A stretch of 64,000 bases of DNA from Minisyncoccota bacterium (GTDB taxonomy: Bacteria; Patescibacteriota; Minisyncoccia; Phycocordibacterales; UBA9973). The stretch is taken from contig JBAZOQ010000002.1 in the NCBI GenBank assembly GCA_041648595.1, positions 10,446 through 74,445 of the forward strand, in the 5' to 3' direction. Made by a program: the position numbers and the translations under genes. Shown piece by piece: positions 1 through 64,000 of this stretch. The notes beneath the pieces were generated by a model. That model was given only the letters and a program-made list of their open reading frames with translations, did not search any database and had not been told where the DNA came from. Every line of letters starts with the position of its first letter. Within the stretch, counting starts at the first letter, position 1.

Positions 1-622
1 TTTTCGGTACAAAAGAAAACCATTCTGGAAAACTTCCTAAAAATATAAAAATTGAAAAAATACTACCAAAAATAAGTTTAATCTTAAGTGTTTTTAATTG
101 TTTTTCTCTTTCTGTTTTTTCTTTATCTAAAAGATCTTCAGCTTCACCTTCTTCTTTTATTGGTTTATAGCCCGCATCAAAAATAACTTTAAAAATATCA
201 TCAATAGAGGTTAAAGAAGAATCAAAAACCACTTTTGCTCGACTATTTGAAAAATCAACATCAATATTAGTTATTCCTGGTAATTTTTTTATGGCTCCCT
301 CTACAACCATAGCACAATGTGGAGAATCCATACCTAATACTTTTATTGAAATTATTTGATTATTACTACCAACAACTATTTTTGAGATTTTAATAGAATT
401 AACATCATTATTTCTAACGACAAGATGATACCCCGCTTCGTCTACTATCTTTACAAGATTTACCTCAGTTATAATATTTTCATCAAATTCAATCAATGCC
501 GACTCTGACGCAAAATTAACTGAAGCAAAATGAACTCCACTTGTTTTTGAAAGTACTTTTTCAATTGTTGCGACACAACTTGCACAATGCATTCCATTTA
601 TTTTATATGTTTCTTTTTTCAT
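1..622 (-). CDS. copA: Copper-translocating P-type ATPase, N-terminal part only (gene runs off the window start)
   Basis: Minus-strand frame is open from the ATG at 620-622 to position 1. The N-terminus MKKETYKINGMHCASCVATIEK is a canonical GMxCxxC heavy-metal-associated domain, followed by a second HMA-like repeat. It is not in the ORF track because it is truncated by the window edge. Confidence 0.75.
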   Translation of the reverse strand, partial: MKKETYKINGMHCASCVATIEKVLSKTSGVHFASVNFASESALIEFDENIITEVNLVKIVDEAGYHLVVRNNDVNSIKISKIVVGSNNQIISIKVLGMDSPHCAMVVEGAIKKLPGITNIDVDFSNSRAKVVFDSSLTSIDDIFKVIFDAGYKPIKEEGEAEDLLDKEKTEREKQLKTLKIKLIFGSIFSIFIFLGSFPEWFSFVPK

Positions 623-624
623 AT

Positions 625-891
625 TTATTTTCTTTTAAGTTTATAAACTTTTAATATTTCAACTGTTGCCTTATCAATTTCCCCCATTTTAATTTGATGA
701 ATTACATGAGTAGAAATATGGTTTTCTAAAATTAAATCTTCAACACTAGATAATGCCTTTTTTACTGCACTAGTTTGAGTGATAACATCAATACAATATT
801 TTTCTTTCTCAATCATTTCACTTAAACCCCTGATTTGACCTTCAATAATTTTTAAACGTTTTAGTGTCTTTTCCTTTATTTTCTGATTCAT
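625..891 (-). CDS. csoR: CsoR/RcnR/FrmR-family metal-sensing transcriptional repressor
   Basis: The 88-aa product carries the KRLKIIEGQIRGL signature of DUF156 metalloregulators and lies directly upstream of copA. Confidence 0.85.
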   Translation of the reverse strand: MNQKIKEKTLKRLKIIEGQIRGLSEMIEKEKYCIDVITQTSAVKKALSSVEDLILENHISTHVIHQIKMGEIDKATVEILKVYKLKRK

Positions 892-901
892 GATTCTATC
901 C

Positions 902-920
902 TATACCCCCTAGGGGTATA
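902..920. promoter_or_regulatory. Candidate CsoR operator: near-perfect GC-core palindrome TATACCCCCTAGGGGTATA
   Basis: The palindrome sits 11-29 bp upstream of the csoR ATG in an otherwise AT-rich spacer. It has the TACCC-N-GGGTA architecture of known CsoR operators. Confidence 0.6.
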
Positions 921-942
921 AGTCAAGCAATACTGTGGAAAA

Positions 943-1070
943 CTAAAAAACATCACAAATAGTGCTTTTTTCTACTCAAAAAATATAAATTAGTGCTTTC
1001 TGCAACATACGCTTCTTAAAGTTAGTTTATTGTTTCCAGGTTGATATGCGAGTTGCAAGAAAGCAGTTAA
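943..1070. repeat. About 120-bp repeated element, copy 1; its left end AAAACATCACAAATAGTGCTTTTTTC is identical to the copy at 3125-3245
   Basis: The first 25 bp are identical, and the internal CAGGTTGATATGCGAGTTGCAAGAAAGCAG matches CAGGTTCGAGTGCGAGCCGTTAAAAAGCAG in copy 2. Confidence 0.6.
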
Positions 1071-1071
1071 T

Positions 1072-1782
1072 TTATATTTTTTTAGTTGTATTTTCAGAGG
1101 GTACAACTTCCCCAGATTTTGTTTCTTGAAGTTTAAAAGATTCTTTTATCATAGATTCAAGTTCATCTATACCATGAAAACCAGTTAATACTTCTTCATC
1201 AATAACTAAAGCAGGAAGTTTTGTATCTTCTATTTTATATATCTGAAGCATTGATTTCACAGCAGAAAGATCAATACTATAATCGAAAGAATAAACACGC
1301 AATTCTCCATACCTATCTCTAAGTGCAGAAAGAACTAATCCTTGTTTTTCACACTCACTACAATTTTCTGCTGTTGTATAAAAATAAAGAATAAAAGCAG
1401 ATTTCGTTTTACAACGTGTAGAAATATTTTTTGTCAAAAGATAATCCTTAATTTCAAGTAAGGAATAATATTTCTTCAAATACAGGACTGTATCTGTCAT
1501 ACCGAGATTCTCTTGTCCCCATTCCAACTTACTTCCAAGATCTCCAAGTTCACCAGAAATAACAGAATCAGAAATATTTTTACAAGAAAGTTCAGAAAGT
1601 AATGAAAACTGAGTTTCTGAAGATAAAATATCTATAGATATTTTATCTTGAATTAATTTCAATTGATCAACTTTTTTATTACTAAAATAATTACCAATAT
1701 AACTAGCACTTAAAAAAAGTGTAACTGTAATCAAAAACACAATTAAATATTTTTTCCAATCAATATAATTATTTTGTTCCAT
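1072..1782 (-). CDS. Membrane-anchored thioredoxin/glutaredoxin-like protein (hypothetical)
   Basis: There is an N-terminal TM helix. The C-terminal CSEC (CxxC) motif is followed by LPALVIDEEVLTGFHGIDEL, a glutaredoxin/NrdH-like pattern. Confidence 0.4.
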   Translation of the reverse strand: MEQNNYIDWKKYLIVFLITVTLFLSASYIGNYFSNKKVDQLKLIQDKISIDILSSETQFSLLSELSCKNISDSVISGELGDLGSKLEWGQENLGMTDTVLYLKKYYSLLEIKDYLLTKNISTRCKTKSAFILYFYTTAENCSECEKQGLVLSALRDRYGELRVYSFDYSIDLSAVKSMLQIYKIEDTKLPALVIDEEVLTGFHGIDELESMIKESFKLQETKSGEVVPSENTTKKI

Positions 1783-1839
1783 ATCTTTTATTAAAATTAA
1801 ACTTTCTACTTTATAAACTTTATGACTTTTTACTACTAA

Positions 1840-3180
1840 TTACCTCCACGCTGGTTTTCTGGAAAAAATGGTATTGTATGTTGCTTTAAAAAGCCAAAAT
1901 GGACCAATAATAGTAAAAATAATAAAATAATAAAATATACCTAATATATAATTATTTTTATCATTAGCCATTTTTCTACCTAAGATAATTGAAAATAATA
2001 CCAAAGCATAAAGTATTAAAGATATAAAAAAAAGAGATTGCGTATTAATAAAAAATGGATCAAAAAAATTCATTTTATTTGATAGATGAAAACCAATAAC
2101 TTCAAATTGTGTAATCTTTGAAAATAAAAAATCAATAAAATTATATGCTATTTTCCCAAGAATATAACAAACAGCTACAAAAGATATTATTATCATTGGT
2201 AATGTAAAAAAAGAAAAATTACCATATTTTTTTTTAAAAATTAATCCACGATAGTCAATCGTATTATTTATTGATCCATAAATCCAACGTACTCTTTGTT
2301 TATAAAGTTTTACTACAGAAATAGGTGTATTGGTATATACATAAGCATCATTACACTGTTCTATTTTATAATTATTTTTCTGCATTCTATAAGCAATCTC
2401 CATGTCTTCTGTATTATGAGCATGTTTATAAGGACCTAAATCATCAAAAACTTTTTTACGAAAAATAGTAAAAGGTCCTGGAGTTACATGAATAGCTCCC
2501 AAAAAACCTAACATTTTTTTCATATAAACAGCTAAAAAATACTCTGCCTCCTGAGCTTTTTGAATAAAATTTTTAGAATTAACAGCTATTATAGACGGAG
2601 CCACTGCCATTACAGTAGGATCTTTTTCAAAATAACTCATAATACGAACTAATGAGTCTCTATCAACAACAGAATCAGCATCAAGACATCCTAAAAAATC
2701 TGTTTCAACGTGTTCCAATCCTAGGTTGAGAGCAGTATATTTTCCACCATTTTCTTTATTAAAAACACTCACATTAGGAAACTTAGTAAATTTTGAAATT
2801 ACATTCCAGGTTTTATCAGTAGAACCATCATTAATTAAAAAAATTTTAATTTTATCTTTTGGATAATTTAAATCTAAAATTGAACGTATAGTTTTATAAA
2901 TAGTCTTTTCTTCATTCCAAGCAGGCACAAGAATCGTTACTTTTGGATATTTAGAAAGTTTATTACATCCATTTCTAGTAATTATTTTTTTTCTATTATC
3001 TAAAAACGTAACTAAAAAAAATACCTGCACATAAACAGACAAAAAAGTCAAAAAATAAAGAATAATATCTGGAATTGAAGCCATATTATATATAAATAAT
3101 ATAACATTTATAGACAAAAAAGCAAATAAAAAAAACATCACAAATAGTGCTTTTTTCGGCATACGCAATATTAGATTCAT
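1840..3180 (-). CDS. Family 2 glycosyltransferase, processive membrane-embedded type (PgaC/IcaA/NodC/cellulose-synthase-like)
   Basis: The product has DGSTD, DADS and QRVRW motifs with flanking TM helices. The true start may be an internal Met, because the annotated N-terminus is encoded by the repeat at 3125-3245. Confidence 0.8.
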   Translation of the reverse strand: MNLILRMPKKALFVMFFLFAFLSINVILFIYNMASIPDIILYFLTFLSVYVQVFFLVTFLDNRKKIITRNGCNKLSKYPKVTILVPAWNEEKTIYKTIRSILDLNYPKDKIKIFLINDGSTDKTWNVISKFTKFPNVSVFNKENGGKYTALNLGLEHVETDFLGCLDADSVVDRDSLVRIMSYFEKDPTVMAVAPSIIAVNSKNFIQKAQEAEYFLAVYMKKMLGFLGAIHVTPGPFTIFRKKVFDDLGPYKHAHNTEDMEIAYRMQKNNYKIEQCNDAYVYTNTPISVVKLYKQRVRWIYGSINNTIDYRGLIFKKKYGNFSFFTLPMIIISFVAVCYILGKIAYNFIDFLFSKITQFEVIGFHLSNKMNFFDPFFINTQSLFFISLILYALVLFSIILGRKMANDKNNYILGIFYYFIIFTIIGPFWLFKATYNTIFSRKPAWR

Positions 3181-3245
3181 AAACCATTGTCAGGTTCGAG
3201 TGCGAGCCGTTAAAAAGCAGCTATTTGTGATGTTTTCAATAATTT
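3125..3245. repeat. About 120-bp element, copy 2, bounded by 25-bp terminal inverted repeats AAAACATCACAAATAG(T/C)GCTTTTT
   Basis: The left arm at 3128-3153 and right arm at 3218-3242 are reverse complements. The interior is homologous to 943-1070. Confidence 0.6.
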
Positions 3246-3270
3246 GTATTTTTTTAAAAAACCACCTTAA

Positions 3271-3570
3271 TTACATACTTCCTTCCATCTTTGGAGCTTC
3301 AGCCTCACAAGAAGCACAAACACCATCTACGCATTTTCCACACTTACAACCAAAAGCTAACATAACAGCAGATATACCAACCAAGATATAAATTACTGCT
3401 TCTAATGTTGGTATAGAACCTACAATCATATTTACAACATTCCAACCACCAACAACACCTAGAAGCATTCCTAGTCCTACCAAACCCCAGTTTATTCCTC
3501 CTATAACTACGAGAACTTTAGCAATCATAGCCATAGTACAACCACCTTTTTTACAACAATCTTTACACAT
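3271..3570 (-). CDS. DUF378-family small membrane protein with Cys-rich N- and C-terminal tails
   Basis: The INWGLVG DUF378 motif and two TM helices are present. The termini are MCKDCCKKGGC and GCKCGKCVDGVCASCEAE. Confidence 0.6.
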   Translation of the reverse strand: MCKDCCKKGGCTMAMIAKVLVVIGGINWGLVGLGMLLGVVGGWNVVNMIVGSIPTLEAVIYILVGISAVMLAFGCKCGKCVDGVCASCEAEAPKMEGSM

Positions 3571-3584
3571 AATTTTTTAGGCTT

Positions 3585-3660
3585 TAGGAAATCTAGGCTC
3601 TAGGCTTTAGCTTTTTAATTTAGCTAGTGCCTAACGCCTAACGCCTAGTGCCTATCTTAA
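3585..3660. repeat. Imperfect inverted/tandem short repeats (TAGGCTYTAGGC ... GCCTAACGCCTAACGCCTAG) between rpoD and the DUF378 gene
   Basis: Seen directly in the sequence; GC-rich relative to the surroundings and includes the GCCTAACGC motif that recurs at 15468 and 30020. Confidence 0.5.
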
Positions 3661-3749
3661 CTTATAATATTCCTACTTAAACGACGATTTAAATAGTTTT
3701 TAATAATATAAATTAATTATAGCATATCTAAAAAATAAAATAATACTTT

Positions 3750-4964
3750 TTAATCAAAGTAATTTTTAAGGCGAGCTATTTTTTCATGCTGACGAAGTTT
3801 TTCGTGAACTTTTGCCTCAATCTGACGAATACGTTCACGCGTCACTCCAAACTCTTCCCCTACTCTCTCTAAGGTGTGCTGTATACCATCAACAAGACCA
3901 TAACGCATTTCAAGAATTTTACATTCTTTTGGATTAAGTTCATTCAAAACTTCACGAATCTGGTCAGATAAAATTCTTCTAGAAGATTCTTGGTCCGGAC
4001 GTAAAATTTTATCATCAGGAATAAAATTTTCAAGAGTTGATTTATCATCATCATCTCCTACTGGTTGTTCAAGAGAAATAGTTTCTTGACTAATATTTTC
4101 AATCACATGAATTTTTTCAATAGGAATACCCATTTCTGTAGCGATCTCTTCTGCTAATGGTTCACGTCCTAGGTCTTGACTGAGTCTTCTATAAACTTGT
4201 TTATATTTTGAAATAGTTTCTACCATATGCACTGGAATACGAATAGTTCTACTTTGATCAGCAAGCGCTCGAGTAATAGATTGACGAATCCACCAAGTTG
4301 CATAAGTTGAAAATTTATATCCTTTAGTCCAATCAAATTTTTCAACAGCTTTAAATAACCCCAGATTTCCCTCTTGAATTAAATCTAAAAGACTTAAATT
4401 AGCGCTTCTTCCTACATATTTTTTAGCAATAGAAACCACAAGGCGTAAATTTGCTCGTGCTAATAAATTTTTTGCTTCTTCGTCACCTAATTCTATACGT
4501 TTAGCAAGATCCTTTTCATCACCAGCACGAATAAGTGAATACTGTCCTATTTCTTTTAAATACATTTGAATAGAATCATGTATTGTAGATTTATTTAAAT
4601 CTTTATCAGAAATATCATTATCAAGATTCAGTAAATTTCCACCCTCTAGTACATCTATCCCAGCAACTGAAAATTTTTCATAAAGTTCATCCAAAAAGAA
4701 AATATTGTTTTCAATATCAGGAAAAGTTTTTAATATTTCGTCATAAGTAACAAATCCTCTCTTGCGTCCTTTTTCTATAAGATCACTCGAAACCTTTGCA
4801 AACCCTTCAGCCCTTTTTTCTGCTGCAGTTGTTTTTTTTGTAACCTTTTTTCCTATTTTTTTTATTTTTTTAGTAATTTTTACTTTTTTTATCTTTTTTA
4901 CAATCTTTCTAAGAGGTTTTTTACTAAACTTTTTTATTTTTTTATTTTTTATTTTTTTCTTCAT
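3750..4964 (-). CDS. rpoD: RNA polymerase sigma-70 factor RpoD
   Basis: The product carries [39 protein letters not shown] (regions 2-4) and has a Lys-rich N-terminus. The start is set to the ATG of MKKKIKNKK; the ORF track extends to 5009 through the repeat element. Confidence 0.9.
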
Positions 4965-5072
4965 CCCGTTAGAGGCAGGTCGCGTTCGCTTTGAACTTAA
5001 ACTCTGCATTAAATTAACTAATAATAATATTTACATTCTTTTTTCCCGTATGCGACCGCGGCCTCTAACGGG
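4965..5072. mobile_element. Start-codon-associated element, copy a (108 bp) with terminal inverted repeats CCCGTTAGAGGC...GCCTCTAACGGG, between the dnaG stop and rpoD start
   Basis: Perfect terminal inverted repeats are flanked by a TTCAT direct repeat at 4960-4964 and 5074-5078. The element begins immediately after the rpoD ATG. Confidence 0.6.
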
Positions 5073-5082
5073 ATTCATATCT

Positions 5083-6852
5083 TTATTTCCGACCATTTCT
5101 AATTTCTTCTTTCTTTTTATTTATCTCATTTATTTTTTTAAAAATCTCCTCTTCTCCTTCTTTTCCTTTTAACTTTTGAAATTCCATCATTTTTTGAATT
5201 AATTCTTCATTTAAATATTCTTCTTCTATGTTTAACAACATTTCATTCACGTCTTTAATTAAATTTTCATCATTGGAATAAAATTCTTCTGCTTCATAAA
5301 TTAAATCTTCTTTAATATTATTAAAATTTTCTTTAACTTTTTCTAATTTTTCAAAAATTAATTTGGTATCTATTTTTTTTGTTTTTAAACCATCTTGCCA
5401 AAAAGCTATACCCAATAATCTACGTTCAATTGGATCTTTTCTTAATTTTTTTTCTACATTCTCGAGAGCGTTTTTCGTATCTTCTTTTTCATTTTTTAAT
5501 TCAATCTCAACTTTTTTAAGATCTTCAAAAAGAGCACTTGAGGTTATTCCAGATTTATTACTAATTAATGTAATAAAGTGTGATTTTTCTATAGAACTTT
5601 CTAAATCATTAACAAAAGGCAAAATACGTTCTTTTATTCCTCTACCAACCTTTCTACTATCACCAATTGCATCTTTTAAAATTCTTTCCAACATAAATTC
5701 AATAAAATGTTTCGAATCTCGTATTGCTTCACGCCAAGCATCAACACCTTTTTGGGAAATTAAATCAGCTGGATCCATACTCTCTGGCATATTTGCAACT
5801 TTTACGTCCATCCCTAAAGATAAAGCAATCTTTGCAAAACGATTTGTTGCATTTATACCTGCCTTATCTGCATCATAAGCTAGAACAATATTTTTTGATA
5901 ATCTTGTAATAAGTCCAAGATTATTTATAATATTTTCTTTTGATATAAGCGTATCCGTCATAGCTGTGCCAGAAGATGCTACTGTATTCCTAAATCCTGC
6001 TTGGTGTGACAAAATCAAATCCATCTGACCTTCAACTAAAATAGAAAAATTATTTTTTCTAATAGCATCTTTAGCTTTATCTATACCAAAAAGTACAGAA
6101 GATTTATTAAATATTGGGGTTTCTGGACTATTTAAATATTTTGCAGACTTTCCATCGTCTTCAAATATTCTTCCAGAAAAAGCAATAACACGGCTACTTG
6201 AATCAGAAATTGGAAACATTATCCGGCCGCGGAATCTATCATAGAAACCTTTTTCAGCCCCGCCTAGGCTCGGCGAGGCTGGCTTTTTTATAAGTCCAGC
6301 TTTCTCTATATCCGTATCAATAAAACCTTTTTTGTTGAGATAAGAATAAAGTAATCTCCAATCATTTTTTATAAATCCAATTCTAAAATCTTTTATCGTA
6401 TCATCAGTTAAACCACGAGATTTCAAATACTCTAAAACTTCTTTACCTGCCCCGTAGGAAGCTACGTGCTTTCCTTCGGGGTTCCCTACTAAATTATTTT
6501 CAAAAAATTTAGTAGCCTCTTCCATAATCCTATATAATTTTTCTTTTTCTCCTTCCTTTTCCTTATTATATTCTCCAAGTTTTACTCCTGCTCTTTCTGC
6601 TAAAATTTTTAATGCACCCTTAAAATCAAGTCCTTCAAATTCTTCAATAAAAGTAAAAATATCTCCCTTAGCGCCACAACCAAAACAATAATAACTATTG
6701 CGTTCTGGAGAAACAAAAAAGGACGGTGATTTTTCATTATGAAATGGACATCTAGCTTTGAAATTTACACCAACTTGGTCTAATTTTATGTAAGAAGAGA
6801 CTACTTCTTCAATTGATAGTCTATCCTTAATTTGTTGAACGGGAGAATTCAT
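5083..6852 (-). CDS. dnaG: DNA primase DnaG
   Basis: The product has the CHC2 zinc finger CPFHNEKSPSFFVSPERNSYYCFGCGAKGD and a TOPRIM region. The gene order dnaG-rpoD is classic. Confidence 0.9.
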   Translation of the reverse strand: MNSPVQQIKDRLSIEEVVSSYIKLDQVGVNFKARCPFHNEKSPSFFVSPERNSYYCFGCGAKGDIFTFIEEFEGLDFKGALKILAERAGVKLGEYNKEKEGEKEKLYRIMEEATKFFENNLVGNPEGKHVASYGAGKEVLEYLKSRGLTDDTIKDFRIGFIKNDWRLLYSYLNKKGFIDTDIEKAGLIKKPASPSLGGAEKGFYDRFRGRIMFPISDSSSRVIAFSGRIFEDDGKSAKYLNSPETPIFNKSSVLFGIDKAKDAIRKNNFSILVEGQMDLILSHQAGFRNTVASSGTAMTDTLISKENIINNLGLITRLSKNIVLAYDADKAGINATNRFAKIALSLGMDVKVANMPESMDPADLISQKGVDAWREAIRDSKHFIEFMLERILKDAIGDSRKVGRGIKERILPFVNDLESSIEKSHFITLISNKSGITSSALFEDLKKVEIELKNEKEDTKNALENVEKKLRKDPIERRLLGIAFWQDGLKTKKIDTKLIFEKLEKVKENFNNIKEDLIYEAEEFYSNDENLIKDVNEMLLNIEEEYLNEELIQKMMEFQKLKGKEGEEEIFKKINEINKKKEEIRNGRK

Positions 6853-6865
6853 AATAGTTTTTCGC

Positions 6866-6893
6866 TTGACATTTGTTTTTAATTTGCTATTAT
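6866..6893 (+). promoter_or_regulatory. Sigma-70-like promoter: TTGACA, 16-nt spacer, TATTAT
   Basis: Read directly from the sequence. The -10 is palindromic (GCTATTATACT), so it could also serve dnaG on the minus strand. Confidence 0.4.
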
Positions 6894-6920
6894 ACTAATA
6901 TATCACCAACAGAAGAGACT

Positions 6921-6960
6921 ACCCCTTAAGGTTTCGTCCTTATGGGGTCTTTTCTTTTTT
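6921..6960 (+). terminator. Rho-independent terminator hairpin ACCCCTTAAGG-TTTCGT-CCTTATGGGGT followed by a T-run on the plus strand
   Basis: An 11-bp stem is followed by TCTTTTCTTTTTT. It overlaps the 3' end of the NYN gene on the opposite strand. Confidence 0.5.
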
Positions 6961-7449
6961 ATACTCTAATTTAACTCTTAAATCATTTAAAAACCTTAAG
7001 TATGGACGGCAAATTTTAAATTTAAGTAAGGCAGAAAATTTTAAACGATTAGGAACAATAATTACCTGTAACTTTTTTTGTTCTATCAAATACTTTACTA
7101 AACAATAAAAATCACCATCACCTGTCACAATAACTGCTTTTTCATAATTAGAATATTCAATCATTGTTTGTAAAACTAATTCAGCATCACAATTTCCTTT
7201 TGTTGTTCCATCTTTATATTTTAGTGTAGGTTTAAAAATACAAATAAATCCAGCTTCCTGTAAAGATTTATAAAGATCATTGTTTCCTTCTACATAACCA
7301 ATAAAAAGAAACGCTTTTGAAACACTATATTTATCTTTTAAATACACACGAAAGTGCTTAAAATTTAAATTCCAGCCTAAACTACGAATACTTAAATTTA
7401 AATTCTGACTGTCTATAAAAGCATAATTATTTTTTTGCTTATTTGACAT
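6940..7449 (-). CDS. NYN-domain (LabA/PIN-like) protein
   Basis: The product has AFIDSQNL and VIVTGDGDF motifs of NYN/LabA-like nucleases. Confidence 0.7.
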   Translation of the reverse strand: MSNKQKNNYAFIDSQNLNLSIRSLGWNLNFKHFRVYLKDKYSVSKAFLFIGYVEGNNDLYKSLQEAGFICIFKPTLKYKDGTTKGNCDAELVLQTMIEYSNYEKAVIVTGDGDFYCLVKYLIEQKKLQVIIVPNRLKFSALLKFKICRPYLRFLNDLRVKLEYKKEKTP

Positions 7450-7522
7450 ATTTTTGTATCTAAAATACTTTATTTACAATATTTTAAGTCTCTAAAAATT
7501 TTATGCAAGTGAGTTTTATTTT

Positions 7523-10500
7523 TTATTCCTCCTCTTTAGGAGAAATAGTTCTGCTCTTAAATCCAGTTCCTGCTGGAATCAAACGTCCGATAATAACATT
7601 CTCCTTCAATCCTCGGAGTGAGTCAATCCCACCCTTCACTGCATTCTCTATAAGAACACGATTGGTATTTTGGAATGATGCAGCTGACAACCAACTCTTT
7701 GTACGTAAAGATACTTCAGTAATACCAAGTACTATTATTTCTGCTTTTGCTTCTTGTTGTTTTAATTTAACAATTCTCTCGTTCTCTTCAATAAATGCAG
7801 TATTCTCAACAATATCACCTATGGAAAAATTGGTTTCACCTGAATCTTTTATTTTTCTACGTGAAAACATTTGACGAATAATTATTTCAGTATGCTTTCT
7901 AGAGATCGATGCACTTTGAAGTTCATAAACTTTATTTATTTCTCTTATTATATATTCTTCCACCATCTCCTTAGTTCCAAACTTAAATATTCCAGCTATA
8001 TCAGCAGACCCATCGGTTAGGAGTTCACCCTTTTTTACTTTTTGACCTACTTTTACTATTGGTGTTCTACGAAATGGTATTAAATATTCTACTTCGTTTG
8101 CTTTACCATCAACTTTACTATCAGAAAGTACTTTAATAATTTTTTCTTTTTCATCTTTATTTTTTATTTCAAAAACTTCTCCATCTGTTTCTGAAATTAT
8201 TGCTGGGTTTTTAGGAATTCTTCTTTCAAAAATTTCTTCAATACGAGGCAACCCTGTAGTTATGTCTGTACCGGCAACTCCTCCAGCGTGGAATGTTCTA
8301 AGAGTGAGCTGAGTACCTGGTTCTCCAATTGCTTGCGCAGCAATGATTCCAACAGCTTCTCCAAGATCAACTAAATGATTTCTTCCAAGGTCTAATCCAT
8401 AACACATTTGACAAAGACCATGGGTAGTACGACATGTGAGAGGAGAACGAACAAATACTTCTTCATAACCCGCTCCTTCAATATTGTGTGCTTCTTCTTT
8501 TGTAATTAAAAATCCTTTTTTATAAACTACTTTTCCAGCTTTATCTTTCAAATCGCCAGCAAGTACTCGTCCACGGATATTTTTTGATAATGGTATTTCA
8601 ATTCCAGAAATATTTTCTCGAGTTACTATTTTACCTTCTTTTGTTCCACAATCTTCTTCAGTTATAACCACATCTTGAGCAACATCAACTAAACGACGTG
8701 TAAGATATCCAGCCTTGGCAGTATTGAGCGCCGTATCTGATGCACCCTTACGAGCACCGTGTGTTGTAACGAAATATTCAATTGAAGAAAGTCCTTCAAA
8801 ATAACTAGGTATAATAGGAAATTCTAGTGTTCTGCCTTGATTATTTTGTATAAGACCTTTCATTCCAGCCATCTGTATTAAAGAAGTCATTGTGCCTCTA
8901 GCCCCAGAAGTAAATAAATCAAAAGTAGAACCATTTTTATTAAGTGTCTTAGGAAGAACTTTTTCTAATTCCTTTTTTGCATATGTCCAAATTTCAATAA
9001 TTTTTTGATATCTTTCTTCTTCAGAAAGTAAACCTTCATTCCATTGTGCTATTATCTTTTCTTCTAATTTTCTACCTTCTTCTACAATTTTTACTTTTTC
9101 AACTGGAACTTTAACGTTATCCAATCCCCAAGTTGTACCAGAAAAAGTCGAATATTTAAAACCAAAAGTTTTTATACTATCTAATATTGGAGGAGTCTCA
9201 TCCACACCATAATGCATGATAAGTTCGTCAACAAGTGAAGATAGTCTTGTTGATGTCATTTCGTCACCAACATAAGAAAAATCATTGGGTAATATACTAT
9301 TAAATAAAAGTTTCCCAACAGAAGTATCAAAAAAACCTTCCTCAAATTTATGATATTTATGACTATCTGTCGCTAAAACTTTTATTTTTGCCCTAAGAGA
9401 AATAATTCCATATTCATAAGCTGTTATTGCAGTATTTGGACTTGAAAAATATTTACCTTCACCTATCTCACCATCAACAGATTTTGTCATCCAATAAGAT
9501 CCAAGTACAATATCCTTACTAGGATGAACTATTGGGTCACCATTTTGAGGTTTAAGTAAGTTTTTATTAGCAGCCATTAAATTTTTAGCTTCAGCTTGAG
9601 CTTCATCCAATAATGGAACATAAACAGCCATCTGGTCTCCATCGAAATCAGCATTAAAAGCCTGACAAACAAGTGGGTGTACTTGAATAGCATTCCCTTC
9701 TATAAGAATAGGATTAAATGCTTGAATACCTAAACGATGAAGTGTCGGTGCACGATTTAAAAGAACATATTTTCCTTGAATAACTTCTTCAAGCATTGCC
9801 CAAACTTCTGGAGTACGCTCTTCTATAAGTTTATTTGCTCCACGAATATTAAATGCAAGTTCTGCTAGTAAAATTTTAGAAATTACAAAAGGTCTAAACA
9901 ATTCGAGAGCCATATGTTTTGGTAATCCACATTGATTAAGTTTAAGATCAGGACCAACAACAATAACAGATCGGCCTGAATAGTCTACACGTTTACCAAG
10001 TAAGTTTTGACGAAACAAACCTTGTTTTGATTTTAAATTATCAGACAATGATTTTAGTGGACGCTTTTGAGATTGGCTCATAGCAGCACTATCATTTTGT
10101 TTTGCAATTGAATTATCTATAAGAGCATCCACTGCTTCTTGAATAATTCTTTTCTCATTTCGCAGTATTACATCTGGTGCATTTATTTCTTTTAATTTTT
10201 TAAGACGATTGTTTCTATTTATTACTCTACGATAAAGATCATTCAAGTCCGAAGTAGCATGACGCCCACCATCGAGTGCTACCATTGGACGCAATACTGG
10301 AGGAATAACAGGAATTACAGTCAAAAACATCCACTCAGGCCTGATTCCAGCATATGTCATAGCACGGATAAGAGAAAGTCTTTTTTGTAATTTTTCTTTT
10401 TCTATAGCACTTGCTTTTTCAAGCATTTTTTCCGTATGATTTTTTAATTTATTTAAATCAAGATTTTTAAAAATAGAATAAATAGCTTCAGCTCCAATAT

Positions 10501-11134
10501 TTGCTTCAAAACAAGTACCATATTTTAAAGAATAATGATGAAAAGAAATTTCATTTAAAACTTTTCCTTCATATATTTCTAAAATTTCTTTCTTTGTACT
10601 AGTAAATAAATTCTTTAATTTAAGACGTGTATCTTCGTCTGCTGCGTTTTTTAATTTAGCTTTATATTCTTTATCTAAACCTTGAACAATTATTTCTTTT
10701 TCATCTTCATGAACTTTCGTAATTATATATCCAGCAAAATAAATAACTTTTTCAAGATCAGACACAGAAATATTTAAAAGGATACTCATCCTAGAAGGTA
10801 CTCCTCTTAAAAACCAAATATGAGCAACAGGTGTCGAAAGCTCAATATGTCCCATTCTTTCTCTTCTTACTATAGAACGAGTTACTTCGACTCCACATTT
10901 TTCACAGATAATATCTTTATAACGAATTCGACGATATTTTCCACAATAACATTCATAATCTTTTTCTGGTCCGAATATTTTCTCGTCGAAAAGACCACCA
11001 CGCTCAGATCTGCCTGTACGATAATTTATGGTCTCAGGTTTAGTAACTTCCCCATAAGACCATTCTTTTATTTGCTCGGGTGATGCGAGCTTGAGTGAAA
11101 TATAATCAAAATCAGTTTTATTTAGTGTTTTCAT
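7523..11134 (-). CDS. rpoC: DNA-directed RNA polymerase beta' subunit
   Basis: NADFDGDQMAV catalytic motif, zinc-binding Cys cluster, 1203 aa. Confidence 0.97.
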   Translation of the reverse strand: MKTLNKTDFDYISLKLASPEQIKEWSYGEVTKPETINYRTGRSERGGLFDEKIFGPEKDYECYCGKYRRIRYKDIICEKCGVEVTRSIVRRERMGHIELSTPVAHIWFLRGVPSRMSILLNISVSDLEKVIYFAGYIITKVHEDEKEIIVQGLDKEYKAKLKNAADEDTRLKLKNLFTSTKKEILEIYEGKVLNEISFHHYSLKYGTCFEANIGAEAIYSIFKNLDLNKLKNHTEKMLEKASAIEKEKLQKRLSLIRAMTYAGIRPEWMFLTVIPVIPPVLRPMVALDGGRHATSDLNDLYRRVINRNNRLKKLKEINAPDVILRNEKRIIQEAVDALIDNSIAKQNDSAAMSQSQKRPLKSLSDNLKSKQGLFRQNLLGKRVDYSGRSVIVVGPDLKLNQCGLPKHMALELFRPFVISKILLAELAFNIRGANKLIEERTPEVWAMLEEVIQGKYVLLNRAPTLHRLGIQAFNPILIEGNAIQVHPLVCQAFNADFDGDQMAVYVPLLDEAQAEAKNLMAANKNLLKPQNGDPIVHPSKDIVLGSYWMTKSVDGEIGEGKYFSSPNTAITAYEYGIISLRAKIKVLATDSHKYHKFEEGFFDTSVGKLLFNSILPNDFSYVGDEMTSTRLSSLVDELIMHYGVDETPPILDSIKTFGFKYSTFSGTTWGLDNVKVPVEKVKIVEEGRKLEEKIIAQWNEGLLSEEERYQKIIEIWTYAKKELEKVLPKTLNKNGSTFDLFTSGARGTMTSLIQMAGMKGLIQNNQGRTLEFPIIPSYFEGLSSIEYFVTTHGARKGASDTALNTAKAGYLTRRLVDVAQDVVITEEDCGTKEGKIVTRENISGIEIPLSKNIRGRVLAGDLKDKAGKVVYKKGFLITKEEAHNIEGAGYEEVFVRSPLTCRTTHGLCQMCYGLDLGRNHLVDLGEAVGIIAAQAIGEPGTQLTLRTFHAGGVAGTDITTGLPRIEEIFERRIPKNPAIISETDGEVFEIKNKDEKEKIIKVLSDSKVDGKANEVEYLIPFRRTPIVKVGQKVKKGELLTDGSADIAGIFKFGTKEMVEEYIIREINKVYELQSASISRKHTEIIIRQMFSRRKIKDSGETNFSIGDIVENTAFIEENERIVKLKQQEAKAEIIVLGITEVSLRTKSWLSAASFQNTNRVLIENAVKGGIDSLRGLKENVIIGRLIPAGTGFKSRTISPKEEE

Positions 11135-14100
11135 ATTTTTTCAAGTTAACATCGAGAGCTAATCCTCGTAAATAATTAAGCAAAACATTAAACGATGCGG
11201 GAGAATTTGGTGGTTTAATAGTTTCATTTTTGATAATAGAATCAAATGTAGCAGATCGACCTAAAATGTCATCAGATTTAATTGTAAGCATTTCTCGTAA
11301 TGTATAAGCTGCACCATACCCTTCGAGTGCCCATACTTCCATTTCTCCAAATCTCTGTCCTCCACCTTGAGCTTTTCCACCTAATGGTTGTTGAGTAATG
11401 AGAGAGTAAGGTCCGATAGAACGCATATGAATCTTATCTTCTACCATGTGGTGAAGTTTCAACATATACATATAACCAACAGCAATATCTTGATCAAAAG
11501 CTTCTCCTGTACGTCCATCAAAAAGTTTTAACTTACCATTCTCTGGAAATCCAGCTTTTTTTAATTCTTCTCGTATTTCTTCATGACGTGCTCCTAAAAA
11601 TGGAGGAACAATAGCTTGATATCCCAATGTATTTGCAGCCATACCAAGATGCATTTCTAATATTTGTCCCAAGTTCATACGAGAAGGAACACCAAGCGGT
11701 GAAAGAATTATATCTACTGGTGTACCATCTGCTGCATATGGCATATCTTCTTCTGGAAGAATTCTTGAAATAACTCCCTTGTTTCCATGTCTTCCTGAAA
11801 GTTTGTCTCCAACTGAAATGTTTCTAATCTGAGCAACTTCAATAACTATTTTTTTAATAATTCCTGCTTCAAGTGTATGTCCCAAATCACGAGAAAAAAT
11901 CTTAATACCAATAATACGTCCACGTTTTCCGTGCTCCATTCTTAGTGATGTATCTTTAACATCACGTGCTTTTTCAGCAAAGATTGAACGTAGTAATCTT
12001 TCTTCTGGGGTAAGTTCAGTCTCACCTTTTGGTGTAATTTTACCAATCAAAATATCGTTTTCTCTAACTTCAGCACCAATACGAACAATACCATCTTCAT
12101 CTAAATCTTTAAGTTTTAATTCTCCAACATTTGGAATATCACGAGTAGTGATTTCAGGTCCTAATTTAGTATCACGAACAACACAAACAAATTCTTCAAC
12201 ATAGACACTAGTAAATTTACTCTTTTTCACAAGACGCTCAGAAATAATTATAGCATCTTCATAATTTGATCCAGACCAAGACAAGAATGCTACAAAAATA
12301 TTTTGTCCAATTGAAATTTGTCCATCCACTGTACTTGTCGTATCAGCTAAAACATCTCCTTTCTTTATTTTTTGACCTACGTCTACTGCGGGACGTTGAT
12401 GAAAAGAAGAAAAATTATTATTTCTCAAAAAATTAACAAGCGTATAAGTTTTTTCTTTATCTCCCTTTCCTTTTACTACTATTTTTTTCGCATCTAAATA
12501 AGAAACTACACCATCTTCTTCTGCAAGAACAATTCTACCAGAATCTCGAGATGCAAGAGCTTCAATACCAGTAGCCACTAGTGGTGCTTCTGGAAGAACA
12601 CAAGGTACTGCTTGTTTTTGCATGTTTGATCCCATGAGAGAACGATTAGCATCATTGTGCTCTAAAAAAGGAATCATTGAAGTCGCTACTGAGAAAGCTT
12701 GATTTGCAGCAACATCAATAAAATCAACTTCATCGCGACTAATCATTCCTGGATTAGTTTTTACTCTAGCTGCAACTCTTTCTTCTGTTATTTTTCCATC
12801 CTTATCATAAGAAATAGCGGCATGAGCAATGTTGTATTTTTCTTCTTCAAGTGCATTTAAGTATTGTACTTCATCAGTAATTTTTCCATTTTTTACTTTT
12901 ATATATGGAGTCTCTATAATTCCAAAATCATTTATTTTTGCATAAGTTGAAAGATGTAAAATAAGACCAATGTTTGGACCTTCAGGAGTATGAATAGGAC
13001 AAACTCTTCCATAGTGAGAAGGATGAACGTCTCGAACTTCTAACCCTGCACGTTCGCGCGTTAAGCCTCCAGGTCCTAATGCGGACAATAAACGAATATG
13101 TTCTATTTCTGCCAAAATATTTTCTTGACTCATGAATTGTGAAAGTTGGTTTGTGGTAAAAAATTCCTTAATACGTGCTTGAAGTGGACGTTGATTAATT
13201 ATATGAATTGGTAATGCTGTATCAATATCAATAATAGACATTCTGTCTTGAATATTTCTTTTAATTTGCATCATACCAGTACGTACTTTCTGTTGAAGCA
13301 TTTCTCCAACAAAGCGAACACGTCTCTGTCCTAAGTGATCAATGTCGTCAGACTTAGCACCTACTGTGTTATTTAAAACAATAATATTTGTAATTACTGT
13401 CATTAAATCTTCTTTAGAAATAGTTCTAAGGGCAAGTTCTTCATCACCCAATCCTTTTTCAAAACGTTTATTAAACCTATATCGTCCGACAGGAGAAAGA
13501 TCATATCTTTCAGGAGTAAATAAAGAATTAATAAATTCTTTGGCATTTTCAGGTGTTGCCATATCTCCATCTCTCAAGCGTTTATATATTTCAATATATG
13601 CATCGTTTAATGTCTTTGCTATATCTTTTGCAAGACAAGCTTCAATAGCATCTTTACAAGAAGGAGTTTTCTCAAATGCTTTTAACATTGCTTCATTGGT
13701 ACCATAACCCATAACACGTAAAAGTGCTGTCGCTGGGAATTTTCTTTTTTTGTCTATTCTTATGTAAATTGCTCCATCGGATTCTGATTCTATTTCAATC
13801 CAAACTCCACGAGCTGGAATAATTTTTGCACCAAAATATCTTTTACCTTTACTTTCAGACTCAGTAAAGAAAACTCCAAAAGAACGTGCAAGCTGTGGCA
13901 CGATAATACGTTCTACTCCATTTATAATAAAAGTTCCATGTGGAGTCATTAGTGGAAGCTCAGACATAAAAATCTCTTGCTCTTTAACAGTACCTAAAAT
14001 TTTATTTGTTAACTTTACACGAGTCTTCAAAAGACCTTGATATGAAAGTTTATTTATTTTAGCTTCATTCTCTCCACAATTAGCTTCACCTAAAGAGAAA

Positions 14101-14291
14101 GATGAAAACTCAAGTTCAAATTTTTTTCCAGAATAATCTACAATAGGAGAAAATTCTTTAAAAACTTCTTTAATCCCTTCTTCAATAAGCCACTTATATG
14201 ACTTAGTTTGAGCTTCTATTAAATTTGGAAACTCAATCAGCGGATTTTTATATCTCGCAAAATACTTCTTCGGACGTTTTTCTGTTTGCAT
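11118..14291 (-). CDS. rpoB: DNA-directed RNA polymerase beta subunit
   Basis: 1057 aa with conserved beta-subunit blocks (GEMEVWALEGYGAAYTLRE and others). Overlaps rpoC by 17 bp. Confidence 0.97.
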   Translation of the reverse strand: MQTEKRPKKYFARYKNPLIEFPNLIEAQTKSYKWLIEEGIKEVFKEFSPIVDYSGKKFELEFSSFSLGEANCGENEAKINKLSYQGLLKTRVKLTNKILGTVKEQEIFMSELPLMTPHGTFIINGVERIIVPQLARSFGVFFTESESKGKRYFGAKIIPARGVWIEIESESDGAIYIRIDKKRKFPATALLRVMGYGTNEAMLKAFEKTPSCKDAIEACLAKDIAKTLNDAYIEIYKRLRDGDMATPENAKEFINSLFTPERYDLSPVGRYRFNKRFEKGLGDEELALRTISKEDLMTVITNIIVLNNTVGAKSDDIDHLGQRRVRFVGEMLQQKVRTGMMQIKRNIQDRMSIIDIDTALPIHIINQRPLQARIKEFFTTNQLSQFMSQENILAEIEHIRLLSALGPGGLTRERAGLEVRDVHPSHYGRVCPIHTPEGPNIGLILHLSTYAKINDFGIIETPYIKVKNGKITDEVQYLNALEEEKYNIAHAAISYDKDGKITEERVAARVKTNPGMISRDEVDFIDVAANQAFSVATSMIPFLEHNDANRSLMGSNMQKQAVPCVLPEAPLVATGIEALASRDSGRIVLAEEDGVVSYLDAKKIVVKGKGDKEKTYTLVNFLRNNNFSSFHQRPAVDVGQKIKKGDVLADTTSTVDGQISIGQNIFVAFLSWSGSNYEDAIIISERLVKKSKFTSVYVEEFVCVVRDTKLGPEITTRDIPNVGELKLKDLDEDGIVRIGAEVRENDILIGKITPKGETELTPEERLLRSIFAEKARDVKDTSLRMEHGKRGRIIGIKIFSRDLGHTLEAGIIKKIVIEVAQIRNISVGDKLSGRHGNKGVISRILPEEDMPYAADGTPVDIILSPLGVPSRMNLGQILEMHLGMAANTLGYQAIVPPFLGARHEEIREELKKAGFPENGKLKLFDGRTGEAFDQDIAVGYMYMLKLHHMVEDKIHMRSIGPYSLITQQPLGGKAQGGGQRFGEMEVWALEGYGAAYTLREMLTIKSDDILGRSATFDSIIKNETIKPPNSPASFNVLLNYLRGLALDVNLKKYENTK

Positions 14292-14639
14292 GATTAATTT
14301 AGTCTAAATAAAACAAGAGAAACAAAAGAAAAACAGACAAAAAATACTTTTCTCTAGCTTCTTTTAAAATTATTTAGATATTTATGATTAAGCTTATTAA
14401 TATAACCTATTAATACAAACTGAGATACATCCGAAACTCAATCAAATCTCTTATTTACTAGTATACTTAATATTCCTATTTTGTCCACTTGACATTTAAA
14501 TTCAAATATGCTATGCTTCTACCAGATTAAGCTACTTGAAATAGTGAACAATTAGATTGGTCTTCTAAGTTTCTTTTACTTAAAAGATATTTGGAAGATC
14601 AATTTAATTAATTCATTCAATAAAACAAAAGGAACTATC

Positions 14640-15248
14640 ATGAAAAACTTTCTTTCAATTCTCGTACGTTGGGCATTGGTTTGCTCAATATTTGTGATCA
14701 TAACAATACTTTCTGTTAATCACCCATTATCTGCTCTTGATCACTATAAATTCAGCATACTGGGTGCTGGGTTTATATATTTGGCGATTTTTCACTTTAT
14801 TAAAAGTGAAGACCCTAGTGAATTACTATGGCATGGTACATTATTTCGATACACAATAATAGTGGGGTTATGTCTCTTAATATTTTTGGTTGTCTCTCTT
14901 TTTAAAATAAAAGAAGATAACAACCTATGGAATTTTATGACAATAGTAGTATTTTTTGCTATTTTAGCAGTCCAAATAATTGATGTGATTGTAAATATAA
15001 TAAAAATTACTAAAGGTAGTTCATTGAATGATGGACTACTCTCTATAGAAATTACTGCACTGATTGGAGGAATACTTTATTTTATCTCCGTAGAAAGTGA
15101 TTGGTTATCATGGATAACCTATTCTGAAGACTGGTTTAATTCATTAGGATGGACAACTATAATAGGATACCCATCACTTATCCTAGTCACGTTTATGCCA
15201 AAAATTTGGCCATGGTTATTTTTAATCAAACCAAAAACCATAGAATAA
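14640..15248 (+). CDS. Hypothetical polytopic membrane protein
   Basis: About six predicted TM helices with no recognisable motif. It is the only sizeable plus-strand gene in this region. Confidence 0.5.
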   Translation: MKNFLSILVRWALVCSIFVIITILSVNHPLSALDHYKFSILGAGFIYLAIFHFIKSEDPSELLWHGTLFRYTIIVGLCLLIFLVVSLFKIKEDNNLWNFMTIVVFFAILAVQIIDVIVNIIKITKGSSLNDGLLSIEITALIGGILYFISVESDWLSWITYSEDWFNSLGWTTIIGYPSLILVTFMPKIWPWLFLIKPKTIE

Positions 15249-15261
15249 AATTAAAAACAAA

Positions 15262-15303
15262 ATCCGGTTTTCAATAGGAAAAAATCCTATTGGAGGTCGG
15301 ATT
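15262..15303 (+). terminator. Rho-independent terminator (nested hairpin CCAATAGG/CCTATTGG plus ATCCGG/CGGAT, then TTTTTTCTTTTT)
   Basis: Lies directly after the stop of the 14640..15248 ORF. Confidence 0.55.
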
Positions 15304-15468
15304 TTTTCTTTTTCCACTCTTCAATTTTTTTATGATTTCCTGAGAGTAATACCTTAGGTACTTTATAATTTTTACTTTTTTTACCCTGAACAGAGTTGAA
15401 GGGATATTTTAAAACTTCTGGTCTTGTGTAAACTTCACTGGAAGAAACACGCTCTTCTTCTGCGTTAG
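15290..15468 (-). pseudogene. Degenerate duplicate of the trmD 3' end (last ~55 codons), orphan fragment
   Basis: Minus-strand translation gives EEERVSSSEVYTRPE...LLSGNHKKIEEWKKKKSD. The intact trmD at 16793-16960 ends EEERISSSEVYTRPEV...LLSGNHKNIEEWKKRK. Nucleotide identity is roughly 75%. Confidence 0.7.
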
Positions 15469-15583
15469 GCCTTGCCTAACGTAACCTATTCCTTAACCTA
15501 GCATATATACTAGACTAAAGAATTACTTTTTCTGTTTCCAATTTTCTATTCATCTAAGTCTTAAAGCGTTGTTTAGCTAAAAA

Positions 15584-16132
15584 TTATTCTCCATTAAAAA
15601 AAGCATTAATATCTAAAAAACAAATTATAAAACAAGCTAAGCTCTGATTAGTAATTACCTCTCCCCTATTCCAATCGAAGTCTTTTCTTTTTACCATCGT
15701 CTCTATTAAGAAAAATTGTAAATAAATTTCATTAGGGATTAATCCTTTTTCATACATTTCCACATCTGTTATTTTTTCAAAATCTTCACGATCTTCTAGA
15801 TGAATAAAATCAACTAAATGTCTTAGTGTAAGATCAAAGAAAAGCTCAGTTAATTTTTTATAATTCTTTTCTATATATAACTTTTTTGACTGTATTCCCA
15901 GTATTTTTAATCCTTCTTTATCTTTTTGATTATTTTCGTACTTATAAGCATCCTTCCACATCAAAAAGAAATTTTTTACACTATCTTTTTCTTCAATAAA
16001 TTCAGTAAACCATTCTTCTAAGTCAGGTTCAGCCAGTAATATTTTCATAGCCTTAAAATGCACTAGTGAATCTTTTTCAAATAAAAATTGTTTATATGCT
16101 TCATCAAATTTTTCTATATTTCTATTTTTCAT
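15584..16132 (-). CDS. Hypothetical protein (cargo of the trmD-associated islet)
   Basis: 182 aa with no recognisable motif. Lies downstream of the MazF-like gene. Confidence 0.4.
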   Translation of the reverse strand: MKNRNIEKFDEAYKQFLFEKDSLVHFKAMKILLAEPDLEEWFTEFIEEKDSVKNFFLMWKDAYKYENNQKDKEGLKILGIQSKKLYIEKNYKKLTELFFDLTLRHLVDFIHLEDREDFEKITDVEMYEKGLIPNEIYLQFFLIETMVKRKDFDWNRGEVITNQSLACFIICFLDINAFFNGE

Positions 16133-16224
16133 AAAAATTATGTTTCTCCCAAACCTTGCTTAACCAAATATATAACTTGTGGATAACTATCCTTGCATAA
16201 ATGTCTGACGATATGGTAAACTTT

Positions 16225-16315
16225 AAGTACAAATGGCCTTCGGGCTCCGAGACTTTCTCCGCGAGGAGGAAGACCGTTACAAAAACATCTCTCTGAGATG
16301 TTTTTGTTTTTATAT
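16225..16315 (+). ncRNA. Candidate small structured RNA, anomalously GC-rich, with UUCG and GCGA tetraloop hairpins and an intrinsic terminator
   Basis: GGCC-UUCG-GGCU and CUCC-GCGA-GGAG hairpins are followed by CAAAAACATCTC-TCT-GAGATGTTTTTG plus TTTTTAT at 16283-16315. It converges on the mazF stop. Confidence 0.3.
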
Positions 16316-16756
16316 AACATTTTTGATTTTTTCCCTAATAACATTAAAATCTTCTTCTGACATAACCCCTATTTTTCTAATTAATCTTTTACTACTCATT
16401 GTTTTTAATTGATTTAAAATAATCCTTCCTTCTTTATCTTCACTTATTAATTCACCTACTATATTCTCATAATATTCTTTGTATTTAATTTCAATATGAT
16501 ACTTATTATCTTTTTTTTGACTAGTCAATGGTATTGCCCAAAAAATATGTTGCCCAAATTTTCTCAAAACTAAAACTGGTCTTTGAAATTCTTCATCTTT
16601 ACCATTCTGTTCAGAACCAACATTTAACCCAACATTTGCCCACCAAATATCTCTTTGTTTATAAGATAAATTTAAATTATCAGCAATATGTATCCTTACT
16701 TTTACTTTGACCCATTTTACAAACTCAGCAAGTATTTTTTTAAATTCTTCGTCCAT
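16310..16756 (-). CDS. mazF: MazF/PemK-family endoribonuclease toxin
   Basis: RDIWWANVGLNVGSEQNGKDEEFQRPVLVL, FWAIPLTSQ and a C-terminal helix all align with E. coli MazF blocks. No antitoxin ORF lies upstream. Confidence 0.8.
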   Translation of the reverse strand: MDEEFKKILAEFVKWVKVKVRIHIADNLNLSYKQRDIWWANVGLNVGSEQNGKDEEFQRPVLVLRKFGQHIFWAIPLTSQKKDNKYHIEIKYKEYYENIVGELISEDKEGRIILNQLKTMSSKRLIRKIGVMSEEDFNVIREKIKNVI

Positions 16757-16792
16757 ATTATTATATTAATAATTCTTATATATAAACCTATA

Positions 16793-17539
16793 TTATTTCC
16801 TTTTCTTCCATTCTTCTATATTTTTATGATTTCCAGACAATAAAACTTTTGGTACCCCGAAGGAAAGAGTACTTCCTACGGGGCATGCTTTATAATTTTT
16901 ATATAAATTTTTTATAGCTTTAGAAGGTCTGTACTTTATTACTTCTGGTCTCGTATAAACTTCACTTGAAGATATTCTTTCTTCTTCTCTTGAATCATAA
17001 TTACCAAGCACACCTTCTATTTGACGAGAAACACAATCAACTAAAATCATCGCTGGAATTTCTCCACCTGTCAAAACATAATCCCCTATTGATAATAGTT
17101 TAAATTTTAAGAACTTGTCCTGAGCTTGCCGAAGGATCTTATCTACTCTCGCATCTATACCTTCATATCTACCACAAATTAAAATTATATCTGTATATTT
17201 TTTAGAAATATTTTTTGCATAATTAGTCGTAAACTTTTCTGCACTAGGAATAAAATTAATAACCAAAACAGCTTTTAGCTTAGAGCTTTTAGCTTTTAGC
17301 TTTTTAAAAACAAAATCAACAGCTTTTAAAATAGGCTCAGCTCTCATCACCATTCCCGGACCTCCACCATAAGGCTTATCATCTACTGGTTTATAATTAT
17401 TCTTTTGTGCTTTAATAAAGTCCCTTGGGTTATAAAACTTAACAGAAATAAGCTTATTTTTTATCGCTCGCCCAATGATAGACTCATTTAAATACGAATC
17501 AAAAATATCTGGAAAAATTGTAATAATATGGAATCTCAT
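16793..17539 (-). CDS. trmD: tRNA (guanine37-N1)-methyltransferase
   Basis: MRFHIITIFPDIF N-terminus and GGGPGMVM SPOUT knot motifs. Confidence 0.92.
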   Translation of the reverse strand: MRFHIITIFPDIFDSYLNESIIGRAIKNKLISVKFYNPRDFIKAQKNNYKPVDDKPYGGGPGMVMRAEPILKAVDFVFKKLKAKSSKLKAVLVINFIPSAEKFTTNYAKNISKKYTDIILICGRYEGIDARVDKILRQAQDKFLKFKLLSIGDYVLTGGEIPAMILVDCVSRQIEGVLGNYDSREEERISSSEVYTRPEVIKYRPSKAIKNLYKNYKACPVGSTLSFGVPKVLLSGNHKNIEEWKKRK

Positions 17540-17540
17540 A

Positions 17541-17563
17541 GCTTATAGCTTATAGCTTATAGA
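17541..17563. repeat. Tandem heptamer (AGCTTAT)x3 immediately upstream of the trmD ATG
   Basis: Read directly. The related AGCTAAAAGCTAAAACCTATAAGCT on the other side of the hairpin (17610-17640) makes an imperfect inverted arrangement. Confidence 0.6.
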
Positions 17564-17581
17564 AAAAAAACACAAGAACTC

Positions 17582-17606
17582 AAAAACCGCCCGAAGGCGG
17601 TTTTTT
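17582..17606. terminator. Perfect hairpin AAAAACCGCC-CGAA-GGCGGTTTTTT (bidirectional-looking) between ylqC and trmD
   Basis: A 9-bp GC-rich stem with an A-run upstream and a T-run downstream. Possible intra-operon attenuator. Confidence 0.55.
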
Positions 17607-17641
17607 AATTAGCTAAAAGCTAAAACCTATAAGCTAATTTT

Positions 17642-17977
17642 TTATATCCCCTTAAGGTCTTCCATTGCTTGATCAACAGTCTTTGTTGAACTTTCTGCAT
17701 TTTCAAATTTAGGTTCTGGTCTCATGCCACCTTCTGGTTCGTTAATTTTCAAATTAACACGAGCATTATTCTTCATACCTATAATTCGTAACAATGTACG
17801 AATAGCTTTTGCTGTATTCCCCATTCTTCCAATAATCTTACCCATATCACTTGGGTTTACTGTAAGTGAAATAAGTACACCCATCTCATCAACAGTACGA
17901 TCGATTTTTACATCGTTTGGATTATCAACTAGTGCTTTTACTACATATTCTAGAAATACTTTATCAGCGTCTTGCAT
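17642..17977 (-). CDS. ylqC: KH-domain RNA-binding protein (YlqC/UPF0109 family)
   Basis: GKIIGRMGNTAKAIRTLL KH motif. Conserved position between rpsP and trmD. Confidence 0.8.
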   Translation of the reverse strand: MQDADKVFLEYVVKALVDNPNDVKIDRTVDEMGVLISLTVNPSDMGKIIGRMGNTAKAIRTLLRIIGMKNNARVNLKINEPEGGMRPEPKFENAESSTKTVDQAMEDLKGI

Positions 17978-18091
17978 ATATTTCAGTAAAATTTATTTTT
18001 AATCTTTAATAATTAATGTGCAGCGTTACGACCTATAATGATTAACTGCACTGCTGTAATAAGTATATATGATTATTTTTTAGCTTTCAAC

Positions 18092-18111
18092 CCTGCCTGC
18101 CGGCAGGCAGG
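18092..18111. promoter_or_regulatory. Perfect 20-bp GC-rich palindrome CCTGCCTGCC|GGCAGGCAGG between rpsP and ylqC
   Basis: Read directly. Followed by TCTTTTCTTTT on the plus strand only. Function unknown (terminator-like or REP-like). Confidence 0.4.
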
Positions 18112-18120
18112 TCTTTTCTT

Positions 18121-18429
18121 TTATTTCTTTGCCTTTAATTCTTTACGTTTCTGAGTTGGTTTCTTCTTTGGTAATACATTTTTCTTCTTACCTTCTACCA
18201 CTTTTTGATGAACCATAAAATTATGCATTGTGTCAGAAAGTTGAGCACCTTTTGAAACCCAATATTTTATTCTATCAGTCTTAAAATTAGTTTCTCCTGC
18301 CTTTGGATTATATGTACCAACTATTTCTAAAAATCTTCCACTCTTTGTACTATTTTTTGAATCAGTTAAAACTGCCCGAAATGATGGATCGTTCTTCCTT
18401 CCTATTCTTTGTAATCTTATTTTTAACAT
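18121..18429 (-). CDS. rpsP: 30S ribosomal protein S16 with a Lys-rich C-terminal extension
   Basis: MLKIRLQRIGRKNDPSFR...GTYNP. Confidence 0.92.
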   Translation of the reverse strand: MLKIRLQRIGRKNDPSFRAVLTDSKNSTKSGRFLEIVGTYNPKAGETNFKTDRIKYWVSKGAQLSDTMHNFMVHQKVVEGKKKNVLPKKKPTQKRKELKAKK

Positions 18430-18493
18430 CTTTAGAGTCTAACATAACTTATAAAAAAGGCAAATTAAATTATCTGGGTTTGATTTACAAATA

Positions 18494-19039
18494 TTAGATA
18501 AATTTAAATGAAGAAAGAATTTGATCTATTAGTTCTTGTCCTAATTTATCAGATCCTTGTATTTCTATTCTATTACAGTTCTTCAAATCTAGGTCGCATT
18601 TAACCCAAGTAGAAGGAATTGTATTGTCTGTAAAGTTATAAATCACGGAGTTGTTCCATTCCTTCTTTTTCACTTGTTTTCCATTAATTTGAACATCACT
18701 GAGAATTGGTGCTCCTTCATATCCATGATCAAATTCACCCTTTGGTAAAATAATAAAAGTAAATTTTTGAGATTTATCATTAAAGAAAAAACCGTCTGCA
18801 TTTGAGAAATAAGTTGAAAATTCCCAGTCATTAGGATATTTTAATTCAAACCCATACTGCTCGTTTCTATAAACTTTCCAATCTGACATTTTAATTTGTG
18901 AGGTCGTATTATTCGTAACAATATCTTTAGATATAGATTCATTTTTTGTCCCCAAATAATATGCCCCACCACCAATGATTAAAACAGCAATTATTGCTAA
19001 TATAAGACCCATTCCTATAAAACCTTTATTTTTATTCAT
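18494..19039 (-). CDS. Hypothetical membrane-anchored (N-terminal TM) exported protein
   Basis: Single N-terminal TM helix, no recognisable motif. Confidence 0.45.
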   Translation of the reverse strand: MNKNKGFIGMGLILAIIAVLIIGGGAYYLGTKNESISKDIVTNNTTSQIKMSDWKVYRNEQYGFELKYPNDWEFSTYFSNADGFFFNDKSQKFTFIILPKGEFDHGYEGAPILSDVQINGKQVKKKEWNNSVIYNFTDNTIPSTWVKCDLDLKNCNRIEIQGSDKLGQELIDQILSSFKFI

Positions 19040-19078
19040 ATAAATTAATTATGAACTCTTTATATAAAACAGCAAATA

Positions 19079-21091
19079 ATGTGCTATATTAAAAGAGTGA
19101 AAAAAGAAATTAAAAAAATAAATAATATAGAACAAGGTGTCATCTCTATATCCTCAAAAGGTACTGGATATGTAAAAACTCCTAATTTCGAAGAAGATCC
19201 AGAAATTAATTTTAAAGATCTAAATACAGCGCTTCATGGTGATACTGTTGAAATTACATTAAATGGAAAAGGAAATGGACGCCTTACAGCAAAAGTATCA
19301 AAAATAATATCTCGTGTGAAAATAGGTTTTTCTGGGGTTCTAGAAAAAGATCTTTCGACTTCACTCAAGACAGGAAATAATAATTATTTTTTAAAACCAG
19401 ATGATACAAAAATGTACACTGATATTTTGATACCAGAAAAAATGTTAAATGGGGCCAAAGTTGGTCAAAAAGTTTATGCAGAAATGACACTATGGAAAGA
19501 TTCACAAAAAGCACCCGAAGGAAAAATAATAAAAGTTCTAGGGCAACCAGGAGAAAATAACGCAGAAATGTATGCTATTGCAATGGAAAAAGGTTTTGAT
19601 AGTGATTTTCCTCAAAAAGTAGAAGAAGAAGCAAAAAAAATATCCGCCAAAGAAGGCGAACTAGCTTCTGGCTGGAAAGAAGAAATTACGAAACGTAAAG
19701 ACTTTAGAAAAACTTTAACATTTACAATTGATCCAGAAGATGCAAAAGATTTTGATGATGCTATTTCTTTTCGAATTCTCCCCCCTCTCCTTGATAAGGA
19801 GAGGGGGCTAGGGGGTGAGGTCTACGAGATAGGTATTCACATAGCAGATGTATCACATTATGTAAAAATAGGAAGTGAACTTGATAAGGAGGCAAAAAAT
19901 AGGGGTACTTCCGTATACTTAGTAGACAGAACTATCCCCATGCTCCCGGAAGCGCTTTCAAATGACTTGTGTTCTTTGGTACCAAATAAAGACAGACTGA
20001 CTATGAGCGCGGTTTTTATCGTCGATAAAAACGCGCAAGTAAAAAAGGAGTGGTATGGACGCACAATAATACATTCTCAAAAAAGATTTTCATATGAAGA
20101 AGCAGAAGAATCAATAAAAAAAGAAGAAATGCCACTGCATAAAGAACTTTCTATTTTAAACAGTTTAGCAAAAAAACTTACAAAAGAAAGATTTGCAAAT
20201 GGTGCTATATCTCTAGAACAAGAAGAAGTAAAATTTATTTTAGATAAAAATGGAGTACCTATAAAAGTAATAAAAAAAGAAAGAGGTGATTCTAATAAAT
20301 TAATTGAGGAATTCATGTTACTAGCAAATAAAAAAATTGCTGAAACTATTTCAAGGGGTACAAAAAAAGATGGTGGTGTTTTTGTATACCGAATACATGA
20401 CAATCCAAGCAAAGAAAAAATGACAGATTTAGCATTTTTCTTACGAGGATTAGGACATAAAATATCTCTAATAGATGGTGTAATACCAACAAAAGAAATA
20501 AATGCCCTCTTAAAAAATCTAGAAGGTAAAAACGAAGAAAATACGGTAAATCGTGCAGTAATACGTTCTATGGCAAAAGCAATTTATTCTACAAAAAATG
20601 TAGGACACTATGGTCTAGCTTTTGAATATTATGCTCATTTTACATCACCTATTAGACGATATCCAGATATAGTAGTACATAGACTTTTAACAGATTATCT
20701 AAAAAAATCAAAAGTCGGCAAGGAAAAACTAAATATTTATGAAGAAATTTCAAGACATGCATCGGAACGAGAAAAATATGCTTCTGATGCTGAACGAGCA
20801 TCTATAAAATATAAACAAGTTGAGTATATGTCTTCTCGTATATCACAAATATTCAATGGCACAGTAAGTGGAGCAACAGAATGGGGCATATATGTAGAGG
20901 AAATAGAAACAAAATGTGAAGGACTCGTACGTGTAAAAGATATGAGTGATGATTTTTATATTTTTAATGAAAAAAAATTAGAATTAATTGGACAGAAAAA
21001 AAAGAAAAAATACCGTTTAGGTGACAATGTAAAAATAAAAGTAAAAAGTGTTGATTTGGAAAGAAAAACAATAGATTATGTATTAGTATGA
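19079..21091 (+). CDS. rnr: Ribonuclease R / RNase II family exoribonuclease
   Basis: RNB catalytic block DRTIPMLPEALSNDLCSLVP and a C-terminal S1 domain. Carries an in-frame repeat-encoded insertion PPLLDKERGLGGEV. Confidence 0.9.
   Translation: MCYIKRVKKEIKKINNIEQGVISISSKGTGYVKTPNFEEDPEINFKDLNTALHGDTVEITLNGKGNGRLTAKVSKIISRVKIGFSGVLEKDLSTSLKTGNNNYFLKPDDTKMYTDILIPEKMLNGAKVGQKVYAEMTLWKDSQKAPEGKIIKVLGQPGENNAEMYAIAMEKGFDSDFPQKVEEEAKKISAKEGELASGWKEEITKRKDFRKTLTFTIDPEDAKDFDDAISFRILPPLLDKERGLGGEVYEIGIHIADVSHYVKIGSELDKEAKNRGTSVYLVDRTIPMLPEALSNDLCSLVPNKDRLTMSAVFIVDKNAQVKKEWYGRTIIHSQKRFSYEEAEESIKKEEMPLHKELSILNSLAKKLTKERFANGAISLEQEEVKFILDKNGVPIKVIKKERGDSNKLIEEFMLLANKKIAETISRGTKKDGGVFVYRIHDNPSKEKMTDLAFFLRGLGHKISLIDGVIPTKEINALLKNLEGKNEENTVNRAVIRSMAKAIYSTKNVGHYGLAFEYYAHFTSPIRRYPDIVVHRLLTDYLKKSKVGKEKLNIYEEISRHASEREKYASDAERASIKYKQVEYMSSRISQIFNGTVSGATEWGIYVEEIETKCEGLVRVKDMSDDFYIFNEKKLELIGQKKKKKYRLGDNVKIKVKSVDLERKTIDYVLV
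19779..19821. repeat. GC-rich palindromic element (family P1: CCCCTCTCCTT-NNN-AAGGAGAGGGG...GGGGTGAGGT) inserted in-frame inside rnr
   Basis: CCCCCTCTCCTTGATAAGGAGAGGGGGCTAGGGGGTGAGGT. The same core is at 27921, 47488, 47706 and 53817. Confidence 0.8.
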
Positions 21092-22968
21092 AATACACCC
21101 TTAGTCAAAAAATCAAATTAGGATTCTGGACAATTTTTGTAATAACTATAGGTATTTCTTTAGGATCTTTTTTTGTTAAAGATACTAAATATGAAAATAT
21201 GATAGAAACAAAAAATAATACAGCAACAATAGTAGAATCTACTATACGAGAAGAAACAATACCCAAAAATTCTTATTTTATAAAAGATGCTGAATTAAAA
21301 CCAAAAATTTCATCTCTAGCTTATTTAGTTGGCGACCTAGACACAGGAGAAATCATACTTTCAAAAAACCAAGATTCACCATTTCCTCTTGCTTCTGTCT
21401 CAAAACTAATGACTGCTACTGTCGCTACAGATTTAATGAATAGTGAAGATATACTTACAATTTCTAAAAAAACATTAGCCACATATGGAGAAAATGGAAA
21501 TTTTAAAATAAAAGAAAAAATAAAACTTTTAGATATTTTTTATCCATTACTTTTAGAATCAAGCAATGACGCAGGAGAAGCAATAGCTGAATTTTTTGAT
21601 AGAGAAACTTTCATAAAAAAAATGAATCAAATGGCTATGAAATTAGATCTCTCAAAAACTTCTTTTGAAGATCCGACTGGACTATCTTCAGAAAATCAAT
21701 CTACTGTCTCTGATATGTTCAAATTAGCAGGATATATAAATCAAAAAAAACCAGAAATATTTCAAATAACAACAAATAGAAGTTACACTAATAAAAAACA
21801 CACCTGGTTTAGTACTAATCAATTTCTTTCAGAAAATGGTTATATTGGTGGAAAAAGTGGATTCACAAACCCAGCATTACAAACAGTAATTTCTCTTTTT
21901 TCAGTTCCACTAGGAGAATCCGGAACACGCAATATAGCTATTACATTATTACAAAGCAATGACCGATTAAAAGATGTAGAAAATATTTTAAAATACTTAA
22001 ATAAAAATATATATTATGGAGGAGAAGCAGATGCAAATACAGCTTGGGTAAAAGAAAGAACGGACTTACCACTGTTTGATCAAGATTTCGTGACACTTAT
22101 TTTTAGTGGAGATATTATGCTTGATCGTGGAGTTAAAAGTTCTACAAATAAAAATTTCAATGGCGATTATTCTATATTATTTAATAAATTAGGAATTCTA
22201 AAAAGATCTGATATTGCTTTTGCAAATTTAGAAGGTCCAATTTCAAATGTAGGAAAAGATATGAAAAATTTATATTCATTTAGAATGGATCCTTCTGTAA
22301 CCCCTGCCCTTAAAGGTGCAGGTCTATCAATAGTCTCAGTGGCAAATAATCATGTTGGAGATTGGGGCCGTGATGCATATATTGATTCATTAGCACGTCT
22401 AAAAGAAAATGAAATTCTATACACTGGAGGAGGAATAAATGAATCTGAAGCGCTACAGCCAATTATTATTGAAAAGTATGGAATGAAAATAGGATATTTA
22501 GGATTTTCAGATGTAGGACCAAACTGGATGGGGGTAACGACAGATAAAGCAGGATTGCTTCTTGCTAATAATCCACACTTTAGTGAAATAATACAAAATG
22601 CCTCTAAACAAGTTGATTATTTAGTTGTAACATTTCATTTTGGTGAAGAATACAAAACAGAACATAACGCTAGACAAGAATATTTAGCACATAGTGCAAT
22701 AGATGCAGGTGCAAAAATAATAATAGGAACTCATCCACATGTAATACAAGATACAGAAATTTATAAAAATGGTTTTATAGCTTATTCATTAGGTAATTTT
22801 ATTTTTGACCAAGGTTTCTCAGAAAATACAATGGAGGGTATGCTTCTCGAAATAAAATTAAATATGGATGGTGATTTATCTATTAAAAAAAATATTGTCC
22901 AATTAAATAAACTTTTCCAACCAGAGAAAATAATAATAGGAAAAGAAGAAAAAATAAAATTTAAATAA
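21088..22968 (+). CDS. Fusion protein: N-terminal D-alanyl-D-alanine carboxypeptidase (peptidase S11/PBP5-like), C-terminal CapA/PgsA-like metallophosphoesterase
   Basis: SxxK (ASVSKLM), SSND and KSG motifs N-terminally. GDIMLDRG...AFANLEGP CapA motifs C-terminally. A TM anchor is present. Confidence 0.7.
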   Translation: MKYTLSQKIKLGFWTIFVITIGISLGSFFVKDTKYENMIETKNNTATIVESTIREETIPKNSYFIKDAELKPKISSLAYLVGDLDTGEIILSKNQDSPFPLASVSKLMTATVATDLMNSEDILTISKKTLATYGENGNFKIKEKIKLLDIFYPLLLESSNDAGEAIAEFFDRETFIKKMNQMAMKLDLSKTSFEDPTGLSSENQSTVSDMFKLAGYINQKKPEIFQITTNRSYTNKKHTWFSTNQFLSENGYIGGKSGFTNPALQTVISLFSVPLGESGTRNIAITLLQSNDRLKDVENILKYLNKNIYYGGEADANTAWVKERTDLPLFDQDFVTLIFSGDIMLDRGVKSSTNKNFNGDYSILFNKLGILKRSDIAFANLEGPISNVGKDMKNLYSFRMDPSVTPALKGAGLSIVSVANNHVGDWGRDAYIDSLARLKENEILYTGGGINESEALQPIIIEKYGMKIGYLGFSDVGPNWMGVTTDKAGLLLANNPHFSEIIQNASKQVDYLVVTFHFGEEYKTEHNARQEYLAHSAIDAGAKIIIGTHPHVIQDTEIYKNGFIAYSLGNFIFDQGFSENTMEGMLLEIKLNMDGDLSIKKNIVQLNKLFQPEKIIIGKEEKIKFK

Positions 22969-22974
22969 AAAAAA

Positions 22975-23010
22975 TCTGTCGTTGTGAATAAATCAACAAC
23001 AACAGATTTA
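22975..23010. terminator. Bidirectional terminator hairpin between convergent genes
   Basis: AATCTGTCGTTGTGA...TCAACAACAACAGATT imperfect inverted repeat. Confidence 0.45.
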
Positions 23011-23013
23011 ATC

Positions 23014-23280
23014 CTAAGGTAATTCTTTTTTTTCTGTTTTCAAATCAGGTTCATTCATAGAACCATTCAAACCAAGTAAAATAAAAAAACCAATACACCC
23101 TAAGAAAATTCTCCCAAATAAATCCATGCCAATATATTCACCAAAAAATCCTAAAATTAGCATGACCAAAGCAATACCACCAACGGTGGCATTTTCTCTA
23201 AAAAGTTTTTTGGGGTCTATTTTTTCGACTATCATAGGTTCATTTAATATCACCTCTATGTTTTTTTGTTCCTGTTGCAT
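23014..23280 (-). CDS. Small hypothetical membrane protein
   Basis: Two TM helices, 88 aa. Confidence 0.4.
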   Translation of the reverse strand: MQQEQKNIEVILNEPMIVEKIDPKKLFRENATVGGIALVMLILGFFGEYIGMDLFGRIFLGCIGFFILLGLNGSMNEPDLKTEKKELP

Positions 23281-23366
23281 TAAAAAACCCTTTCTATAAA
23301 AATGAAAAGAAAAATTTAGTTTATTCTTTTTCAGAATACATCTTCATTATAAAAAAGTCAACAAAT

Positions 23367-23400
23367 TCCCCCATATACGCCATGGCTGATATGAGGGTAA
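23367..23400. repeat. Hairpin repeat TCCCCCATATACGCCATGG-CTGATATGAGGGTAA (degenerate copy) downstream of the Cas2-like gene
   Basis: Homologous to 23811-23844. Confidence 0.7.
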
Positions 23401-23415
23401 TTTGTTAGAATCTCT

Positions 23416-23793
23416 TTACTTTTTTAGATAAGATTTAGCCAATTTAAATGTTTTAAAATTATCTCCTATTTTTATCTCTTTCAAATAATCTAAAAAATCT
23501 TTTGGTAGTGGAGAAGGCCCAACCCAAACACTTTTTTGAATCATTATATAACCAAATTTTATTAGTTGTCTTCGAAACCAATCTCTTTCTTTTTTCTTAT
23601 CAGATGGAATGTCATACATCACGATCAAATTTTTTGAAGAATCTTTATCAAAAGGTGAAGAAAAAGTAATATAATAAAACTTTCTTTTTCTATTTTTTGT
23701 TTTTGCACGACTTTCTCTACCTCTCGAGAAAATAGGAATACCAAAAGAATTTACTTCTATTCCTTTATAATATAATTTCTTTTTAAAACCCAT
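23416..23793 (-). CDS. Standalone Cas2-like (VapD/Cas2 fold) small protein
   Basis: LIVMYDIPSDKKKERDWFRRQLIKFGYIMIQKSVWVG aligns with the Cas2 YDV...RLRKV...G.RVQ.SVFE blocks. It is a paralogue of the C-terminal half of the 33078..33656 product. No cas1 or CRISPR array nearby. Confidence 0.5.
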   Translation of the reverse strand: MGFKKKLYYKGIEVNSFGIPIFSRGRESRAKTKNRKRKFYYITFSSPFDKDSSKNLIVMYDIPSDKKKERDWFRRQLIKFGYIMIQKSVWVGPSPLPKDFLDYLKEIKIGDNFKTFKLAKSYLKK

Positions 23794-23810
23794 ATATAAA
23801 CTATATCACA

Positions 23811-23844
23811 TTACCCCCATATACGCCATGGTGTATATGGGGGT
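23811..23844. repeat. Hairpin repeat ACCCCCATATA-CGCCATGGTG-TATATGGGGGTAA (perfect 10-bp stem) upstream of the Cas2-like gene
   Basis: Read directly. The loop contains CCATGG. Confidence 0.7.
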
Positions 23845-23882
23845 AAATACAATAAAAAAATAATTACTTATTTCAATAATTT

Positions 23883-26147
23883 TTATTTTGCAATTGCGGT
23901 GGCTTCGTCGAGTTTTACGGAGAGAAGTTTTGAGGCACCATCAGAACCTACTGTGACACCATATAAAATACCAGCTCGAGACATCGTTTCCCTGTTATGG
24001 GTAACAACTATAAGTTGAGAATGATGTGAAAGTTTTTCTAACATATCTCCATATTTACGAGAATTTGCTTCATCGAGCGCTGCATCAGTCTCATCAAGAA
24101 CTAAAAATGGTGGTGGATTCACTTGCGACATAGCAAAAAGAAGAGCAATAGATGTAAGTGATCTCTCTCCACCTGAAAGTGCATTAAGTTCTTTTACTTT
24201 TTTATGAGGAAGCGAAACGTTAATTTCAATACCTTGTTCGAAAACAATTTCTTCTTTATCTCCTGCCTGCGCAGACAAGTCTTCTTCTAATTCTTCTTCT
24301 CCTTTCTTTTTTTTGTTTTCAATAACAATAGATAAATGTCCTTCTCCTCCACCAAACATTAAAGCGAAAAAATTATTAAATTCAATATTTATTTTTTTAA
24401 TACCTTCTTTAAATTCTACATCAATTTTCTGTTTCAGGTCTGCCATAAGATTGTGGAGCGCTTCTATGCTTACAGCTAAATCTTCCATTTCTTTTGCTAA
24501 AAAATTGTCCCTTTGAAAAACTTCTTCAAATTCTTTTATTACTTCTGCTCCACCACCCAAACCAGCATCTTCTAATTTTATTTTAATGCGTTCAATTTTA
24601 CGTTTTAATTCTTCTTGTATATTTCTATCTATAATTTCATCTATTTCAAAATTCTTATAAGATAATATTTCATTACCAATAAGTGCTGAGCCTTCTTTAA
24701 TCTCATTCTCAAAAGCCTCTATTTCTTTAGTTAAATTTCCTTCTTTTATCAAAACAAGCTCTAAAGCAGAAGCCAATTCTTGATGTCTAACTCTAAAATT
24801 AAACCTTTCTTTTTCTTTTAAATGTAAATTCTCATTATCTTGATTAATTTCCTTTTTTAATATTTCTATATTTTCAATAATCTTATTTTCTTCTTCTTTG
24901 ATATTCTGCATTCCAACTAAAATTTCTTGCTGATTTTTTCTTAAAAGTTCTAATTCAGGATTTGAAGTTAAATTTAGATTCTGCAGAGAATCTTCTATAG
25001 AAACTTTTGGTAAAAATTCATTTACAATATCCTTTATGTGTAAAAGAATATTTTTAATATCTGATAAATCTTCTTTATTTATAGCTTCATTGATAGAACT
25101 ATTTATATCATTAAATATTAATTTAACTTTTTCTTCTGAAATTATTACAGTAGTTTCGGGCATTTTTCTCTCTTTTCTTTTCTCTTCCATTTCTACCATC
25201 CCTTCAATCCTTCCTAATTTACGTTCTACTTCACTCTTAATTCCTCGGATCTCATATGTCTTTTTTTCCAATATTTTTAATTCTTTTTCTTTTTCACTTT
25301 CTTCTTTTATACCAATTTCTTCAACAGAAGAAATTTTTTTTTTCGTATTTTCTAATTCCAAAGAAATTTTTTCTTTTTCCTTTAAAAAAGAAGCTTGTTC
25401 TTTATCTAAATAAGCACTCTCTTTTTTAAGATATTCTTTATAGAGAGACAACAGTGTCACTTGTAATTCTTTTGCTTTTTCAAATTTATCTACTTGTTTT
25501 TTAAGAAAATTTAAATGAGGTGCATTTTCTCTACGTAAAAGTGAAACTTCTTTCATGTTGTTGGCAGTTCTTTCAAGCTTACGTTGTGATTCTTTTATTT
25601 TATATTGATAAATTTTAAGTCCAAGTGCATCTTCTATCATTTCTCTTCTGTCTTTAGATGTGGCATTTAAAATTCTATCTGCTTCACCTTGTGAAATAAT
25701 ATGATGTCCAGATGAACCAATATTTACAGAAGACAAAAGATTATTAATATCTTTTAATCTTACTTCAGAACCATTTAGAATGTATTTATTTAGTCCATCA
25801 GAATAAACTTCACGCGAAATCGAAATAACATCATAATTTAAATTAATATTTTCGCCAGTTTCATTAGAAAGTTTAAAAATCTTATCAGAATTATCAAAAT
25901 ATATTGTAGCAGTAGCACGTGAACTCTTTGGTAAACTTTTAGATCCTTTAAAAATAAGATCAGACCCAGAAGATCCTCTCATTGATTTTATTGATTGTTC
26001 CCCTAATACAAAACGAATTGCTTCTACTACATTTGATTTACCAGATCCATTTGGACCTACAATAGAAACAATAGAATTCTGAAACTCTAAAACTGTTTTT
26101 TTAGAAAAAGATTTAAACCCATTTATCTCAAGATTCTTAAGTCGCAT
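23883..26147 (-). CDS. smc: SMC-family chromosome segregation ATPase, short form (754 aa)
   Basis: N-terminal Walker A GPNGSGKSN. C-terminal LSGGERSLTSIALLFAM signature with a Walker B/D-loop. Long coiled coils. Confidence 0.85.
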   Translation of the reverse strand: MRLKNLEINGFKSFSKKTVLEFQNSIVSIVGPNGSGKSNVVEAIRFVLGEQSIKSMRGSSGSDLIFKGSKSLPKSSRATATIYFDNSDKIFKLSNETGENINLNYDVISISREVYSDGLNKYILNGSEVRLKDINNLLSSVNIGSSGHHIISQGEADRILNATSKDRREMIEDALGLKIYQYKIKESQRKLERTANNMKEVSLLRRENAPHLNFLKKQVDKFEKAKELQVTLLSLYKEYLKKESAYLDKEQASFLKEKEKISLELENTKKKISSVEEIGIKEESEKEKELKILEKKTYEIRGIKSEVERKLGRIEGMVEMEEKRKERKMPETTVIISEEKVKLIFNDINSSINEAINKEDLSDIKNILLHIKDIVNEFLPKVSIEDSLQNLNLTSNPELELLRKNQQEILVGMQNIKEEENKIIENIEILKKEINQDNENLHLKEKERFNFRVRHQELASALELVLIKEGNLTKEIEAFENEIKEGSALIGNEILSYKNFEIDEIIDRNIQEELKRKIERIKIKLEDAGLGGGAEVIKEFEEVFQRDNFLAKEMEDLAVSIEALHNLMADLKQKIDVEFKEGIKKINIEFNNFFALMFGGGEGHLSIVIENKKKKGEEELEEDLSAQAGDKEEIVFEQGIEINVSLPHKKVKELNALSGGERSLTSIALLFAMSQVNPPPFLVLDETDAALDEANSRKYGDMLEKLSHHSQLIVVTHNRETMSRAGILYGVTVGSDGASKLLSVKLDEATAIAK

Positions 26148-26223
26148 ATTTATCCGCCTAAATTTTTAGAATTATAATATTTTTAATCATTTTACTTTAT
26201 TTTTGTGAAAAATTTTGGCGGAT

Positions 26224-26919
26224 TTATTCCATCCAATTTTTTATTTTTAATGCATTAAGGGCTGCAGTCTGTTCTGCCTCTTGTTTTGATTTTCCTTTAC
26301 CTTCAGCAATTAAATCAGGACCAAATAAAATACCAACTGTAAAATGTTTATCATGATCAGGCCCTGATTCATGTAAAACTTTATAAAAAGGAGTAAATCC
26401 AACAAATTCTTGTGCTTTCTCTTGTACTAAACTTTTTGCATCACGCCAAAGTTTTTTAGAAACAATTTCCTCTGTATGAGGTAATAAAGTTGTAATTAAA
26501 AATTTATTTACAACATCATAACCTTGATCTAAATAAACTGCCCCTACGTATGCTTCAAAAGTATTGGCTAGTATATATTGTCTTGCTTTCCCATTATCTT
26601 TAGCTTCACCTTTAGATAAAAGCAAAAAATCATTCATTCCGATCTCCAAAGCAACTTCAGAAATTATAATAGCATTTACAAGAGCTGAACGGATTGCTGT
26701 CAATTCTCCTTCTGTAAAATTTGGATATTTTTTATATATAAAATCAGTAACAACAAGCTCTAACACAGCATCACCTAAAAATTCCAAACGTTCATTATGA
26801 GAAAGAGATAATCCTCCATTTTCATTTATGTAAGAACGGTGAATAAAAGCTTGCTTAAGCAAATTTTTATCTTTAAAACAAATCTTTGTATTTTTCTCAA
26901 AATTTGAAAATTCTATCAT
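26224..26919 (-). CDS. rnc: Ribonuclease III
   Basis: ERLEFLGDAVLELVV catalytic signature. dsRBD at the C-terminus. Confidence 0.92.
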   Translation of the reverse strand: MIEFSNFEKNTKICFKDKNLLKQAFIHRSYINENGGLSLSHNERLEFLGDAVLELVVTDFIYKKYPNFTEGELTAIRSALVNAIIISEVALEIGMNDFLLLSKGEAKDNGKARQYILANTFEAYVGAVYLDQGYDVVNKFLITTLLPHTEEIVSKKLWRDAKSLVQEKAQEFVGFTPFYKVLHESGPDHDKHFTVGILFGPDLIAEGKGKSKQEAEQTAALNALKIKNWME

Positions 26920-26943
26920 CTTTTACTTTTTATTTTATAAACT

Positions 26944-27905
26944 TTATAACTTTTTACTACTCAATATTTCAATCGCGCGAGTTATAAGTGGAATAATATC
27001 ATTATAAATACGAAGTTCTGGAATTTCAGAGAGTTTAAACCAACGAGCATTATCTAATCCACCAGAATCTTCAAGTTTTAATTCACAATATTTACTTTCT
27101 GCTAAAAAATACGTAACTTTTTTTAATGTCTTCCCTTTTTCTGGATGAGAAGCTACATATTCATTTTCACCAAGTTTTTCTTTTATAATAATATCAAGTC
27201 CAATTTCTTCCTTTATTTTTCTTATTGTGCCATCTTCTACGCTTTCATTCTCAATTTCTGGATTATCTCCTACTTTACCTTTTGACAAAGTCCAATAACC
27301 AAAAACATCATGCACTAATGCAAATAAAGTATCTTTATTCCCGCCAGAGGAACGGGCAGGCTTTTGAGCATAAATCAATGCTCCACCCAACTTTTCAACT
27401 GGTAATTTTGTAATATCTACTGGCTCATCGTTTTTTTTCTTTTTACTTATTTGTTCTTTTCCAGGTTCACCAATCTCTTTATAAACTGCACCAAGAACAC
27501 CATTAACAAATTTACTAGAATTTTCTCCACCAAAAGTTTTCGCTAATTCTATAGCTTCATTTATGGCAACCTTAGGAGGTACTTGATTCCTATCACCAAA
27601 AAGAAGTTCAGTCAACCCAATTCTTAAAATATTTCTATCAACAATAGATATCTTATCAAGTGGCCAATCCGGTGCAGCTTTTTTTATTATCTCATCAACT
27701 ACTGTAACTTTTCTTAAAATTTCTTCTACTAATGTAGCCACAAAAACATCATCCTCAAGGCCAGGAGCAAATTCTTTTAAATTTCTGTTTAAAGCTTCTT
27801 TTGTTTTTTCGTCAGTCCAAACATTATTCTGTCCTCCAGTAGTCATAAAATCCCACTCAAAAAGCGTTTGGAGAACTATTGATCTTGAAAGGTGCCTATT
27901 TGCCA
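26944..27905 (-). CDS. nusB: NusB-like antitermination domain fused to a C-terminal Nudix-hydrolase-like domain
   Basis: N-terminal ~150 aa are NusB-like. The C-terminus has [15 protein letters not shown]...RKIKEEIGL, resembling the Nudix box. The start is taken at the ATG of MANRHL. Confidence 0.6.
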
Positions 27906-27920
27906 TAAAAATTACCAATT

Positions 27921-27979
27921 CACCTCACCCCCGACCCCTCTCCTTAATAAGGAGAGGGGTGCCAAAGGCGGGGTGAGGT
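27921..27979. repeat. GC-rich nested palindromic element (family P1, full-length form CACCTCACCCCCGACCCCTCTCCTTAATAAGGAGAGGGGTGCCAAAGGCGGGGTGAGGT)
   Basis: Outer ACCTCACCCCGCC/GGCGGGGTGAGGT and inner CCCCTCTCCTT/AAGGAGAGGGG inverted repeats. Near-identical copy at 53817. Confidence 0.85.
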
Positions 27980-28207
27980 TTACTTTGATTCTGCTTTCTT
28001 TGCTTTTTCTTTCTTCTGCTTCTTTTCCATTTTTTTAACTAAATCCAACACCTTCATCCCGCGATAGAAACCGCAAGATGAGCAAACTGTATGCTGTTTT
28101 TTAAGAGTTTTACAATTTTCACATTTAGTAAAACCCGTACTCACCAATGCATGATGTGAACGTCTGTTTGCTGTATGTGATTTTGTATGTCTCATTCGTA
28201 CTACCAT
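27980..28207 (-). CDS. rpmF: 50S ribosomal protein L32
   Basis: Small basic protein with a CxxC...CxxC zinc ribbon and an RRSH N-terminal block. Confidence 0.8.
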   Translation of the reverse strand: MVVRMRHTKSHTANRRSHHALVSTGFTKCENCKTLKKQHTVCSSCGFYRGMKVLDLVKKMEKKQKKEKAKKAESK

Positions 28208-28288
28208 AATGTATTCTATACTAGCATATTAAAGATGAAAAGCAAAATTATACATTTAAGTAAACAAACTATTACACTGAAATACAAC

Positions 28289-28324
28289 TGTCTACTATCT
28301 TTTCATATGTAAAGATAGTAGACA
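28289..28324. repeat. Palindrome TGTCTACTATCTTT-TCATATGT-AAAGATAGTAGACA overlapping the RT stop codon
   Basis: 14-bp perfect stem. Related copy at 61944-61979. Confidence 0.7.
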
Positions 28325-29341
28325 CTAATACAATAGTGTTTAAGAACACCCATATAAGAAGCCATAATTTGTTGAAATTTATCTTTATTTATTTTCCCAA
28401 TAGCTAATTCTTTTCGTGCTTTTTTAAGTTTTTTAAAAATTCTTTTCTTGGTTCTCGTTCTTAATACAATTATGTTAGGTAAAATAACATAACCCACAAA
28501 ATCTATTCCTCGACTTAATTTTCTTATATAAACTTTATCTGGATGTAATTCAAGTTTTAAGTTTTGTTTTAAAAAAATTTCTATTTCTTTTTTGTATAAT
28601 GTAAGCAAATTTTCACTTTCAAAAATTAAGACAAAATCATCAGCATATCTAAAATAATGTTTAATTTTAAGTTTATGTTTTATAAATTGATCCAATTCAT
28701 TTAAATAAATATTTGCAAAAAGTTGGCTAGTTACATTACCCAAAGGAAGTCCAACATTTGGAAACTTCTCAAAACTTTTTAAAATTTTATTAATTAACCA
28801 TAATGTATCTTCGTCTGAAATCTTTTTTTTAATAAGCTCAAATAATATAATATGGTCTATATTTTCAAAAAATTTTCTAATATCACACTTTAAAACAAAA
28901 ACTGGCTGTTTCCAATTTTTACTTTCTTTACGTAAAGCTACAAAAAGTTTTTTTGATGCTTTGTGTGTCCCTTTTTTAAGTCGTGAAGAATATGAATGAA
29001 ATATAAAATGTTTATCAAAAATTTGATATAAAACTCTAAAAACTGCTTGATTTAACACTCTATCTCTAACCACCGCTTTATGTATATGTCTGCGTTTTGG
29101 ATCATACACAAAAAATGCTTGATACTTTGTAGGTTTATAAATTTTACTTATTAGTTCCTTATGTAAAGAAAATAAATTATTTTCTAAATTAAACTCAAAA
29201 TCTGCAACATCTATTTTTTTAGTTTTGCACTTTTTAAATTCCTTCCAAGCTTGAAGTAAATTTGATAAACTTACTACATTATGGAAAAAACTTTGAACAG
29301 CCCCCCCCCCCGACGCAATTTTTGATGTCCTTGTCGTTCAT
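28303..29341 (-). CDS. Diversity-generating retroelement reverse transcriptase (Brt-like); reading frame interrupted at a C11 homopolymer (29301-29311)
   Basis: LPLGNVTSQLFANIYL matches the DGR-RT hallmark (I/L)GxxxSQ motif 4. FRYADDFVLIF is the YADD active site. FFVYDPKRRHIHKAVVRDRVLNQAV and SYSSRLKKGTHKA align block by block with Bordetella Brt. The frame is open upstream of the annotated GTG back to 29337, but the ATG (MNDKDIKNCVGGG) is in another frame. Fusion needs C10 rather than C11. Confidence 0.85.
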
Positions 29342-29344
29342 AAG

Positions 29345-29674
29345 ATGAGAAAATTATATATCTATGTGTATATGATTGGCAACAAGTTACCAAAACGAGA
29401 TAAATTGGGAATTCATAGTTATATTGAAAAAGAATTTTTACAAACTTTTTCAACTTTAATAAACGCTTCACTTGAGCCAAAATCAGAAAAAATAACCTCA
29501 GTCAAAAAAGCGAGACTTCAAATAGAGACATTAAAACAATTATTCAGAACAGAATATGAAACAAAGATTATTACAGAAAAAGTATATTTAAATATAGAAT
29601 TAAAATTGCAAGAAATTTCTAAAATGACAAATGGTTGGTTAAAATATTTACAAACACAAAATCCGCCCAATTAA
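29345..29674 (+). CDS. Avd-like accessory variability determinant (four-helix-bundle protein, TIGR02436-like)
   Basis: 109 aa, basic. LPKRDKLGIHSYIEKEFLQTFSTLINASLE and C-terminal ISKMTNGWLKYL resemble the FPK-E-G...NIAEG and ML-GLIKSL blocks of bAvd-family proteins. Divergent from the RT. Confidence 0.55.
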   Translation: MRKLYIYVYMIGNKLPKRDKLGIHSYIEKEFLQTFSTLINASLEPKSEKITSVKKARLQIETLKQLFRTEYETKIITEKVYLNIELKLQEISKMTNGWLKYLQTQNPPN

Positions 29675-29694
29675 AATTGAAAGCGGATTTAAGT

Positions 29695-29817
29695 GAGAAA
29701 CTTCTGAACGGATACCATAACTAGAGTTCGAATTGTCCAGATTGTACCAATTCACATTGAACTTGTCGTTGTTCCAATTCGCGTTCGGAACATTACCATC
29801 CGAATTGCGAGAACCGT
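29695..29817 (-). other. DGR template repeat (TR)
   Basis: 123 bp aligned to VR at 30077-30198 with 15 core mismatches. Every one is a T in the plus strand of TR, i.e. an A in the minus coding sense. Non-A differences occur only at the IMH-like end (CTTC vs TTGC). Confidence 0.85.
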
Positions 29818-30017
29818 CCTATTACAAAAAATCATCCATTCCACCGACAAATCAATTACTTAATTTTCTGTGTTATCTCACAGTCGTGAGCAATATGTAG
29901 CATCATTACAAAATTGTATTATCTATGCTCAATTTTTTGCAAGCAGTTTCTTAATATGGCAAACTGTTATCTTAGTTTTAAGATCAGTTTATCAGCCAAA
30001 TATATTTTAACATAAAA

Positions 30018-30052
30018 AAATTGCGTTAGGTTTTTTAAAAACCTAACGCAAT
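30018..30052 (-). terminator. Perfect 15-bp hairpin TTGCGTTAGGTTTTT-TA-AAAAACCTAACGCAA downstream of the DGR target gene; terminator and/or DGR homing hairpin
   Basis: Followed by TTTTTTTATG in the minus-strand sense. Lies about 25 bp beyond the IMH end of VR. Confidence 0.6.
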
Positions 30053-30072
30053 AAAGATAAAAAGAAAAAAGA

Positions 30073-30807
30073 TTAAAGAGAAATTGCTGAACGGATACCA
30101 GAACTAGAGTTCGAACCGTCCAGATAGTACCAACTCACAAGGAACCCGACGCTGTCCCAATACGCGTTCGGAACATAACCATCCGAATAGCGAGAACCGG
30201 AACAGAAAGTAACACCTTTGATATCTAAATGATTTCCCGTTTCCGAGAAATACTTGATTTCAAGAATGATACGTTCCAAAACAGTGATTCCAATTTTCAT
30301 ATCAGCGTCAGCCTGCCTTGTTGATTTACCGAGATATTCAATGTCAGGTTCAATATCATCACGAACCCAAACAGCGTAATTGTCCGAAGACGTCCGTATA
30401 TTTGTTGGAATTGTCTTGTCTAAATCATCACTATAACGCCATGATTTAAAAATAGCTTTACAACAATCAAAGGCTTTGTTCATCGTCATACCTTTTGCGA
30501 TAAACAATAGACGCCAATTACCGTCAGGACGATTAGGAATGATAACTCTGCTGAAATCTACATCCCAATTGAAATGAGTTTTGTAAAATTTCTGCCATTC
30601 TTCACGAATATTGGCATACTCATCTACAATTGAGAAAACTTCTCGAAGCTTTTTTTTCAGCTCATTTTTGTGTCCGAGCCAATAATCAATTTGCACCTCA
30701 CTAAGTAATGTCGTTAAAAAGTCAACGATAAAACCAGCGAGAGAGCCAATTTTTTGCATTATTCCGCTAATGCTGAGCGTTTCAGATTTTGTCCCATGTT
30801 TTTTCAT
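30073..30807 (-). CDS. DGR target (variable) protein with a C-terminal C-type-lectin/FGE-like VR region; no signal peptide
   Basis: The C-terminal 40 aa (GVTFCSGSRYSDGYVPNAYWDSVGFLVSWYYLDGSNSSSGIRS) are encoded by VR. Adenine-containing TR codons map onto these positions. Confidence 0.8.
   Translation of the reverse strand: MKKHGTKSETLSISGIMQKIGSLAGFIVDFLTTLLSEVQIDYWLGHKNELKKKLREVFSIVDEYANIREEWQKFYKTHFNWDVDFSRVIIPNRPDGNWRLLFIAKGMTMNKAFDCCKAIFKSWRYSDDLDKTIPTNIRTSSDNYAVWVRDDIEPDIEYLGKSTRQADADMKIGITVLERIILEIKYFSETGNHLDIKGVTFCSGSRYSDGYVPNAYWDSVGFLVSWYYLDGSNSSSGIRSAISL
30077..30198 (-). other. DGR variable repeat (VR) at the 3' end of the target gene
   Basis: See the TR entry. It ends 2-5 nt before the target stop codon. 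Confidence 0.85.
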
Positions 30808-30954
30808 GGTATGTTCTCCTTTATTACAATGAACTAATTTTTGAGATCTTTGGATACGGCACTCATTATTCCGTTTCGTATATTATATCATATCCTAGAA
30901 AAAAAGCAAGTCTTTTTATTACCTATAAAATGCTATATAATTAAAGGACTTTTT

Positions 30955-32706
30955 ATGGAAAATAATATTGATAAATTACACAACTTAAGACATTCCTTAG
31001 CTCATCTTTTGGCTGCAGCTGTTTTGGAGATATACCCTGATACCAAAAATACAATCGGTCCTTCTATAGAAGATGGCTTTTATTATGATTTTGAATTCTC
31101 GTCTCCTATCTCTGATAAGAACTTACCAAAAATAGAAAAGAAAATGAAAGATATTTTGAAATCTTGGAAAAATTTTGAGAATGAGGAAAAAACTAAAAAG
31201 GAAGCAGAAAATCATTTCAAAAATAATGAATACAAAATAGAACTTATAAACGAAATTAATGAAAAAGGAGAAAAAATAACTTTCTATACTTGTGGAGCTT
31301 TTACAGATCTTTGCCGTGGTGGACATTTAGAAAATCCGAGTAAAGAAATAAGTCCAGATTCATTTAAATTAGATCGTGTAGCTGGGGCATATTGGCGTGG
31401 AGATGAAAAAAATAAAATGCTTACCCGCATTTACGGATTGGCTTTCGAAACAAAAGAAGAATTGGAGGCTTATGTGATACAACGAGAGGAGGCTCTAAAA
31501 AGAGACCATAAAAAAATCGGTAAGGAATTAGGATTATTTGCTTTTAGCCCTCTTGTTGGTTCAGGTCTTCCTCTATTTCTGCCAAAAGGTGAAATAATTT
31601 TTTACGAGCTGGAAAAATATATGCGTGAAGAAAAAGAAAAGCTTCATTATAAATTTGTCCATATACCCCATATTGCCAAAACAGAGCTTTACAAAAAAAG
31701 CGGTCACTTAGGAAAATATGATGCAATGATGCCAATTATGCAAGATGCTGAAGGCGATCAATATGTTATGAAAGCAATGAATTGTCCTCACCATTTTGAA
31801 ATCTATAATGCAGAACCCCATAGCTATCGTGATCTTCCTTATAGATTAGCCGAAACTACAACCGTTTATCGTAATGAGAAAAGCGGAGAATTGAGTGGGT
31901 TAGTTCGAGTCAAAGCTTTAACGCAAGATGACACACATCACTTTATTCGTCATGATCAAATCCAACAAGAAATTGAAATGATTCTAGGGTTAATGGATAA
32001 AGTTTATAAAAATTTTGGTTTCAAGGATTACACTGTGCAAATATCCATTCGCGATCCAAAAAATCCTGATAAATATTTCGGTGGGGATGAACTTTGGAAA
32101 GAATCTGAGAAAATACTTATCGACTCTGTAAAGAAATGGAACCGTCCTTACATAGTTACAGAAGGAGAAGCAGCTTTCTATGGGCCTAAGATAGATATAA
32201 TGGTGAAAGATTCGATTGGTCGTAATTGGCAATTGACTACGGTTCAACTTGATTTTAATCAACCAGAAAATTTTCATATGCGATATATAGGAGAAGATGG
32301 AAAAGAACATGCTCCTGCTGTGTTACATGTTGCAGTATTAGGTTCTATTGAACGTTTTATGGGAGTATTGATTGAACACTATGCCGGCGCCTTCCCTCTC
32401 TGGCTCTCACCAGTACAGGTGAAAGTAATCCCTGTGCGCACCAGCCACAACGAATACGCCAAAAAAGTTTTTGAATTATTGAAAGAGAACAACATCCGCG
32501 CGAAATTTGACGATGCCGAGGAAAACCTCGGAGGAAAAGTCCGCAATGCGAAAAACAATAAGATTCCTTATTGGATTGTTATAGGTGACAAGGAAATAGA
32601 AGCGAAAAAGGTTACCCTCGAATCTCGCGACAAAGGCCAGCTTGGACAGATATCAAAAGAAGAATTATTGAAAAAACTTTTGGAGGAAATAAAGAATAAG
32701 AAATAA
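30955..32706 (+). CDS. thrS: Threonyl-tRNA synthetase
   Basis: HSLAHLL editing-domain motif and class II aaRS motifs. The ORF track starts at an upstream TTG (30841); ATG at 30955 (MENNIDKL) preferred. Confidence 0.9.
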   Translation: MENNIDKLHNLRHSLAHLLAAAVLEIYPDTKNTIGPSIEDGFYYDFEFSSPISDKNLPKIEKKMKDILKSWKNFENEEKTKKEAENHFKNNEYKIELINEINEKGEKITFYTCGAFTDLCRGGHLENPSKEISPDSFKLDRVAGAYWRGDEKNKMLTRIYGLAFETKEELEAYVIQREEALKRDHKKIGKELGLFAFSPLVGSGLPLFLPKGEIIFYELEKYMREEKEKLHYKFVHIPHIAKTELYKKSGHLGKYDAMMPIMQDAEGDQYVMKAMNCPHHFEIYNAEPHSYRDLPYRLAETTTVYRNEKSGELSGLVRVKALTQDDTHHFIRHDQIQQEIEMILGLMDKVYKNFGFKDYTVQISIRDPKNPDKYFGGDELWKESEKILIDSVKKWNRPYIVTEGEAAFYGPKIDIMVKDSIGRNWQLTTVQLDFNQPENFHMRYIGEDGKEHAPAVLHVAVLGSIERFMGVLIEHYAGAFPLWLSPVQVKVIPVRTSHNEYAKKVFELLKENNIRAKFDDAEENLGGKVRNAKNNKIPYWIVIGDKEIEAKKVTLESRDKGQLGQISKEELLKKLLEEIKNKK

Positions 32707-32710
32707 AATT

Positions 32711-33016
32711 ATGCCAGAGGGTTATCACAAATTAGTTCGAGATAAAATTCCAGAACATTTAGATGCTAAAGGTATTTCCTATGAACAAACGACAGCTACA
32801 CCAGAAGAATACAGAAAAAGACTATTGGAAAAATTAGCTGAAGAAGTAAAAGAATTCCTTGATGCTCGCAATAGTGAGGAATTAGCTGATATTTTAGAAG
32901 TAATCGAAGCTCTTAAAAAATTGCCAAAATTTAAGAATGTAGAAGAAGTTAAAAAGAAAAAACTCGCAGAAAAAGGGGGATTTGAAAAAAGAGTAATTTT
33001 AAAGGGAAAAAAATAG
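32711..33016 (+). CDS. MazG-like all-alpha NTP pyrophosphohydrolase (small)
   Basis: KLVRDKIPE N-terminal motif and EELADILEVIEAL, typical of MazG/HisE-type NTP-PPases. Confidence 0.6.
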   Translation: MPEGYHKLVRDKIPEHLDAKGISYEQTTATPEEYRKRLLEKLAEEVKEFLDARNSEELADILEVIEALKKLPKFKNVEEVKKKKLAEKGGFEKRVILKGKK

Positions 33017-33054
33017 TTGTTTACCATATTGACGGTCGTTAGTTTGGTAAACAA
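33017..33054. repeat. Hairpin repeat TTGTTTACCA-TATTGACGGTCGTTAGTT-TGGTAAACAA downstream of the second Cas2-like gene (also acts as its terminator)
   Basis: 10-bp perfect stem, followed by CTATTTTTTTCCC on the minus strand. Homologous to 33666-33700. Confidence 0.7.
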
Positions 33055-33077
33055 TAAGGAAAGGAACATAAATCAGC

Positions 33078-33656
33078 CTATGCTATTTTATTTAAACTGC
33101 CCAATTTGCTAATTTCAAAAATTTCAACAAATTCTAAAATTTTAAGGTTTTCTAAGTCTTTTATAAAATCTGCCGGAATTTTTCCTTTCCCTACCCAAAC
33201 ACTTTGATGAACCATTTTAAACCCAAAATTTTTGATAACTTCCCTGAGCCAATTACGCTTTCTTCGCAACCTCTCGGGAATATCGAAACTTATTATAATA
33301 GAGCTACTTTCTTCGATTTTTTTCTCATAAAATCTAGTTGGTAAATTATTTCGAAGTTTACTAAGTTTATCTATTCCTTTACTAGAAATTGTAAATTTAT
33401 TATTTTCTGAATTTTCAATAAGACCATCATGTTTCATCTTAGATATAAATATGGTTAATCTTCTTTTTCTATCTTTTAAGATTTCCACTTGAGATTTTTT
33501 AGCTTCAGAAATTCTCCTGCGTTTTTGATACTCATATTCGATCTTACTTGAACCAGCCCCATAACCGGCAACTAAAACAGCACCAAAGAAATCAACTTGG
33601 GTCATTGTTCCATTATAAAGAAGTTCTAAAGCTTTTAGTAAAATTTTTCCTTTCAT
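33078..33656 (-). CDS. Winged-helix plus Cas2-like two-domain protein (PaaX-like architecture)
   Basis: N-terminal KILLKALELL...DGLIENSENNKFTISSKGIDKL is wHTH-like. The C-terminal IIISFDIPERLRRKRNWLREVIKNFGFKMVHQSVWVG is a paralogue of the 23416..23793 product. Start taken at the internal ATG (MKGKILL), because the upstream 19 codons are encoded by the flanking hairpin repeat. Confidence 0.5.
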   Translation of the reverse strand: MKGKILLKALELLYNGTMTQVDFFGAVLVAGYGAGSSKIEYEYQKRRRISEAKKSQVEILKDRKRRLTIFISKMKHDGLIENSENNKFTISSKGIDKLSKLRNNLPTRFYEKKIEESSSIIISFDIPERLRRKRNWLREVIKNFGFKMVHQSVWVGKGKIPADFIKDLENLKILEFVEIFEISKLGSLNKIA

Positions 33657-33665
33657 AACTTTAAG

Positions 33666-33700
33666 TTTACTACATTGACGACCGTTAGTATAGTAAACAA
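33666..33700. repeat. Hairpin repeat GTTTACTACA-TTGACGACCGTTAG-TATAGTAAAC between the gyrB stop and the Cas2-like gene start
   Basis: Same stem and loop family as 33017-33054 (loop TTGACGGTCGTTAG vs TTGACGACCGTTAG). Confidence 0.7.
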
Positions 33701-33715
33701 GATACGTAAACAACT

Positions 33716-35782
33716 TTAGATATCAATCTCTGCTAATTTGGCATTGGATTGGATAAAAGATTTTCGTGGTGGAACTTCGGAGCCCATTAGAATTTCAAAA
33801 ACTTTATTGGCTTCTTCTGCATCATCTATATTTACTTTCTTAAGCACTCGATGAGCTGGGTCCATGGTTGTTTCCCAAAGTTCTTCCGGATTCATTTCTC
33901 CGAGACCCTTGTAACGCTGTATATGAACCTTTATCGTCCCCGTGCCGATATTGCCTTCCCCTTCGGGCGAAGTCCCTAAAGACTCATCGGGAATTGCTTC
34001 AATGATATCAACTTCGGCAGCGGAATGTCCAATAAGTTTTATTTTTTCTTCATCTGAATAAGCATAATTAATTTCTTTACCTTTTTTTATTTTATAAAGT
34101 GGTGGTTGTGCAATATAAATATATCCAGCATCAACAATCGCCCTAAAATATCTATAAAAAAGAGTAAGTAATAATGTACGTATGTGTGCACCATCGACAT
34201 CAGCATCTGTGGCAATAATAATTTTATGATAACGTATCTTAGAAAGATCAAAAGTGTCCCCAATAGAAGTACCAAGAGCAATAACTAAAGACCTTATTTC
34301 TTTTGAAGCAAGCATTTTATCAATTCTTGCTCTTTCAACATTTAAAATTTTTCCTTTCAAGGGAAGAATAGCTTGCGTGCGTCTATCTCTACCTTGTTTT
34401 GCTGAACCACCTGCAGAATCTCCCTCTACTAAAAATAATTCTGATTCTTCTGCACTCTTACTTTGACAATCTGCTAATTTTCCAGGAAGTGTCATACCTT
34501 CAAGTGCACCCTTACGAAGCACAGAATCTTTCGCTGCTTTAGCAGCTTTACGAGCCTTAAGGGCAAGAATAGATTTATTAATTATAGCTTTTGCTTCGTC
34601 TGGATTCTCTTCTAAAAAGCTCGCAAACGCTTCTGAAAATACTGTACTGACAGCACTTTGTGCTTCCATAGAACCTAACTTTGCTTTTGTCTGACCCTCA
34701 AATTGAATTTCTCGAAGTTTAACAGATATTACACAAGTTAAACCTTCAAGAACATCGTCTCCAGTAAATCCTCCCTCAGATTCCTTCATCAATTCATTCT
34801 TCTTACAATAAGTATTAAGTGTCCTTGTAAGAGCAGTCTTAAAACCAGTAACATGTGTACCTCCCTCTCCCGTATAAATATTGTTTGCAAAAGGAACAAT
34901 ATGATCCACTATGTCATCTATATATTGAAGAGCTATTTCTACTCCCACACTATCTAATTCTTTTTCAACATAAAAAATATGATTATGAATTGGTTTTTGA
35001 AATCTATTATAATATTTTACCAAAGAAGTAAGCCCACCTTCAAAATAAAAAGAGATAGATGGTAACTCAAGTTCTAATTCTTTAAAATAAAAAATGTCTG
35101 AATCATCTATCTTTCCTTCATATAGACGTGCATCAATTATTAAAATTTTAAGTCCTTTCACTAAATATGCTTGCTGACGAATATGACTCACTACTGTAGC
35201 CAAATCAAATTTAATATCTTTAAAGATTTCTACATCTGGTTCAAAAGTAATTATTGTTCCACTCAATTTAGAAGAACCAACTTTTTTAACAGCAATTTTT
35301 TTCTTTCCCTGAGAATATTCCTGAGAATATTTACCACCATCTTTGTGAACCTCTGCTTTACAATAAATAGAAAGTGCATTAACGACAGACGCACCGACAC
35401 CATGTAATCCTCCAGAAACTTTATAACCTTCACCTCCAAATTTTCCTCCTGCGTGAAGTGTAGTCATCACAGTTTCCAATGCTGATACTTTTGTTTTTTT
35501 ATGTATATCAACAGGTACACCTCGTCCATTATCTGCAACACGTATACGATTGTTGGGCAATAACACTATTTCAATATCATTACAAAAACCACCCATTGCT
35601 TCATCACGTGAATTATCAAAAATCTCCCAAATAAGATGGTGCAATCCTTCAGGCCCTGTAGTACCAATATACATACCAGGACGGCGTCTTACGGGCTCCA
35701 AGCCCTCTAAAACCGATATGTCAGATGCGTCATAATGATGCCCATTCCCCTGTGCTTTTTTTATGTCTTTTTCTTTAGTCAT
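33716..35782 (-). CDS. gyrB: DNA gyrase subunit B
   Basis: GHKL ATPase motifs, TOPRIM EGDSAGG, 688 aa. Confidence 0.95.
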   Translation of the reverse strand: MTKEKDIKKAQGNGHHYDASDISVLEGLEPVRRRPGMYIGTTGPEGLHHLIWEIFDNSRDEAMGGFCNDIEIVLLPNNRIRVADNGRGVPVDIHKKTKVSALETVMTTLHAGGKFGGEGYKVSGGLHGVGASVVNALSIYCKAEVHKDGGKYSQEYSQGKKKIAVKKVGSSKLSGTIITFEPDVEIFKDIKFDLATVVSHIRQQAYLVKGLKILIIDARLYEGKIDDSDIFYFKELELELPSISFYFEGGLTSLVKYYNRFQKPIHNHIFYVEKELDSVGVEIALQYIDDIVDHIVPFANNIYTGEGGTHVTGFKTALTRTLNTYCKKNELMKESEGGFTGDDVLEGLTCVISVKLREIQFEGQTKAKLGSMEAQSAVSTVFSEAFASFLEENPDEAKAIINKSILALKARKAAKAAKDSVLRKGALEGMTLPGKLADCQSKSAEESELFLVEGDSAGGSAKQGRDRRTQAILPLKGKILNVERARIDKMLASKEIRSLVIALGTSIGDTFDLSKIRYHKIIIATDADVDGAHIRTLLLTLFYRYFRAIVDAGYIYIAQPPLYKIKKGKEINYAYSDEEKIKLIGHSAAEVDIIEAIPDESLGTSPEGEGNIGTGTIKVHIQRYKGLGEMNPEELWETTMDPAHRVLKKVNIDDAEEANKVFEILMGSEVPPRKSFIQSNAKLAEIDI

Positions 35783-35868
35783 TTTATATTAAATCAAAAA
35801 AATAAAAGCAAAATACAAATTTTTGCTTAGTATATTATAGCAGAAAAATAGCTCAGAAACCAGCAAAT

Positions 35869-37692
35869 TTAGCGTATTTGCCAACTTGAATTTTCGCTTA
35901 TTTTATGACTTATTTTAGCCATAATTTCATTAATTTCCTCATCTTTCAAAGTTCTCACAAAAGATTGAAAAACAAGTCTAAAAGCATATGAGGTTTTTCC
36001 TTCCTTTGTAAATGAATCAAACAAAAAAGGTTCTTTAACTAAAAGTTCTGTGGCATTTTCTATGAGTAATTTTTTAAGTGTTTCAGAACTTTCTTCTTCT
36101 CTAATCCATACAGCTATATCACGAGAAATAAATGGATAAATTGACCAAGGTTTAAATTTTTGTTCTTCAAAATTCTGTCCCAAGTCAATAAATGGCAAAA
36201 CTTTTTTATCAAAATAGTCAGTAGGAATTTTTTCAGAAACAAAATTCTCTAATGATGTCTCCACTATATTTTTATTATCACCATAAGCAACATGCATCAT
36301 TTCTTTATTTTTATCAAAAACAGTTCCAATTTCAAAAATTTTAATTTCTTTCATTCCAAGAAATGGCGCATTAAGTTGATTAAGTTTCAAACTTTCTTCT
36401 AATCCATCTGTTAAATTTATTCTCAAAAAATTTTTATCTGATGCAGACGCAAGAACTTCCACATTTCCCCCATTTCTAAATGAATATGTCATAACTTCAG
36501 AATAACCATCATTCAAAAGTTTATTTCTAGCTACAGAAATATTATAAAATTTTTCATTCATTTTTGGACTCCATTCTATTTTTGGTAATTTCCCTTCTAT
36601 TCTTTCATATCCTAAAATTTTAATTACATCCTCAGCTAAATCATGTGGGCCAGTTATATCTATACGTAATAATGGAACTAAGATTTTAAATTCACCATTT
36701 TCTTCTTCATATTCAAAACCTAATTTTTCCCAAACACTTTCAATCTCCTCCTTCAAGAAATAAGTACCAAGTCTTTTGTTTATATATTCCACTGATACAA
36801 AAACAGTATTTTGTTTTAATTTTTTAGGATAAATATCTACAATTTCTTCTATATTACCTCCTGCTATATCAAGAATTAAATTAGTTATTTCATTCATAAC
36901 TTGAAAACAAAGTTCTGGAGATATTTCATTTTCATATCTTTTTACAGCATCAGTTAAAATTCCAATTTTCTTTGATGTCTTCCTTATAGAAACTGCATCA
37001 AAATTAGCAACTTCTATAATTATATTCTTCGTATTATTGTCTACCTCAGCTTTCATACCACCCTTTATACCAGCAATAGCTAATACTTCGTTCGCCTGTG
37101 GTGAGCCTGTCGAACCATCAGCAATTACTAAAATAGATTCATCTAAATTAATTTCTTTTTTATCAAGAGTAGTAATTCTCTCACCAGTTTTTCCATTTCG
37201 AATAATTATTTTTTCACTCTCTAATTTATCTAGGTCAAAACAATGAATTGGTTGTCCTAAGTCAAACATAACAAAATTAGCAGTGTCTACAATATTATTT
37301 ATTGATTTTTGACCTATCGTCTCTAATCTATTTTTTAACCAATCTGGACTTTTTTCAATTTTTATATTTCTAATAATTCTTCCCATATAACGAAAACATT
37401 TTTCTGATTCAATTTTAATATTTAAATTAGTCGAAACTGATTTAAAATTTTTATATTCTTTTTCTTTTAACTTCAAATTAAAAATAGCCTTGACTTCCTT
37501 CGCAATTCCCCAATGTGAAAGACAATCATGTGCTCTATCCGGTAAAACTTTGATATCAAAAATAACATCATCACCTACTTTTTCTAAGCTTTCTACTTCA
37601 AAAGAATGAAAAATAATACCATCAGCTAATTTTTCAGGATCTGGTAATCTTTCTTCAAAATAATTTTGCAACCAATTATAACTAACTTTCAT
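35869..37692 (-). CDS. pheT: Phenylalanyl-tRNA synthetase beta subunit (short form)
   Basis: MKVSYNWLQNYF N-terminus and a B3/4 domain. Lies downstream of pheS. Confidence 0.85.
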   Translation of the reverse strand: MKVSYNWLQNYFEERLPDPEKLADGIIFHSFEVESLEKVGDDVIFDIKVLPDRAHDCLSHWGIAKEVKAIFNLKLKEKEYKNFKSVSTNLNIKIESEKCFRYMGRIIRNIKIEKSPDWLKNRLETIGQKSINNIVDTANFVMFDLGQPIHCFDLDKLESEKIIIRNGKTGERITTLDKKEINLDESILVIADGSTGSPQANEVLAIAGIKGGMKAEVDNNTKNIIIEVANFDAVSIRKTSKKIGILTDAVKRYENEISPELCFQVMNEITNLILDIAGGNIEEIVDIYPKKLKQNTVFVSVEYINKRLGTYFLKEEIESVWEKLGFEYEEENGEFKILVPLLRIDITGPHDLAEDVIKILGYERIEGKLPKIEWSPKMNEKFYNISVARNKLLNDGYSEVMTYSFRNGGNVEVLASASDKNFLRINLTDGLEESLKLNQLNAPFLGMKEIKIFEIGTVFDKNKEMMHVAYGDNKNIVETSLENFVSEKIPTDYFDKKVLPFIDLGQNFEEQKFKPWSIYPFISRDIAVWIREEESSETLKKLLIENATELLVKEPFLFDSFTKEGKTSYAFRLVFQSFVRTLKDEEINEIMAKISHKISENSSWQIR

Positions 37693-37703
37693 ATTTTTTA
37701 ATT

Positions 37704-38414
37704 TTAAAACTGATTAAATCTTAAATCTCCTTGATAAGCTGGACGAATATCTGGCATTCCATATTTAATTACCATAAGTCTTTCAAGTCCTGGACCAAAT
37801 GCAAATCCTTGATATTTTATAGGGTCAATTCCACAATTTTTTAAAACATTTGGATGAACCATTCCTGCACCACCCATTTCAAGCCATTTACCATTAAATT
37901 TCAAATCAAATTCAATAGATGGTTCTGTAAAAGGAAAAAAACTAGGACGAAATCGCAAATCAACATCACTCCCTAATATTTTTTTATAAAAATAAGAAAG
38001 AGTTCCTTTTAAGTGTGCCATGTCTATATCCTCCCCTATCATAAGTCCCTCGATTTGATAAAATTGCATTTCATGTGTCGCATCTGTCGCTTCATTTCTA
38101 AAACATTTTCCAGGAGCAATAATTGCGAAAGGTGGTTTACCACCAGATTTCACAAGATTTTCCATGTAACGAATTTGAACAGAAGAAGTATGAGTCCTTA
38201 AAACCTTATCCGTTTCCCCTTTTATAAAAAAAGTATCTTGCATATCACGAGCTGGATGATCTTTGGGAATATTTAATGCATCAAAATTGTGCCAAATATC
38301 TTCTAATTCTGGACCAGTAGCGACTTCAAAACCAAGCTCAGTAAAAATTTTTACTGCTTCGTTTATAATTATTGAAAGTGGATGTTCTTTTCCCTTTTTT
38401 GATTCTTCGCTCAT
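37704..38414 (-). CDS. pheS: Phenylalanyl-tRNA synthetase alpha subunit (catalytic core only)
   Basis: Class II motifs FRPSFFPFTEPSIEFD and GAGMVHPNVL. Confidence 0.88.
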   Translation of the reverse strand: MSEESKKGKEHPLSIIINEAVKIFTELGFEVATGPELEDIWHNFDALNIPKDHPARDMQDTFFIKGETDKVLRTHTSSVQIRYMENLVKSGGKPPFAIIAPGKCFRNEATDATHEMQFYQIEGLMIGEDIDMAHLKGTLSYFYKKILGSDVDLRFRPSFFPFTEPSIEFDLKFNGKWLEMGGAGMVHPNVLKNCGIDPIKYQGFAFGPGLERLMVIKYGMPDIRPAYQGDLRFNQF

Positions 38415-38536
38415 TAAAAAAATATATCACAAAAAAAGCTTTTCTGCTATATGGATTACCATATAGCAATGGCACTCAGACATCAAATAAATAAACAAAT
38501 TTGTTTGTGCTCCTCGTTTTTTGCTATAATAAAAAC

Positions 38537-38632
38537 ATGAAAAAAATCGAATGGATTTTAATTATCTTAATAATTCTATTTGCAATATTAGGCCTTTATT
38601 TAGGGTGGCTAGATAATGGTCCTAGTTTTTAA
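38537..38632 (+). CDS. Candidate 31-aa single-TM micropeptide (MKKIEWILIILIILFAILGLYLGWLDNGPSF)
   Basis: Not in the ORF track because it is too short. Preceded by TTGCTATAAT (-10) at about 38520. Speculative. Confidence 0.25.
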   Translation: MKKIEWILIILIILFAILGLYLGWLDNGPSF

Positions 38633-40122
38633 TCTAATTCATTTAGGTGTTTCCAAATAGCATACATAGCATATGTATCAAGTTTACAGTAAGTCTTTAA
38701 ATGCTCAATCTTCTCTAGTGCTTCTTCTTTTGTATAAAAACCACTAACAATTTTATTCCATGCATCTGAAGCTGTAGCTCCTTCTTGTATGTCAAGAACT
38801 TTATAAGACAATTCTGGAGCAATCACTGGCAATATATATTTAATAGAAGTTTTACCCTTAAATTTTGGATGAATATAATATTGTTCAGAAAAAATATCCA
38901 TAAGGTCAATCATTCTAGAATTTATATTTTCTAGAGCTATTTTATATTCAGGATTTCTTTTTGCAAGATCCTTGTTTCTTCCCATTTCAAAACTCTTATT
39001 CCAAACAATAATAGACCCACTACTAGGTAATTTTTCTATAAGAGCTAAAATAAATTCTTCATCTGGATTTTTATTCTTAGTAAAAATAAATTCAGAATGT
39101 TTTGGTTCACTATTTTTATCTGAAAGTAAGTGCAAGGAAAATTGAAAAGTTATCTGATTATAGGGACTGAAACCAGTAAATCTTGGAATTCCTGCTGCAA
39201 AAGTTTCATAATCCAAGAAAGACAGAGGCATAATCATAATATCTAAAAAACTTTTAATTTCTTCTTTTTTTATAAATATTTTATTCAATTGTGTCGCTAT
39301 GACTTGATTTTTTTGTTTATCACTTAATGGGAAATCTTCTGGTACATCTTCAATAAGAAAAATACTACTATCAATCAATTCTTCCAATTTCTTTTTTGAC
39401 ATTCCAATACGAGAAATATCATGAACACTATAATCAGGTATGTGTGGATTTGAATAAGAAAAAGTAGTGCAATGAGAACTTCTACCACGAATAACACATT
39501 TACAAGGACCAAAAGGCTCTTTTTCCTCTGCTAAAAATTTTTGTGCAACTTTCATTTCTTCTTCAACTATGGGAATAATCCCAAAAACTCTTTCTGTAAA
39601 ATCTTCTTTCAAAAAAAGTTGATTTATATCAAGCTCAACACCCCTTACATATTCGTTATTAAATCTTACAAGAAATAATTTACCCATTGGTACATTTAAT
39701 TTTTTCAACACCAAATATTGAAAAGCTATATCATAACTATAAAGTTTATCTTTTGCCCCTTTGTCTTCCCCACTATTAGAGGCTTTGACTTCATATAAAT
39801 CATAAACCTGAGAATTTGAATTCCACACTAAAATATCACATATAGTTTTATATAAATCTGTTTCAAATACTGGTTGATAAATCACAGACGTTTTAGCTTT
39901 TATAAGTTTTTCTGTTTCTTCCATAGCGTCACCATCATCAACTAAAATACCATTTGGAAATAAATCTCGAGCAAGAATATCAACTTCATTACCTGTTTCT
40001 ATTATTCCTTGATCAAAAGCAGATAATGGTTCGGCAAAATAAATATCCGGCTTGTGTATCTTCAGCCAAGCATTCTTTGCACAGTCTTTCCATATGAGAA
40101 AATCAGTTTTGGTTAATTTCAT
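38629..40122 (-). CDS. DUF2779-like dual-nuclease protein (N-terminal PD-(D/E)xK, C-terminal DnaQ/RNase-H-like)
   Basis: YDLYEVK (D..E.K) motif N-terminally. LDYETFAAGIP exonuclease motif I C-terminally. 4-bp overlap with the upstream ATPase gene. Confidence 0.55.
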   Translation of the reverse strand: MKLTKTDFLIWKDCAKNAWLKIHKPDIYFAEPLSAFDQGIIETGNEVDILARDLFPNGILVDDGDAMEETEKLIKAKTSVIYQPVFETDLYKTICDILVWNSNSQVYDLYEVKASNSGEDKGAKDKLYSYDIAFQYLVLKKLNVPMGKLFLVRFNNEYVRGVELDINQLFLKEDFTERVFGIIPIVEEEMKVAQKFLAEEKEPFGPCKCVIRGRSSHCTTFSYSNPHIPDYSVHDISRIGMSKKKLEELIDSSIFLIEDVPEDFPLSDKQKNQVIATQLNKIFIKKEEIKSFLDIMIMPLSFLDYETFAAGIPRFTGFSPYNQITFQFSLHLLSDKNSEPKHSEFIFTKNKNPDEEFILALIEKLPSSGSIIVWNKSFEMGRNKDLAKRNPEYKIALENINSRMIDLMDIFSEQYYIHPKFKGKTSIKYILPVIAPELSYKVLDIQEGATASDAWNKIVSGFYTKEEALEKIEHLKTYCKLDTYAMYAIWKHLNELD

Positions 40123-41264
40123 ACAGTATTTATTTTTAATAAATCTTTTATGGCATCATCAAGTTTTTCAATTAATTCGATTTTTGTTTTCCTGTCTTCG
40201 GTTTTTATTGGATGAGCTATATTATGCCTAAGACGACTAACATAAGAAAGCTTCCATTTTATTGTATTATCATTACTATATTCTGTTTTATTTGATATTT
40301 TTGATAAAATAAATTTTTCAAAAACCTCTCCTTCTAATTTTGAATTATCTTTAACAAATTGATACAATTCGAGAAAATATGTTTTACTTGGTAATCTAAA
40401 AACCAAATAATTTATTTCTGATGAAGATTTGTAGGGCAAAGATCTTTCTTCTAAAATTTCTTTTACTTTTGTAGCATTATCCGTACCAGACCTATCAACC
40501 CTATAAATCTTAAAATCTTTTCCTAAATCAATAAAGTATGGATCATGTGTTGTGATAATCACCTTAATCTTTTCATTACTGTTTTCTACAAGGTCAATTA
40601 AGGAATTAAATAAGGTTTCTTTTAATTTGGGATGCAAATAAATTTCTGGTTCTTCAAACACTATATAAGTTAATTTGTTAGAAAACTTTTCCCCTTTTTT
40701 ACTACCTAAATATTTTAATAAAGAAGCTATAATTAATCTTTGTGTTCCTTGACCAACCTCTGACAATTTAATTCCCTCCTTATTAGAATAACAATCCTTG
40801 GTTGTTAAGGAATCAATCAACTTTTTTGCATAAACATCTTTTATTGCCTTTATATAATCATCATTTGTAATTGTATTAATTTTTGTTTTTGCTAAAAGTT
40901 CTGTTTTTTCAACACTAAATTTAGAAAATTCTAATGGCAATAGCTTATCAATATCTTTAACCGCGCTTGTTATGTATTCATCCTTGAAATCAACCTCAAG
41001 TAGCTCTCTTATTGCTAATCTAAATGGGTCTCCTTCAGCTCCAGTTTTAATTTCTACATCAGGCAAAACTCTTTCTGCCGGAATATTTATGACATTAATA
41101 TTGTCCTTCTCTAACTCTTCAATAATAACCTTAATAAGATTTGTTTTTCCTGCATTGTTTTCTCCAGCAAATATAGTAAATAATCCAAGCTCCAATTCTC
41201 CTATATCTTCAGTAAGACTACTGTCCTTTCTTTTTTTTATTGTAATTTTTAAATTTTTTATCAT
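40119..41264 (-). CDS. ABC-type (AAA_15/AAA_21, OLD/PtuA-like) ATPase with a C-terminal Rx4-6H (HEPN-like) motif
   Basis: Walker A GENNAGKTN, signature-like LSEVGQGTQRL, Walker B/D-loop IVFEEPEIYLHP, H-loop TTHD, and C-terminal RLRHNIAHP. Confidence 0.6.
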   Translation of the reverse strand: MIKNLKITIKKRKDSSLTEDIGELELGLFTIFAGENNAGKTNLIKVIIEELEKDNINVINIPAERVLPDVEIKTGAEGDPFRLAIRELLEVDFKDEYITSAVKDIDKLLPLEFSKFSVEKTELLAKTKINTITNDDYIKAIKDVYAKKLIDSLTTKDCYSNKEGIKLSEVGQGTQRLIIASLLKYLGSKKGEKFSNKLTYIVFEEPEIYLHPKLKETLFNSLIDLVENSNEKIKVIITTHDPYFIDLGKDFKIYRVDRSGTDNATKVKEILEERSLPYKSSSEINYLVFRLPSKTYFLELYQFVKDNSKLEGEVFEKFILSKISNKTEYSNDNTIKWKLSYVSRLRHNIAHPIKTEDRKTKIELIEKLDDAIKDLLKINTV

Positions 41265-41277
41265 ATTATTTATTTAA

Positions 41278-42060
41278 TTAATTTAAAAATTTTAAAAACT
41301 CATCAAAACACAAAGCACTCATTATATACTGGTCGGGTTTTAATTCATGCAAACTTCTATATAGAGTTGAAGATGCAACCCATGGAACCCCGTCAACTAA
41401 ACCAACTTTTATAACTTTTAGAATCTTTCTTTCTTTCACTAAATTCTTAACTTCTCTAACACTTTTATCTTGTGTTCCTCCAGGGCTACTAACGAATTTT
41501 GACTCTCCTATTATATAAACATTTTTTACTTTTATAACAAAATCTAACCCCTTTTTTCTATCATAATTTAGGTATTTTTTTGCAAAATCTTTCAATTTTT
41601 TATCTCCTCCCTCAAGAGACACAATCCCATTGTTAATTTTCAAAAATTTATCTTCTGGTAAAACTTTATACTGCTTATGAATCCAATGTGAAAAATAATG
41701 ACCAAATTTTCTAGAGGCAGATTTTGGTCTATTTATACCTTCTATTATTCCATCAACGCCGAGCGTTTCCAGCCTTTTAAAAATTCTTTTTACTGTTTTG
41801 GGATTTCTAGATAAAGCTTCTTCAAAATGTCTAATAAATCCTATATAAGGATCATCAAAAGGGAATCTTTTTAACTTAATAAGATAAGATATCAACTCTT
41901 TTGGTTTATGCACATTCAGTAATTTTCTAATTTCTTTTATAGAGTTTTCATCGATTCTGTTTTCTCCACCAGTCTGATTAATAGGATAAATTTCCGAAAT
42001 TTTATCGAGATATCCTTGTTTTTTTGCTATTTCAAAACTTTTTTCTGTCCAAATATTCAT
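41278..42060 (-). CDS. Putative type II restriction endonuclease (PD-(D/E)xK)
   Basis: GLDFVIKVKNVYIIGESKF gives D...ExK spacing. Overlaps the methyltransferase gene stop. Confidence 0.5.
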   Translation of the reverse strand: MNIWTEKSFEIAKKQGYLDKISEIYPINQTGGENRIDENSIKEIRKLLNVHKPKELISYLIKLKRFPFDDPYIGFIRHFEEALSRNPKTVKRIFKRLETLGVDGIIEGINRPKSASRKFGHYFSHWIHKQYKVLPEDKFLKINNGIVSLEGGDKKLKDFAKKYLNYDRKKGLDFVIKVKNVYIIGESKFVSSPGGTQDKSVREVKNLVKERKILKVIKVGLVDGVPWVASSTLYRSLHELKPDQYIMSALCFDEFLKFLN

Positions 42061-42062
42061 AT

Positions 42063-43238
42063 TTAAAAGTTAAATGCTGGTTGATTACTGATTGATTTAT
42101 CAATCTTAGTAGAATAAATATAATTTAGCAACTTATAGGTAAAATCAAAACTTATTCTTTTTCTATTATTATCTCTAAAATTTGTTAAAAACAATGATAA
42201 ATGTTTTTCTCTTGCTTCTTGTAATTCTTCATTGAAAAGTTTGATTAATTTTAATTGTTCTTCTATTGGTAAAGGTCTTTTAAACATAAGGTAAGCCATA
42301 TTTCTAGAAGTTTCCTTACCTATCAACCCAAAAACATTATATTTTCTAATATCCTCTAACTGTATTTTTTTACCATTTTTACTATCTATGGCTCTAAGAA
42401 AAATTACATTACTTTTTATGGCATCTTTTAAGGTACTATTTAATCTGTGTTCCTCTATATCTTTTATATTATTGAATGCTAAACGTATACTTGCTGGACC
42501 GTTCTTTAAATCTTTTACAGTTAAACGATATATACCTAATATATTTTTCGCCGAATTAATTTTAGAAATAAACTCACCACCTAGTTGCCATCCATAATTT
42601 TTATTTAACTCTATTTTAACTTTATGGTCATTTGGAAAAATATGAGCATCAAAAACCATCTTATCTTCTTTTTTTTCTTTCTTTTTATAATGAAAAGAAA
42701 TAACATTGTAAGTTGTATCATCAAAAACTTGTTCAGTAAAAATATTAAGCTTTGTTATTTTAAACTTGTCAAAGAAAATTTCTCTAATTTTTTCAGAATT
42801 TTCAGCTGATAAAAAATTAAGTGGAACAACAACAATTCCTTCATTGCTTTTACTGATTGCTTTAAGAGAAACTTGATATAAATCTTCAAAGATAGAATTG
42901 CTCCCAGAGAAACATAAGCTTTTAGTTTTTGAATCAGCTTTATTTTTATGTAAATAGGGTGGGTTTGTAATTACAAAATCATATTCTCTAGGGTTATTTA
43001 AACTATCATTGAAAAAAACTTCTTTTTTATCAACTAATTGTTTATCAACATCAAAACCAATAACAGACTTTGTTTCATGCTTTTTTGCCCATTTCATTAA
43101 ATCTTGAGAACCAGCAAAAGGATCAGTAATATTTTTACCTTTTATAAATTTTTCAAAACCTTGTAAAATATAGTCAGAATTAGTTGTAAAAAATTGTCCA
43201 AGCTGTTTTTTCTGCATGTATTTAATTATACCATACAA
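42063..43238 (-). CDS. N6-adenine DNA methyltransferase (gamma-class, Eco57I/TaqI-like)
   Basis: GQFFT motif X, DPFAGSQ motif I and NPPY motif IV. Confidence 0.85.
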   Translation of the reverse strand: MYGIIKYMQKKQLGQFFTTNSDYILQGFEKFIKGKNITDPFAGSQDLMKWAKKHETKSVIGFDVDKQLVDKKEVFFNDSLNNPREYDFVITNPPYLHKNKADSKTKSLCFSGSNSIFEDLYQVSLKAISKSNEGIVVVPLNFLSAENSEKIREIFFDKFKITKLNIFTEQVFDDTTYNVISFHYKKKEKKEDKMVFDAHIFPNDHKVKIELNKNYGWQLGGEFISKINSAKNILGIYRLTVKDLKNGPASIRLAFNNIKDIEEHRLNSTLKDAIKSNVIFLRAIDSKNGKKIQLEDIRKYNVFGLIGKETSRNMAYLMFKRPLPIEEQLKLIKLFNEELQEAREKHLSLFLTNFRDNNRKRISFDFTYKLLNYIYSTKIDKSISNQPAFNF

Positions 43239-43245
43239 TAACTAA

Positions 43246-43641
43246 TTATTCTGTTGTTACTCCATCAAATTCTGGACCATTTTCTGCCTCAATTTTTGTA
43301 GCTTTGATTATTTGATCTTTATGGTGGGCTGGAGAATAAATAGTATAGAGCTTCAAATCATCTGTACTAGATGTATTAATTATATTATGTTCTGCTCCTG
43401 CTGGAACTACAATAACTGACCCATCAGCAAGTTCATATGAATTACCATCAATAATACATTGACCTTGTCCTTTTTCAAAACGAAAAAATTGATCATTATC
43501 AGAATGAATTTCCATTCCTATATCTTCATTTGGCTTCAAACTCATTAAAACTAATTGACTATGTTTTCCTGTATATAAAACTTTACGAAAATTTGTATTC
43601 TCTATTGCTTCTTTTTCTATATTTGTATTGAATCCTTTCAT
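43246..43641 (-). CDS. Cupin-domain protein
   Basis: GMEIHSDNDQFFRFEKGQGQ...VVPAGAEHN, the two-His cupin_2 motifs. Confidence 0.7.
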   Translation of the reverse strand: MKGFNTNIEKEAIENTNFRKVLYTGKHSQLVLMSLKPNEDIGMEIHSDNDQFFRFEKGQGQCIIDGNSYELADGSVIVVPAGAEHNIINTSSTDDLKLYTIYSPAHHKDQIIKATKIEAENGPEFDGVTTE

Positions 43642-43733
43642 GTTAATATACTTCTAATAATTAATAAAAAAAACCGACTTATTGTAAGTTTAACATATTT
43701 AAAAATATAATACTTTAAAAGTATAATTTATAT

Positions 43734-44654
43734 TTAAATTTTTTTAGGAAATATAATTGAAAGAATGATCGATAAACAAAGAGCACACATTATAACTCCA
43801 AACGAAATCAAGGAAGATATGTGTAAACCAAATATTCCAGAAAACATTTTTAAGCCAATAAACAATAAAATAACTGCTAAACCTTTTTGTAGATGATGAA
43901 AACGATGCAATATGTTTTCAATTAAGAAAAATAACGCTCGTAACCCCATAATCGCAAAAATATTAGAAGTAAATACAATAAATAAATTCTGCGAGATAGC
44001 AAATACTGCTGGAATAGAATCAACAGCAAAAATAATATCCGTTGTTTCTACCATTAAAACGATCATAAATAATGAAGTAAAATAAAATTTACCATTCTCC
44101 CTAAAAAAGAATTTACCGTTATGGTGATTATTAGTGAAGGGTAAAATTTTATGAGCAAATTTTATAATTTTATTATTATTAAAATCTATATGTTCTTCTT
44201 TTTTATCATATAATAATTTAATACCCGTATAAACAAGTATTACTCCAAAAACATATAATATCCAATAAAACTGATGAATCAAATACGATCCTGCTCCTAT
44301 AAAAACTCCTCGGAAAATTATAGCCCCTAAAATACCCCAAAATAAAGCTCTATGATGATATTTTTCTTCTAGTTTAAAAAAACTAAAAATCAACATTATA
44401 ACAAACAAGTTATCTACAGATAACATCTTCTCTGTAACATACGCACTAATAAACTCAGCAGCTAATTCTTTGCTCATATACAAAGAAATTAAAAAACTAA
44501 AAACCAACGCTATCACAACCCAAAATAAAGATTGATAAAATGCTGGTTTAAATTCTACTTTATGATTTCTCCTATTAAAATACCCAAGATCTAATACTAG
44601 AAATCCTACAATAATAACACAAAATAAAATAATCAGATTTGTCTGTGCATCCAT
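43734..44654 (-). CDS. TerC-family integral membrane protein
   Basis: SVDNLFVIMLIF and DSIPAVFAI motifs, about 9 TM helices. Confidence 0.8.
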   Translation of the reverse strand: MDAQTNLIILFCVIIVGFLVLDLGYFNRRNHKVEFKPAFYQSLFWVVIALVFSFLISLYMSKELAAEFISAYVTEKMLSVDNLFVIMLIFSFFKLEEKYHHRALFWGILGAIIFRGVFIGAGSYLIHQFYWILYVFGVILVYTGIKLLYDKKEEHIDFNNNKIIKFAHKILPFTNNHHNGKFFFRENGKFYFTSLFMIVLMVETTDIIFAVDSIPAVFAISQNLFIVFTSNIFAIMGLRALFFLIENILHRFHHLQKGLAVILLFIGLKMFSGIFGLHISSLISFGVIMCALCLSIILSIIFPKKI

Positions 44655-44680
44655 GAAAATATATTTTTATATTAATTATT

Positions 44681-45178
44681 CTATTTAAATAAAGTATGTT
44701 TTTGAATAAAAGATGTATTCTCCCACCATTTACCTAAACCTAAATACTGACTAGAGTTTGTTAAAATAAGAACTATTATTATCAATATATACACTATATG
44801 TTCATCTATAAATGGATTATTTGCTGGAAATATTCCAATTGCCGTATACATAAGAAACAACATTACTATTCCAGAAAGACCACCCAGTTTCATAAAAACA
44901 CCAAAAACAAGTGAAATACCAACAAAAAGTAAACCTAGCATAAACAACCAATCTACTAATTGAGATCCAGCAATACTTTGAAAAAATGTAGCGAAAGGAC
45001 CATGAACACCAAATTTCAAAAATCCAGTTGTTGGAGAACCACCAGATACCCATGCACCTTCCGGTGTAGTAGCAAAACCAAGTCCATATAATTTATCTAC
45101 AAATACCCAAAGAAAAATCCAACCCATTATTATTCTTAATAATCCTAAAAAATATTGCACTTTATTATTTTGTTCCAT
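44681..45178 (-). CDS. DoxX-family membrane protein
   Basis: LLRIIMGWIFLWVFVDKL...GPFATFFQSIAG pattern of the DoxX/DoxD family. Confidence 0.6.
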   Translation of the reverse strand: MEQNNKVQYFLGLLRIIMGWIFLWVFVDKLYGLGFATTPEGAWVSGGSPTTGFLKFGVHGPFATFFQSIAGSQLVDWLFMLGLLFVGISLVFGVFMKLGGLSGIVMLFLMYTAIGIFPANNPFIDEHIVYILIIIVLILTNSSQYLGLGKWWENTSFIQKHTLFK

Positions 45179-45256
45179 AAGATAATTTTAGCACAAATAA
45201 AAAACATATGTTATATGGTTTCCTTTTTTGTTTAAATAAGGTAGATTAAAGAATAT

Positions 45257-45343
45257 GGAGGCGTCGCATAGCGGTCTAGTGCACCATCTTGGAAAGGTGG
45301 CAGGCTCGAAAGGGTCTCGAGAGTTCAAATCTCTCCGCCTCCG
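45257..45343 (+). tRNA. tRNA-Ser (anticodon GGA), type II with a long variable arm
   Basis: Acceptor GGAGGCG/CGCCTCC. Anticodon stem CCATC/GGTGG with loop TTGGAAA. 18-nt variable arm. T-arm GAGAG-TTCAAAT-CTCTC. Discriminator G. No encoded CCA. Confidence 0.85.
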
Positions 45344-45347
45344 CAGA

Positions 45348-45869
45348 TTAAATTTTAACTAGTGCTTGTTTAGGATAATTTAGTGAAAAGAACTCTTTTG
45401 AAACAACCCACTTATTTATCAATGGACTTAAAGTAAGTGCAAAACCGATATTTCCCGCTAAATGTAATGCGGTAAAAGGAATTTGCATAACTAATGCATT
45501 TAATATAGTCTGTCCAAATATTGGAGCAAATAAAACTCCAGTGACTAAATCAAAAATTATCGTTGCAAAAAATGAAAATAAAGCAAAATGAAATATTGAT
45601 GTTTTAAATTTATTAAAATAAATTGAAGAAAATGCTCCAATTATTCCATAAGTAATTCCAACTATCCAAGTCCAAGACCCAAAATTAGTAAAAACATCAA
45701 ATAAAAAAATACTAAGAAAACCGAAAAGAAAACCGAAAAAAATTCCATATTTACGCCCCAAAGGCATAATAGAAGCCATTATTGGCTCTACATTAGGAGC
45801 TCTTAGTGGAATTAACCTAAATAAAAGACATCCGGTAAATATAATGACTATTTTAAATTTATCTTTCAT
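45348..45869 (-). CDS. Hypothetical polytopic membrane protein
   Basis: Five or six TM helices. Start taken at the ATG of MKDKFKI, because the track start at 45887 lies inside the repeat element. Confidence 0.45.
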   Translation of the reverse strand: MKDKFKIVIIFTGCLLFRLIPLRAPNVEPIMASIMPLGRKYGIFFGFLFGFLSIFLFDVFTNFGSWTWIVGITYGIIGAFSSIYFNKFKTSIFHFALFSFFATIIFDLVTGVLFAPIFGQTILNALVMQIPFTALHLAGNIGFALTLSPLINKWVVSKEFFSLNYPKQALVKI

Positions 45870-45944
45870 CCCGTTAGAAATTTCCATAAAATTCTTATTT
45901 TCTTCAAATTAAACTAATAAACTTGTATCCTATTATTTCTAACG
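45870..45944. mobile_element. Start-codon-associated element, copy b (terminal inverted repeats CCCGTTAGAAAT / ATTTCTAACGGG)
   Basis: Flanked by a TTCAT direct repeat (45865-45869 and 45945-45949). The left end abuts the gene ATG. Confidence 0.65.
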
Positions 45945-45958
45945 GGATTCATGAAGTT

Positions 45959-48554
<2,596 letters not shown>

Positions 48555-48570
<16 letters not shown>

Positions 48571-49097
48571 TTAAATAAATTCTCAGAAAAAACAATACGT
48601 TGCGTTCCAGACCTTTGTATCCATTCAACCTCTGAATAAATTTTTAATTCTCCATCTCCAACTACGTCTGTCCAAATTTTACGTGTAAAACCAGAATCCT
48701 CACCACTTGAAGTGGTATTATAATTTCCATTATCTAAATAAATTTTACAAACACTAGGATTAGAAGTACATTTAGAAATGACAATCGGATTAGTCGTACT
48801 AAAACCACATTCATTACCTAAATTACATGGATTAAATTCTATTTTAAATTTATCCCAATCCTTACCAGATCCTAAGGTACTATATAAAACATAAGTATCT
48901 CGCATATTTCTAATATATTCAATTCCCTCTTGAGCTAAATATCCAGCCAATATTTTCTTTTTAACATTATTTATATCTGAAATTCCATTACCTAAAACAG
49001 ACATCAAAAGAATAATAGATACCGTAAAAATAGAAATAGCAACAAGTGTCTCTATCAAAGTAAACCCGCTTGAAATTTTTTTACATATTTTTTTCAT
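48555..49097 (-). CDS. Minor type IV pilin (prepilin-type N-terminal cleavage/methylation domain)
   Basis: SSGFTLIETLVAISIF. Confidence 0.75.
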
Positions 49098-49098
49098 A

Positions 49099-49761
49099 TT
49101 ATGGTGTCGTTGGTATATAAATATCTATTAATCTTTGTGATACTGAAGTTTGCAAAGAGAAAGGTGTAATTAAATTATTCCGTGATCTAATTTCTCCAAC
49201 TAATTTAATTGTTACAAAAGGTTGTTGCTGGTCTCCTACTCCCTCTACTTCTGGTGCCTCTGCACCAGTTATTACAAAACTACTCTTTACTCCATCTATT
49301 ATTACTTCTTCGGAATTTAATTTCACAAAACTTCGTACACCATCTACACTATCTGTGGACTTACTAATATTAAAAATACCACCACCATCCTCGGAATCAA
49401 TTTTATATACCCATTGATCTCTATAATCATTTGGATTACCATTTGCATATTCAAATGCAATTCCCCAACAACTCTGACCACTTTTTGCTTTTACTATGTT
49501 TAAATCAGATAAATCATCAATAGAATTAATACAACGATAATTATAACCAGTTCTTATGTTTTTAGACATATCCTCCATAATAAAACTTAAATTATCCATA
49601 ATAGAGCGCATATCTTGAGACTTCGTATGAACAACATTAGCATTTAAAAGAGCATCCATACCAACTGCTATAATTATCAAAAAAATTGAAACAGCTATCA
49701 TGGTTTCTATTATTGTATATCCCCTTATATTAATATTTTTTTGTAATTTTAATTTATACAT
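49099..49761 (-). CDS. Minor type IV pilin
   Basis: MYKLKLQKNINIRGYTIIETMIAVSIF. Confidence 0.75.
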   Translation of the reverse strand: MYKLKLQKNINIRGYTIIETMIAVSIFLIIIAVGMDALLNANVVHTKSQDMRSIMDNLSFIMEDMSKNIRTGYNYRCINSIDDLSDLNIVKAKSGQSCWGIAFEYANGNPNDYRDQWVYKIDSEDGGGIFNISKSTDSVDGVRSFVKLNSEEVIIDGVKSSFVITGAEAPEVEGVGDQQQPFVTIKLVGEIRSRNNLITPFSLQTSVSQRLIDIYIPTTP

Positions 49762-49762
49762 A

Positions 49763-50413
49763 TTATTCTATTTGAACTCTACCAGAAGGATAAACTCTTA
49801 TATGTGCTGTGAAAGGATTTGAGCCAGAAGAAGATACAGTAATTCTCGCATATTCAAAACTACTACAAAAAGAATATCCACTTGAATCACTAATAAAAGC
49901 ACTGGAATCTGGTCGTTTAAAAACAATACTTAAATCATCTACCTCCCCACAACCAAAAGCTTCTAATTTAGTTATACTGTTGTTTTTAGTAATTCTAATA
50001 TGATCTAAAATTGAATCTGAAGAAAGCTTATTATAATAATTATTAATATTGTCAAAACTAGTGAAATAAATAATTTCTTTATTAAATGTCACAGCTGGAG
50101 AAATACTAGTATCTAAATCTGTAGATGATGAATTAAAATAAAGTCCATAAGAAGGTTTCCATTGATTATTAGCTGCAAGAATATTTTGTTGATCAACAGT
50201 AGGCAATTCACCAGACAATGCTGCTTTTTGTACTTCAATTATTTTAGAAGCAATATCATTTGCCAAAATTTTTATATCTACCTTTGCTTGAAAATCACCA
50301 TAATTAAAAAGAACAACAGAAGTTAATACAGAGAAAATACTTAAAACTACAATAAGTTCTACATAAGTCATTCCCCTATTTAGCTTATAACTTTTAGCCT
50401 TTAGCTTATACAT
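49763..50413 (-). CDS. Minor type IV pilin
   Basis: MYKLKAKSYKLNRGMTYVELIVVLSIF. The leader is encoded by AGCTTAT-type heptamer repeats. Confidence 0.75.
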   Translation of the reverse strand: MYKLKAKSYKLNRGMTYVELIVVLSIFSVLTSVVLFNYGDFQAKVDIKILANDIASKIIEVQKAALSGELPTVDQQNILAANNQWKPSYGLYFNSSSTDLDTSISPAVTFNKEIIYFTSFDNINNYYNKLSSDSILDHIRITKNNSITKLEAFGCGEVDDLSIVFKRPDSSAFISDSSGYSFCSSFEYARITVSSSGSNPFTAHIRVYPSGRVQIE

Positions 50414-50418
50414 AATTT

Positions 50419-51210
50419 CTAGAAACCAACTGGAAAGAGGCTTAATTCAAAAAGGAAAGCAATGATTACTCCCAAAACCAAAAATGGAGCAAACGGAATT
50501 TCACTTTTTATTCCATGTTTTTTAGAAAAAACAATGAGAACAAGCCCAACTATTGCACCTGACCAAAAAGCTACAACAGCTCCAGAGAGAATCCCAATAA
50601 AACCAAGAAGCCATCCGAGACCTAATGCGAGTTTCGCATCTCCAAGCCCCATCCAAGTACCTTTAGAGATAAGCCACAAAAGAGCAAAAGGTAATGCCAA
50701 CAACAATCCAGATAAAAGTTCTAAAACTATTGGAATATGAGGATAAAATAAATAATTAGAAAAGAAGAATATGCCAATGAAAGCCAAAATACCAAAAATT
50801 AAAGATAGCGAGTCCGGAATTGTTTTATGTTTAAAATCATATACTGCTATAACTAAAAGAAGAGAAAACATCGTAGCATAAAAGGCATAAGAAATAGAGA
50901 AACCAAAAGTATCAAGATAAAAAATATCTTGAAATTTTAAAAATATTCCTGCAAAAATTAATCCAGAAATAAATTCAACTATAGGGTATTGAATTGATAT
51001 TTTTGCTTTACAAGCCAAACATCTACCCTTAAGACCCAAGAAACTAAATAAAGGTATAAGCTCATACCAACAAAGTATTTTACGACAAGTCATACATCCA
51101 CTTCTTCCACCAAAAGAACGTCCAGTATTAAATCTAAAAATTACAACATTCAAAAAACTCCCAATAATAAGTCCTAAAATAAAAAATATAATTGTAATAA
51201 AAAATGTCAT
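50419..51210 (-). CDS. pilD: Prepilin peptidase (A24 family)
   Basis: CxxC...CxxC zinc site and polytopic membrane topology with conserved Asp residues. Confidence 0.85.
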   Translation of the reverse strand: MTFFITIIFFILGLIIGSFLNVVIFRFNTGRSFGGRSGCMTCRKILCWYELIPLFSFLGLKGRCLACKAKISIQYPIVEFISGLIFAGIFLKFQDIFYLDTFGFSISYAFYATMFSLLLVIAVYDFKHKTIPDSLSLIFGILAFIGIFFFSNYLFYPHIPIVLELLSGLLLALPFALLWLISKGTWMGLGDAKLALGLGWLLGFIGILSGAVVAFWSGAIVGLVLIVFSKKHGIKSEIPFAPFLVLGVIIAFLFELSLFPVGF

Positions 51211-51225
51211 AAAATTTTTTTATTA

Positions 51226-51744
51226 TTAAATACAAAGACCTGAAACAATAGCTCCACTAGGAGAAGAAACCACCAGCCTAGCTGCCCCTGTCACATCAAT
51301 ACACCAAGAAGTATTTGGTGCTAATTTTAAACCAACAACCACAGCCCATCCAGTACTAGAATTATAACAAGCACTACCATTACCACCCCTATTAACTGCC
51401 TCTGCTATAGAACCTGCTATATCTTTATTTTTAGAAAACATACTAGTTCCAGATTCATCATAAGAAGGACAATCACCATCAATAGATATATCACCAAGTG
51501 GTAAATATGTATTACCGTTGTTTAAAAAGAACATTTCAATTGCAGTTCTCGTGGTAGCTAAATTACTTTTTACAGCTGTTTCGTCACCCTTTTTTCTAGC
51601 GCTACTTAAATACCCAATAACAACTGTAGCTAAAAGACCAATAATAGCAACAACAACCAAAAGTTCAATCAATGTAAACCCGCCTGAAATTTTTTTTATA
51701 AAATTTTGGTGGGTAAAACCTTTTTCTTTTTTAAAATTTTTCAT
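51226..51744 (-). CDS. Type IV pilin (second major-pilin-like gene)
   Basis: GGFTLIELLVVVAIIGLLATV plus a C-terminal Cys pair (disulfide-bonded loop). Confidence 0.8.
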   Translation of the reverse strand: MKNFKKEKGFTHQNFIKKISGGFTLIELLVVVAIIGLLATVVIGYLSSARKKGDETAVKSNLATTRTAIEMFFLNNGNTYLPLGDISIDGDCPSYDESGTSMFSKNKDIAGSIAEAVNRGGNGSACYNSSTGWAVVVGLKLAPNTSWCIDVTGAARLVVSSPSGAIVSGLCI

Positions 51745-51794
51745 ATATATAAATAACAGTTAATTATAAACTTCATATATTATATCATATATAG

Positions 51795-51822
51795 AAATAT
51801 AAAAACCACCTAAAGGGTGGTT
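51795..51822. terminator. Perfect hairpin AAAAACCACC-TAAAG-GGTGGTTTTT downstream of the major pilin gene
   Basis: 9-bp stem with flanking A- and T-runs (bidirectional). Confidence 0.6.
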
Positions 51823-51850
51823 TTTATATTTCTATATTATTTATTACAGA

Positions 51851-52313
51851 TTATGAACAAATTCCTGTGGCTTGAGAAATTGAACCTTCTTTAGCCGCAC
51901 CTGCACTATCTACACAAAAGGTTGTAGCTGGAGTTTTCTTTAATGAAACAGAAGCTGACCAAGCATCACCAAGAGTAGAAGCATGAGCACTAACTGTTGC
52001 TCCTGCCGCAGTTGCAGCAGCTTTCAATCCATTTAACATCGTTGCATCAGCAAAGACATCAGTGCATCCTGTAACAACGTTTGGATTAGCACCAGTTACT
52101 GTACAAACAACTGCTGCAGCACTATACTTATTATTTGTATCATAATACATTGAAGCTTGAGCTCTCATATTTGACAAGTTTGCTTTAATAGCAGCATCTG
52201 AACCCTTTGTTCTTGCACTATTCAAAGATGCTAAAACAACTGACGCCAAAATACCAATAATAGCGACAACAACCAACAATTCAATCAACGTAAAACCTTT
52301 TTTAAAATTCTTC
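51851..52313 (-). CDS. pilA: Major type IV pilin (PilA-like)
   Basis: MKNFKKGFTLIELLVVVAIIGILASV and a C-terminal Cys pair. Start taken at MKNFKK (track start 52348 lies inside the upstream palindrome). Confidence 0.85.
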
Positions 52314-52342
52314 ATATTTTTTTTATTTACTAATAATATTTC

Positions 52343-52373
52343 AGCCATAGGCTGATCCGCCTTTGGCGGAAAC
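52343..52373. promoter_or_regulatory. Twin small palindromes TCAGCCATAGGCTGA + TCCGCCTTTGGCGGA upstream of pilA, related to the perfect palindrome upstream of pilM
   Basis: GGCTGATCCGCCTTTGGCGGAAAC vs GGCGGATCCGCCTACTGGCGGAAAA at 61103-61140. Confidence 0.45.
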
Positions 52374-52483
52374 TAATAATTTTTTCCGCCCTTGAGCGAA
52401 AGTTTCGACTTATTTTTAATACATCTATTATAACTTTTATTGTTATATTTATGCAAAAAAGTTATCCACAGGGGCAGCTTTAT

Positions 52484-52524
52484 TCCCCTCTTGAGGGGTG
52501 GCTCGCTTGCGAGACGGGGTGGAT
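52484..52524. repeat. GC-rich palindromic element, family P2 (TCCCCTCTTGAGGGGTGGCTCGCTTGCGAGACGGGGTGGA)
   Basis: Copies at 55967 and 56334. A related unit at 52541-52582 (CCACCTCCCCCCGACTAAAGTCGGGGTACTCCTCAAGAGGAG) follows it. Confidence 0.8.
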
Positions 52525-52540
52525 GCATTTCTAAACTTTT

Positions 52541-52582
52541 CCACCTCCCCCCGACTAAAGTCGGGGTACTCCTCAAGAGGAG
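52541..52582. repeat. GC-rich palindromic unit (CCCCGACTAAAGTCGGGG + CTCCTCAAGAGGAG), P2-related
   Basis: Read directly. Lies in the pilC-pilA intergenic region. Confidence 0.7.
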
Positions 52583-52587
52583 AATTT

Positions 52588-53814
52588 TTACTGTATTCCA
52601 CCAGCAAGGTTATAAATCGGCATTAATACAGAAACTAAAAGCACACCAACTCCCAAACCTAAAACCACAATCATAACTGGTTCAATAAGACCCACTAAAG
52701 TATCAACAGCATCATCAACTTCCCTTTTATAAAAATCAGCTAAAGTTTTCAAAATCTGACCCAGAGACCCAGTTTCTTCTCCGACCTTTACCATCTGCAC
52801 CATAATACCTGGAATTTGTTCCGGATGTTTTTCAAATGCACCTGAAAAAGACAAACCTGATTTTACTCCATTTGCTACATCTTTTAAAACTTCTTCATAT
52901 ACCCTACTACCAACGACACTGGATGTGATATCTATTGCACGAACGATAGGAATACCTGAAACAAGCATAGTATCCATATTATCTGATATTCTAGATAAAT
53001 ATAATTTTTTATAAAGATTACCTACTGCTGGAATAGAAAGACGTACCTTGTCAAGATATTCTTTACCTTTCTGTGTTGAAGAAAGTCTCCATGTCCATAT
53101 TCCCGCAAGTACAAGAAAAATAATGACAAGAAAACCATAATGTACAAAAAAATTAGAAAGTCCAATAACTATCTTCGTATAAATAGGTGGCTCCTGCCCA
53201 GAATCAAGAATAATGGCTGAGAGTTTTGGAATAACAATAACAAACATAAGACTCATAACTATAAAAAAGGTAGCAACGACAAACATAGGATATATGAGTG
53301 CATTTTTTGTTTTCGAAGTAAGTGCATATTGACGATTTAAATAATTTGCTAAATGATCAAAAGTCTCATTTAATTTACCTGTCTCTTCTCCAACTTTCAC
53401 CATATTTACATAAAAATCTGAAAAAACATCTGGATGTTTAGCTAGTGCACCTGATATAGAAATTCCAGATTGAAGATCACCAGTTATTTCTGTAAGTTTT
53501 TTTGCTAAAACTTTATTCTCTGCATTTGAAGCCAGCATCGTAAAAGCTCTCAATACAGAGACTTGCGCTGTAAATAAAGTTGATATTTGACGTGAGAGAA
53601 TAACAATTTCTTTCATTGGAACTTTTCCAAAAAAAGAAATTGTAAAAATAGATTTATTTTTATCTTCATCTACTATAGAAATAACAATAAATCCTCTTCT
53701 TTGAAGTCCACCTATAGCAAGATCACGACTTTGTGCATCAATTTCTCCTTCTTTGTTTATTCCTTTATCGTCTATTGCTTTATATTTGAAAAGCATAACT
53801 TTATTATAACACAA
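52588..53814 (-). CDS. pilC: Type IV pilus assembly platform protein (GspF family)
   Basis: Two T2SS-F repeats with 3 TM segments. True start possibly the internal MLFKYKAID. Confidence 0.88.
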   Translation of the reverse strand: MCYNKVMLFKYKAIDDKGINKEGEIDAQSRDLAIGGLQRRGFIVISIVDEDKNKSIFTISFFGKVPMKEIVILSRQISTLFTAQVSVLRAFTMLASNAENKVLAKKLTEITGDLQSGISISGALAKHPDVFSDFYVNMVKVGEETGKLNETFDHLANYLNRQYALTSKTKNALIYPMFVVATFFIVMSLMFVIVIPKLSAIILDSGQEPPIYTKIVIGLSNFFVHYGFLVIIFLVLAGIWTWRLSSTQKGKEYLDKVRLSIPAVGNLYKKLYLSRISDNMDTMLVSGIPIVRAIDITSSVVGSRVYEEVLKDVANGVKSGLSFSGAFEKHPEQIPGIMVQMVKVGEETGSLGQILKTLADFYKREVDDAVDTLVGLIEPVMIVVLGLGVGVLLVSVLMPIYNLAGGIQ

Positions 53815-53816
53815 TT

Positions 53817-53875
53817 CACCTCACCCCCGTCCCCTCTCCTTATTAAGGAGAGGGGTGCCAAAGGCGGGGTGAAGT
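53817..53875. repeat. GC-rich nested palindromic element (P1 full-length) between pilT and pilC
   Basis: CACCTCACCCCCGTCCCCTCTCCTTATTAAGGAGAGGGGTGCCAAAGGCGGGGTGAAGT, about 95% identical to 27921-27979. Confidence 0.85.
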
Positions 53876-54936
53876 TAAATCATACGCTCAAGACCTTTCG
53901 GGTTCAAAGAAAATTGATAAGCATTCTCAATTGTAATTTCTCCAGCACGGACAAGTTCTAAGAGTGAATGATTTAAATCTATCATGCCAGACTCTGCTCC
54001 TGTCTCAATCACAACATCTATTTCTTGTGTATGTTTTTCACGAATTAAATTCGAAACTGCATTATTATTCAATAACAACTCATAAGCAGGGATAAGACCT
54101 CCAGTTATTCTTGGAATAAGTCTTTGAGAAAAAATACCCAACAAACTAGAAGCAAGTTGAAGGCGAATTTGATCTTGCTGGTCACCAGGAAAAGAATCAA
54201 TAATTCTATCTATAGTTTGTGATGCATTATTAGTATGTAATGTAGAAAGAACAAGATGACCTGTCTCAGCAGCAGTTACTGACGTTGAAATAGTCTCTGG
54301 AGTACGCATTTCCCCTATCATTATCACATTCACATCTTCACGAAAGATTGATTTAAGTGCTGTATGAAAATCTTTAGTATCAATACCAACTTCTCGTTGA
54401 TTAATTATAGATTTATTAGGAGTGTAAACATATTCAATTGGATCTTCTATTGTTATAATATGTCGTGCTTGTTCATTATTAATCAAATTTACCATTGCTG
54501 ATAATGTAGTAGATTTACCTTGCCCAACTGGACCAACTACTAAAAAAAATCCCTGTTTTTTGCGAGCTAACTCTGAAATAATAGGAGGCAAATGTAATTC
54601 TTCAAGTGATTTTACTTTAGGTACTAAACGTAGGGCAACACTAACTAAACCTTTTTGAAAAAAAGCATTGCCACGAAGACGTGCTTCTCCTCGAAAATCA
54701 TAAGAAAAATCCATTTCTTGTTCTTCTAAGAATCTATCTAATTTTACTTTATCTGAAATAATTTCTTTTAAAATACCAAAAACATCTTCTTTCTTTAAAA
54801 CTTGATGCTTTTGTAAAAATACAAGCTCTCCTGCTACGCGAATAGCTGGAACTTTTCCAACACCTAAATGTAAATCTGAACCACTCTCATGGATAACAGT
54901 TAAAATAAGTTCTTCAATTTCTTTTTTATAATCCAT
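53875..54936 (-). CDS. pilT: Twitching-motility pilus retraction ATPase
   Basis: 353 aa with Walker A GPVGQGKST plus Asp and His boxes of PilT/PilU. Confidence 0.88.
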   Translation of the reverse strand: MDYKKEIEELILTVIHESGSDLHLGVGKVPAIRVAGELVFLQKHQVLKKEDVFGILKEIISDKVKLDRFLEEQEMDFSYDFRGEARLRGNAFFQKGLVSVALRLVPKVKSLEELHLPPIISELARKKQGFFLVVGPVGQGKSTTLSAMVNLINNEQARHIITIEDPIEYVYTPNKSIINQREVGIDTKDFHTALKSIFREDVNVIMIGEMRTPETISTSVTAAETGHLVLSTLHTNNASQTIDRIIDSFPGDQQDQIRLQLASSLLGIFSQRLIPRITGGLIPAYELLLNNNAVSNLIREKHTQEIDVVIETGAESGMIDLNHSLLELVRAGEITIENAYQFSLNPKGLERMI

Positions 54937-55013
54937 CCCGTTAGAAATCTATATTAATTAATAATCTCAATTTATTATAACCCGTTTTCAATATTTTCAT
55001 TATTTCTAACGGG
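54937..55013. mobile_element. Start-codon-associated element, copy c (CCCGTTAGAAAT...ATTTCTAACGGG) abutting the pilT ATG
   Basis: ATCCAT direct repeat at both ends. Internal TTATTATAACCCGTTTTCAATATTTTCATT is about 85% identical to copies d and e. Confidence 0.7.
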
Positions 55014-55027
55014 ATCCATAATTTTTT

Positions 55028-55095
55028 GTGGTGTTAAGCTCGTAGTTTATGTGGCATTAAACTCGTAGTTTATGTGGCGTTAAGCTTGTAATTAT
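55028..55095. repeat. Three tandem 23-bp direct repeats (GTGGYRTTAARCTYGTARTTTAT)
   Basis: GTGGTGTTAAGCTCGTAGTTTAT / GTGGCATTAAACTCGTAGTTTAT / GTGGCGTTAAGCTTGTAATTAT. Lies between the response-regulator stop and the pilT upstream element. Confidence 0.7.
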
Positions 55096-55493
55096 TTTTC
55101 ATTAACAATTTTCTTTGATAAAATTTCAGCTACTTGGTCAATCACTTCTGCAGGTGTAGAATTTGCTTTCACTATATATCCTGCTGCTCCAAGAGCACTA
55201 CCTCTATCAATATCAGCTTGCTGACTTTTATTAGACAAAACTATTTTTGTAGAACTAGGAGATAAATTTTCTTTATTTATTTTTTCTAGCATTTCAAAAC
55301 CATCCATATCTGGCATAATAACATCCAACATAATAATATCTGGTTTAAGACCATCTATAAGTTTCTCAATAGCTTGTGAACCGCTAGGTGCAGTATAAAC
55401 TTCAAAATTATTTTGACTAAATTTAAACGCATACATGTCTAAAAGAAATGTATCATCATCAACTATTAAAATTTTTCTTTTTTCTCCTTCCAT
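55092..55493 (-). CDS. Single-domain response regulator (CheY-like receiver only)
   Basis: ILIVDDD...MLDVIMPDMDGFE...K, the D-D-T/K receiver residues. No output domain. Confidence 0.85.
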   Translation of the reverse strand: MEGEKRKILIVDDDTFLLDMYAFKFSQNNFEVYTAPSGSQAIEKLIDGLKPDIIMLDVIMPDMDGFEMLEKINKENLSPSSTKIVLSNKSQQADIDRGSALGAAGYIVKANSTPAEVIDQVAEILSKKIVNEK

Positions 55494-55534
55494 AATGATT
55501 ATATTATACTACAAAACAATTTCAAGGGAAACTT

Positions 55535-55569
55535 CCACCCCGCCCTTTAGGTACCCCTCAAGAGGGGAA
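55535..55569. repeat. GC-rich palindromic unit (CCACCCCGCCCTTTAGG + CCCCTCAAGAGGGG), P2-related
   Basis: Read directly. Downstream of the DUF559 gene. Confidence 0.6.
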
Positions 55570-56025
55570 TTTTAATGCAGATTTTCTTTTTTTTATTGTT
55601 TCTAATACAAATCTATAAACATTTCCTATATTTTTCTTCACATCAATATCAGATATTCTAATTACTTGTAAATTTAGACTCTGCATAAAATTATTTCTTC
55701 CAGCATCATATTCTTCTTTTTCATCATGACTTGACCCGTCTATTTCAAAAACTAGTCCCAATTCAGGAACAAAAAAATCAACAATATAATTACCTATAAT
55801 AACTTGTCTATCAATATCAAAATCTAATTTCTTTTTATTTTTAAACGTTTGCCAAAATATAACTTCCGATAAATTTCCCGCTTTTCTTAATTCCTTTGTT
55901 TTTTCTATTAATAATTTATTTTTAGGAATTTCCCAGTATGGGTATAAAGATTTCGGATTCCAATATTCCCCTCTTGAGGGGTAGCTCGCTTTAACGAGAC
56001 GAGGTGGAGAGGATTTTTGGGGCAT
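55558..56025 (-). CDS. DUF559 endonuclease-like domain protein
   Basis: YIVDFFVPELGLVFEIDGSSHDEKEEYDAGRNNFMQSLNLQVIRI matches the DUF559 core. The annotated first ~20 codons are encoded by the P2 repeat at 55967-56012, so the true start is probably further downstream. Confidence 0.6.
   Translation of the reverse strand: MPQKSSPPRLVKASYPSRGEYWNPKSLYPYWEIPKNKLLIEKTKELRKAGNLSEVIFWQTFKNKKKLDFDIDRQVIIGNYIVDFFVPELGLVFEIDGSSHDEKEEYDAGRNNFMQSLNLQVIRISDIDVKKNIGNVYRFVLETIKKRKSALKFPS
55967..56012. repeat. P2 element TTCCCCTCTTGAGGGGTAGCTCGCTTTAACGAGACGAGGTGGAGAGG
   Basis: Homologous to 52484 and 56334. Overlaps the 5' end of the DUF559 ORF. Confidence 0.8.
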
Positions 56026-56032
56026 TTCAAAT

Positions 56033-56308
56033 TTAATTAAAAAATAAAACTGACAATATCGTTAGTAAGGTCATAAGTGCAGCTAGTCCATTACTACCCA
56101 TTATAAAACGATCTCTAGAAAAAAATCCATGTAAGGAAAATCCACTTTGAACAAAAAGAAGTATGAAGAGAAAAACCAATGAGATGCCTGATGTTTGATG
56201 AGTTTGCCAAATCTTCAAAAGTTGAGGCAAAGTCATGAACGGATTAATTACACTAACTATCCAAATTATATATGTCCAACGTATTTTTTTGGCTATATTT
56301 TCACGCAT
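56033..56308 (-). CDS. Small hypothetical membrane protein
   Basis: Three TM helices, 91 aa. Confidence 0.4.
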   Translation of the reverse strand: MRENIAKKIRWTYIIWIVSVINPFMTLPQLLKIWQTHQTSGISLVFLFILLFVQSGFSLHGFFSRDRFIMGSNGLAALMTLLTILSVLFFN

Positions 56309-56333
56309 ATCAAAATTATATCATGTTTTGTAT

Positions 56334-56380
56334 TCCCCTCTTGAGGGGTGGCTTTTGTAATCAAAAGACGGGGTGGACAA
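56334..56380. repeat. P2 element TTCCCCTCTTGAGGGGTGGCTTTTGTAATCAAAAGACGGGGTGGACA
   Basis: Read directly. Lies between the pilB stop and the small membrane ORF. Confidence 0.8.
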
Positions 56381-56387
56381 TTTTCTT

Positions 56388-58139
56388 TTATTCATTCTCA
56401 TTAATAAAATTATAAACCTCTCTATATGGAATAATACCATCTAATGCTTTAAGCATAGCATCTTCCCTCATCATCAACATTCCGTCGGCTCGAGCCACTT
56501 TATAAATTTCGGAATCAACAGGATTTTTTAATATGACTTTTTGCATTTCTTTGCCTACTTTAAACATTTCAAAAATAGCAATACGACCGCGAGTGCCAGA
56601 AGGACAATCAGGTGATGGCACAACATCATACATTTCATTTTTAATTTCAATTTCTTTTTTAAATTTTTCTGGCAAATCTTTTATTTGATCTTCTATCTGC
56701 AATTTAATACTAGGATCCATAGGAACAAGCTTACGAGATGCAGGAAAAGTCATCTTGGCTAAACGTTGTGCAATAGATAATATAAGAGTAGGCGCAATAA
56801 GATAAGGATCAACTCCCATGTCAATCAAACGAGGAATAGCACCAATGGCATTATTCGTATGAAGCGTAGATAAAACAAGGTGCCCCGTCAAAGCTGCCTG
56901 AATAGCTAATTGAGCTGTTTCTTTATCACGTATTTCTCCAACCATTATTATGTCAGGATCCTGACGAAGAATAGAACGAAGTCCTGAAGCAAATGTATAT
57001 CCAATTTCAGGCATCATCTGAGATTGATTAATATCAGGCATATGATACTCTATTGGATCTTCTAAAGATACAATATTACTTACTTCTTTTTCTAACTCAT
57101 TCATCATTGAATATAATGTCGTAGATTTTCCAGACCCTGTCGGACCAGTAATTAAAATAAGTCCATAAGGCTTTGTTATTGCTTCTCTAAGCATATCAAG
57201 ATTTCTTTTAGACAATCCTAATTGATCCAATGGTTTGACTCCTTTTTCTGCATCTAAAATACGTATAACTATTTTTTCTCCATAATAAGATGGCATAGTA
57301 GATACACGAAAATCAATTTTATGCTCATCAAAATTAGTACTAAAAGATCCATCTTGTGGTTTTCTTTTTTCGTCCAAACGCAACTTAGCTAAAATTTTTA
57401 TACGAGCTACAATACCATTGTAAACATTGGGTGGTAAAATAATACTCGTATGCAAAATTCCATCCACACGAAAACGTACTTTTATTTTTTCTCCTACATT
57501 TTCTATATGGATATCAGAAGCACCACCTTCTATAGCATTACGTAATATAACAGCAACAATTTTTATAACAGGTGCATCTTCAACTATTTTTACTTCTTCG
57601 TTTAATTTTGTATTTTTAATTTCTCTGTTTAAATTCTTTGATTCATTTAAACTTTTTATATTACTCGTTTCTTCTTGATTTAATTCATTAAGTGCTTCTT
57701 CCACTTGAACTGATATACCTTTATATGTTTCTACTATATTTTTATAATCAGTATTAGAGATAAGAAAAATTTTAAAAGGAATACCTGATTTAGCTGAAAT
57801 AAATTGTAATGCATCTATCGCTTGCGTGTTTTCTCCGTCCGTAATACCTACCTCTAAAACCCCCTCTTTAAATTCAAGTGGAACAAAACGATAATGTGTT
57901 GCTGCATCCTCTGGAATATATTTTAAAACTTCAAAGGATATATCTTTTATATTTACTTTCTTTGTCGGTATTTTTAAATACTCTCCTTTTGTAAGAAGTA
58001 TTTTATCTTCTGGTATACCTATTTCAATTAAAGTTTCATCAATATCACCACCATGCTTATCTCTAGCAAGGTTCTTAATTTCATCTATTTGGCTCTTATC
58101 AATAAAGCCCTTTTTAACTAATTCTTCTAAAAAACTCAT
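56388..58139 (-). CDS. pilB: Type IV pilus assembly ATPase (GspE family)
   Basis: N-terminal GSPII_E domain. Walker A GPTGSGKSTTL, Asp/His boxes and a tetracysteine-like CPSG motif. Confidence 0.92.
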   Translation of the reverse strand: MSFLEELVKKGFIDKSQIDEIKNLARDKHGGDIDETLIEIGIPEDKILLTKGEYLKIPTKKVNIKDISFEVLKYIPEDAATHYRFVPLEFKEGVLEVGITDGENTQAIDALQFISAKSGIPFKIFLISNTDYKNIVETYKGISVQVEEALNELNQEETSNIKSLNESKNLNREIKNTKLNEEVKIVEDAPVIKIVAVILRNAIEGGASDIHIENVGEKIKVRFRVDGILHTSIILPPNVYNGIVARIKILAKLRLDEKRKPQDGSFSTNFDEHKIDFRVSTMPSYYGEKIVIRILDAEKGVKPLDQLGLSKRNLDMLREAITKPYGLILITGPTGSGKSTTLYSMMNELEKEVSNIVSLEDPIEYHMPDINQSQMMPEIGYTFASGLRSILRQDPDIIMVGEIRDKETAQLAIQAALTGHLVLSTLHTNNAIGAIPRLIDMGVDPYLIAPTLILSIAQRLAKMTFPASRKLVPMDPSIKLQIEDQIKDLPEKFKKEIEIKNEMYDVVPSPDCPSGTRGRIAIFEMFKVGKEMQKVILKNPVDSEIYKVARADGMLMMREDAMLKALDGIIPYREVYNFINENE

Positions 58140-58216
58140 CCCGTTAGAAATTTATATTAATTAATAATCTTAATTTATTATAACCCGTTTTTAATATTTT
58201 CGTTATTCCTAACGGG
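58140..58216. mobile_element. Start-codon-associated element, copy d, abutting the pilB ATG
   Basis: CCCGTTAGAAAT...CCTAACGGG with an ACTCAT direct repeat (58134-58139 and 58217-58222). Confidence 0.7.
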
Positions 58217-58234
58217 ACTCATAATTAATTTAAT

Positions 58235-58606
58235 TTAAGGAGATGCAGGAATAGAGAGTACAGAAGGAGCTTCATAACCAATAGGAGCAAAAGGATTTGA
58301 TCTTCCTTCATCTCCTGAAGGAGAAAGCAAAATACTAGAATCATGTAAATTAATAAATACTGTATTAGAAAAAATAGAATTATTTAATTTTATTTTTTTA
58401 ACATTTAATAAAAGAGCAAGAAAATCTTTTGCAATCAAAGAGTTCTTGTTTGAATTATCTACATTCGATTCTGTTGTACCAGTCGAGATAGCAGAAGAAA
58501 TTAAATTCTGAACTTCTGGCGATTTTTTAATAAAAAAAATATAAACTAAAATTAGTATAGCCCCAATTATTACATATATTATAATATTTTTTATTTTTGA
58601 ACTCAT
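58235..58606 (-). CDS. Hypothetical membrane-anchored protein in the pilus assembly operon (PilP-like position)
   Basis: N-terminal TM helix. Lies downstream of pilO. Confidence 0.4.
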   Translation of the reverse strand: MSSKIKNIIIYVIIGAILILVYIFFIKKSPEVQNLISSAISTGTTESNVDNSNKNSLIAKDFLALLLNVKKIKLNNSIFSNTVFINLHDSSILLSPSGDEGRSNPFAPIGYEAPSVLSIPASP

Positions 58607-58607
58607 T

Positions 58608-59210
58608 TTAATTTTTTAGCCAATAAGTTTTAATTTTAAAATTGTATGTATAAGTATCAGGTAAAGTTGAAGTAAGTCCTATTTTTGTATTCAAAAAAAA
58701 CTGAATTGAAGATATATCTACTATCCTAAGATTATTTTCTAAATCTTTTATAAGATTCAAGAAACTATTGTATGTTCCTTGTGTAGAAAACTCTAAATTC
58801 CACATACCATAATCTTTACCAGAAGAACTTTTTATTCCCTTTGTTGTATTAGTAGTTTGTATTGTTTGTGTTGTACTTGTATTCTTATCTATTGTATCGT
58901 ATTTTACATTTTTAAGTACCATTCCATATGGTGATGCTATTTTTTCTATTTCAAGAATTAAACGAATATTATCAATATTATCTGGTAAAAGTTTTTGAAG
59001 TCTAATTAAATCTTCTTCATTAAAAGAATTATATTTCTGTGTCAATTTATCTCGTTCAGATTCTAAGGCCTTAGAATTAACAAGAGCTTCATTATATGAA
59101 GTCTCTTGTTCTCTTTCCAAAGAAATAGTCTCATAGAGTGGTTTAGTAAAGGTAAAAAAGAGAGCTACTGCAATACCTATTAAAATGGTTGGCAAAATAA
59201 ATTTAAACAT
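58608..59210 (-). CDS. pilO: PilO-like pilus assembly protein
   Basis: N-terminal TM helix and coiled coil. Operon position after pilN. Confidence 0.6.
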   Translation of the reverse strand: MFKFILPTILIGIAVALFFTFTKPLYETISLEREQETSYNEALVNSKALESERDKLTQKYNSFNEEDLIRLQKLLPDNIDNIRLILEIEKIASPYGMVLKNVKYDTIDKNTSTTQTIQTTNTTKGIKSSSGKDYGMWNLEFSTQGTYNSFLNLIKDLENNLRIVDISSIQFFLNTKIGLTSTLPDTYTYNFKIKTYWLKN

Positions 59211-59212
59211 AA

Positions 59213-59851
59213 TTAATTTAATACATTTGTATTGTCTTTAAGTATAGAGGTAGGATTTTGATTTGTAGTCTCAAATACTTTTTTATAATCAAGAAAAACT
59301 GGATCGACCGAAAATTCTAAATCAAAAACAACATTACCTTTATCGTCAAGTAAAAGATTAGAAAAAACAGGATCAATGAAATATTTATTTTTTGCAAAAA
59401 TATCTGACTGAAGAGCAACAGATCTATATCCCAAAGCAACTCCACTCATTTTTACTATTATTTTTGTATTAGCATCATCAACTACATAACTAAATTTAGT
59501 ATAACTTACAGTCTTCATTGTAATCGCCTGAAGTTCTTCAAAAATAGGAGAGATAGCAACGTGTTTAGATAATATTTCACTTGAAGCATCTAAACGTTTA
59601 TCTAAAATTTGAAGCTGAGTTATTTTTGCTGGTTCAAAACGATCTTTTGCTAAAGTTAAATCGCTTTCCATTTTTGAAATATTTTTTGTTAAAATACCTT
59701 TATAAAAATAAAGAGCTCCAGTAGCTATAACAATAGTAAGAAAAATAAAAATAGAAATTATCGTCAAAATACTAATTGATCGTGACTTAACAGCCCGATC
59801 CTCAATCATCGGTTTTTTAGGTATAAAAGATGTTTGAAAATTTTGCTCCAT
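59213..59851 (-). CDS. pilN: PilN-like pilus assembly protein
   Basis: Short cytoplasmic N-terminus, TM helix and periplasmic domain. Directly downstream of pilM. Confidence 0.6.
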   Translation of the reverse strand: MEQNFQTSFIPKKPMIEDRAVKSRSISILTIISIFIFLTIVIATGALYFYKGILTKNISKMESDLTLAKDRFEPAKITQLQILDKRLDASSEILSKHVAISPIFEELQAITMKTVSYTKFSYVVDDANTKIIVKMSGVALGYRSVALQSDIFAKNKYFIDPVFSNLLLDDKGNVVFDLEFSVDPVFLDYKKVFETTNQNPTSILKDNTNVLN

Positions 59852-59929
59852 CCCGTTAGAAATTTATACTTAACTAATAATACTCACCTTCGATATCCCG
59901 TTTCCAATATTTCTGTTATTTCTAACGGG
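59852..59929. mobile_element. Start-codon-associated element, copy e, abutting the pilN ATG
   Basis: CCCGTTAGAAAT...ATTTCTAACGGG with a TCCAT direct repeat. Internal GATATCCCGTTTCC. Confidence 0.7.
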
Positions 59930-59968
59930 ATCCATTTTATTTATTATATCCTTACTCTATTATCGCAC

Positions 59969-61096
59969 TTATTGTAACTTTCTCAATGCTAAACCTATTG
60001 CAACTGCAAATTCTGGACCTGTTGTTTCTAAAACTTTTCTCAAAAACTCTGGTGCAGCAACTTTAGAAAAAGGATGCCCTATTTCTATTTCTGCTCGAAA
60101 ATTATTAGAAGCCATTTCTTTTAATCCTTTTAATTGTGATCCACCTCCTGTAAATATTACTTTACTAATAGTTCTATCATATCTCTTTTCATATCCTAAT
60201 AATACATTATTAGTTTCTGAAAAAATATAATCTATATGTACTTTAATTATATCTGCCAAACTTTTTTCTGCAGAATTTTCAAAAAGACCAAATTCTTTTT
60301 TCATATCTTCAGCTTTTGAAAATGGTATGCCTAAAGATTGAGAAATTGATGAGGAAATATCTGCTCCACCACGATTTATTGTATGATAACTTTTAACCAT
60401 ACCAAATTCTACAAGAGAAAGTTTCGTACTCGATGCACCAAAATCAATTAAAAGAACAAAAGAAAGTTCATGCTCAAAATTTGACCTAACCGAAGAAAAA
60501 ATTTCAATTTCAAAAAAATCAGATTCCAAACCACAGTCTGTAGAAATAGAACGATATTTTGAAATTGCGTCATTCTGAATTGCAACAACAAGTACTTCTG
60601 TATTTTCTGATAAATTAGAAGCTGAAGCTGGATTGTTCGCTTCTTCAAAAGAAGATTCCTTTTTAGGTAATATAAAATAATCAAGAGAAACTTCTGTCAT
60701 GGGTAATGGTATATACTTACGAGCTTCTGTTGGAATTATTTGTGGTATTTCACTTTCTTTAACCTGTGATGGAAGCGAAATAGGAAAAATTAAACTTGAT
60801 TGTACTGGAATAGAAAAAGCAGAAGAAACTGTCGTCACGCCAGCTTGTTTCAAAACTTCTTTTAAAGCCTCAACTGTTTTATCGGTTGGAAGATTTGTCA
60901 CACGTCCCACATCCACACCAGCATAAGAACCCAATGCAATAGAACCATAAGTCTCAAGAACTGCTTTTCCTCCTTTTTTCTTTATTTCAACAACTTTAAT
61001 AGAAGAAGAACCAATGTCTATACCAACAGCACTATCATTTCCTTCTTTAGCAAAAAAGTTTATATTTGAAAAAAATTTTTTGATTGGATTATCCAT
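59969..61096 (-). CDS. pilM: PilM (actin-like ATPase fold) pilus assembly protein
   Basis: GIDIGSSSIKVVEI phosphate-1 motif and FtsA/PilM-like layout. Confidence 0.88.
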   Translation of the reverse strand: MDNPIKKFFSNINFFAKEGNDSAVGIDIGSSSIKVVEIKKKGGKAVLETYGSIALGSYAGVDVGRVTNLPTDKTVEALKEVLKQAGVTTVSSAFSIPVQSSLIFPISLPSQVKESEIPQIIPTEARKYIPLPMTEVSLDYFILPKKESSFEEANNPASASNLSENTEVLVVAIQNDAISKYRSISTDCGLESDFFEIEIFSSVRSNFEHELSFVLLIDFGASSTKLSLVEFGMVKSYHTINRGGADISSSISQSLGIPFSKAEDMKKEFGLFENSAEKSLADIIKVHIDYIFSETNNVLLGYEKRYDRTISKVIFTGGGSQLKGLKEMASNNFRAEIEIGHPFSKVAAPEFLRKVLETTGPEFAVAIGLALRKLQ

Positions 61097-61102
61097 ATTT
61101 TT

Positions 61103-61140
61103 TCCGCCAGTAGGCGGATCCGCCTACTGGCGGAAAATTA
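61103..61140. promoter_or_regulatory. Perfect 38-bp palindrome TTTTCCGCCAGTAGGCGGATCCGCCTACTGGCGGAAAA, 6 bp upstream of the pilM start
   Basis: Self-complementary over the full length, centred on GGATCC. Related to 52343-52373 upstream of pilA. Confidence 0.5.
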
Positions 61141-61175
61141 TGCTAAAATACATCTTCAGTATATCATATACTTGT

Positions 61176-61243
61176 CCCGTTAGAAATTCACTTAAGGGGA
61201 TAATTATATAATACAACAATTATTATTAATAATTTCTAATGGG
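61176..61243. mobile_element. Start-codon-associated element, copy f (CCCGTTAGAAATT...AATTTCTAATGGG) ending exactly at the comF ATG
   Basis: Terminal inverted repeats with one mismatch. No flanking direct repeat. Confidence 0.6.
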
Positions 61244-61939
61244 ATGAAATTTTTAGACACTATATTAAATATACTTTTCCCTGTTAATTGTATTTCTTGC
61301 AAAAAAGAAGGTTCAGACTTGTGCACAAAATGCCTTTTAAGCTCTCCCCCAGCCTACAGAGAAAGTGTTAACTGGATATTTCCACTATTTGACTATCGTC
61401 ATATACCTATCAAAAAATCTATATGGCTCTTAAAGTATAAGAACAAAAAAAGACTAGCAAGTGTTTTTGCAGAGATTATGTATGGCAAAATCACAGAAGA
61501 ACTCTCAGAATTAAGCATAATGAGTAATTTTCGTGAATCAATATTAATCCCTATCCCACTATCTAAAAAAAGATATAGAGAACGTGGATATAATCAAGCA
61601 CAATTAATATGTGAAGAACTAATAAAAATAGACAAAGAAAATAATCTACGCTATAGCGTAAATGTAAAATTAGGAAAAAATTCAAATAATTTCAAATTAG
61701 AAAATAATGTTTTAATAAAAATAAAAGAGACAGAACACCAAGCAAATATAAAAGAAAGAAGAGATAGATTAAAAAATCTGATTGGATCTTTTTCTGTAAA
61801 AAATCCTGAAATAATAAAAAATAGAAATATAATCCTTATAGATGACGTCCTAACAACAGGAGCTACACTCACTGAAGCTAAAAAAATATTAAAACAATCA
61901 GGTGCAAGAAAAATAATTGCTTTCACAATAGCACACTAA
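61244..61939 (+). CDS. comFC: ComF-family protein (zinc-finger plus phosphoribosyltransferase domain)
   Basis: CISCKKEGSDLCTKCL zinc ribbon and ILIDDVLTTGATL PRTase motif. Confidence 0.85.
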   Translation: MKFLDTILNILFPVNCISCKKEGSDLCTKCLLSSPPAYRESVNWIFPLFDYRHIPIKKSIWLLKYKNKKRLASVFAEIMYGKITEELSELSIMSNFRESILIPIPLSKKRYRERGYNQAQLICEELIKIDKENNLRYSVNVKLGKNSNNFKLENNVLIKIKETEHQANIKERRDRLKNLIGSFSVKNPEIIKNRNIILIDDVLTTGATLTEAKKILKQSGARKIIAFTIAH

Positions 61940-61943
61940 TTTT

Positions 61944-61979
61944 TGTCCACTATCTTTACATATGAAAAGTTAGTAGACA
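61944..61979. repeat. Palindrome TGTCCACTATCTTT-ACATATGAA-AAGTTAGTAGACA just after the comF stop
   Basis: Related to 28289-28324. Confidence 0.65.
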
Positions 61980-62072
61980 AAAAAAGAAAGCATTGCCTCC
62001 ACTTGTTATTACACATTAAAAACGAAAAAATCCACTTACCTGAATTTTTCCATTCAAACAAGTGGATTTCAA

Positions 62073-62663
62073 TTATTTTTTTCTCTTAGAAGTTAATTTA
62101 GAAATTAATTCACCCCTAGGATCAAAAAATCTCGTAAATAATTCGAGTATTTTTTCTCGAATTACCCACTTTTTCCAATAAAAACTTTTATGAAGCTTTT
62201 GAAAATATTCAATCCAGTAAACTTTACCGTTAGACATCTTACAAAGAATATACTCTGTAGTTAAAATATCACATCCATTTATTTTAAAACCTTTTAATAA
62301 AGCTTTTATGTGCAAAGCTTGTCTTGAATCTGTCACAAAAATGAATCTTTCTTCAACCTTCTTTTTTATCCATTCAATTTGTGACGGAGTATCGAAAGTA
62401 TACTCTTCTATAAGAATAATTTCTTTTGGGATGCCTCTTTCTATTAAATACTCTCGCATTAATTCAGCAAAAGATTTTTGCATTTTTCTAAGTTTTCCTC
62501 CTCCTACTATTATTCTCCAAATCTCATTATTTCGGAAAAGAACAACAGCCGCTTCTAAGCGATTTTCAGTGTCCCAAAACAGCCCTGAATGTTTTTTATT
62601 ATCTTCAAAACCAGGTGCTATAATTATTGTTTTAGGATATCCTAATTCTTCTTGAACTTTCAT
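62073..62663 (-). CDS. DUF218 (YdcF/SanA/ElyC-like) protein
   Basis: IIVGGGKLRK...ILIEEYTFDTPSQIE...FIFVTDSRQALHIKALL pattern of DUF218. Confidence 0.65.
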   Translation of the reverse strand: MKVQEELGYPKTIIIAPGFEDNKKHSGLFWDTENRLEAAVVLFRNNEIWRIIVGGGKLRKMQKSFAELMREYLIERGIPKEIILIEEYTFDTPSQIEWIKKKVEERFIFVTDSRQALHIKALLKGFKINGCDILTTEYILCKMSNGKVYWIEYFQKLHKSFYWKKWVIREKILELFTRFFDPRGELISKLTSKRKK

Positions 62664-62797
62664 TTTTTCCTCCTCGGAAAATTTTTTGATTAGATTATTT
62701 AATTATTTAGAACATTTTTACCTACACATATGATATCATATATTGTCTTTTTTGTCAACATTTTGTTATTACTTCTGTATTCCTATATAATAAAAGA

Positions 62798-63985
62798 ATG
62801 AAATATTGTAAAGATTGCGAACCAGCACAGGAAATACACTCCATAGCTTATTTTTCTGTAGTAATGAGTTATATAAGTGATCCATTTTTTGGTTTCATGG
62901 AAAAACTTTTTAAAAATACAGCCGAAGCCATATCAAATAAAACTTCCATTCCCTTCATGAAGCTAATGGTCTTTTTAAGACTTGGATATTTTTCTGACAA
63001 ACCAGACGAAAAAGATAGCTTCCGTACAAAATGTTTCTGGGATGAAGCTATAAGACGTGGAATAAAAATGACTGAATTTCATATGGGAATAATAAAAGAT
63101 GCATTTATTGCAGAATACAAAGACAAAATAATAACTTTCGATGGCCTACCACGTCCTGAATATTTAGAATCTGATTCAATAGACTGGATGGATAATAAAG
63201 GAATAATGAAAATAAAATTCTTAAAAGAAGGATTGCCTTTAGCAAAAGGTGGCGTAGCTTTCACAAAAAGAAAAGCACTCAAAATTTTTAATGGAATAAC
63301 AAAACCAGTTATTACGAAACCAAACTTGGGTTCACGTTCTCGTCACACTCTCATACATATAGATACAGAAGAAAAACTTCTTTATGGATTTAAAAAAGCA
63401 AAAAAACTTTCTCCATTAGTCGTAATAGAAGAAGAATTACAAGGTTATCTTTTCAGAGCAACCTTAGTAGGAGGAAAATTAGTAGGAGTCGTCAGACGTG
63501 ATCAACCAGAAGTAAAAGGAGATGGAATACATACATTACAAGAATTAATGAATAAAGAAAATGAAAGACCAGAAAGAGCTGGACCAATATTTCATAAAAT
63601 TGTTATCGATCCTGATGCAGAAACAGAATTAAAACGAGAAGGAATAGGAATGCAAAATATTCCAGAAAAAGATAAAATAATTACATTTTCACAAAAGACT
63701 AGTAGAGGTATCGGTGGATCAACAACAGAAGTCACAGACTTGATACATCCTGAAAATATAAAAATGTTAGAAAAATTAGGAGCTTATCTAAAAGACCCAT
63801 TGGTTGGTGTAGATTTCATAATTGAAGAAATAACTAAATCATGGAAAGAAGAACAACATTGTGGAATAATTGAATGTAATTCTTTACCGTTTATTGACCT
63901 ACATCACTACCCTCTTTTTGGTAAACCAAATAACGTTGCTGCAAAACTTTGGGATCTCGCAATGCCAGAATCTAAAATAGAATAA
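62798..63985 (+). CDS. ATP-grasp protein resembling the N-terminal ATP-grasp module of cyanophycin synthetase
   Basis: The C-terminal DFIIEEI...GIIECNSLPFIDLHHYPLFGKPNNVAAKLWDLAMP parallels the CphA ATP-grasp block. No Mur-ligase domain. Confidence 0.55.
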   Translation: MKYCKDCEPAQEIHSIAYFSVVMSYISDPFFGFMEKLFKNTAEAISNKTSIPFMKLMVFLRLGYFSDKPDEKDSFRTKCFWDEAIRRGIKMTEFHMGIIKDAFIAEYKDKIITFDGLPRPEYLESDSIDWMDNKGIMKIKFLKEGLPLAKGGVAFTKRKALKIFNGITKPVITKPNLGSRSRHTLIHIDTEEKLLYGFKKAKKLSPLVVIEEELQGYLFRATLVGGKLVGVVRRDQPEVKGDGIHTLQELMNKENERPERAGPIFHKIVIDPDAETELKREGIGMQNIPEKDKIITFSQKTSRGIGGSTTEVTDLIHPENIKMLEKLGAYLKDPLVGVDFIIEEITKSWKEEQHCGIIECNSLPFIDLHHYPLFGKPNNVAAKLWDLAMPESKIE

Positions 63986-64000
63986 AAACCAAAAGCAGCT

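Follow-up and report, generated by a model that had tools for sequence, protein, structure and literature searches.

Two genes annotated as Cas2 in a Minisyncoccota bacterium most likely encode DNA-binding regulators bracketed by their own putative binding sites

The window analyzed here, a 64-kb stretch of a Minisyncoccota contig, carries two small genes, referred to as gene 1 and gene 2, each with a palindrome on both sides (Table 1). The two ORFs exist as originally predicted and are paralogous, with 36% identity over 61 aa (BLASTP, E = 6e-15), and the neighboring genes were confirmed as smc, rnc, gyrB, thrS, and pheT. The claim that cas1 and CRISPR arrays are absent also held, as neither cas1 nor any other cas gene was found among the window ORFs scanned, the largest ones included, and a repeat search returned no CRISPR-like repeat family in the 64 kb. 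We found no literature on this protein family.

Table 1. Coordinates of both genes, their palindromes, and their predicted promoter elements in the 64-kb window.
Feature	Position	Strand	Description
Gene 1	23416..23793	minus	125 aa; Cas2/PaaX_M ferredoxin-fold domain, residues 54-117
Predicted extended -10 box of gene 1	23800..23808	minus	TGaTATAGT; 6 nt before ATG
Upstream palindrome of gene 1 (putative operator)	23811..23846	.	36 bp, near-perfect, TTACCCCCATATACGCCATGGTGTATATGGGGGTAA; 30-nt core 23814-23843
Downstream palindrome copy of gene 1	23360..23406	.	Core 23368-23401; extra outer arms AACAAATT/AATTTGTT
Gene 2	33078..33656	minus	192 aa; N-terminal winged helix-turn-helix and C-terminal Cas2/PaaX_M domain (residues 119-190)
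Predicted -10 box of gene 2	33664-33669	minus	TAAACT; gene-proximal palindrome arm plus one base; 7 nt before ATG
Upstream palindrome of gene 2 (putative operator merged with promoter)	33665..33698	.	34 bp; 8 nt before ATG
Downstream palindrome copy of gene 2	33019..33052	.	Begins 25 nt past stop

Structure prediction bore out the Cas2/VapD-like core proposed for both proteins, as the AlphaFold models matched Cas2, PaaX, and VapD structures in Foldseek searches and PaaX_M was the best Pfam match in each case. For gene 1, PaaX_M (1e-13) ranked above CRISPR_Cas2 (3e-7), and the model (mean pLDDT of 82.6) returned Cas2 (5zyf, 8pk1, 5xvn), PaaX (8a39), and VapD (3ui3) as top matches. Its N-terminus consists of a beta-hairpin (YKGxxVNxFGxP) followed by a basic linker (RKSRxKxxNRKR), with no recognized DNA-binding domain and no winged helix. 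Gene 1 has more than 1844 homologues, many of which bear the NCBI name "CRISPR-associated endonuclease Cas2". This annotation implies that both genes are orphaned Cas2 genes of CRISPR adaptation, left behind by lost CRISPR-Cas loci. Indeed, TIGR01573 (cas2) scored 34.8 bits on gene 1, above its cut-off of 24.5, and Cas2 models were the only PADLOC matches. Both window proteins also have in common with Cas2 the ferredoxin-like fold, the beta1 strand "YDI/FDIP" with its conserved Asp, and the "Q/H-x-SVW/F" strand, and Cas2 structures made up most of their top Foldseek matches. However, the TIGR01573 match covered only the N-terminal half of the Cas2 domain (positions 3-40 of 96 in the profile), whereas PaaX_M scored higher and spanned the whole domain. 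Moreover, neither cas1, another cas gene, nor an array turned up in the window or the syntenic relatives that were inspected, both proteins carry additional N-terminal domains of a DNA-binding type that are foreign to Cas2, and hundreds of conserved, multi-copy, syntenic homologues are found among housekeeping genes. A CRISPR origin as implied by the annotation is thus hardly credible. The 32-36 bp palindromes do have a size typical of CRISPR repeats, an observation only, but an array has many repeats with spacers of ~30 bp, while here two repeats surround a gene of 0.4-0.6 kb.

PaaX represses transcription by binding to palindromic operators that overlap promoters. The PaaX repressors of E. 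coli (8a39) and M. tuberculosis (Rv0674, 3kfw) share with gene 2 a winged helix followed by a Cas2-like domain (PF20803). PaaX_M matched gene 2 at 3.8e-10 and all members of its family (66/66), and the top Foldseek match was E. coli PaaX, followed by Rv0674 and Cas2 structures. The winged-helix extension attributed to gene 2 from its sequence was corroborated, as the N-termini of the gene 2 family matched winged-helix families only (DUF4364, HTH_45, Mrr_N, and CggR_N); the model had a mean pLDDT of 75.9, with just 51-56 for residues 1-40. Several features nevertheless set the window proteins apart from PaaX: they are shorter (125-192 aa vs. ~300 aa), they lack the PaaX C-terminal domain (TIGR02277, 21 bits against a cut-off of 264), they have no paa catabolic genes nearby, gene 1 is entirely devoid of a winged helix, and the putative operators bracket the regulator gene itself. 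One Asp, D61 of gene 1 and D125 of gene 2, is invariant across both families and its equivalent is catalytic in Cas2, so this residue could have an enzymatic rather than a purely structural role. Also among the structural matches, although lower-ranking, were VapD and BPSL1038 (3ui3, 9kan, 7vxr; PMC10491678), which are likewise stand-alone Cas2-fold proteins outside CRISPR loci. The window genes have no antitoxin partner gene, and they combine DNA-binding-type N-termini with a promoter-embedded putative operator, neither of which is described for VapD.

Each gene has its own repeat pair, as had been claimed, with exactly two copies of either palindrome family in the 64 kb (0 expected, 100 shuffles). 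The original description of stems with a palindromic loop needs revision, since near-palindromic symmetry extends through the entire 32-36 bp of each element. The upstream palindrome of gene 1 is centered ~35 bp before the ATG, and the downstream copy, which begins 9 nt past the stop, matches it at 28/32 positions in direct orientation. This "degenerate" copy (23368-23401) has a half-site variant, TATCAGCC in place of TATACGCC, that recurs in many relatives. The downstream copy of gene 2 lies 2 nt from the end of a convergent ORF (32711-33016). Other repeated hairpin families occur in the window beside unrelated genes (CCCCTCTCCTTAATAAGGAGAGGGG, 5 copies; TATTCCCCTCTTGAGGGGTGGCTCGCTT, 3 copies), as well as two orphan 36-bp palindromes (28289-28329 and 61939-61979).

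The search for further palindrome-gene-palindrome units revealed that the layout recurs across ~160 related Patescibacteria loci (79 per family, 78 for the upstream side of gene 2). A palindrome was counted when at least 12 of 16-17 pairs matched within 110 nt, and a few percent of random windows qualify. Upstream palindromes were present in 56/79 gene 1 family and 62/78 gene 2 family loci (71-79%), and downstream copies in 39/79 and 68/79 (49-86%, depending on the family). The distance between the upstream palindrome and the ATG is fixed within ~1-2 nt: ~45 of the 56 gene 1 family loci with an upstream palindrome have one that shares the core (T)ACGCCATGGCGT(A) and stops 18-20 nt short of the ATG, and in the gene 2 family this spacing is 7-10 nt. 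The second copy follows 0-30 nt past the stop; in the gene 1 family this distance is 0-28 nt, and in some relatives the copy overlaps the stop codon itself (..SAMA plus stop, encoded by TCAGCCATGGCGTAA). Since the downstream neighbor is convergent in 37/59 gene 2 family loci, the downstream copy is not simply the operator of the next gene. For helical phasing, the gene 2 family gave a weak signal (p = 0.016, uncorrected) and the gene 1 family none.

This survey also bears on whether the palindromes are generic features, namely ordinary terminators, REP-like elements, or sites of another host factor, as the additional hairpin families and orphan palindromes of the window might suggest. The arms differ from locus to locus but agree inside one locus, upstream and downstream copies being 0.79 and 0.82 identical within a locus vs. 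0.65 and 0.57 between loci, and divergent paralogues and subfamilies keep the layout with their own, different palindrome pairs. In addition, across the window plus 1.4 Mb of flanks from relatives, each palindrome type adjoins its own gene only, which argues against terminators shared with unrelated genes; the flanks contained 2 extra copies for the gene 1 family (1.0 Mb) and 0 for the gene 2 family (0.42 Mb). Together with the fixed position relative to the ATG, these features make a generic origin very unlikely. The sites are private to their own gene within the ~2% of each genome that was covered, and remote target sites may be present beyond it.

Of the gene 1 family loci, 63/79 have a TATAAT-like box (5/6 matches or better) that ends 5-9 nt before the ATG, compared with 29% of control ORFs, and only 2/79 have a Shine-Dalgarno-like motif. 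With the -10 box 6-7 nt before the ATG, the mRNA is therefore predicted to be leaderless. The palindrome of this family covers the -35 region, directly beside the (extended) -10 box. For the gene 2 family, the hexamer in the -10 register was TAnnnT in 33/40 upstream vs. 5/45 downstream copies (p = 1e-11) and the TG of an extended -10 in 31/40 vs. 7/43 (p = 2e-8). Promoter features belong to the upstream copies and downstream copies are without them, with one exception in the window, where gene 2 has the TG motif on its downstream rather than its upstream copy. Among the roles suggested originally, that of autoregulatory operators fits best with an upstream copy that overlaps a conserved promoter for a predicted leaderless mRNA and has a symmetry of the double-stranded DNA type.

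All four window copies are also predicted to fold stably as RNA (z of -2.1 to -6.1), and the palindromes could function as hairpins in RNA, whether by terminating or stabilizing transcripts or as substrates of a Cas2/VapD-like endoribonuclease controlling its own mRNA. RNase activity is reported for Cas2 and VapD relatives (structure titles; PMC10491678), the gene's own transcript would carry the downstream copy at its 3' end, and in the window a T-run follows the downstream copy of gene 2 on the sense strand. However, such T-runs follow just 7/39 downstream copies in the gene 1 family and 15/54 in the gene 2 family, the gene 2 hairpins of the window fold better on the antisense strand, and an Rfam search gave no family match. 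Being located no further downstream than the predicted -10 box, the upstream copy would not be part of the gene's own mRNA. The central 4-mer, which is unable to pair in a hairpin, is self-complementary in 74-83% of the copies vs. 6% by chance, and the arm mismatches on the sense strand have no consistent excess of G.T over A.C, that is, no wobble bias. The sites therefore look more like double-stranded DNA operators than RNA hairpins, leaving the proposed RNA-hairpin substrates unsupported and a role at the RNA level improbable.

The original prediction also raised the possibility of hairpin-ended mini-cassettes, in which the palindrome-gene-palindrome unit would move or exchange at its palindromes (attC- or REP-like) with the Cas2-fold protein as a nuclease or recombination factor, a role for which the invariant Asp is of the catalytic type. 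REP/RAYT and IS200/IS605 elements resemble the loci described here in that a small gene is flanked by cognate palindromes differing between paralogous loci. They differ in that neither HUH/Y1 motifs nor an HUH/Y1 fold occur in the window proteins, that the repeats are not dispersed through the genome as REPs are (flanks searched) and are fused to a promoter, and that synteny is kept for gene 2. Indeed, gene 2 orthologues lie between gyrB and thrS in ~35 loci, down to ~51% protein identity, and because of this conserved position gene 2 is a resident gene, for which mobility is disfavored. Mobility is a minority possibility for the gene 1 family. In L008 and L010, the gene 1 homologue lies between thrS and rpmF rather than at the junction of smc and a PGA_cap gene.

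Genomes carry several paralogues, neighbor contexts are diverse (74 distinct upstream/downstream pairs in 80 loci), and presence or absence varies at housekeeping-gene junctions. A gene 2 match is absent at L002, L003, L005, L006, and L009, and in L006 gyrB and thrS are separated by just 3 nt. At one and the same genomic position, L026 and L036 have non-homologous genes enclosed by the upstream palindrome and an additional one. These observations are compatible with mobility, but no associated recombinase or transposase was identified, the empty sites inspected showed neither target-site duplications nor solo palindromes, and no relatives were found in viral contigs. There is no sign of recent bursts either, since most same-genome paralogues are only 59-73% identical. 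In one genome, the ~96% DNA identity of two paralogues (95% identical) breaks off sharply at the downstream palindrome's outer edge, whereas the upstream boundary of homology is inside the gene and not at the palindrome, which fits gene conversion between existing paralogues. The strict promoter register of the upstream copy and the promoter differences between upstream and downstream copies are regulatory features as well. Overall, we consider a mobile or recombining cassette unlikely.

Autoregulation is, in our view, the probable function of these units. From the sequence features described above, we infer that the encoded protein would bind its own sites as a symmetric dimer, each dimer occupying a cognate 32-36 bp palindrome. 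The Cas2/PaaX_M ferredoxin-fold domain would probably be the dimerization module, as in PaaX, and DNA would be read by the N-terminal winged helix in gene 2 and by the beta-hairpin and basic arm in gene 1. The upstream palindrome, fused to the gene's own promoter to the point that its outer arm would be the -10 hexamer in the gene 2 family, would serve as the operator. Because this site overlaps the promoter, its occupancy should shut the gene off, which suggests negative autoregulation. The other copy, which comes immediately after the stop codon, would be a second operator without promoter features; most likely it either cooperates with the upstream one in a loop of 0.44-0.64 kb that encloses the gene or serves as a protein roadblock insulating the small unit from the surrounding housekeeping genes.

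The repressor gene cI of phage lambda has a leaderless mRNA and an autoregulated promoter, and its tripartite operators, located 2.4 kb apart on the two sides of the gene, could cooperate by looping and control the lytic promoters as well. By analogy, the units described here may combine a leaderless repressor mRNA, an autoregulated promoter, and flanking operators able to loop, although the fold is unrelated, single palindromes are only 0.44-0.64 kb apart, and no other regulated promoter is known. The two genes annotated as Cas2 are most likely DNA-binding regulators and belong to a large superfamily, so far seen in Patescibacteria only. With detectable sites only at its own gene, such a putative regulator would have no obvious physiological output.

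The two minus-strand genes studied here (gene 1 and gene 2) lie on a Patescibacteria (candidate phyla radiation) chromosome with a G+C content of 30% over the window, and both encoded proteins are 100% identical to database entries of an NCBI 'Candidatus Paceibacterota' MAG. Both ORFs are present as the original prediction described them, among smc, rnc, gyrB, thrS, pheT and a PGA_cap/S11 peptidase gene. Each gene has its own pair of palindromes, and each palindrome type occurs exactly twice in the 64 kb, while chance would give none. The prediction that the window holds no cas1, other cas gene or CRISPR array was confirmed for the scanned ORFs, the largest ones included, and for repeats, among which no CRISPR-like family was found. 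No partner ORF was found inside a palindrome-bounded unit. The observation is real, strongly non-random and, as described below, general across a large family.

Features of the window and their coordinates
Feature	Position	Strand	Details
Gene 1	23416-23793	minus	125 aa
Gene 2	33078-33656	minus	192 aa
Gene 1 upstream palindrome	23811-23846		36 bp, near-perfect
Gene 1 downstream palindrome	23360-23406 (core 23368-23401)		begins 9 nt past the stop
Gene 2 upstream palindrome	33665-33698		34 bp, near-palindrome, 8 nt ahead of the ATG
Gene 2 downstream palindrome	33019-33052		34 bp, near-palindrome, 25 nt past the stop
Gene 1 predicted -10 box	23800-23808		TGaTATAGT
Orphan palindromes	28289-28329, 61939-61979		36 bp, 33 kb apart; TGTCTACTATCTTTTCATATGTAAAGATAGTAGACA and a 90% match
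Diversity-generating retroelement	28303-30807
Reverse transcriptase	28303-29109	minus	RVT_1 2e-21
bAvd accessory gene	29345-29674	plus
122-nt repeat pair	29695-29816, 30078-30199		86% identity
Likely variable target ORF	30073-30807		second 122-nt repeat within its 3' end
Hairpin family CCCCTCTCCTTAATAAGGAGAGGGG	19776-19806, 27929-27959, 47491-47521, 47703-47733, 53825-53855		G+C-rich; 5 copies
Hairpin family TATTCCCCTCTTGAGGGGTGGCTCGCTT	52481, 55964, 56331		G+C-rich; 3 copies
Probable defence or restriction island	38629-43238		between pheS and the TerC gene
105-nt repeat family	45852-45956, 54919-55023, 58122-58226, 59835-59939		four copies, 60-88% identity

Gene 1 and gene 2 have a C-terminal domain in common (36% identity over 61 residues, E = 6e-15). 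The top Pfam match of both was PF20803 (PaaX_M), the central Cas2-like domain of PaaX, which ranked ahead of CRISPR_Cas2 and scored 51.6 bits (1e-13) for gene 1 and 40.1 bits (3.8e-10) for gene 2 with a cut-off of 24; it was also matched by 66/66 members of the gene 2 family. Cas2 profiles did not match either protein over their full length. TIGR01573 (NCBIfam cas2) was above its cut-off for gene 1 with just positions 3-40 of 96 aligned, Pfam CRISPR_Cas2 aligned with gene 1 at positions 3-50 of 74, and gene 2 reached 22.4 bits with the latter profile, under the cut-off of 23.8. Cas2 structures were among the top Foldseek matches (probability 0.97-1.0). For the gene 1 model, the best matches were Cas2 structures, E. 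coli PaaX and VapD, the VapD structures ranking lower. The gene 2 model (pLDDT 75.9, just 51-56 for residues 1-40) joins a helical, winged N-terminal half to the fold also seen in gene 1, and its best match was PaaX 8a39 (113 aligned columns), followed by Rv0674 and Cas2 structures. The N-termini of 66 gene 2 family members gave weak Pfam matches, all of them to winged-helix families. The gene 1 model has no winged helix-turn-helix, but a beta-hairpin and a basic arm in its place. Given the PF20803, Foldseek and N-terminal matches, the Cas2-like assignment of both proteins is correct at the fold level, and the proposed winged helix of gene 2 probably holds at that same level.

The resemblance to characterized proteins is partial. 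PaaX shares its central domain with both proteins and its winged helix probably with gene 2, but both proteins lack its C-terminal domain: they end directly after the Cas2-like domain, neither matched PaaX_C (Pfam), and the PaaX equivalog TIGR02277 scored 21 bits against a cut-off of 264.55. The paa context is likewise missing, with no paa gene near either gene in the window. With Cas2, they have in common the fold and an N-terminal beta-strand Asp that is invariant (D61 in gene 1, D125 in gene 2), but no other defining feature, and the cas1 and array neighbours are absent; in the syntenic relatives inspected, the adjacent genes are housekeeping genes. VapD-type toxins are more distant and have their own partner genes, while the window units have no adjacent antitoxin; neither protein matched the VapD profiles of Pfam or NCBIfam. 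Searching PDB sequences with the profile of the gene 2 family returned noise only. Neither protein is a CRISPR Cas2 or a full PaaX orthologue.

Homologues of gene 1 formed more than 1844 clusters, many of them 70-88% identical, and those of gene 2 formed 150. Almost all named sources were Nomurabacteria, Paceibacterota or other Patescibacteria. When 1.84 billion cluster representatives were searched with a profile, 1912 proteins were found at E <= 1e-3; most were 155-200 aa long, suggesting that the two-domain form is the common one. Several genomes encode 2-4 paralogues, and divergent paralogues found in the flanks keep the layout with quite different palindromes. A viral origin was rejected, as scanning IMG/VR with both family alignments revealed no relatives on viral contigs. 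In public records of the homologous proteins (P0001-P0120), the gene 1 family goes under 'CRISPR-associated endonuclease Cas2' at NCBI, a name explained by gene 1 scoring above the cut-off of the NCBIfam cas2 equivalog. JGI labels for those clusters are Cas2 or 'DNA-binding transcriptional regulator PaaX', and most gene 2 family records read 'hypothetical protein'. A Cas2 function is almost certainly wrong for both genes. A full-text literature search found nothing on either family or its paired palindromes.

To the window we added 80 genomic loci of the gene 1 family and 80 metagenomic loci of the gene 2 family, in which a palindrome was counted when at least 12 of 16 pairs matched within 110 nt of the gene. 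Palindromes were found upstream in 56/79 and downstream in 39/79 loci of the gene 1 family, and in 62/78 and 68/79 loci, respectively, of the gene 2 family; random windows drawn from these loci reached this score in only a few percent of cases. Gene 1 palindromes have the conserved core (T)ACGCCATGGCGT(A) and gene 2 palindromes GTTTACTATACTAACGGCCGTCAATATGGTAAAC. The outer arms vary by locus (GTTTAC, TTCTAC, TCTTAC, GTCCAC, GTATAC and others) and agree between the copies of one locus; indeed, copy-to-copy identity was 0.79 and 0.82 within a locus and 0.65 and 0.57 between loci. Dispersed copies were not seen in the window and 1.4 Mb of related flanks, the palindromes being confined to the two flanks of their gene: the gene 1 family flanks (1.0 Mb) contained two extra locus-specific palindromes and the gene 2 family flanks (0.42 Mb) contained none. 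Two orphan palindromes in the window are of the type that flanks distant gene 2 family members (L139, L142, L144, L154, L155). No PaaX_M-domain gene lies beside them, and a third family member at these sites was rejected, since an hmmsearch of all window ORFs found gene 1 and gene 2 only. The orphans may be remnants of a lost unit, or remote targets for a family member whose gene lies elsewhere.

The palindromes, originally described as hairpins, could act as RNA or as duplex DNA. In 74-83% of copies (6% expected), self-complementarity extends to the central four bases, which a hairpin would leave unpaired, and the antisense strand of the gene 2-type palindromes of the window folds better. Selection for a sense-strand RNA hairpin was rejected, as arm mismatches on that strand had no consistent excess of G.T over A.C. 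A role as intrinsic terminators was also rejected: a T-run follows just 7/39 and 15/54 downstream copies, the other copy of each pair lies upstream in promoter register, and the sequences are gene-specific. At the Rfam gathering threshold, only one tRNA was found in the window and nothing at the palindromes, so known RNA families were rejected too. Because of the self-complementary centre, the lack of wobble bias, the antisense folding, the few T-runs and the lack of an Rfam match, these features read as the signature of a two-fold symmetric protein that would bind duplex DNA.

The position of the upstream copy points to its likely role. Upstream palindromes of the gene 1 family stop 18-20 nt short of the ATG. 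Between them and the ATG stands a TATAAT-like box whose end is 6-7 nt from the start codon, and this box often has a TG upstream. At least 5 of 6 TATAAT positions matched in 63/79 of these loci vs. 29% of control ORFs, and Shine-Dalgarno-like motifs were present in just 2/79. The hexamer made up of the final five palindrome bases and the base after them reads TAnnnT in 33/40 upstream vs. 5/45 downstream copies of the gene 2 family (p = 1e-11), and a TG stands in the extended -10 register in 31/40 vs. 7/43 (p = 2e-8). From this spacing, we infer that both genes most likely make leaderless mRNAs and that the upstream palindrome covers or contains the promoter. Leaderless-type starts are apparently common in the genomes of the fetched loci (L001-L160): a TATAAT-like box (at least 5 of 6) whose end falls 5-9 nt from the ATG was seen in 24-29% of control ORFs of at least 120 aa and a Shine-Dalgarno-like motif in just 6-7%, rough figures since the control set contains spurious ORFs. 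A dyad-symmetric site appears to overlap the predicted -10/-35 region of the gene's own promoter, and protein bound there would repress the gene. A self-bracketing, autoregulated DNA-binding module is the best-supported mechanism and, in our judgement, probably the correct one. By function, the closest analogue of this module would be a classic autorepressor, in particular lambda CI, whose mRNA is leaderless and whose gene lies between operators that loop.

The downstream copy lies 0-30 nt past the stop codon, which it occasionally overlaps (..SAMA* = TCAGCCATGGCGTAA), and is devoid of promoter features. Its use as promoter or operator of the next gene was rejected, the distance to that gene being variable and the neighbour being convergent in 37/59 gene 2 family loci. 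Centre-to-centre distances are approximately 438 bp in the gene 1 family, with no 10.5-bp periodicity, and approximately 640 bp in the gene 2 family, with a weak and broad helical phasing signal. We take the downstream copy to be a putative second operator, acting via looping or as a roadblock or insulator, and consider this the least secure part of the model.

The original prediction also proposed a hairpin-ended mini-cassette. In a more far-reaching form of this idea, the unit would be an autonomous palindrome-gene-palindrome element whose Cas2-fold protein would nick or recombine its two flanking palindromic direct repeats of 32-36 bp, so that the unit, or genes between such repeats, could be duplicated, exchanged or excised. 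The protein does keep a catalytic-type Asp, and the genomic contexts of the units are highly diverse, with a gene 1 homologue at a different junction in L008 and L010. However, the smc / gene 1 / PGA_cap order is kept in the closest gene 1 orthologues and the gyrB / gene 2 / thrS order in approximately 35 loci, down to 51% identity. Gene 2 is cleanly missing in some relatives, but the empty gyrB-thrS site of L006 has no solo palindrome left. Most same-genome paralogues are just 59-73% identical. One pair from MFWB01 (L035 8601-8978 and L055 9992-10369) is 95% identical at the protein level; its DNA identity ends precisely with the outer border of the downstream palindrome, which gene conversion between existing paralogues explains equally well. 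The downstream palindromes of this pair are nearly identical and the upstream ones approximately 70% alike. The upstream copy of L055 is inverted relative to its own downstream copy, indicating that the slightly asymmetric centre can flip orientation. L026 and L036, from related genomes, differ at one shared position, after folD and before a gene 1 paralogue: there, each has a pair of palindromes around a gene that is not homologous to the other's, which speaks for a cassette. The enclosed genes, both assigned by eye, are an unannotated 187-aa ORF (L026 4294-4949) and a 219-aa ORF resembling HAD-family hydrolases (L036 3712-4471); each lies between an extra gene 1-type palindrome and the upstream palindrome of the paralogue. 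No recombinase is associated with the units, no HUH/Y1 transposase domain was found in either protein (Pfam, NCBIfam), and REP/RAYT and IS200-type elements have in common with them only the picture of a gene between cognate palindromes. Altogether we regard a cassette as improbable. If it were true, the unit would be a Cas2-based counterpart of the Cas1-based casposons, would tie a Cas2-fold protein directly to the sequence-specific recognition of CRISPR-repeat-sized palindromes, and would bear on how Cas2 and repeats joined in CRISPR evolution.

Several other elements were observed in the window. The retroelement contains a repeat pair whose second copy falls within the ORF that is likely its variable target; the insert, between thrS and rpmF, is missing from L006 and L010. 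Copies of CCCCTCTCCTTAATAAGGAGAGGGG and TATTCCCCTCTTGAGGGGTGGCTCGCTT stand beside unrelated genes, two of the CCCCTCTCCTTAATAAGGAGAGGGG copies within a 65-nt repeat (95% identity); both families resemble REP-like elements or terminators and have no relation to the Cas2-like genes. The island encodes a DUF2779 protein (497 aa), an AAA_15/AAA_21 ATPase (381 aa), a Tsp45I-type restriction enzyme (260 aa) and an Eco57I/N6 methylase (391 aa). The 105-nt repeats are probably paralogous gene starts plus promoters, as the two T2SSE/PilB-like ATPase genes of the type IV pilus cluster each have one of the two best copies at their 5' end.

Well over 1000 Patescibacteria proteins publicly named Cas2 adjoin housekeeping genes, without cas1 or an array; tallies that include them overestimate the CRISPR components of the candidate phyla radiation. 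For the self-bracketing autoregulated module, a conserved putative second operator behind the stop codon, with the gene bracketed by its own sites, is a non-standard arrangement that could point to insulation or looping or, with lower probability, to a cassette of a new kind. The Cas2 fold is here associated with specific palindromic repeats outside CRISPR. Bacteria of the candidate phyla radiation have very few recognisable transcription factors, and putative miniature regulators in multiple copies, with predictable cognate sites of 32-36 bp and an operator embedded in a promoter for leaderless transcripts, would offer testable protein-DNA pairs in these unculturable organisms.

Follow-up and report, generated by a model that had tools for sequence, protein, structure and literature searches.

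A probable diversity-generating retroelement of CPR layout with a poly-G tract at the 5′ end of its reverse transcriptase gene

The locus described here lies on the chromosome, with thrS and rpmF on either side, in a 64-kb stretch of DNA (the window). Its genes and repeats follow the order target gene with variable repeat (VR), template repeat (TR), inverted avd and reverse transcriptase (RT). A first-pass annotation of the window had proposed a CPR lineage, which agrees with the assignment of the proteins by NCBI to a Candidatus Paceibacterota MAG. It had also described a complete diversity-generating retroelement (DGR). All of the parts were found, but the RT ORF is interrupted at a run of 11 G residues (G11) and has lost about 20 conserved C-terminal residues. 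Wu et al. 2018 (PMC5758913) reported architecture B3, TR-(avd)-RT, in 90% of CPR DGRs. The window element is a member of these CPR/Patescibacteria B3 DGRs (clade 2 of Roux et al. 2021, PMC8144416), with no essential difference: it shares with them the gene order, the inverted avd, the host group, a target lacking any recognisable domain beyond the CLec-type VR region, and a chromosomal location amid housekeeping genes. The DGR itself is thus ordinary, of a kind common in ultra-small CPR bacteria; it joins a known group and adds little to it. We consider it highly probable that the locus is a real chromosomal DGR of CPR-specific layout in Candidatus Paceibacterota, including the mechanism and the reading of the G tract that are proposed below.

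TR (29695–29816, minus strand) and VR (30078–30199, minus strand), the latter spanning the final ~40 codons of the target gene, were aligned by an independent repeat search over 122 nt without gaps, at an offset of 383 and with 86% identity. The repeat pair had been annotated before at 29695–29817 and 30077–30198; the pair is real, and the coordinates were 1 nt off. Recounting the mismatches gave the same 15 core differences (29718–29806), each at a T on the plus strand of TR, which is an A in the minus-strand coding sense, and confirmed substitutions to C, G and T (sense-strand tally A>G 7, A>T 6, A>C 2). T occupies 32 of the 113 core positions, and the hypergeometric probability of all 15 core mismatches falling on T is about 3e-10. 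TR adenines account for 16/17 mismatches overall and for 15/15 in the core. The TR 3′ end had been described as IMH-like, differing from VR at non-A positions (CTTC versus TTGC). This holds for position 29701 (C/T on the plus strand, G/A in the sense strand), which is the sole non-A difference, but position 29703 (T/G) is an A site in the sense strand. AGTTTC is common at the TR and VR 3′ ends of related elements, which show 0–2 non-A differences, and comparison of these ends revealed no clear IMH/IMH* block across the element family. The design of TR is typical of DGRs, with 11 AAY codons and with 32 of its 34 A residues in codon positions 1 and 2. No additional VR was found within the 64 kb.

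Among related loci, a TR/VR pair was present in 27/27, and 76–100% of the mismatches were at TR adenines in 26 of them, the exception being locus L053 (9/17). In the sister strains L005 and L006, TR together with a 10-nt flank on each side is identical (142/142), whereas identity over the surrounding 3.2 kb drops to ~95%. The VR of L005 has 20 differing sites, of which 19 are at TR adenines, and the VR of L080 is likewise diversified. Because VR differs at A sites while TR is identical between the sisters, VR has turned over by mutagenic homing that acted after the strain split. The exact target protein of the window, including its VR, occurs in at least 5 contigs from at least 4 samples, which fits an element that is inactive or rarely active in this strain.

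CPR bacteria are rich in DGRs of this layout, and the targets are domain-poor CLec proteins. In the window, the target gene (30073–30807, minus strand) encodes a protein of 244 aa, with a helical bundle towards the N-terminus and, at the C-terminus, a C-type-lectin/FGE-like domain bearing the VR. The CLec/FGE-like nature of the variable C-terminus had been suggested from sequence, and structure prediction now models it as a C-type-lectin/FGE fold, with the VR at the 3′ end of the ORF. Searches with the target gave no sequence-level match to any solved chain, nor to any Pfam family. It also shows no sequence match to TvpA (2Y3C) and TaqVP (5VF4), DGR variable proteins in the FGE-sulfatase/CLec superfamily, and the N-terminal helical bundle (residues 13–79) is peculiar to the family of the window target. 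The first-pass annotation saw no signal peptide and took the target to be probably intracellular; such a location is no more than possible, as residues 20–38 form a conserved, moderately hydrophobic helix (Kyte–Doolittle 1.54, just below 1.6). The 90% cluster of the target has a single member, and the VR variant P0002 came from a homology search.

The accessory gene avd (29345–29674, plus strand, 109 aa) is on the strand opposite to the target, TR and RT, and this inverted position is kept in every related cassette. Its earlier description as Avd-like is in line with profile searches, which matched Pfam bAvd (PF22296) by a marginal pass (40.7 bits against a cut-off of 40) and NCBIfam DivGenRetAVD (NF033474) with 50 bits and E 2.7e-13, under the 80-bit cut-off. 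An exact look-up of the 109-aa Avd returned no record, because gene callers take the start of a 100-aa form, which was matched.

The RT body (28303–29337, minus strand) is an open frame that holds the whole DGR-RT core, running from ...AVQSFFHNVVSLSNLLQAW as far as the stop codon. Its first canonical start is a GTG at 29109, giving a 268-aa ORF (28303–29109) that comprises the 3′ three quarters of the gene. Both motifs named in the earlier call of a Brt-like RT, LGNVTSQ and YADD, are present in this ORF, and the SQ-type motif 4 (LPLGNVTSQLFANIY) aligned with IPIGSLTSQLFANVY of bRT. The best solved relative was 8ub7_A (E 6e-38), which we take, from the aligned chain sequence, to be Bordetella bRT; group II RTs gave 5e-24 and retron-type RTs 1e-20. 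Pfam RVT_1 was matched with E 2e-21. By these sequence comparisons the RT falls in the DGR clade, with bRT a nearer relative than the RTs of group II introns or retrons.

An RT of a group II intron or retron, next to a 122-nt repeat that is an ordinary duplication, would make the locus something other than a DGR. The top NCBIfam model is indeed group_II_RT_mat (143 bits), and NCBI labels the protein 'reverse transcriptase/maturase family'. However, the group II model TIGR04416 scored 143 against a 300-bit cut-off and the retron model NF038233 scored 64 against 235, bRT leads the solved relatives by 14 orders of magnitude, and Rfam finds no group II intron or retron RNA in 28000–31000 (E<=1). 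The adenine-only mismatches, with the probability given above and repeated in 27 relatives, are unlike a duplication. We regard this explanation as extremely improbable.

Upstream of the RT body is a short leader (29312–29341, minus strand; MNDKDIKNCV), with its ATG at 29341, 3 nt from the divergent avd ATG. The G11 homopolymer (29301–29311, minus strand; C11 on the plus strand) starts 30 nt past this ATG, which is thereby out of frame with the RT body; the two would be in register at G10 or G13. The window therefore has no intact RT ORF, the ATG being out of frame and no canonical start in the RT frame occurring before 29109. An ATT at 29320–29322 with an upstream AAGGA is a possible non-canonical start in the RT frame. 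The best consensus match in the region to a sigma-70-like promoter (TTGCCA-18-TATAAT, 11/12; 29353–29382, minus strand) is a candidate promoter. It is antisense to the 5′ codons of avd, with the RT ATG 12 nt downstream, and relatives show a TATAAT-like box there. Sister strain L005 carries G10 and an intact 355-aa RT, with the MNDKDIKNCV leader fused in frame to the RT, and relatives repeat the leader as M-[NQD]-x-[RK]-[DN]-[IV]-K. The tract is G9 in L080 and G11 in L077. The flanks of the G9, G10 and G11 alleles are identical, and only G10 is in frame.

The window RT also differs at its C-terminus, where a ~62-nt deletion, by comparison with a sister strain, has led to replacement of the last ~20 conserved residues (HC[KR]xxKIK...). 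Because of this deletion, the RT frame now enters a 14-bp hairpin over the stop codon (28289–28324, minus strand), identified by folding and as an inverted repeat, which is terminator-like but without a clean T-run. Lacking these residues, the RT may be decaying rather than switched off: a once active DGR would now have an RT pseudogene, made by the frameshift and the C-terminal deletion, and a frozen VR. The G11 tract with its out-of-frame RT start recurs in four assemblies of this strain, that of the window included, and this repetition favours decay, as does the recurrence of one VR and target in several samples. Against decay, the RT body has 344 codons without an internal stop and a dN/dS of 0.12–0.21 against relatives. 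TR, avd and the structured RNA described below are intact, and identical or near-identical to those of the sister strain with an intact RT. A single-base slip suffices to restore the frame. With a single non-A site among the 17 TR/VR mismatches, VR shows no drift after its last homing. Across the RT bodies compared, dN/dS was 0.11–0.21 even in pairs with both alleles out of frame, and the RT body is, on this measure, under purifying selection. We think decay unlikely, although it deserves serious consideration.

The G11 run is the sole G/C run of at least 7 nt in the 64 kb, the next longest being 6 nt, and GGG makes up 9% of Gly codons. A G8–G12 run occurs at the same RT 5′ site in 27 related loci, with RT identity down to 43%. 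An ATG in frame upstream of the tract is present in 15 loci and absent from 12. The leader peptides preceding the Gly run differ among genomes in a manner consistent with all three reading frames. Some lineages (L022, P0144, P0145 and P0222) have an interrupted tract together with an uninterrupted ORF. A Gly run is found at the tract site in 90/120 of the closest RT clusters, and the more distant DGR RTs L070 and L071 begin right at the tract site without a Gly run. Tract lengths were read from assemblies and could be in error in single cases. Homopolymer lengths in Illumina or Nanopore MAGs may carry one-base errors, several contigs end at or near the G tract, and some of the MAGs among the MFD bins were presumably built from error-prone long reads.

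The tract could accordingly have no switching role and simply encode a conserved Gly-Gly-Gly at the RT N-terminus, which is read at the tract site in most full-length predictions, the out-of-frame lengths being sequencing or assembly errors. The rarity of GGG codons and of other G/C runs argues otherwise, since a pure 8–12 nt run is nevertheless kept in the 27 loci. G11 was recovered in four independent assemblies, random consensus errors are an unlikely source of leaders that fit all three upstream frames, and the RTs of L070 and L071 start at this site with no Gly run. This explanation appears improbable to us.

Bypass at the level of expression has also to be weighed, in which RNA-polymerase slippage or ribosomal frameshifting would give a low, constant amount of RT at any tract length, with no heritable switch in the DNA. 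Long homopolymers are known slippage sites, as established for A/T runs; slippage at G/C runs is less documented. The frame relation between the RT and the leader ATG was 0 in 9 loci, +1 in 18 and +2 in 4. Because it is not conserved, a strict programmed +1 frameshift was ruled out as the sole explanation. The varying frame relation, together with purifying selection on the RT body everywhere, would suit a bypass that works at any length. However, programmed recoding sites normally hold one frame relation, which the tract does not, and the tract length differs between close strains at the level of DNA. We hold such a bypass to be improbable too. The tract lies 34–44 nt upstream of the divergent avd start, and could therefore affect avd expression instead of that of the RT.

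Most likely the G run is prone to slippage and renders RT production, and with it hypermutation, stochastic or switchable, the window strain having been caught out of frame. It resembles the poly-G/C contingency loci of Campylobacter, Neisseria and Haemophilus, which undergo slipped-strand phase variation. Shared features are a G8–G12 run a few codons past the start in an AT-rich genome otherwise without such runs, length variation between close strains, a mixture of in-frame and out-of-frame alleles, and occasional interrupted tracts. The known contingency genes mostly concern surface structures or restriction–modification enzymes, whereas the gated gene here would be a mutator RT, so that variation itself would be switched, and the length variation seen here is only that between assemblies of different strains.

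Uncontrolled RT activity should be costly, and regulation is where the poly-G tract could matter: it is conserved at the nucleotide level (at RT identities as low as 43%), it differs in length between sister strains, and it separates the start codon from the selected RT body. We hypothesize that DGR hypermutation is phase-variable or slippage-throttled. Targeted hypermutation would then be bet-hedged, with the variable protein held constant in most cells and diversified in a shifting minority. In the literature searched, no paper connected DGRs to homopolymers, phase variation, frameshifts or poly-G. The poly-G tract and the RNA 5′ of TR are unmentioned in Wu et al. 2018 (PMC5758913) and Roux et al. 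2021 (PMC8144416), in each of which the word 'homopolymer' occurs 0 times.

That RNA (29822–29997, minus strand) lies directly 5′ of TR, and was delineated by alignment and covariation. It comprises helices H1 (29995–29997/29958–29960), H2 (29980–29989/29962–29973), H3 (29931–29942/29822–29833) and H4 (29860–29868/29846–29855), and its invariant motifs include GAAACUGCUUGC and UCGGUGA. RNAalifold, applied to 24 aligned loci, gave 36 pairs, with compensatory changes in 26. In this alignment 94.9% of cells were paired, compared with 37–51% when the partners were slid, and there were 175 double-change cells, compared with 30–58; the observed values were reached by 0/500 shuffles. Covariation thus supports a structured RNA domain 5′ of TR. 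No match was found by cmscan with Rfam 15 in 28000–31000 on both strands (E<=1), including to the RT-1 to RT-19 motifs and RT-10 among them. Pairing of GAAACU in the 5′ domain with AGUUUC at the TR 3′ end was unsupported, as L036, L042, L053 and L056 have AGUCUC with GAAACU unchanged; a compensatory change for this pairing is present in L018.

The structured RNA opens with a conserved GGC, and 6 nt before it is a −10-like hexamer, TAAAAT (30004–30009, minus strand), a putative promoter of the TR RNA; relatives have TATAAT-like hexamers in the same alignment column. A promoter-like site at 29942->29913 falls within helix H3 of the conserved RNA and was for that reason discarded as the TR promoter. 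Right after TR is a hairpin with a U-rich tail (29655–29693, minus strand), which overlaps the 3′ end of the convergent avd and is the putative 3′ end of the TR transcript. RNAfold showed a hairpin with a U-rich tail, beginning 2–12 nt after TR, in 27/27 loci, although the sequences differ. The TR transcript would accordingly start at about 29998 and end at about 29655.

We propose that TR has a transcript to itself, a small RNA of ~350 nt that consists of the structured 5′ domain, the 122-nt TR and the hairpin with its U-tail and is made from a promoter at about 30004–30009. The RT and Avd would copy TR into cDNA, misincorporating opposite adenines, and the cDNA would replace VR. Up to 11 AAY-type codons would be rewritten in this way, on the ligand-binding face of the C-type-lectin-fold domain at the C-terminus of the 244-aa protein. 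In the window, G11 would shift the RT frame 30 nt past the start, and a one-base slip to G10 would restore the RT. Extended to the CPR DGR clade, this proposal has two parts: the G8–G12 tract as a heritable, reversible RT switch or slippage throttle, and the template as a separate small RNA with a protein-binding or priming domain 5′ of TR. We put forward the two together tentatively, as plausible but somewhat less than evenly favoured.

To our knowledge, the Bordetella DGR is the only DGR system studied biochemically. In the DGR of Bordetella phage BPP-1 (mtd-avd-TR-brt), avd is not inverted between TR and RT as it is in the window. BPP-1 has a functional spacer RNA (Rfam RT-10 motif) 3′ of TR, whereas the window has its conserved structured RNA 5′ of TR, with no match to an Rfam RT motif. 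By analogy, the 5′ domain may fill the role of the Bordetella 3′ spacer RNA, which suggests that an RNA scaffold can sit on the opposite side of TR. Unlike the phage-borne BPP-1 element, that of the window has a cellular host, and its RT has a leader and a G tract; it also lacks a clear IMH/IMH* block, and the hairpin 26 nt past its VR is AT-rich and resembles a terminator. The 5′ RNA domain, together with the terminator-like hairpins that bound the TR unit on either side, would define an RNA of ~350 nt for reconstituting a CPR DGR.

The perfect 15-bp hairpin previously placed ~25 bp past VR was found at 30020–30052, 26 nt after VR, with a 3-nt loop (dG −20.3, z −6.8), and is followed by T7 (30013–30052 in all, minus strand). 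Most of the 27 related loci have a hairpin with a T tail 25–55 nt after VR, with unrelated sequences. The T-run, and the retention of form despite varying position and sequence, fit an ordinary intrinsic terminator, and this is likely what the hairpin provides for the target gene. The T7 after this hairpin, the structured RNA in the VR–TR spacer, the strand of avd and the limitation of the RT ORF to the 3′ three quarters of its gene are additions to the first-pass annotation.

A direct repeat of 122 nt with an offset of 383 (29695-29816 and 30078-30199) was detected in the window without prior knowledge of the element. It corresponds to the template repeat (TR) and variable repeat (VR) of the diversity-generating retroelement (DGR) described in the first-pass annotation, whose coordinates were one base off. 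Base-by-base comparison of TR with VR revealed 15 mismatches in 29718-29806, and all 15 fall on a plus-strand T of the upstream copy, which reads as A on the coding strand of the target ORF (30073-30807, minus, ending in VR), confirming the adenine-only divergence claimed for the core. T occupies 32 of the 113 core positions, which gives a probability of 3e-10 that all 15 mismatches sit on T. On the sense strand, seven A sites of TR became G in VR, six became T and two became C. Two extra mismatches are present at the 3' end, at 29703 and 29701. Both had been thought to lie at non-A positions; this is correct for 29701, the sole non-A difference, where TR has G and VR has A, but 29703 is an A site. 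TR contains 11 AAY codons; of 34 adenines in total, 32 occupy codon positions 1 or 2. No further VR-like copy was found within the 64-kb window.

The ORF at 28303-29109 matched RVT_1, and its NCBIfam scores were far under the cut-offs for both group II (143 versus 300) and retron (64 versus 235) reverse transcriptases (RTs). The full-length RT orthologue of a sister strain matched the PDB chain 8ub7_A (328-aa reverse transcriptase; E 6e-38), the aligned sequence of which we take to be Bordetella phage bRT. Matches to group II RTs were weaker (5e-24), and the SQ motif aligned as LPLGNVTSQLFANIY versus IPIGSLTSQLFANVY, in agreement with the proposed Brt-like RT. The 109-aa ORF at 29345-29674 narrowly passed the Pfam bAvd cut-off (40.7 versus 40) and matched NCBIfam DivGenRetAVD at E 2.7e-13, under the family cut-off, which bears out its description as an Avd-like gene. 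It lies on the plus strand, inverted relative to the target, VR, TR and RT on the minus strand, a point on which the annotation required correction. The CLec/FGE-like fold proposed for the variable C-terminus of the target is confirmed by modelling. The target may be intracellular, as proposed; its hydrophobicity peaked at 1.54 over 19 residues.

The reading of the locus as a DGR is thus right at its core. The order TR-(avd)-RT is architecture B3, reported for 90% of DGRs of CPR bacteria (Wu et al. 2018, PMC5758913), and the element, ordinary by itself, belongs to this known group. Its proteins are recorded at NCBI under a Candidatus Paceibacterota MAG, and smc, rnc, a nusB-NUDIX fusion, rpmF and thrS lie around it, which places it on the chromosome. 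The fusion gene (26944-27918, minus) is separated from the DGR by one gene. Its 324-aa product joins NusB to a NUDIX hydrolase domain, with Pfam families taken from the listing of its orthologue, and has no relation to the DGR finding.

The sister strain (contigs L005 and L006) shares the same synteny and ~95% identity over 3.2 kb with the window, and carries a target variant (P0002) that is 95% identical. TR and its flanks are identical at 142/142 positions, while VR differs at 20 positions, 19 of them at TR adenines. A third strain (L080) has another, distinct A-diversified VR. A TR/VR pair is present in 27/27 related cassettes retrieved from CPR genomes, with 76-100% of mismatches at TR adenines in 26 of them, the exception being L053 (9/17). 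The A-site VR differences beside an identical TR, together with the A-biased pairs in relatives, show that mutagenic homing has been active in this lineage after the strains diverged. The exact target protein of the window recurs in at least 5 contigs from several samples, and this recurrence gives no sign of current homing in the window's own strain.

The hairpin downstream of VR is present as annotated (30020-30052, minus; 15 bp, 3-nt loop), but its T7 tail fits a terminator. A T-tailed hairpin follows VR by 25-55 nt in most relatives, with unrelated sequences; because hairpin and T tail are kept despite this, a terminator is the best reading, though a role in homing may exist. Downstream of this hairpin lie a -10-like box and then ~175 nt conserved family-wide, comprising a structured RNA domain directly 5' of TR (29822-29997, minus) with four covariation-supported helices. 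In an alignment of 24 loci, the consensus structure has 36 pairs, 26 with compensatory changes. Paired cells amounted to 94.9%, versus 37-51% with slid partners, and double-change cells to 175, versus 30-58; the observed values were reached by 0/500 shuffles. The domain contains the invariant motifs GAAACUGCUUGC and UCGGUGA. It had no Rfam match, including the RT-1 to RT-19 motifs; among these, RT-10 is the TR-RT spacer of the Bordetella DGR.

Directly after TR, a hairpin with a U-rich tail (29655-29693, minus) overlaps the convergent 3' end of avd, and a hairpin of this kind occupies the same position in all 27 loci. The region's best promoter-like site (29382->29353, minus; 11/12) immediately precedes the RT ATG. 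These features suggest that TR is transcribed on its own as a short RNA; the minus strand would then carry two units, a ~350-nt TR RNA and an mRNA for the RT, and avd would run convergently towards the former and divergently from the latter. The RT leader ATG (29341, minus) and the avd ATG (29345, plus) stand back to back, 3 nt apart, so that each promoter must lie inside the 5' coding region of the other gene. The invariant, single-stranded GAAACU of the 5' RNA domain (29943-29948) complements the conserved AGUUUC at the TR 3' end (29698-29703), the expected start of cDNA synthesis. L018 shows a compensatory change in this pairing, and four loci have AGUCUC without compensation.

All parts of the DGR are present, but the first-pass annotation's term "complete" does not extend to an intact RT ORF. 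From 29337 onwards the RT frame is open; it encodes the conserved DGR-RT N-terminus (AVQSFFHNVVSLSNLLQAW...) and contains no ATG, GTG or TTG upstream of 29109. The leader ATG opens MNDKDIKNCV and enters a run of 11 G (G11; 29301-29311, minus), between it and the RT body, in a non-RT frame. In L005 the run is G10 (4610-4619), and the same ATG yields an intact 355-aa RT. At the 3' end, ~62 nt are absent from the window (~28305-28335) relative to L005:5586-5647. The family C-terminus SY.G.L.HC[KR]..KIK..I... is cut after KH, the last ~20 conserved residues are replaced, and the frame now extends into a downstream hairpin (28289-28324). Decay of the RT in the window's strain, where both lesions lie, ranked fourth among our readings of the frame mismatch. 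RT-body dN/dS is 0.11-0.21, including pairs with both alleles out of frame, and the RT has therefore been kept functional. The mismatch must then be transient, bypassed or mis-assembled. An error in the sequenced tract length was ranked third; G11 recurs in three further assemblies of this strain.

G11 is the only G/C run of at least 7 nt in the window (runs by exact length: 4 nt, 101; 5 nt, 15; 6 nt, 3; 7-10 nt, 0; 11 nt, 1), in which 9% of Gly codons are GGG. A G8-G12 run occupies the same position in 27 related loci, following TR by 339-393 nt and standing 28-45 nt away from the start of avd, with RT identity as low as 43%, and is nearly always the sole such run within 8-9 kb. Among the 120 closest RT clusters, 90 have a Gly run 10-14 residues ahead of the conserved FHN..S..NL motif, ~20 are N-terminally truncated predictions, and a few have an interrupted tract. 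The leaders ahead of the Gly run vary in a manner that fits all three reading frames (MNNRDIKNCV-, MSKIAS-, ...QKLRR-). The more distant DGR RTs L070 and L071 start exactly at the would-be tract site, which marks leader and tract as an addition specific to this clade.

Tract alleles with identical flanks comprise G9 (L080), G10 (L005) and G11 (the window and a further close allele, L077), of which only G10 is in frame. Over all loci, an in-frame ATG of some kind is present in 15 and absent from 12, and relative to the leader ATG 9 loci have an offset of 0, 18 of +1 and 4 of +2. We rank slipped-strand phase variation of the RT gene at the tract first, and slippage during expression, which would bypass the mismatch, second. 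No mention of such a tract was found in the searchable DGR literature, which covered Wu et al. 2018 and Roux et al. 2021 (PMC8144416). Tract and 5' RNA domain are both clade-wide, no description of either was found in that literature, and they merit follow-up.

Some alleles keep the leader and an unbroken RT ORF with an interrupted tract (L022:1380-1445; proteins P0144, P0145, P0213, P0222 and P0235), for example GGCCACGGA, or NDGDT at the protein level; these look like alleles that have lost the capacity for slippage. L001:7497-7530 (= L073/L076), from the same strain, is identical to the window over 3 kb except at the tract, where a ~35-nt patch has G7 + TCTTCTTATAG in place of G11 + CTGTTCAAAG (29270-29311), plus one further substitution. 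The patch is similar to alleles of other strains, and could reflect local recombination, a hypervariable patch beside the tract, or chimeric assembly. Four contigs end in avd or exactly at the tract (L002, ~29542; L003, 29462; L004, 29301; L006, ~29600), and these independent assembly breaks hint at a drop in coverage or quality, or at heterogeneity there. On the avd strand, the tract is a C11 run that precedes the avd start by 34-44 nt, and could affect avd expression too.

Follow-up and report, generated by a model that had tools for sequence, protein, structure and literature searches.

A strain-variable poly(C:G) tract in the antisense overlap of avd and reverse transcriptase genes: a probable contingency switch of a diversity-generating retroelement in CPR/Patescibacteria

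Background

Contingency loci of the poly-G/C type are well described in Campylobacter, Neisseria and Haemophilus, where a G/C run of about 8–12 nt is located a few codons past the start codon. The length of the run varies among close strains, two out of three lengths abolish the reading frame, and the purity of the repeat is maintained in spite of codon usage. The fimbrial switch hifA/hifB of Haemophilus influenzae, in work attributed to van Ham et al. 1993, reportedly consists of a (TA)n repeat in overlapping divergent promoters, so that a single simple repeat between divergent genes controls both of them.

Diversity-generating retroelements (DGRs) diversify a target protein by mutagenic retrohoming, in which a template repeat (TR) is copied to a variable repeat (VR). 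To our knowledge, it is largely unknown how DGR activity is restrained, that is, how useful variants are kept and the cost of mutagenesis is limited, and we know of no richer DGR reservoir than the CPR bacteria. The element of Bordetella phage BPP-1 has the gene order mtd-avd-TR-brt, and combines a reverse transcriptase (RT) with an SQ motif, a four-helix Avd protein, adenine-specific differences between TR and VR, and a VR at the 3′ end of the target gene. According to the available text of PMC3521204, the SQ dipeptide is a marker of the DGR RT clade. In the Bordetella system, cDNA synthesis requires both the RT and Avd, as stated in the accessible part of PMC6182149. The gene order designated ‘B3’ makes up 90% of the CPR set of Wu et al. 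2018, as given in the portion of that article at hand (PMC5758913).

Here we describe a DGR of the ‘B3’ type in a stretch of 64 kb of DNA (termed “the window”), in which a homopolymer interrupts the reading frames of both enzyme genes. We regard it as probable that this C:G run is a contingency repeat, i.e., a simple sequence repeat (SSR) mediating phase variation, which co-gates Avd and RT.

Results and discussion

The DGR cassette and traces of its activity

The DGR is encoded on the minus strand, in the order target-TR, inverted avd, RT. The target gene (30073–30807, minus strand) codes for a protein of 244 aa for which Pfam and NCBIfam searches gave no match, and contains the VR (30078–30199) at its 3′ end. 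The TR (29695–29816, minus strand) comprises a core of 122 nt that is 86% identical to the VR, and 16 of the 17 TR/VR differences are located at TR adenines, which identifies the two as a TR/VR pair of a DGR. The RT matches Pfam RVT_1 with E = 7.8e-21, all NCBIfam RT matches being under their cut-offs, and its LPLGNVTSQLF segment conforms to the DGR-type motif [IL]GxxxSQ. The product of the inverted gene was assigned as the accessory protein Avd based on a Pfam bAvd score of 43.6 bits (cut-off, 40); the NCBIfam model DivGenRetAVD was matched with E = 2e-14, under its cut-off of 80 bits.

An informative relative is L089, which belongs to the same species, has a G10 tract and codes for two complete ORFs. 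Its TR is identical to that of the window (133/133 nt), 2 of 602 nt differ in the part of the target gene that precedes the VR (99.7% identity), and the two VRs differ at 20 sites, of which 19 correspond to TR adenines. The combination of an identical TR with VR differences at adenines indicates that retrohoming operated since the cassettes of the window and L089 diverged. As judged from these sequence traces, the comparison documents recent mutagenic retrohoming in the species, not necessarily in the window’s own lineage.

The poly(C:G) tract and the frame of the reverse transcriptase gene

The tract of 11 bp at 29301–29311 reads C11 on the plus strand, that is, in the direction of avd, where it forms Pro codons, and G11 on the RT strand, where it forms Gly codons. 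An initial annotation had called this run exceptional for an AT-rich genome, and it is indeed the sole G or C run of more than 6 nt in the 64 kb, which have a G+C content of 30.3%. All matches of a C8 pattern in the window lie inside the run; dinucleotide shuffles contained a mean of 0.24 matches, and the observed count was reached by none of them. GGG accounts for 9.5% of the Gly codons in the window, and CCC for 7.2% of the Pro codons. The tract begins at codon 11 of the RT gene and at codon 8 of avd. As in contingency loci, the repeat thus is situated near the 5′ end of the ORF, in this case of two ORFs, and its unit length is not a multiple of 3.

The frame of the RT body (28303–29337, minus strand), which reads ..SKIASGGGAVQSFFHNVVSLSNLLQAWKEF.. 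and includes the RVT_1 domain and the GNVTSQ motif, extends from a TGA at 29340–29338 to the stop codon at 28305–28303. Its 325 codons are free of stops, and the earlier statement that the frame stays open upstream of the annotated GTG holds from 29337 onwards. This GTG, at 29109, is the first ATG, GTG or TTG of the frame and gives the annotated product P0008 of 268 aa; no ATG, GTG or TTG was found between the TGA at 29340–29338 and the GTG. An alternative in-frame start, which would have supplied a full-length RT with no need of a frameshift, was considered and rejected, as only near-cognate ACG and ATT codons precede GTG 29109.

The leader frame (29279–29341, minus strand) has a single ATG, at 29341–29339. 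At C11 this frame stops after 20 codons (MNDKDIKNCVGGGGCSKFFP*), and at C10 or C13 it leads into the RT body. When the tract was rebuilt in silico at lengths from C8 to C14, an RT of 345 aa was obtained at C10 and one of 346 aa at C13; at C8, C9, C11, C12 and C14 the ATG on the RT strand yielded only a peptide of about 20 aa. The claim of the initial annotation that ATG and RT body lie in different frames which fuse once a single C is removed is confirmed by these translations, and C13 is to be added as a second permissive length. The leader pattern M-N-[ND]-[RK]-x-[IV].. is conserved in relatives.

A candidate sigma-70-like promoter (29353–29382, minus strand; TTGCCA-18 nt-TATAAT), with 11 of 12 consensus matches, would begin the RT mRNA about 4–6 nt before ATG 29341. 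A −10-like box at equal distance is conserved in 39 loci; the same bases encode the Avd motif ‘LYK’. Start codons given here are predictions, and candidate promoters are consensus matches in sequence that also codes for Avd.

The avd gene and its antisense overlap with the RT gene

The native start of avd is assigned to the ATG at 29281 (29281–29325, plus strand). At C11 this ATG produces only MEKTLNSPPPRRNF*, and at C10 translation would continue to a 130-aa Avd. The frame of the avd body (29297–29674, plus strand), which begins TAPPPDAIFDVLVVHKM RKLY.., has no stops, and an internal ATG at 29345 is the start of the annotated product of 109 aa, which is devoid of the native N-terminus. The tract lies inside the avd frame and is read as PPP; starting from ATG 29281, the sequence MEKTLNSPPP reaches Avd only at C10 or C13.

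Several lines of evidence bear on this start. The alignments to Pfam bAvd and NCBIfam DivGenRetAVD both begin 4–5 residues upstream of Met 29345. In the relatives, the Avd frame shows PPP directly before a conserved [IV]P[LI][VI]HK..LY motif, and at 16 loci there is no avd start codon for more than 20 codons downstream of the tract. Many Avd homologues in the databases have the form M-x(1-8)-PPP-..., and L089 and P0122 are ON-state homologues. Close relatives that have no tract, namely P0139 (MKKITTIASKNFNIPVIHNLRKLY, 132 aa), P0147 and P0154, possess Avd N-termini of equal length, and on the P0139 contig the genes for RT (335 aa, beginning MVSLSNLL) and Avd are arranged back to back, 3 nt apart and with no overlap. 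The equal length of the N-termini in the tract-less relatives, together with the back-to-back genes, places the native avd start beyond the tract. It follows from the N-termini of the homologues that the 21-residue leader of the RT (MNDKDIKNCVGGGAVQSFFHN) is an extension confined to loci with a tract, where it overprints the N-terminus of avd.

A role of the tract as spacer of an avd promoter, for which TTGAAC-17 nt-CAATTT had been picked by eye, was rejected because the homologues translate avd through the tract; a scan did not find any promoter on the plus strand.

In this lineage, the 5′ ends of avd and the RT gene share an antisense overlap of about 60 nt in which codon faces codon. The ATG of the RT gene is complementary to the His codon of the Avd motif ‘VHK’ (29339–29341), just as ATG 29281 of avd is to that of the RT motif ‘FHN’; the annotated avd ATG at 29345 and the RT ATG at 29341 adjoin each other (CAT AAG ATG). 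In relatives that lack the overlap, the residues at these Avd and RT positions are Phe and Lys/Asn, respectively. An arrangement in which each of two genes starts with the complement of a His codon of its counterpart is an unusual gene architecture. Because the codons are aligned antisense on both sides of the tract, the tract length that puts the RT in frame does the same for Avd, and the upstream ATGs of the two genes share the frame class at 39 of 41 loci. That RT and Avd are co-phased at C10 by a 1-in-3 coincidence was rejected in view of this count and of the structural ATG/CAT complementarity. At the C11 of the window neither predicted native start is in frame. Avd could be synthesized from ATG 29345, with about 21 N-terminal residues fewer, about 5 of which fall within the Avd profile.

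Tract length among close relatives

A pattern search across the tract, performed on metagenome contigs, retrieved lengths from G8 to G12 in the near family of the window. L094 has G9, L089 has G10, the window, L081 and L084 have G11, and L082 has G12. With its G10 tract, L089 codes for a complete RT (P0001, 355 aa) and a complete Avd (130 aa). One and the same species thus contains a strain with G10 (L089) and another with G11 (the window). The family covers all three frame classes, showing the variation in length that is typical of contingency loci, and its 12 distinct strains are distributed 1:6:5 over the in-frame, +1 and −1 classes.

The contig of L081, from an independent assembly (sample 3300028028), shows 1 mismatch in 4366 nt to the window and likewise has G11. 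The L003 strain is represented by six identical contigs, all with G9. The consensus length of the tract is therefore reproducible within a strain across samples and different between strains. The constancy across samples, in the window and L081 as well as in the six L003 contigs, is an observation that counts against a switch, though it is compatible with the presence as well as the absence of minority variants.

Frame-shifting repeats in related loci

For a broader survey, related loci were scanned with one genome per species. The scan yielded 80 loci, all from CPR/Patescibacteria MAGs, with 46–79% RT identity, of which 73 were usable. A G7-14 run occupies the homologous avd/RT position in 46 of these 73 loci; poly-G lengths by locus were 10 (21 loci), 9 (18), 8 (4), 11 (4), 7 (1) and 14 (1). 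Twelve loci have (GT)7-13, (GA)12 or (TGTCC)8 at the same position, and the remaining 15 have no junction repeat. Three loci without a junction repeat contain an in-frame repeat inside the RT gene, at one shared position just before GLPxGNxxSQ; these repeats are (AG)10, read as RERERE, in L042, (AG)8 in L071 and G9 in L073.

In the RT tree, the poly-G loci form one deep clade of about 40 members, the (GT)n loci another, and the (GA)n/G loci a third, and the fourth is repeat-free. In the (GT)n clade the repeat is part of the avd ORF only, where it encodes (HT)n. The start codon of the RT gene lies downstream of the repeat, and the avd and RT ORFs overlap by 9 nt (ATGATTCAT).

The repeats are concentrated at this one site. 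In 600 kb of related loci, 47 of 51 G/C runs of at least 8 nt, and 11 of 13 dinucleotide repeats of at least 7 units, are found at the avd/RT junction. The comparison with related genomes that the initial annotation had proposed hence finds the tract kept in place and varying in length. The repeat is pure, specific to the locus and retained across a deep RT clade, as is characteristic of a contingency locus under selection. Rare GGG and CCC codons in pure runs, preserved over 46–79% amino acid identity, point to selection on the DNA repeat and not on Gly or Pro codons. Moreover, chemically different repeats (G, GT, GA, TGTCC, AG) occur at two positions and all of them are frame-shifting, suggesting that mutability itself is the selected property.

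Ten viral DGR loci (IMG/VR, 34–42% identity), in which the TR is directly upstream of the RT gene, have no repeat upstream of the RT. The idea that the tract is a general DGR feature was rejected, given its absence from these ten loci and from one CPR clade. Within CPR/Patescibacteria, it seems rather more plausible than otherwise that DGRs have repeatedly gained frame-shifting repeats in their enzyme genes, with poly-G in the antisense overlap, (GT)n, (GA)n or pentanucleotide units at the 5′ end of avd, and (AG)n or G9 within the RT gene. This would place hypermutation under heritable stochastic ON/OFF control, with the consensus OFF in most natural populations and with one bidirectional homopolymer co-gating both proteins.

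Frame states of the poly-G loci

Based on the upstream ATGs, both ORFs are in frame at 8 poly-G loci and both are out of frame at 26; the RT alone is in frame at 7 loci, by means of a secondary ATG in another frame, and Avd alone at 1. The frame classes are 8/25/8, so that an excess of exactly one base is seen in 25 of 41 loci (chi-square p ~9e-4, not corrected for phylogeny). When the (GT)n clade is included, about 10 of 52 loci show the canonical ON state (binomial P = 0.019 relative to one third, likewise without phylogenetic correction). The rarity of canonical ON is a second observation that counts against a switch: OFF may be preferred, or recoding may be normal. Poly-G tracts of 8–9 nt reportedly tend to expand, according to work on Campylobacter. 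The excess of tracts that are one base too long possibly reflects a preference for OFF combined with tract expansion, or else expression of the +1 class by recoding.

Of 49 poly-G loci, 45 have an intact RT body (306–367 aa) downstream of the tract, among them almost every out-of-frame locus, which argues against old pseudogenes. Some relatives possess extra start codons in other frames, namely an ATG at 17 nt and a TTG at 7 nt upstream of the tract, and may be able to translate the RT at more than one tract length.

A probable contingency switch and its alternatives

In the reading that we favour, slipped-strand mispairing during replication would alter the length of the tract. One length (10 or 13 in the window) would bring both proteins into frame, and any other would truncate both. 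With RT and Avd both translated through the tract, the element would flip between a competent and a silent state. Mutagenic retrohoming would thereby become stochastically switchable, with ON cells diversifying the target protein and OFF cells keeping their variant. The window, with a consensus of 11 and hence one base too long, would be OFF, or at most leaky through Avd made from ATG 29345 together with rare frameshifting. We infer that switching takes place within populations and affects protein levels. A slipped-strand ON/OFF switch was among the options named in the initial annotation, and it gains support from the conserved tract, from the lengths of G9–G12 among close relatives, and from the other frame-shifting repeats at the same spot. 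That interpretation was incomplete in that it missed the gating of avd, the family-wide occurrence of the tract and the deletion at the 3′ end of the RT gene.

Under programmed recoding, the tract would keep the expression of both proteins deliberately low. The state that is one base too long would be the normal one, bypassed by a +1 ribosomal frameshift (GGG-G/CCC-C) or by slippage of RNA polymerase. CCC-C and GGG-G are classical +1 slippery sites, known from work on the suppressors sufA/B and sufD; shifting on CCC-C increases when m1G37 or EF-P is missing, and Pro-Pro-Pro stalls ribosomes. Consistent with recoding, the removal of exactly 1 nt, which amounts to a +1 shift, is what both strands require in 25 of 41 poly-G loci, the ATG frame of the one-too-long loci reads (GGG)3 followed by TAA or TAG within 0–2 codons, and the ORF bodies stay intact. 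The nearby stop, however, is a consequence of the conserved RT codons NTT-AAN and may have no stimulatory role. The direction of the shift is not conserved in the close family of the window, as its 1:6:5 spread indicates, and ON-state loci occur in many branches. Ribosomes are not known to slip on the (GT)n, (GA)n and pentanucleotide repeats that other loci have at this site, and RNA polymerase slippage has been described mainly for A/T runs. The spread of frame classes in the window’s family and the non-homopolymer repeats elsewhere make recoding less likely as a general mechanism, and we consider it an unlikely explanation overall.

Two further alternatives concern the window copy itself. 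It might be dying, i.e., a young pseudogene in which a +1 insertion in a hypermutable tract was never reverted. The RT gene indeed carries a second lesion: about 60 nt that all relatives have are missing at its 3′ end, and YCISVYYLYI* takes the place of the C[KR]SN.IK[RK].I tail that is conserved in every relative. The window also is without the second, frame-B ATG that is present in L001, L003 and L090 (GAC ATC instead of GAT GTC). The branch of the window shows 10 nonsynonymous and 6 synonymous changes versus 8 and 10 for the L089 branch, small counts whose difference is not significant. Against decay, neither the RT body, with its 325 codons, nor that of avd contains a stop, a single slippage event restores both ORFs, and the missing RT tail may be dispensable. 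In addition, the TR/VR differences are almost purely at adenines, which implies that there was no drift since the last retrohoming event. A recent inactivating mutation had been suggested at the outset. The tract itself is not private to the window, being shared with 46 of 73 relatives, which speaks against that view; the RT 3′ deletion leaves decay conceivable for this copy, and we judge it quite unlikely. An error of sequencing or assembly, with C10 and two intact genes in the true genome, had likewise been raised. Long G/C homopolymers are error-prone on several platforms, the MFD MAG relatives (with ‘contig_’ names) are probably derived from long reads, as judged by their record names, and the commonest state across the MAGs is one base too long. 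Yet the independent L081 contig has the same G11, the six contigs of the L003 strain agree on G9, and no ORF of the window is disrupted at any of its 34 A/T runs of 8–10 nt. Many projects, with assemblies of the SPAdes, MEGAHIT and IDBA type, have yielded out-of-frame lengths, and polymerase slippage in vitro mostly shortens runs instead of lengthening them. An artefact therefore appears highly improbable.

If the contingency switch on the DGR is real, it would be a built-in bet-hedging control in which one hypermutable device governs another. It would also account for the many metagenomic DGR RTs that carry an annotation as truncated or frameshifted; such calls would represent states of a switch and not dead elements.

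Comparison with known systems

SSR phase variation and DGRs are each known, and it is their combination, the bidirectional antisense design and the breadth across CPR that appear to be new. In the available portions of the literature searched, including PMC5758913, PMC3521204 and PMC8144416, a homopolymer, an SSR or a phase-variable avd or RT gene is not described; an earlier mention may still exist. The accessible text of Schillinger et al. mentions frameshifted RTs only as inactivated elements.

With the BPP-1 element and the CPR DGRs of ‘B3’ architecture, the window shares the SQ-motif RT, the four-helix Avd, the adenine-specific TR/VR differences and the position of the VR at the 3′ end of the target gene. 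The difference is the repeat, as repeat-based control of avd or RT has not been described for BPP-1 or in the DGR surveys searched.

The tract resembles the poly-G/C contingency loci of Campylobacter, Neisseria and Haemophilus in its length, its location a few codons past a start codon, its strain-specific variation, the loss of frame at two of three lengths and its purity. However, those loci gate surface structures or restriction-modification enzymes, whereas the repeat of the window would gate an intracellular mutagenesis machine. Unlike in these genera, the repeat lies in an antisense overlap, where one tract serves two genes on opposite strands, and the system belongs to uncultured CPR/Patescibacteria. 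The hifA/hifB switch is similar in that a single simple repeat between divergent genes controls both. The hif repeat acts on promoter spacing, and thus on transcription, whereas the tract of the window is inside both coding sequences and would act on the reading frame.

Phasevarions, which are based on phase-variable DNA methyltransferases, come close to the proposed switch in logic: in both, a simple repeat randomly switches an enzyme that in turn changes many downstream phenotypes, resulting in two-tier bet-hedging. In phasevarions, the outcome is reversible epigenetic regulation, whereas the system of the window would bring about permanent sequence diversification of one target gene.

Mosaic identity within the DGR cassette

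Comparison of the window with L089, a related CPR DGR locus of its near family, revealed a mosaic pattern of identity, with positions 29312-30807 set apart from 28303-29300. The target gene, TR and avd share 99.6-99.7% identity with their L089 counterparts, the RT body only 93%, and the genes downstream of the RT about 81%. Because this shift in identity is located at or near the C11 tract (29301-29311) at the avd/RT junction, the sequence comparison suggests that part of the DGR cassette has been recombined or transferred.

At the 3' end of the RT gene (28303-28345, minus strand), about 60 nt are absent from the window as compared to L089, L084, L094, L001 and L003, and the RT ends in YCISVYYLYI* in place of the conserved tail C[KR]SN.IK[RK].I. 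A palindrome with 33-nt arms (TCTACTATCTTTACATATGAAAAGATAGTAGA...) spans 28274-28339 and has the RT stop codon at its centre; it may be a terminator, or else a small hairpin element that was inserted here. L089 and L084 carry a similar palindromic element; L094, L082, L001, L003 and L091 do not. An ORF of 324 aa lies on the minus strand of the window at 26944-27918. In L081, an independent contig with one mismatch to the window in 4366 nt, the corresponding protein shows Pfam matches to both NusB and NUDIX, which is an unusual fusion.

Repeats in related DGR loci

In three related loci, a second repeat hot spot is located inside the RT gene, directly ahead of the GLPxGNxxSQ motif. These RT-internal repeats, all in frame, are (AG)10, read as RERERE (L042:4542-4561), (AG)8 (L071:4523-4538), and G9, read as GGG (L073:4544-4552); the junction repeat is absent from all three loci. 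The RT of L073 also contains an in-frame stop about 58 codons past the anchor, within the conserved FxIxDPK motif; this gene may be a pseudogene, or the stop codon may be recoded in the L073 lineage. At the avd/RT junction of another related locus, L075 (about 3950-3985, RT orientation), G9 comes directly after (GA)12, so that two different repeats are fused at a single locus.

Sequence features near TR, VR and the target gene

Downstream of the VR and the stop codon of the target gene, at a distance of about 20 nt, two perfectly matched 16-bp arms flank a 1-nt loop (30020-30052). This inverted repeat may form a hairpin or cruciform aiding DGR target recognition, or act as a terminator. On the minus strand, the 3' ends of TR (29690-29700) and VR (30073-30083) show one non-adenine difference only, G in TR and A in VR, which is what an IMH/IMH* pair would be expected to show.

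Follow-up and report, generated by a model that had tools for sequence, protein, structure and literature searches.

A block of 4.6 kb in the chromosome of a Minisyncoccota bacterium was analyzed within a 64,000-nucleotide stretch of its DNA (the window), and on balance we take it to be a mosaic of three separately evolving units that happen to follow directly on one another in a Paceibacteria (CPR) chromosome of high gene density, namely a restriction-modification (R-M) pair, an ATPase gene and a conserved DUF2779 nuclease gene. The ORF list confirmed the four tightly spaced minus-strand reading frames described in the original prediction, i.e. those of a methyltransferase (42063-43238; 391 aa from a TTG start, or 384 aa from the ATG seven codons in, at codon 8), an endonuclease (41278-42060; 260 aa), an ATPase (40119-41264; 381 aa) and a DUF2779 protein (38629-40122; 497 aa). 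Methyltransferase and endonuclease genes are separated by 2 bp, endonuclease and ATPase genes by 13 bp, and the ATPase and DUF2779 genes share a 4-nt ATGA overlap. The motifs quoted in that prediction (GQFFT and NPPY; RLRHNIAHP near the ATPase C-terminus) are present in the translations, its domain calls for all four genes were borne out by profile searches (Eco57I/N6_Mtase, Tsp45I, AAA_15/AAA_21, DUF2779), and a PADLOC scan gave matches to the MTase_II, REase_II, Old, AriA, GajA, PtuA and HEC-01A models.

The block lies within a conserved gene order, cupin-DUF2779-pheS-pheT. The cupin gene (43246..43641, minus strand; Pfam Cupin_2, 7.7e-15) and pheS (37704..38414, minus strand) lie outside the module as its conserved upstream and downstream flanks; cupin and DUF2779 are syntenic in L001-L004, and the DUF2779-pheS-pheT order is preserved in L001-L003, L008 and L195. 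From the cupin stop to the DUF2779 start there are about 3.1 kb of lineage-specific DNA (40123..43245, no strand assigned) that carry the methyltransferase, endonuclease and ATPase genes. The cupin gene is 85% identical in DNA between the window and its closest relative, L001, and similarity does not extend past the stop codon of this gene; 16 nt beyond it, L001 already has the ATG of DUF2779, and the three genes are absent from its spacer, which goes against the four-gene operon originally proposed. Neither repeats flanking the 3.1-kb insert nor a recombinase gene in the window were found. Gaps of 13 bp or less occur in 18 of the 51 same-strand neighbour pairs of the whole window (35%), and the upstream cupin gene, unrelated to the others, is as close as 7 bp to the methyltransferase gene, so that tight spacing is a habit of this genome and no proof of shared function.

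The N-terminal part of the ATPase (residues 1-261 of 381; 40482..41264, minus strand) constitutes an ABC-type head (OLD/AAA_15). It matches AAA_15 (2.9e-21) and AAA_21 (1.6e-16) in Pfam and Old (2.4e-23), AriA (1.3e-22), GajA and PtuA in PADLOC; these models cover the head and not the tail. Residues of the head invariant in 40 relatives are those of Walker A (G34, N36, N37, G39, K40), the signature (G173, R176), Walker B (E204-E207) and T239-H240-D241. An AF2 model of the head (pLDDT 85.6) had its best Foldseek matches in the PDB with the retron Eco8 effector, Thermus OLD, GajA, PtuA and AriA, UvrA and RecN being among the weaker ones. The best profile and fold matches are those of OLD-family ABC ATPase-TOPRIM nucleases (P2 Old, GajA, retron Eco8 effector, AriA-AriB), with which the protein would share the design of a sensor ATPase plus a nuclease effector. 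However, the protein lacks a TOPRIM domain, in whose place stands a helical Rx4H domain of 120 aa, and at 381 aa it is far shorter than the matched chains (about 510-750 aa). According to a recent report, P2 OLD acts as an abortive tRNase (bioRxiv 10.64898/2026.07.10.737580).

The C-terminal helical domain (residues 262-381; 40122..40481, minus strand), which no PADLOC model covers, is a candidate HEPN RNase domain. Its AF2 model (pLDDT 90.9) consists of six helices and a hairpin, and inside RLRHNIAHP lies the Rx4H motif R346-H-N-I-A-H351 (40212..40229, minus strand), whose R346 and H351 do not vary among 40 relatives of just 29-65% overall identity, nor in an alignment of 31 C-terminal sequences. 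The Pfam family HEPN_RiboL-PSP was matched by nine of these 31 family C-termini (best 9e-6) and HEPN_MAE_28990 by four; the tail of the window protein itself stayed below threshold for the former (0.026). Its sole sequence match in the PDB was 'Dandelion-hepn' (E = 0.13), with the alignment on the RH..AHP motif, and a Foldseek search of the tail against the PDB returned nothing significant and no HEPN fold. This domain is present in 707 protein clusters; it is C-terminal in matches spanning most of a protein, and located behind an AAA_15 head in all those checked. The profile matches behind the HEPN assignment are weak and are joined by a motif; on this basis the tail is probably an RNA-cutting domain of HEPN type, in agreement with the OLD/PtuA-like ATPase with a HEPN-like tail initially described.

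A similar arrangement is known from the anticodon nucleases PrrC and RloC, in which a single polypeptide of about 380-400 aa combines an ABC-type NTPase head with a helical domain at the C-terminus in which an Arg...His motif is conserved, and which are often encoded beside R-M genes, as are the relatives of the window ATPase. PrrC sits inside hsd loci and is silenced by the R-M enzyme (PMC3458546; bioRxiv 10.1101/2024.01.29.577857). In contrast, the sequence showed no detectable membership of these families: the head described here belongs to AAA_15/AAA_21, in the OLD clade, with no Pfam AAA_13 match, the tail resembles HEPN domains of the RiboL-PSP or MAE_28990 type, nucleases or R-M genes of type II take the neighbouring places instead of type I hsd genes, and the coiled coil and zinc hook of RloC are missing. 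On the favoured reading the protein is a compact OLD-like ABC ATPase of PrrC/RloC design, in which a C-terminal HEPN-type (Rx4H) domain replaces the TOPRIM nuclease; its gene repeatedly lands beside DNA-acting enzymes (R-M genes, a DUF2130 nuclease, DUF2779), and its product would work largely alone. A trigger sensed by the head, be it a phage protein, aberrant DNA or the lost activity of a neighbouring enzyme, would shift its nucleotide-dependent oligomeric state and bring two HEPN domains together in a composite Rx4H site; the cleavage of RNA, probably tRNA, would then stop translation and lead to abortive infection.

The window ATPase is a recombinant, with residues 1-262 being 70-77% identical to P0122 and residues 311-381 being 69% identical to P0137 and merely 31% to P0122. 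Serine recombinases adjoin the gene in L021, L022, L028 and L015, and its surroundings are of defence type, with N6_N4 methyltransferases (five), C5 methyltransferases (two), EcoO109I endonucleases (two), an EcoRI methylase, a type II endonuclease (L011), GmrSD-HNH and AbiV located within two genes of it. DUF2130 and DUF2779 are 92% and 91% identical between L015 and L042, whereas the ATPases are 34% identical; in six pairs the identities of ATPase and DUF2779 were uncorrelated (Spearman 0.12), and the two phylogenies are incongruent. Judging from these sequence comparisons, the ATPase gene is a mosaic, mobile and hypervariable accessory gene, swapped as a cassette and often located beside R-M genes.

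We infer that the ATPase is a stand-alone defence gene, with a sensor-nuclease or guard link to DUF2779 as a live alternative. A less likely but possible explanation is that ATPase and DUF2779, joined at some loci by DUF2130, act as sensor and effector in a system like Septu, Gabija or PARIS, in which infection would be sensed by the fast-evolving ABC ATPase and the conserved nuclease of the downstream gene would be under its control, with the R-M pair as a mere neighbour. DUF2779 is the commonest downstream neighbour of the ATPase (3 of 28 unbiased GTDB loci), an adjacency far above chance (around 2e-5 if one gene in 500 is a target), and further cases are the window, L008, L009 and L195; order and orientation are repeated in seven loci with very divergent versions of both genes, and the 4-nt start/stop overlap of the window is also present in L009. 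In addition, the pair recurs without any R-M genes at six loci (L008, L009, L015, L042, L043, L195), which favours the two-gene module originally considered. The DUF2130-ATPase-DUF2779 block shows around 90% DNA identity between L015 and L042, both flanks being unrelated, and in L015 it is enclosed in an element bounded by inverted repeats with a recombinase aboard; moving as one, it looks like a functional three-gene unit, which counts against a stand-alone ATPase. A variable sensor with a conserved effector would explain the 34% versus 91% identities in these two loci, and when DUF2779 is missing its place downstream is sometimes taken by another nuclease: an ExoX-like DEDDh exonuclease (L045), GmrSD-HNH (L024), a type II endonuclease (L011) or AbiV (L032). 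Septu (PtuA with the HNH protein PtuB) and HEC-01/02/03 (ABC ATPase with TOPRIM, NERD or PIN) have the same two-gene layout of ATPase followed by nuclease, and the PADLOC models PtuA and HEC-01A weakly match the head of the window ATPase, but here the partner is a Cas4-like plus DEDDy protein of 497 aa whose own gene is conserved in the chromosome; the window encodes no partner of the HNH, TOPRIM, NERD or PIN type, and the locus, as had been noted, departs from the canonical layouts of Septu, Gabija and Lamassu. Against such a system, and against the two-gene module, DUF2779 is missing at 25 of the 28 unbiased ATPase loci and, of 55 DUF2779 loci for which 1.2 kb or more of upstream sequence was available, not one has the ATPase. 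Furthermore, the ATPase has a candidate effector domain of its own, DUF2779 has a fixed chromosomal position and a conservation far beyond that of a typical defence effector, and the slot upstream of it also takes unrelated defence genes.

The Cas4-like plus DnaQ-like dual nuclease predicted for the fourth gene was upheld. Its Cas4/RecB-like PD-(D/E)xK half (residues ~1-230; 39433..40122, minus strand) has four cysteines; in 27 relatives of 32-82% identity, D96, E111 and K113 are invariant and C14 and C209 nearly so, with C207 and C218 present in the window protein, and the L015 relative matches PADLOC Cas4 models at 9e-7. The DEDDy 3'-5' exonuclease (RNase H-like) half (residues ~296-497 plus stop codon; 38629..39237, minus strand) matches Pfam DUF2779 (7.9e-40, residues 302-426) and, weakly, RNase_H_2 (3.5e-4), and its D304, E306, E379, Y478 and D482 are invariant in the same relatives. 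This architecture has been described for the family (PMC13621843; PMC3985635). UU173 (MMSYN1_0389) of JCVI-syn3.0 likewise combines a Cas4-like N-terminal half with a DEDD C-terminal half with Tyr as general base (PMC13621843), although the CPR protein has 497 aa versus 650 positions in the NCBIfam UU173 profile and four Cas4-type cysteines versus two in the mycoplasma protein, and scores below the UU173 cut-off (83 versus 225 bits). More than 2300 homologues were found, conserved across Paceibacteria, the best 120 being 60-90% identical and mostly of exactly 497 aa. By these comparisons DUF2779 is a widely conserved core gene, at its ancestral site beside pheS, and most likely encodes a general DNA-end-processing enzyme (Fe-S, PD-(D/E)xK Cas4-like plus DEDDy exonuclease). 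Elsewhere the slot directly upstream holds Type ISP enzymes, SNF2 proteins, DUF4011 helicase-nucleases or HerA, unrelated defence genes that point to an insertion hot spot. The original prediction had named a conserved non-defence role of DUF2779 as an argument against its reading; gene and position are indeed conserved, and a family member has been reported as quasi-essential in the minimal cell JCVI-syn3.0 (PMC13621843), which counts against that reading. These facts, along with the RecF, RecN and Rad50 relatives in this ABC ATPase clade, the UvrA and RecN matches and the location of one ATPase relative behind dinB, could suggest that ATPase and DUF2779 are a non-defence, housekeeping DNA-repair machine similar to SbcCD or Rad50-Mre11. 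This seems unlikely, since the ATPase is patchily distributed, mosaic and replaced as a cassette, is associated with recombinases and R-M genes, carries an invariant HEPN-type Rx4H motif and has defence ATPases as its best structural matches.

The remaining unit of the proposed mosaic is the R-M pair. The methyltransferase matches Eco57I (1.7e-8) and N6_Mtase (1.2e-6) in Pfam and MTase_II (3.3e-11) in PADLOC, and its translation shows the motif order LGQFFT - DPFAGS - NPPY; the predicted product is a gamma-class N6-adenine (m6A) DNA methyltransferase, whose gene opens a type II R-M cassette that is autonomous. The endonuclease, with 185 homologues mainly in Patescibacteria, matches Pfam Tsp45I over residues 2-258 of 260 (1.6e-58) and PADLOC REase_II (2.1e-44) and has a D...ESK motif (GLDFVIK...GESKF), from which its predicted product is a Tsp45I-family PD-(D/E)xK type II restriction endonuclease. 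Both the full-length Tsp45I match and the adjoining gamma-class m6A methyltransferase are as in Tsp45I-type type II R-M systems, and the same two-gene layout is found in other Patescibacteria, methyltransferases of 383-390 aa preceding Tsp45I-family endonucleases of 259-261 aa in L189-L194. Because the pair recurs in three other contexts examined, with ATPase and DUF2779 missing from all three, it behaves as an independent two-gene cassette and not as part of a fusion with the other genes. That all four genes form one system, either a type II R-M with ATP-dependent accessories or a two-gene module to which an R-M is fused, is very improbable: all four do point the same way, at gaps of 2, 13 and -4 bp, and ATPase relatives are often near R-M genes, as PrrC is within EcoprrI (PMC3458546), but the cupin gene is joined by equally tight spacing, the complete set is found in the window's own contig only, the R-M pair exists alone and the ATPase-DUF2779 pair without it, and the R-M types adjoining other ATPase relatives are unrelated to that of the window. 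The domain assignments of the original prediction thus held, while its single four-gene system did not. The R-M pair would cut incoming unmethylated DNA. The window shows no depletion of GTSAC (observed/expected 0.95), a difference from Tsp45I-type R-M that would fit a recent arrival of the cassette or another recognition site.

The four genes lie on the minus strand at 38629-43238 of the window, in the order methyltransferase (open reading frame 42063-43238), endonuclease (41278-42060), ATPase (40119-41264) and DUF2779 protein (38629-40122), with junctions of 2 bp, 13 bp and a 4-nt overlap, respectively. The motifs GQFFT, NPPY and RLRHNIAHP were all found in the translations of the block, and the domain calls of the original prediction were right, Pfam and PADLOC profile searches concurring for every one of them. 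The proposal that these genes form a four-gene operon is not borne out. Gaps of 13 bp or less are found in 35% of the same-strand neighbour pairs of this window, and an unrelated cupin gene sits 7 bp upstream of the methyltransferase, so that tight spacing is not special to the block. Scans of 37500-45500 were uninformative on operon structure, with 46 promoter-like matches where 49 were expected, i.e. the level of chance, and zero terminators; G+C is about 0.26-0.35 over the entire window. The most satisfactory reading divides the block into three units: an ordinary type II restriction-modification (R-M) cassette, a mobile and hypervariable gene for an ABC ATPase with a probable HEPN domain, and a conserved, resident dual nuclease.

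The R-M pair itself is best read, from its sequence, as a routine type II cassette. The methyltransferase matches Eco57I and N6_Mtase in Pfam and MTase_II in PADLOC, and its translation contains the AdoMet-binding motif I (DPFAGS) and the catalytic motif IV (NPPY), while the endonuclease, encoded by a separate gene 2 bp downstream, belongs to the Tsp45I family (1.6e-58, full-length match), as expected for a type II system. The same pair is present in the comparison loci L189-L194, where Tsp45I-family homologues with 57-67% identity occur in three other genomic contexts, each after a methyltransferase of 383-390 aa, with neither the ATPase nor DUF2779 near the pair in any of the three, which indicates that the R-M pair is an independent cassette. 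The methyltransferase frame opens with a TTG codon, and an in-frame ATG seven codons on (window 43217-43238), a possible alternative start, would give a protein of 384 aa, near the length of the homologous methyltransferases. Avoidance of GTSAC, which would have pointed to an R-M pair long established in the genome, was not detected in the window (observed/expected 0.95), which fits either a recent arrival of the pair or a different specificity. Over positions 1-64000, CCSGG was strongly under-represented (observed/expected 0.20) and so was CCWGG (0.43), suggesting that a CCNGG-type R-M system at another genomic location exerts, or once exerted, pressure on these sites.

In the closest relative (L001, 82% identity) the gene order, cupin-DUF2779-pheS-pheT, is that of the window, with an empty spacer between cupin and DUF2779; the cupin DNA is 85% identical, the likeness stops at the cupin stop codon, and the DUF2779 ATG of the relative follows 16 nt on. 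Since that spacer is empty, the methyltransferase, endonuclease and ATPase genes constitute about 3.1 kb of lineage-specific DNA between cupin and DUF2779. In another relative TerC overlaps DUF2779 by 4 nt and the R-M genes are absent. A repeat search at the edges of the 3.1-kb insert gave short AT-rich chance matches only, and no recombinase genes are present in the window. A different R-M system (N6_N4 methyltransferase, BsaWI-family endonuclease and a second methyltransferase) lies between pheT and gyrB in the relative (L001:12177-14802), where the window is empty; this gap is a second variable R-M slot of the same neighbourhood.

The DUF2779 gene is best interpreted as encoding a conserved dual nuclease that was resident at the site beforehand. 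Its product matches PF11074 (7.9e-40) and, weakly, RNase_H_2. The DEDDy residues D304, E306, E379, Y478 and D482 and the PD-(D/E)xK residues D96, E111 and K113 are invariant in the same 27 relatives, down to 32% identity, and all four Cas4-type cysteines (C14, C207, C209, C218) are found in the window protein. One relative matches the PADLOC Cas4 model at 9e-7; the window protein matched no PADLOC model, and a search with the DUF2779 profile against PDB sequences (hmmsearch) gave zero matches. The combination of Cas4-like and DEDD modules has already been described (PMC3985635, PMC13621843), and a mycoplasma member of the family, MMSYN1_0389, has been reported to be quasi-essential in JCVI-syn3.0 (PMC13621843), this member being one of the quasi-essential genes without known function in that minimal cell. 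The search recovered more than 2300 homologues; among the best 120, identity is 60-90% and the length is exactly 497 aa in most, and the named ones belong to Nomurabacteria, Paceibacterota and other Patescibacteria, with one labelled Bacteroidota. The cut-off of the NCBIfam model UU173_fam was not reached (83 bits versus 225), and the window protein represents a distinct, shorter CPR branch of the DUF2779/UU173 family. With regard to the neighbouring genes, a single PheRS of 379-380 aa (tRNA-synt_2d plus FDX-ACB), encoded on the opposite strand, replaces pheS and pheT in two comparison loci (L004:9514-10656 and L009:4878-6017, both minus strand), a layout known from mitochondrial PheRS.

The remaining unit is the ATPase gene. 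Searches recovered around 237 homologues with lengths of 350-400 aa, most of them from Patescibacteria. An alignment of 40 homologues (29-65% identical) shows no variation at the Walker A, signature, Walker B and H-loop residues. The head matches AAA_15 (2.9e-21) and AAA_21 in Pfam, Old in PADLOC (2.4e-23) and 6p74 in Foldseek (3e-7), and the best Foldseek matches of the full-length AF2 model (pLDDT 85.6) are the retron Eco8 effector, Thermus OLD, GajA, PtuA and AriA, which form a defence clade of ABC ATPases. Matches to the PADLOC models Old, AriA, GajA and PtuA are restricted to the first 300-330 residues, approximately. Thus, the window ATPase shares the N-terminal ABC ATPase of OLD/AAA_15 type with the OLD family nucleases (classes 1-4), but has neither their C-terminal TOPRIM nor a TOPRIM partner such as AriB of PARIS; no TOPRIM or DUF4435 match was obtained in the ATPase or its neighbours with Pfam or PADLOC. 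The locus also differs from Septu, where PtuA adjoins the HNH protein PtuB, since there is no HNH gene in 38629-43641 and the PtuA model matches residues 199-261 only (5.5e-10), and from Gabija, where GajA (ATPase plus TOPRIM) accompanies the UvrD-like helicase GajB, since the block contains no helicase gene and GajA models reach no further than the head (about 1e-11 to 1e-12). The earlier statement that the layout is not that of canonical Septu, Gabija or Lamassu is upheld. Two longer members of the family (P0126 and P0128, 501-521 aa) show an extra AIG2/GGACT (gamma-glutamyl cyclotransferase-like) match (PF13772/PF06094), listed before AAA_15, and P0128 has the tail domain at its C-terminus. 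In a comparison of the ATPase head, viral contigs gave 18 weak matches, most of them covering part of the ATPase at 22-37% identity, and no sign of a mainly-phage gene family was found.

In place of TOPRIM, the last 120 residues form a confident helical AF2 fold (pLDDT 90.9). An Rx4-6H pattern is present in this tail as R346-x4-H351, invariant in the 40 homologues and in a set of 31 sequences, both residues being part of a C-terminal LRHxIAHP motif. When 31 tails of the family were compared with Pfam, HEPN_RiboL-PSP was matched by nine (best 9e-6), HEPN_MAE_28990 by four and pEK499_p136, a HEPN family, by one; for the window tail the match to HEPN_RiboL-PSP (0.026) was under the gathering score. 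Its sole match among PDB sequences was a 'Dandelion-hepn' chain (E = 0.13), aligned on the RH..AHP motif, whereas Foldseek of the tail against PDB gave nothing significant and PADLOC v2 models gave zero matches. The protein is thus an OLD-like ABC ATPase with a probable HEPN domain, i.e. of the design described for PrrC and RloC, whose ABC ATPase head continues into a C-terminal nuclease domain of HEPN type in which an Arg and a His are conserved (PMC3458546, PMC3710099). The likeness is one of architecture only: membership of the PrrC/RloC sequence family (Pfam AAA_13, PrrC ACNase motifs) was not detectable, AAA_13 being absent from the Pfam matches at E <= 0.1, and while PrrC is embedded in a silencing type I hsd locus, the window ATPase adjoins a type II pair, with no hsdR, hsdS or hsdM detected at the locus. 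An ATP-controlled abortive RNase activity can be proposed for this protein, which would then be a small effector of the PrrC kind from the CPR bacteria, a group that has received little study. The tail profile recovered 707 clusters (50% identity) among 1.84 billion representatives, with the domain at the C-terminus in near-full-length matches and after an AAA_15/AAA_21 head in the members checked; OLD-like ABC ATPases with an Rx4H helical tail instead of TOPRIM would represent an undescribed family of that size.

The genomic context of the ATPase was evaluated in an unbiased set of GTDB species representatives, in which the full-length family occurs at 30 loci, 28 of them with a downstream gene. 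Upstream of the ATPase, the gene seen most often is DUF2130 (6 loci, E about 1e-62), reportedly counted as a member in a survey of the PD-(D/E)xK superfamily. PADLOC has no model for DUF2130, which is listed in that survey (PMC3424549). Within two positions of the ATPase there are N6_N4 methyltransferases (5), C5 methyltransferases (2), EcoO109I endonucleases (2), an EcoRI methylase, ResIII, PIF1 and recombinases. Individual neighbours include, in L011, a type II endonuclease immediately after the ATPase gene (8170-9378, PADLOC 5e-94), with its methyltransferase on the opposite strand; a GmrSD-HNH protein in L024; a downstream AbiV HEPN protein with a 7-nt overlap in L032 (7100-7657); and an ExoX-like DEDDh exonuclease after DUF2130-ATPase in L045 (7200-7910). 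The head of the window ATPase is 70-77% identical to the family protein P0122, while over its last 70 residues it shares 69% identity with P0137 and just 31% with P0122; the gene is evidently a recombinant. Large serine recombinases adjoin the ATPase in L021, L022 and L028. In L015 the recombinase (2660-4201, minus strand) and an inverted copy of its own 3' end (about 8723-8878, plus strand) enclose DUF2130-ATPase-DUF2779, around 6.1 kb in all, and in L022 (1910-3448, minus strand, and about 4700-4810, plus strand) the ATPase alone. These inverted copies are near-identical (98-100% over 37-52 aa), and the two loci look like members of one family of small elements, mobile or invertible, in which a recombinase carries the ATPase along. 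With its mosaic structure, its replacement as a cassette, its transport alongside recombinases and its R-M neighbours, the ATPase gene has features that typify immune genes.

The suggestion that the ATPase and the dual nuclease form a module remains a serious minority hypothesis, to which we give limited credence. In the unbiased set, DUF2779 is directly downstream and on the same strand in three of 28 loci (L015, L042, L043), with a chance probability of around 2e-5 if one gene in 500 is assumed to be a target; the same order in the window, L008, L009/L010 and L195 comes from loci chosen on hints of co-occurrence and is not unbiased. Moreover, the DNA of L015 and L042 is 87-91% identical over precisely DUF2130 and DUF2779, around 40-50% across the ATPase and unalignable beyond the block, and the entire block of L015 lies inside the element that the recombinase and its inverted repeat delimit, indicating that DUF2130-[ATPase]-DUF2779 can move together while its middle gene is exchanged, as expected of a variable sensor between conserved nuclease effectors. 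Viewed from the other side, the ATPase was absent from all 55 metagenome DUF2779 loci with at least 1.2 kb of upstream sequence, and at ATPase loci without DUF2779 a phmmer search for another recurrent downstream partner gave none, the genes being heterogeneous. The two proteins do not co-evolve: their identities do not correlate over six pairs (Spearman 0.12), L015 and L042 have ATPases only 34% identical with DUF2779 at 91% and DUF2130 at 92%, and in L042 and L043 the ATPases are 56% identical and the DUF2779 proteins only 41%. A further argument against a specific link is that defence-type genes of many kinds settle in the slot just upstream of DUF2779. The gene at position -1 (L109-L188) is often large, encoding DUF4011/AAA_11/AAA_12 helicases with an MTES_1575 nuclease, SNF2, ResIII or HerA, and Type ISP and Eco57I-type enzymes and DUF2130 also occur there; frames of at least 700 aa make up 12 of 71 at -1 versus 3 of 106 at +1 and +2 (Fisher p = 0.0016), and at several loci a serine recombinase marks the far end of the inserted genes. 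Either the slot is an insertion hot spot or these genes are functionally tied to DUF2779. As DUF2779 is found repeatedly just downstream of the ATPase and of helicase, nuclease and R-M genes, a testable lead emerges: either the protein is linked to the processing of DNA ends during conflict with phages, or the region 5' of its gene is a hot spot for defence islands.

The most interesting version of the module would have the ATPase guard a neighbouring DNA enzyme, as PrrC guards EcoprrI. The guarded enzyme would be an R-M enzyme, the DUF2130 nuclease or DUF2779, and the abortive RNase would fire if a phage inhibitor disabled it or aberrant DNA ends accumulated. We regard this proposal as improbable; if true, DUF2779 would be a phage-targeted DNA-end-processing nuclease of reduced genomes, with a role like that of RecBCD or AddAB, and DUF2130-ATPase-DUF2779 a new mobile three-gene immune module. 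A reading of DUF2779 as simply a bystander is weakened by the comparison of the L015 and L042 blocks.

A last observation concerns two loci where ATPase members lie beside fusions of a LexA DNA-binding domain and an S24 peptidase to a DNA methyltransferase, of C5 type in L195 (157-1734, minus strand, 525 aa) and of N6_N4 type in L011 (from around 15043 to the locus end, minus strand, 621 aa). Such fusions are unusual and might tie methylation to an SOS-like cleavage switch.
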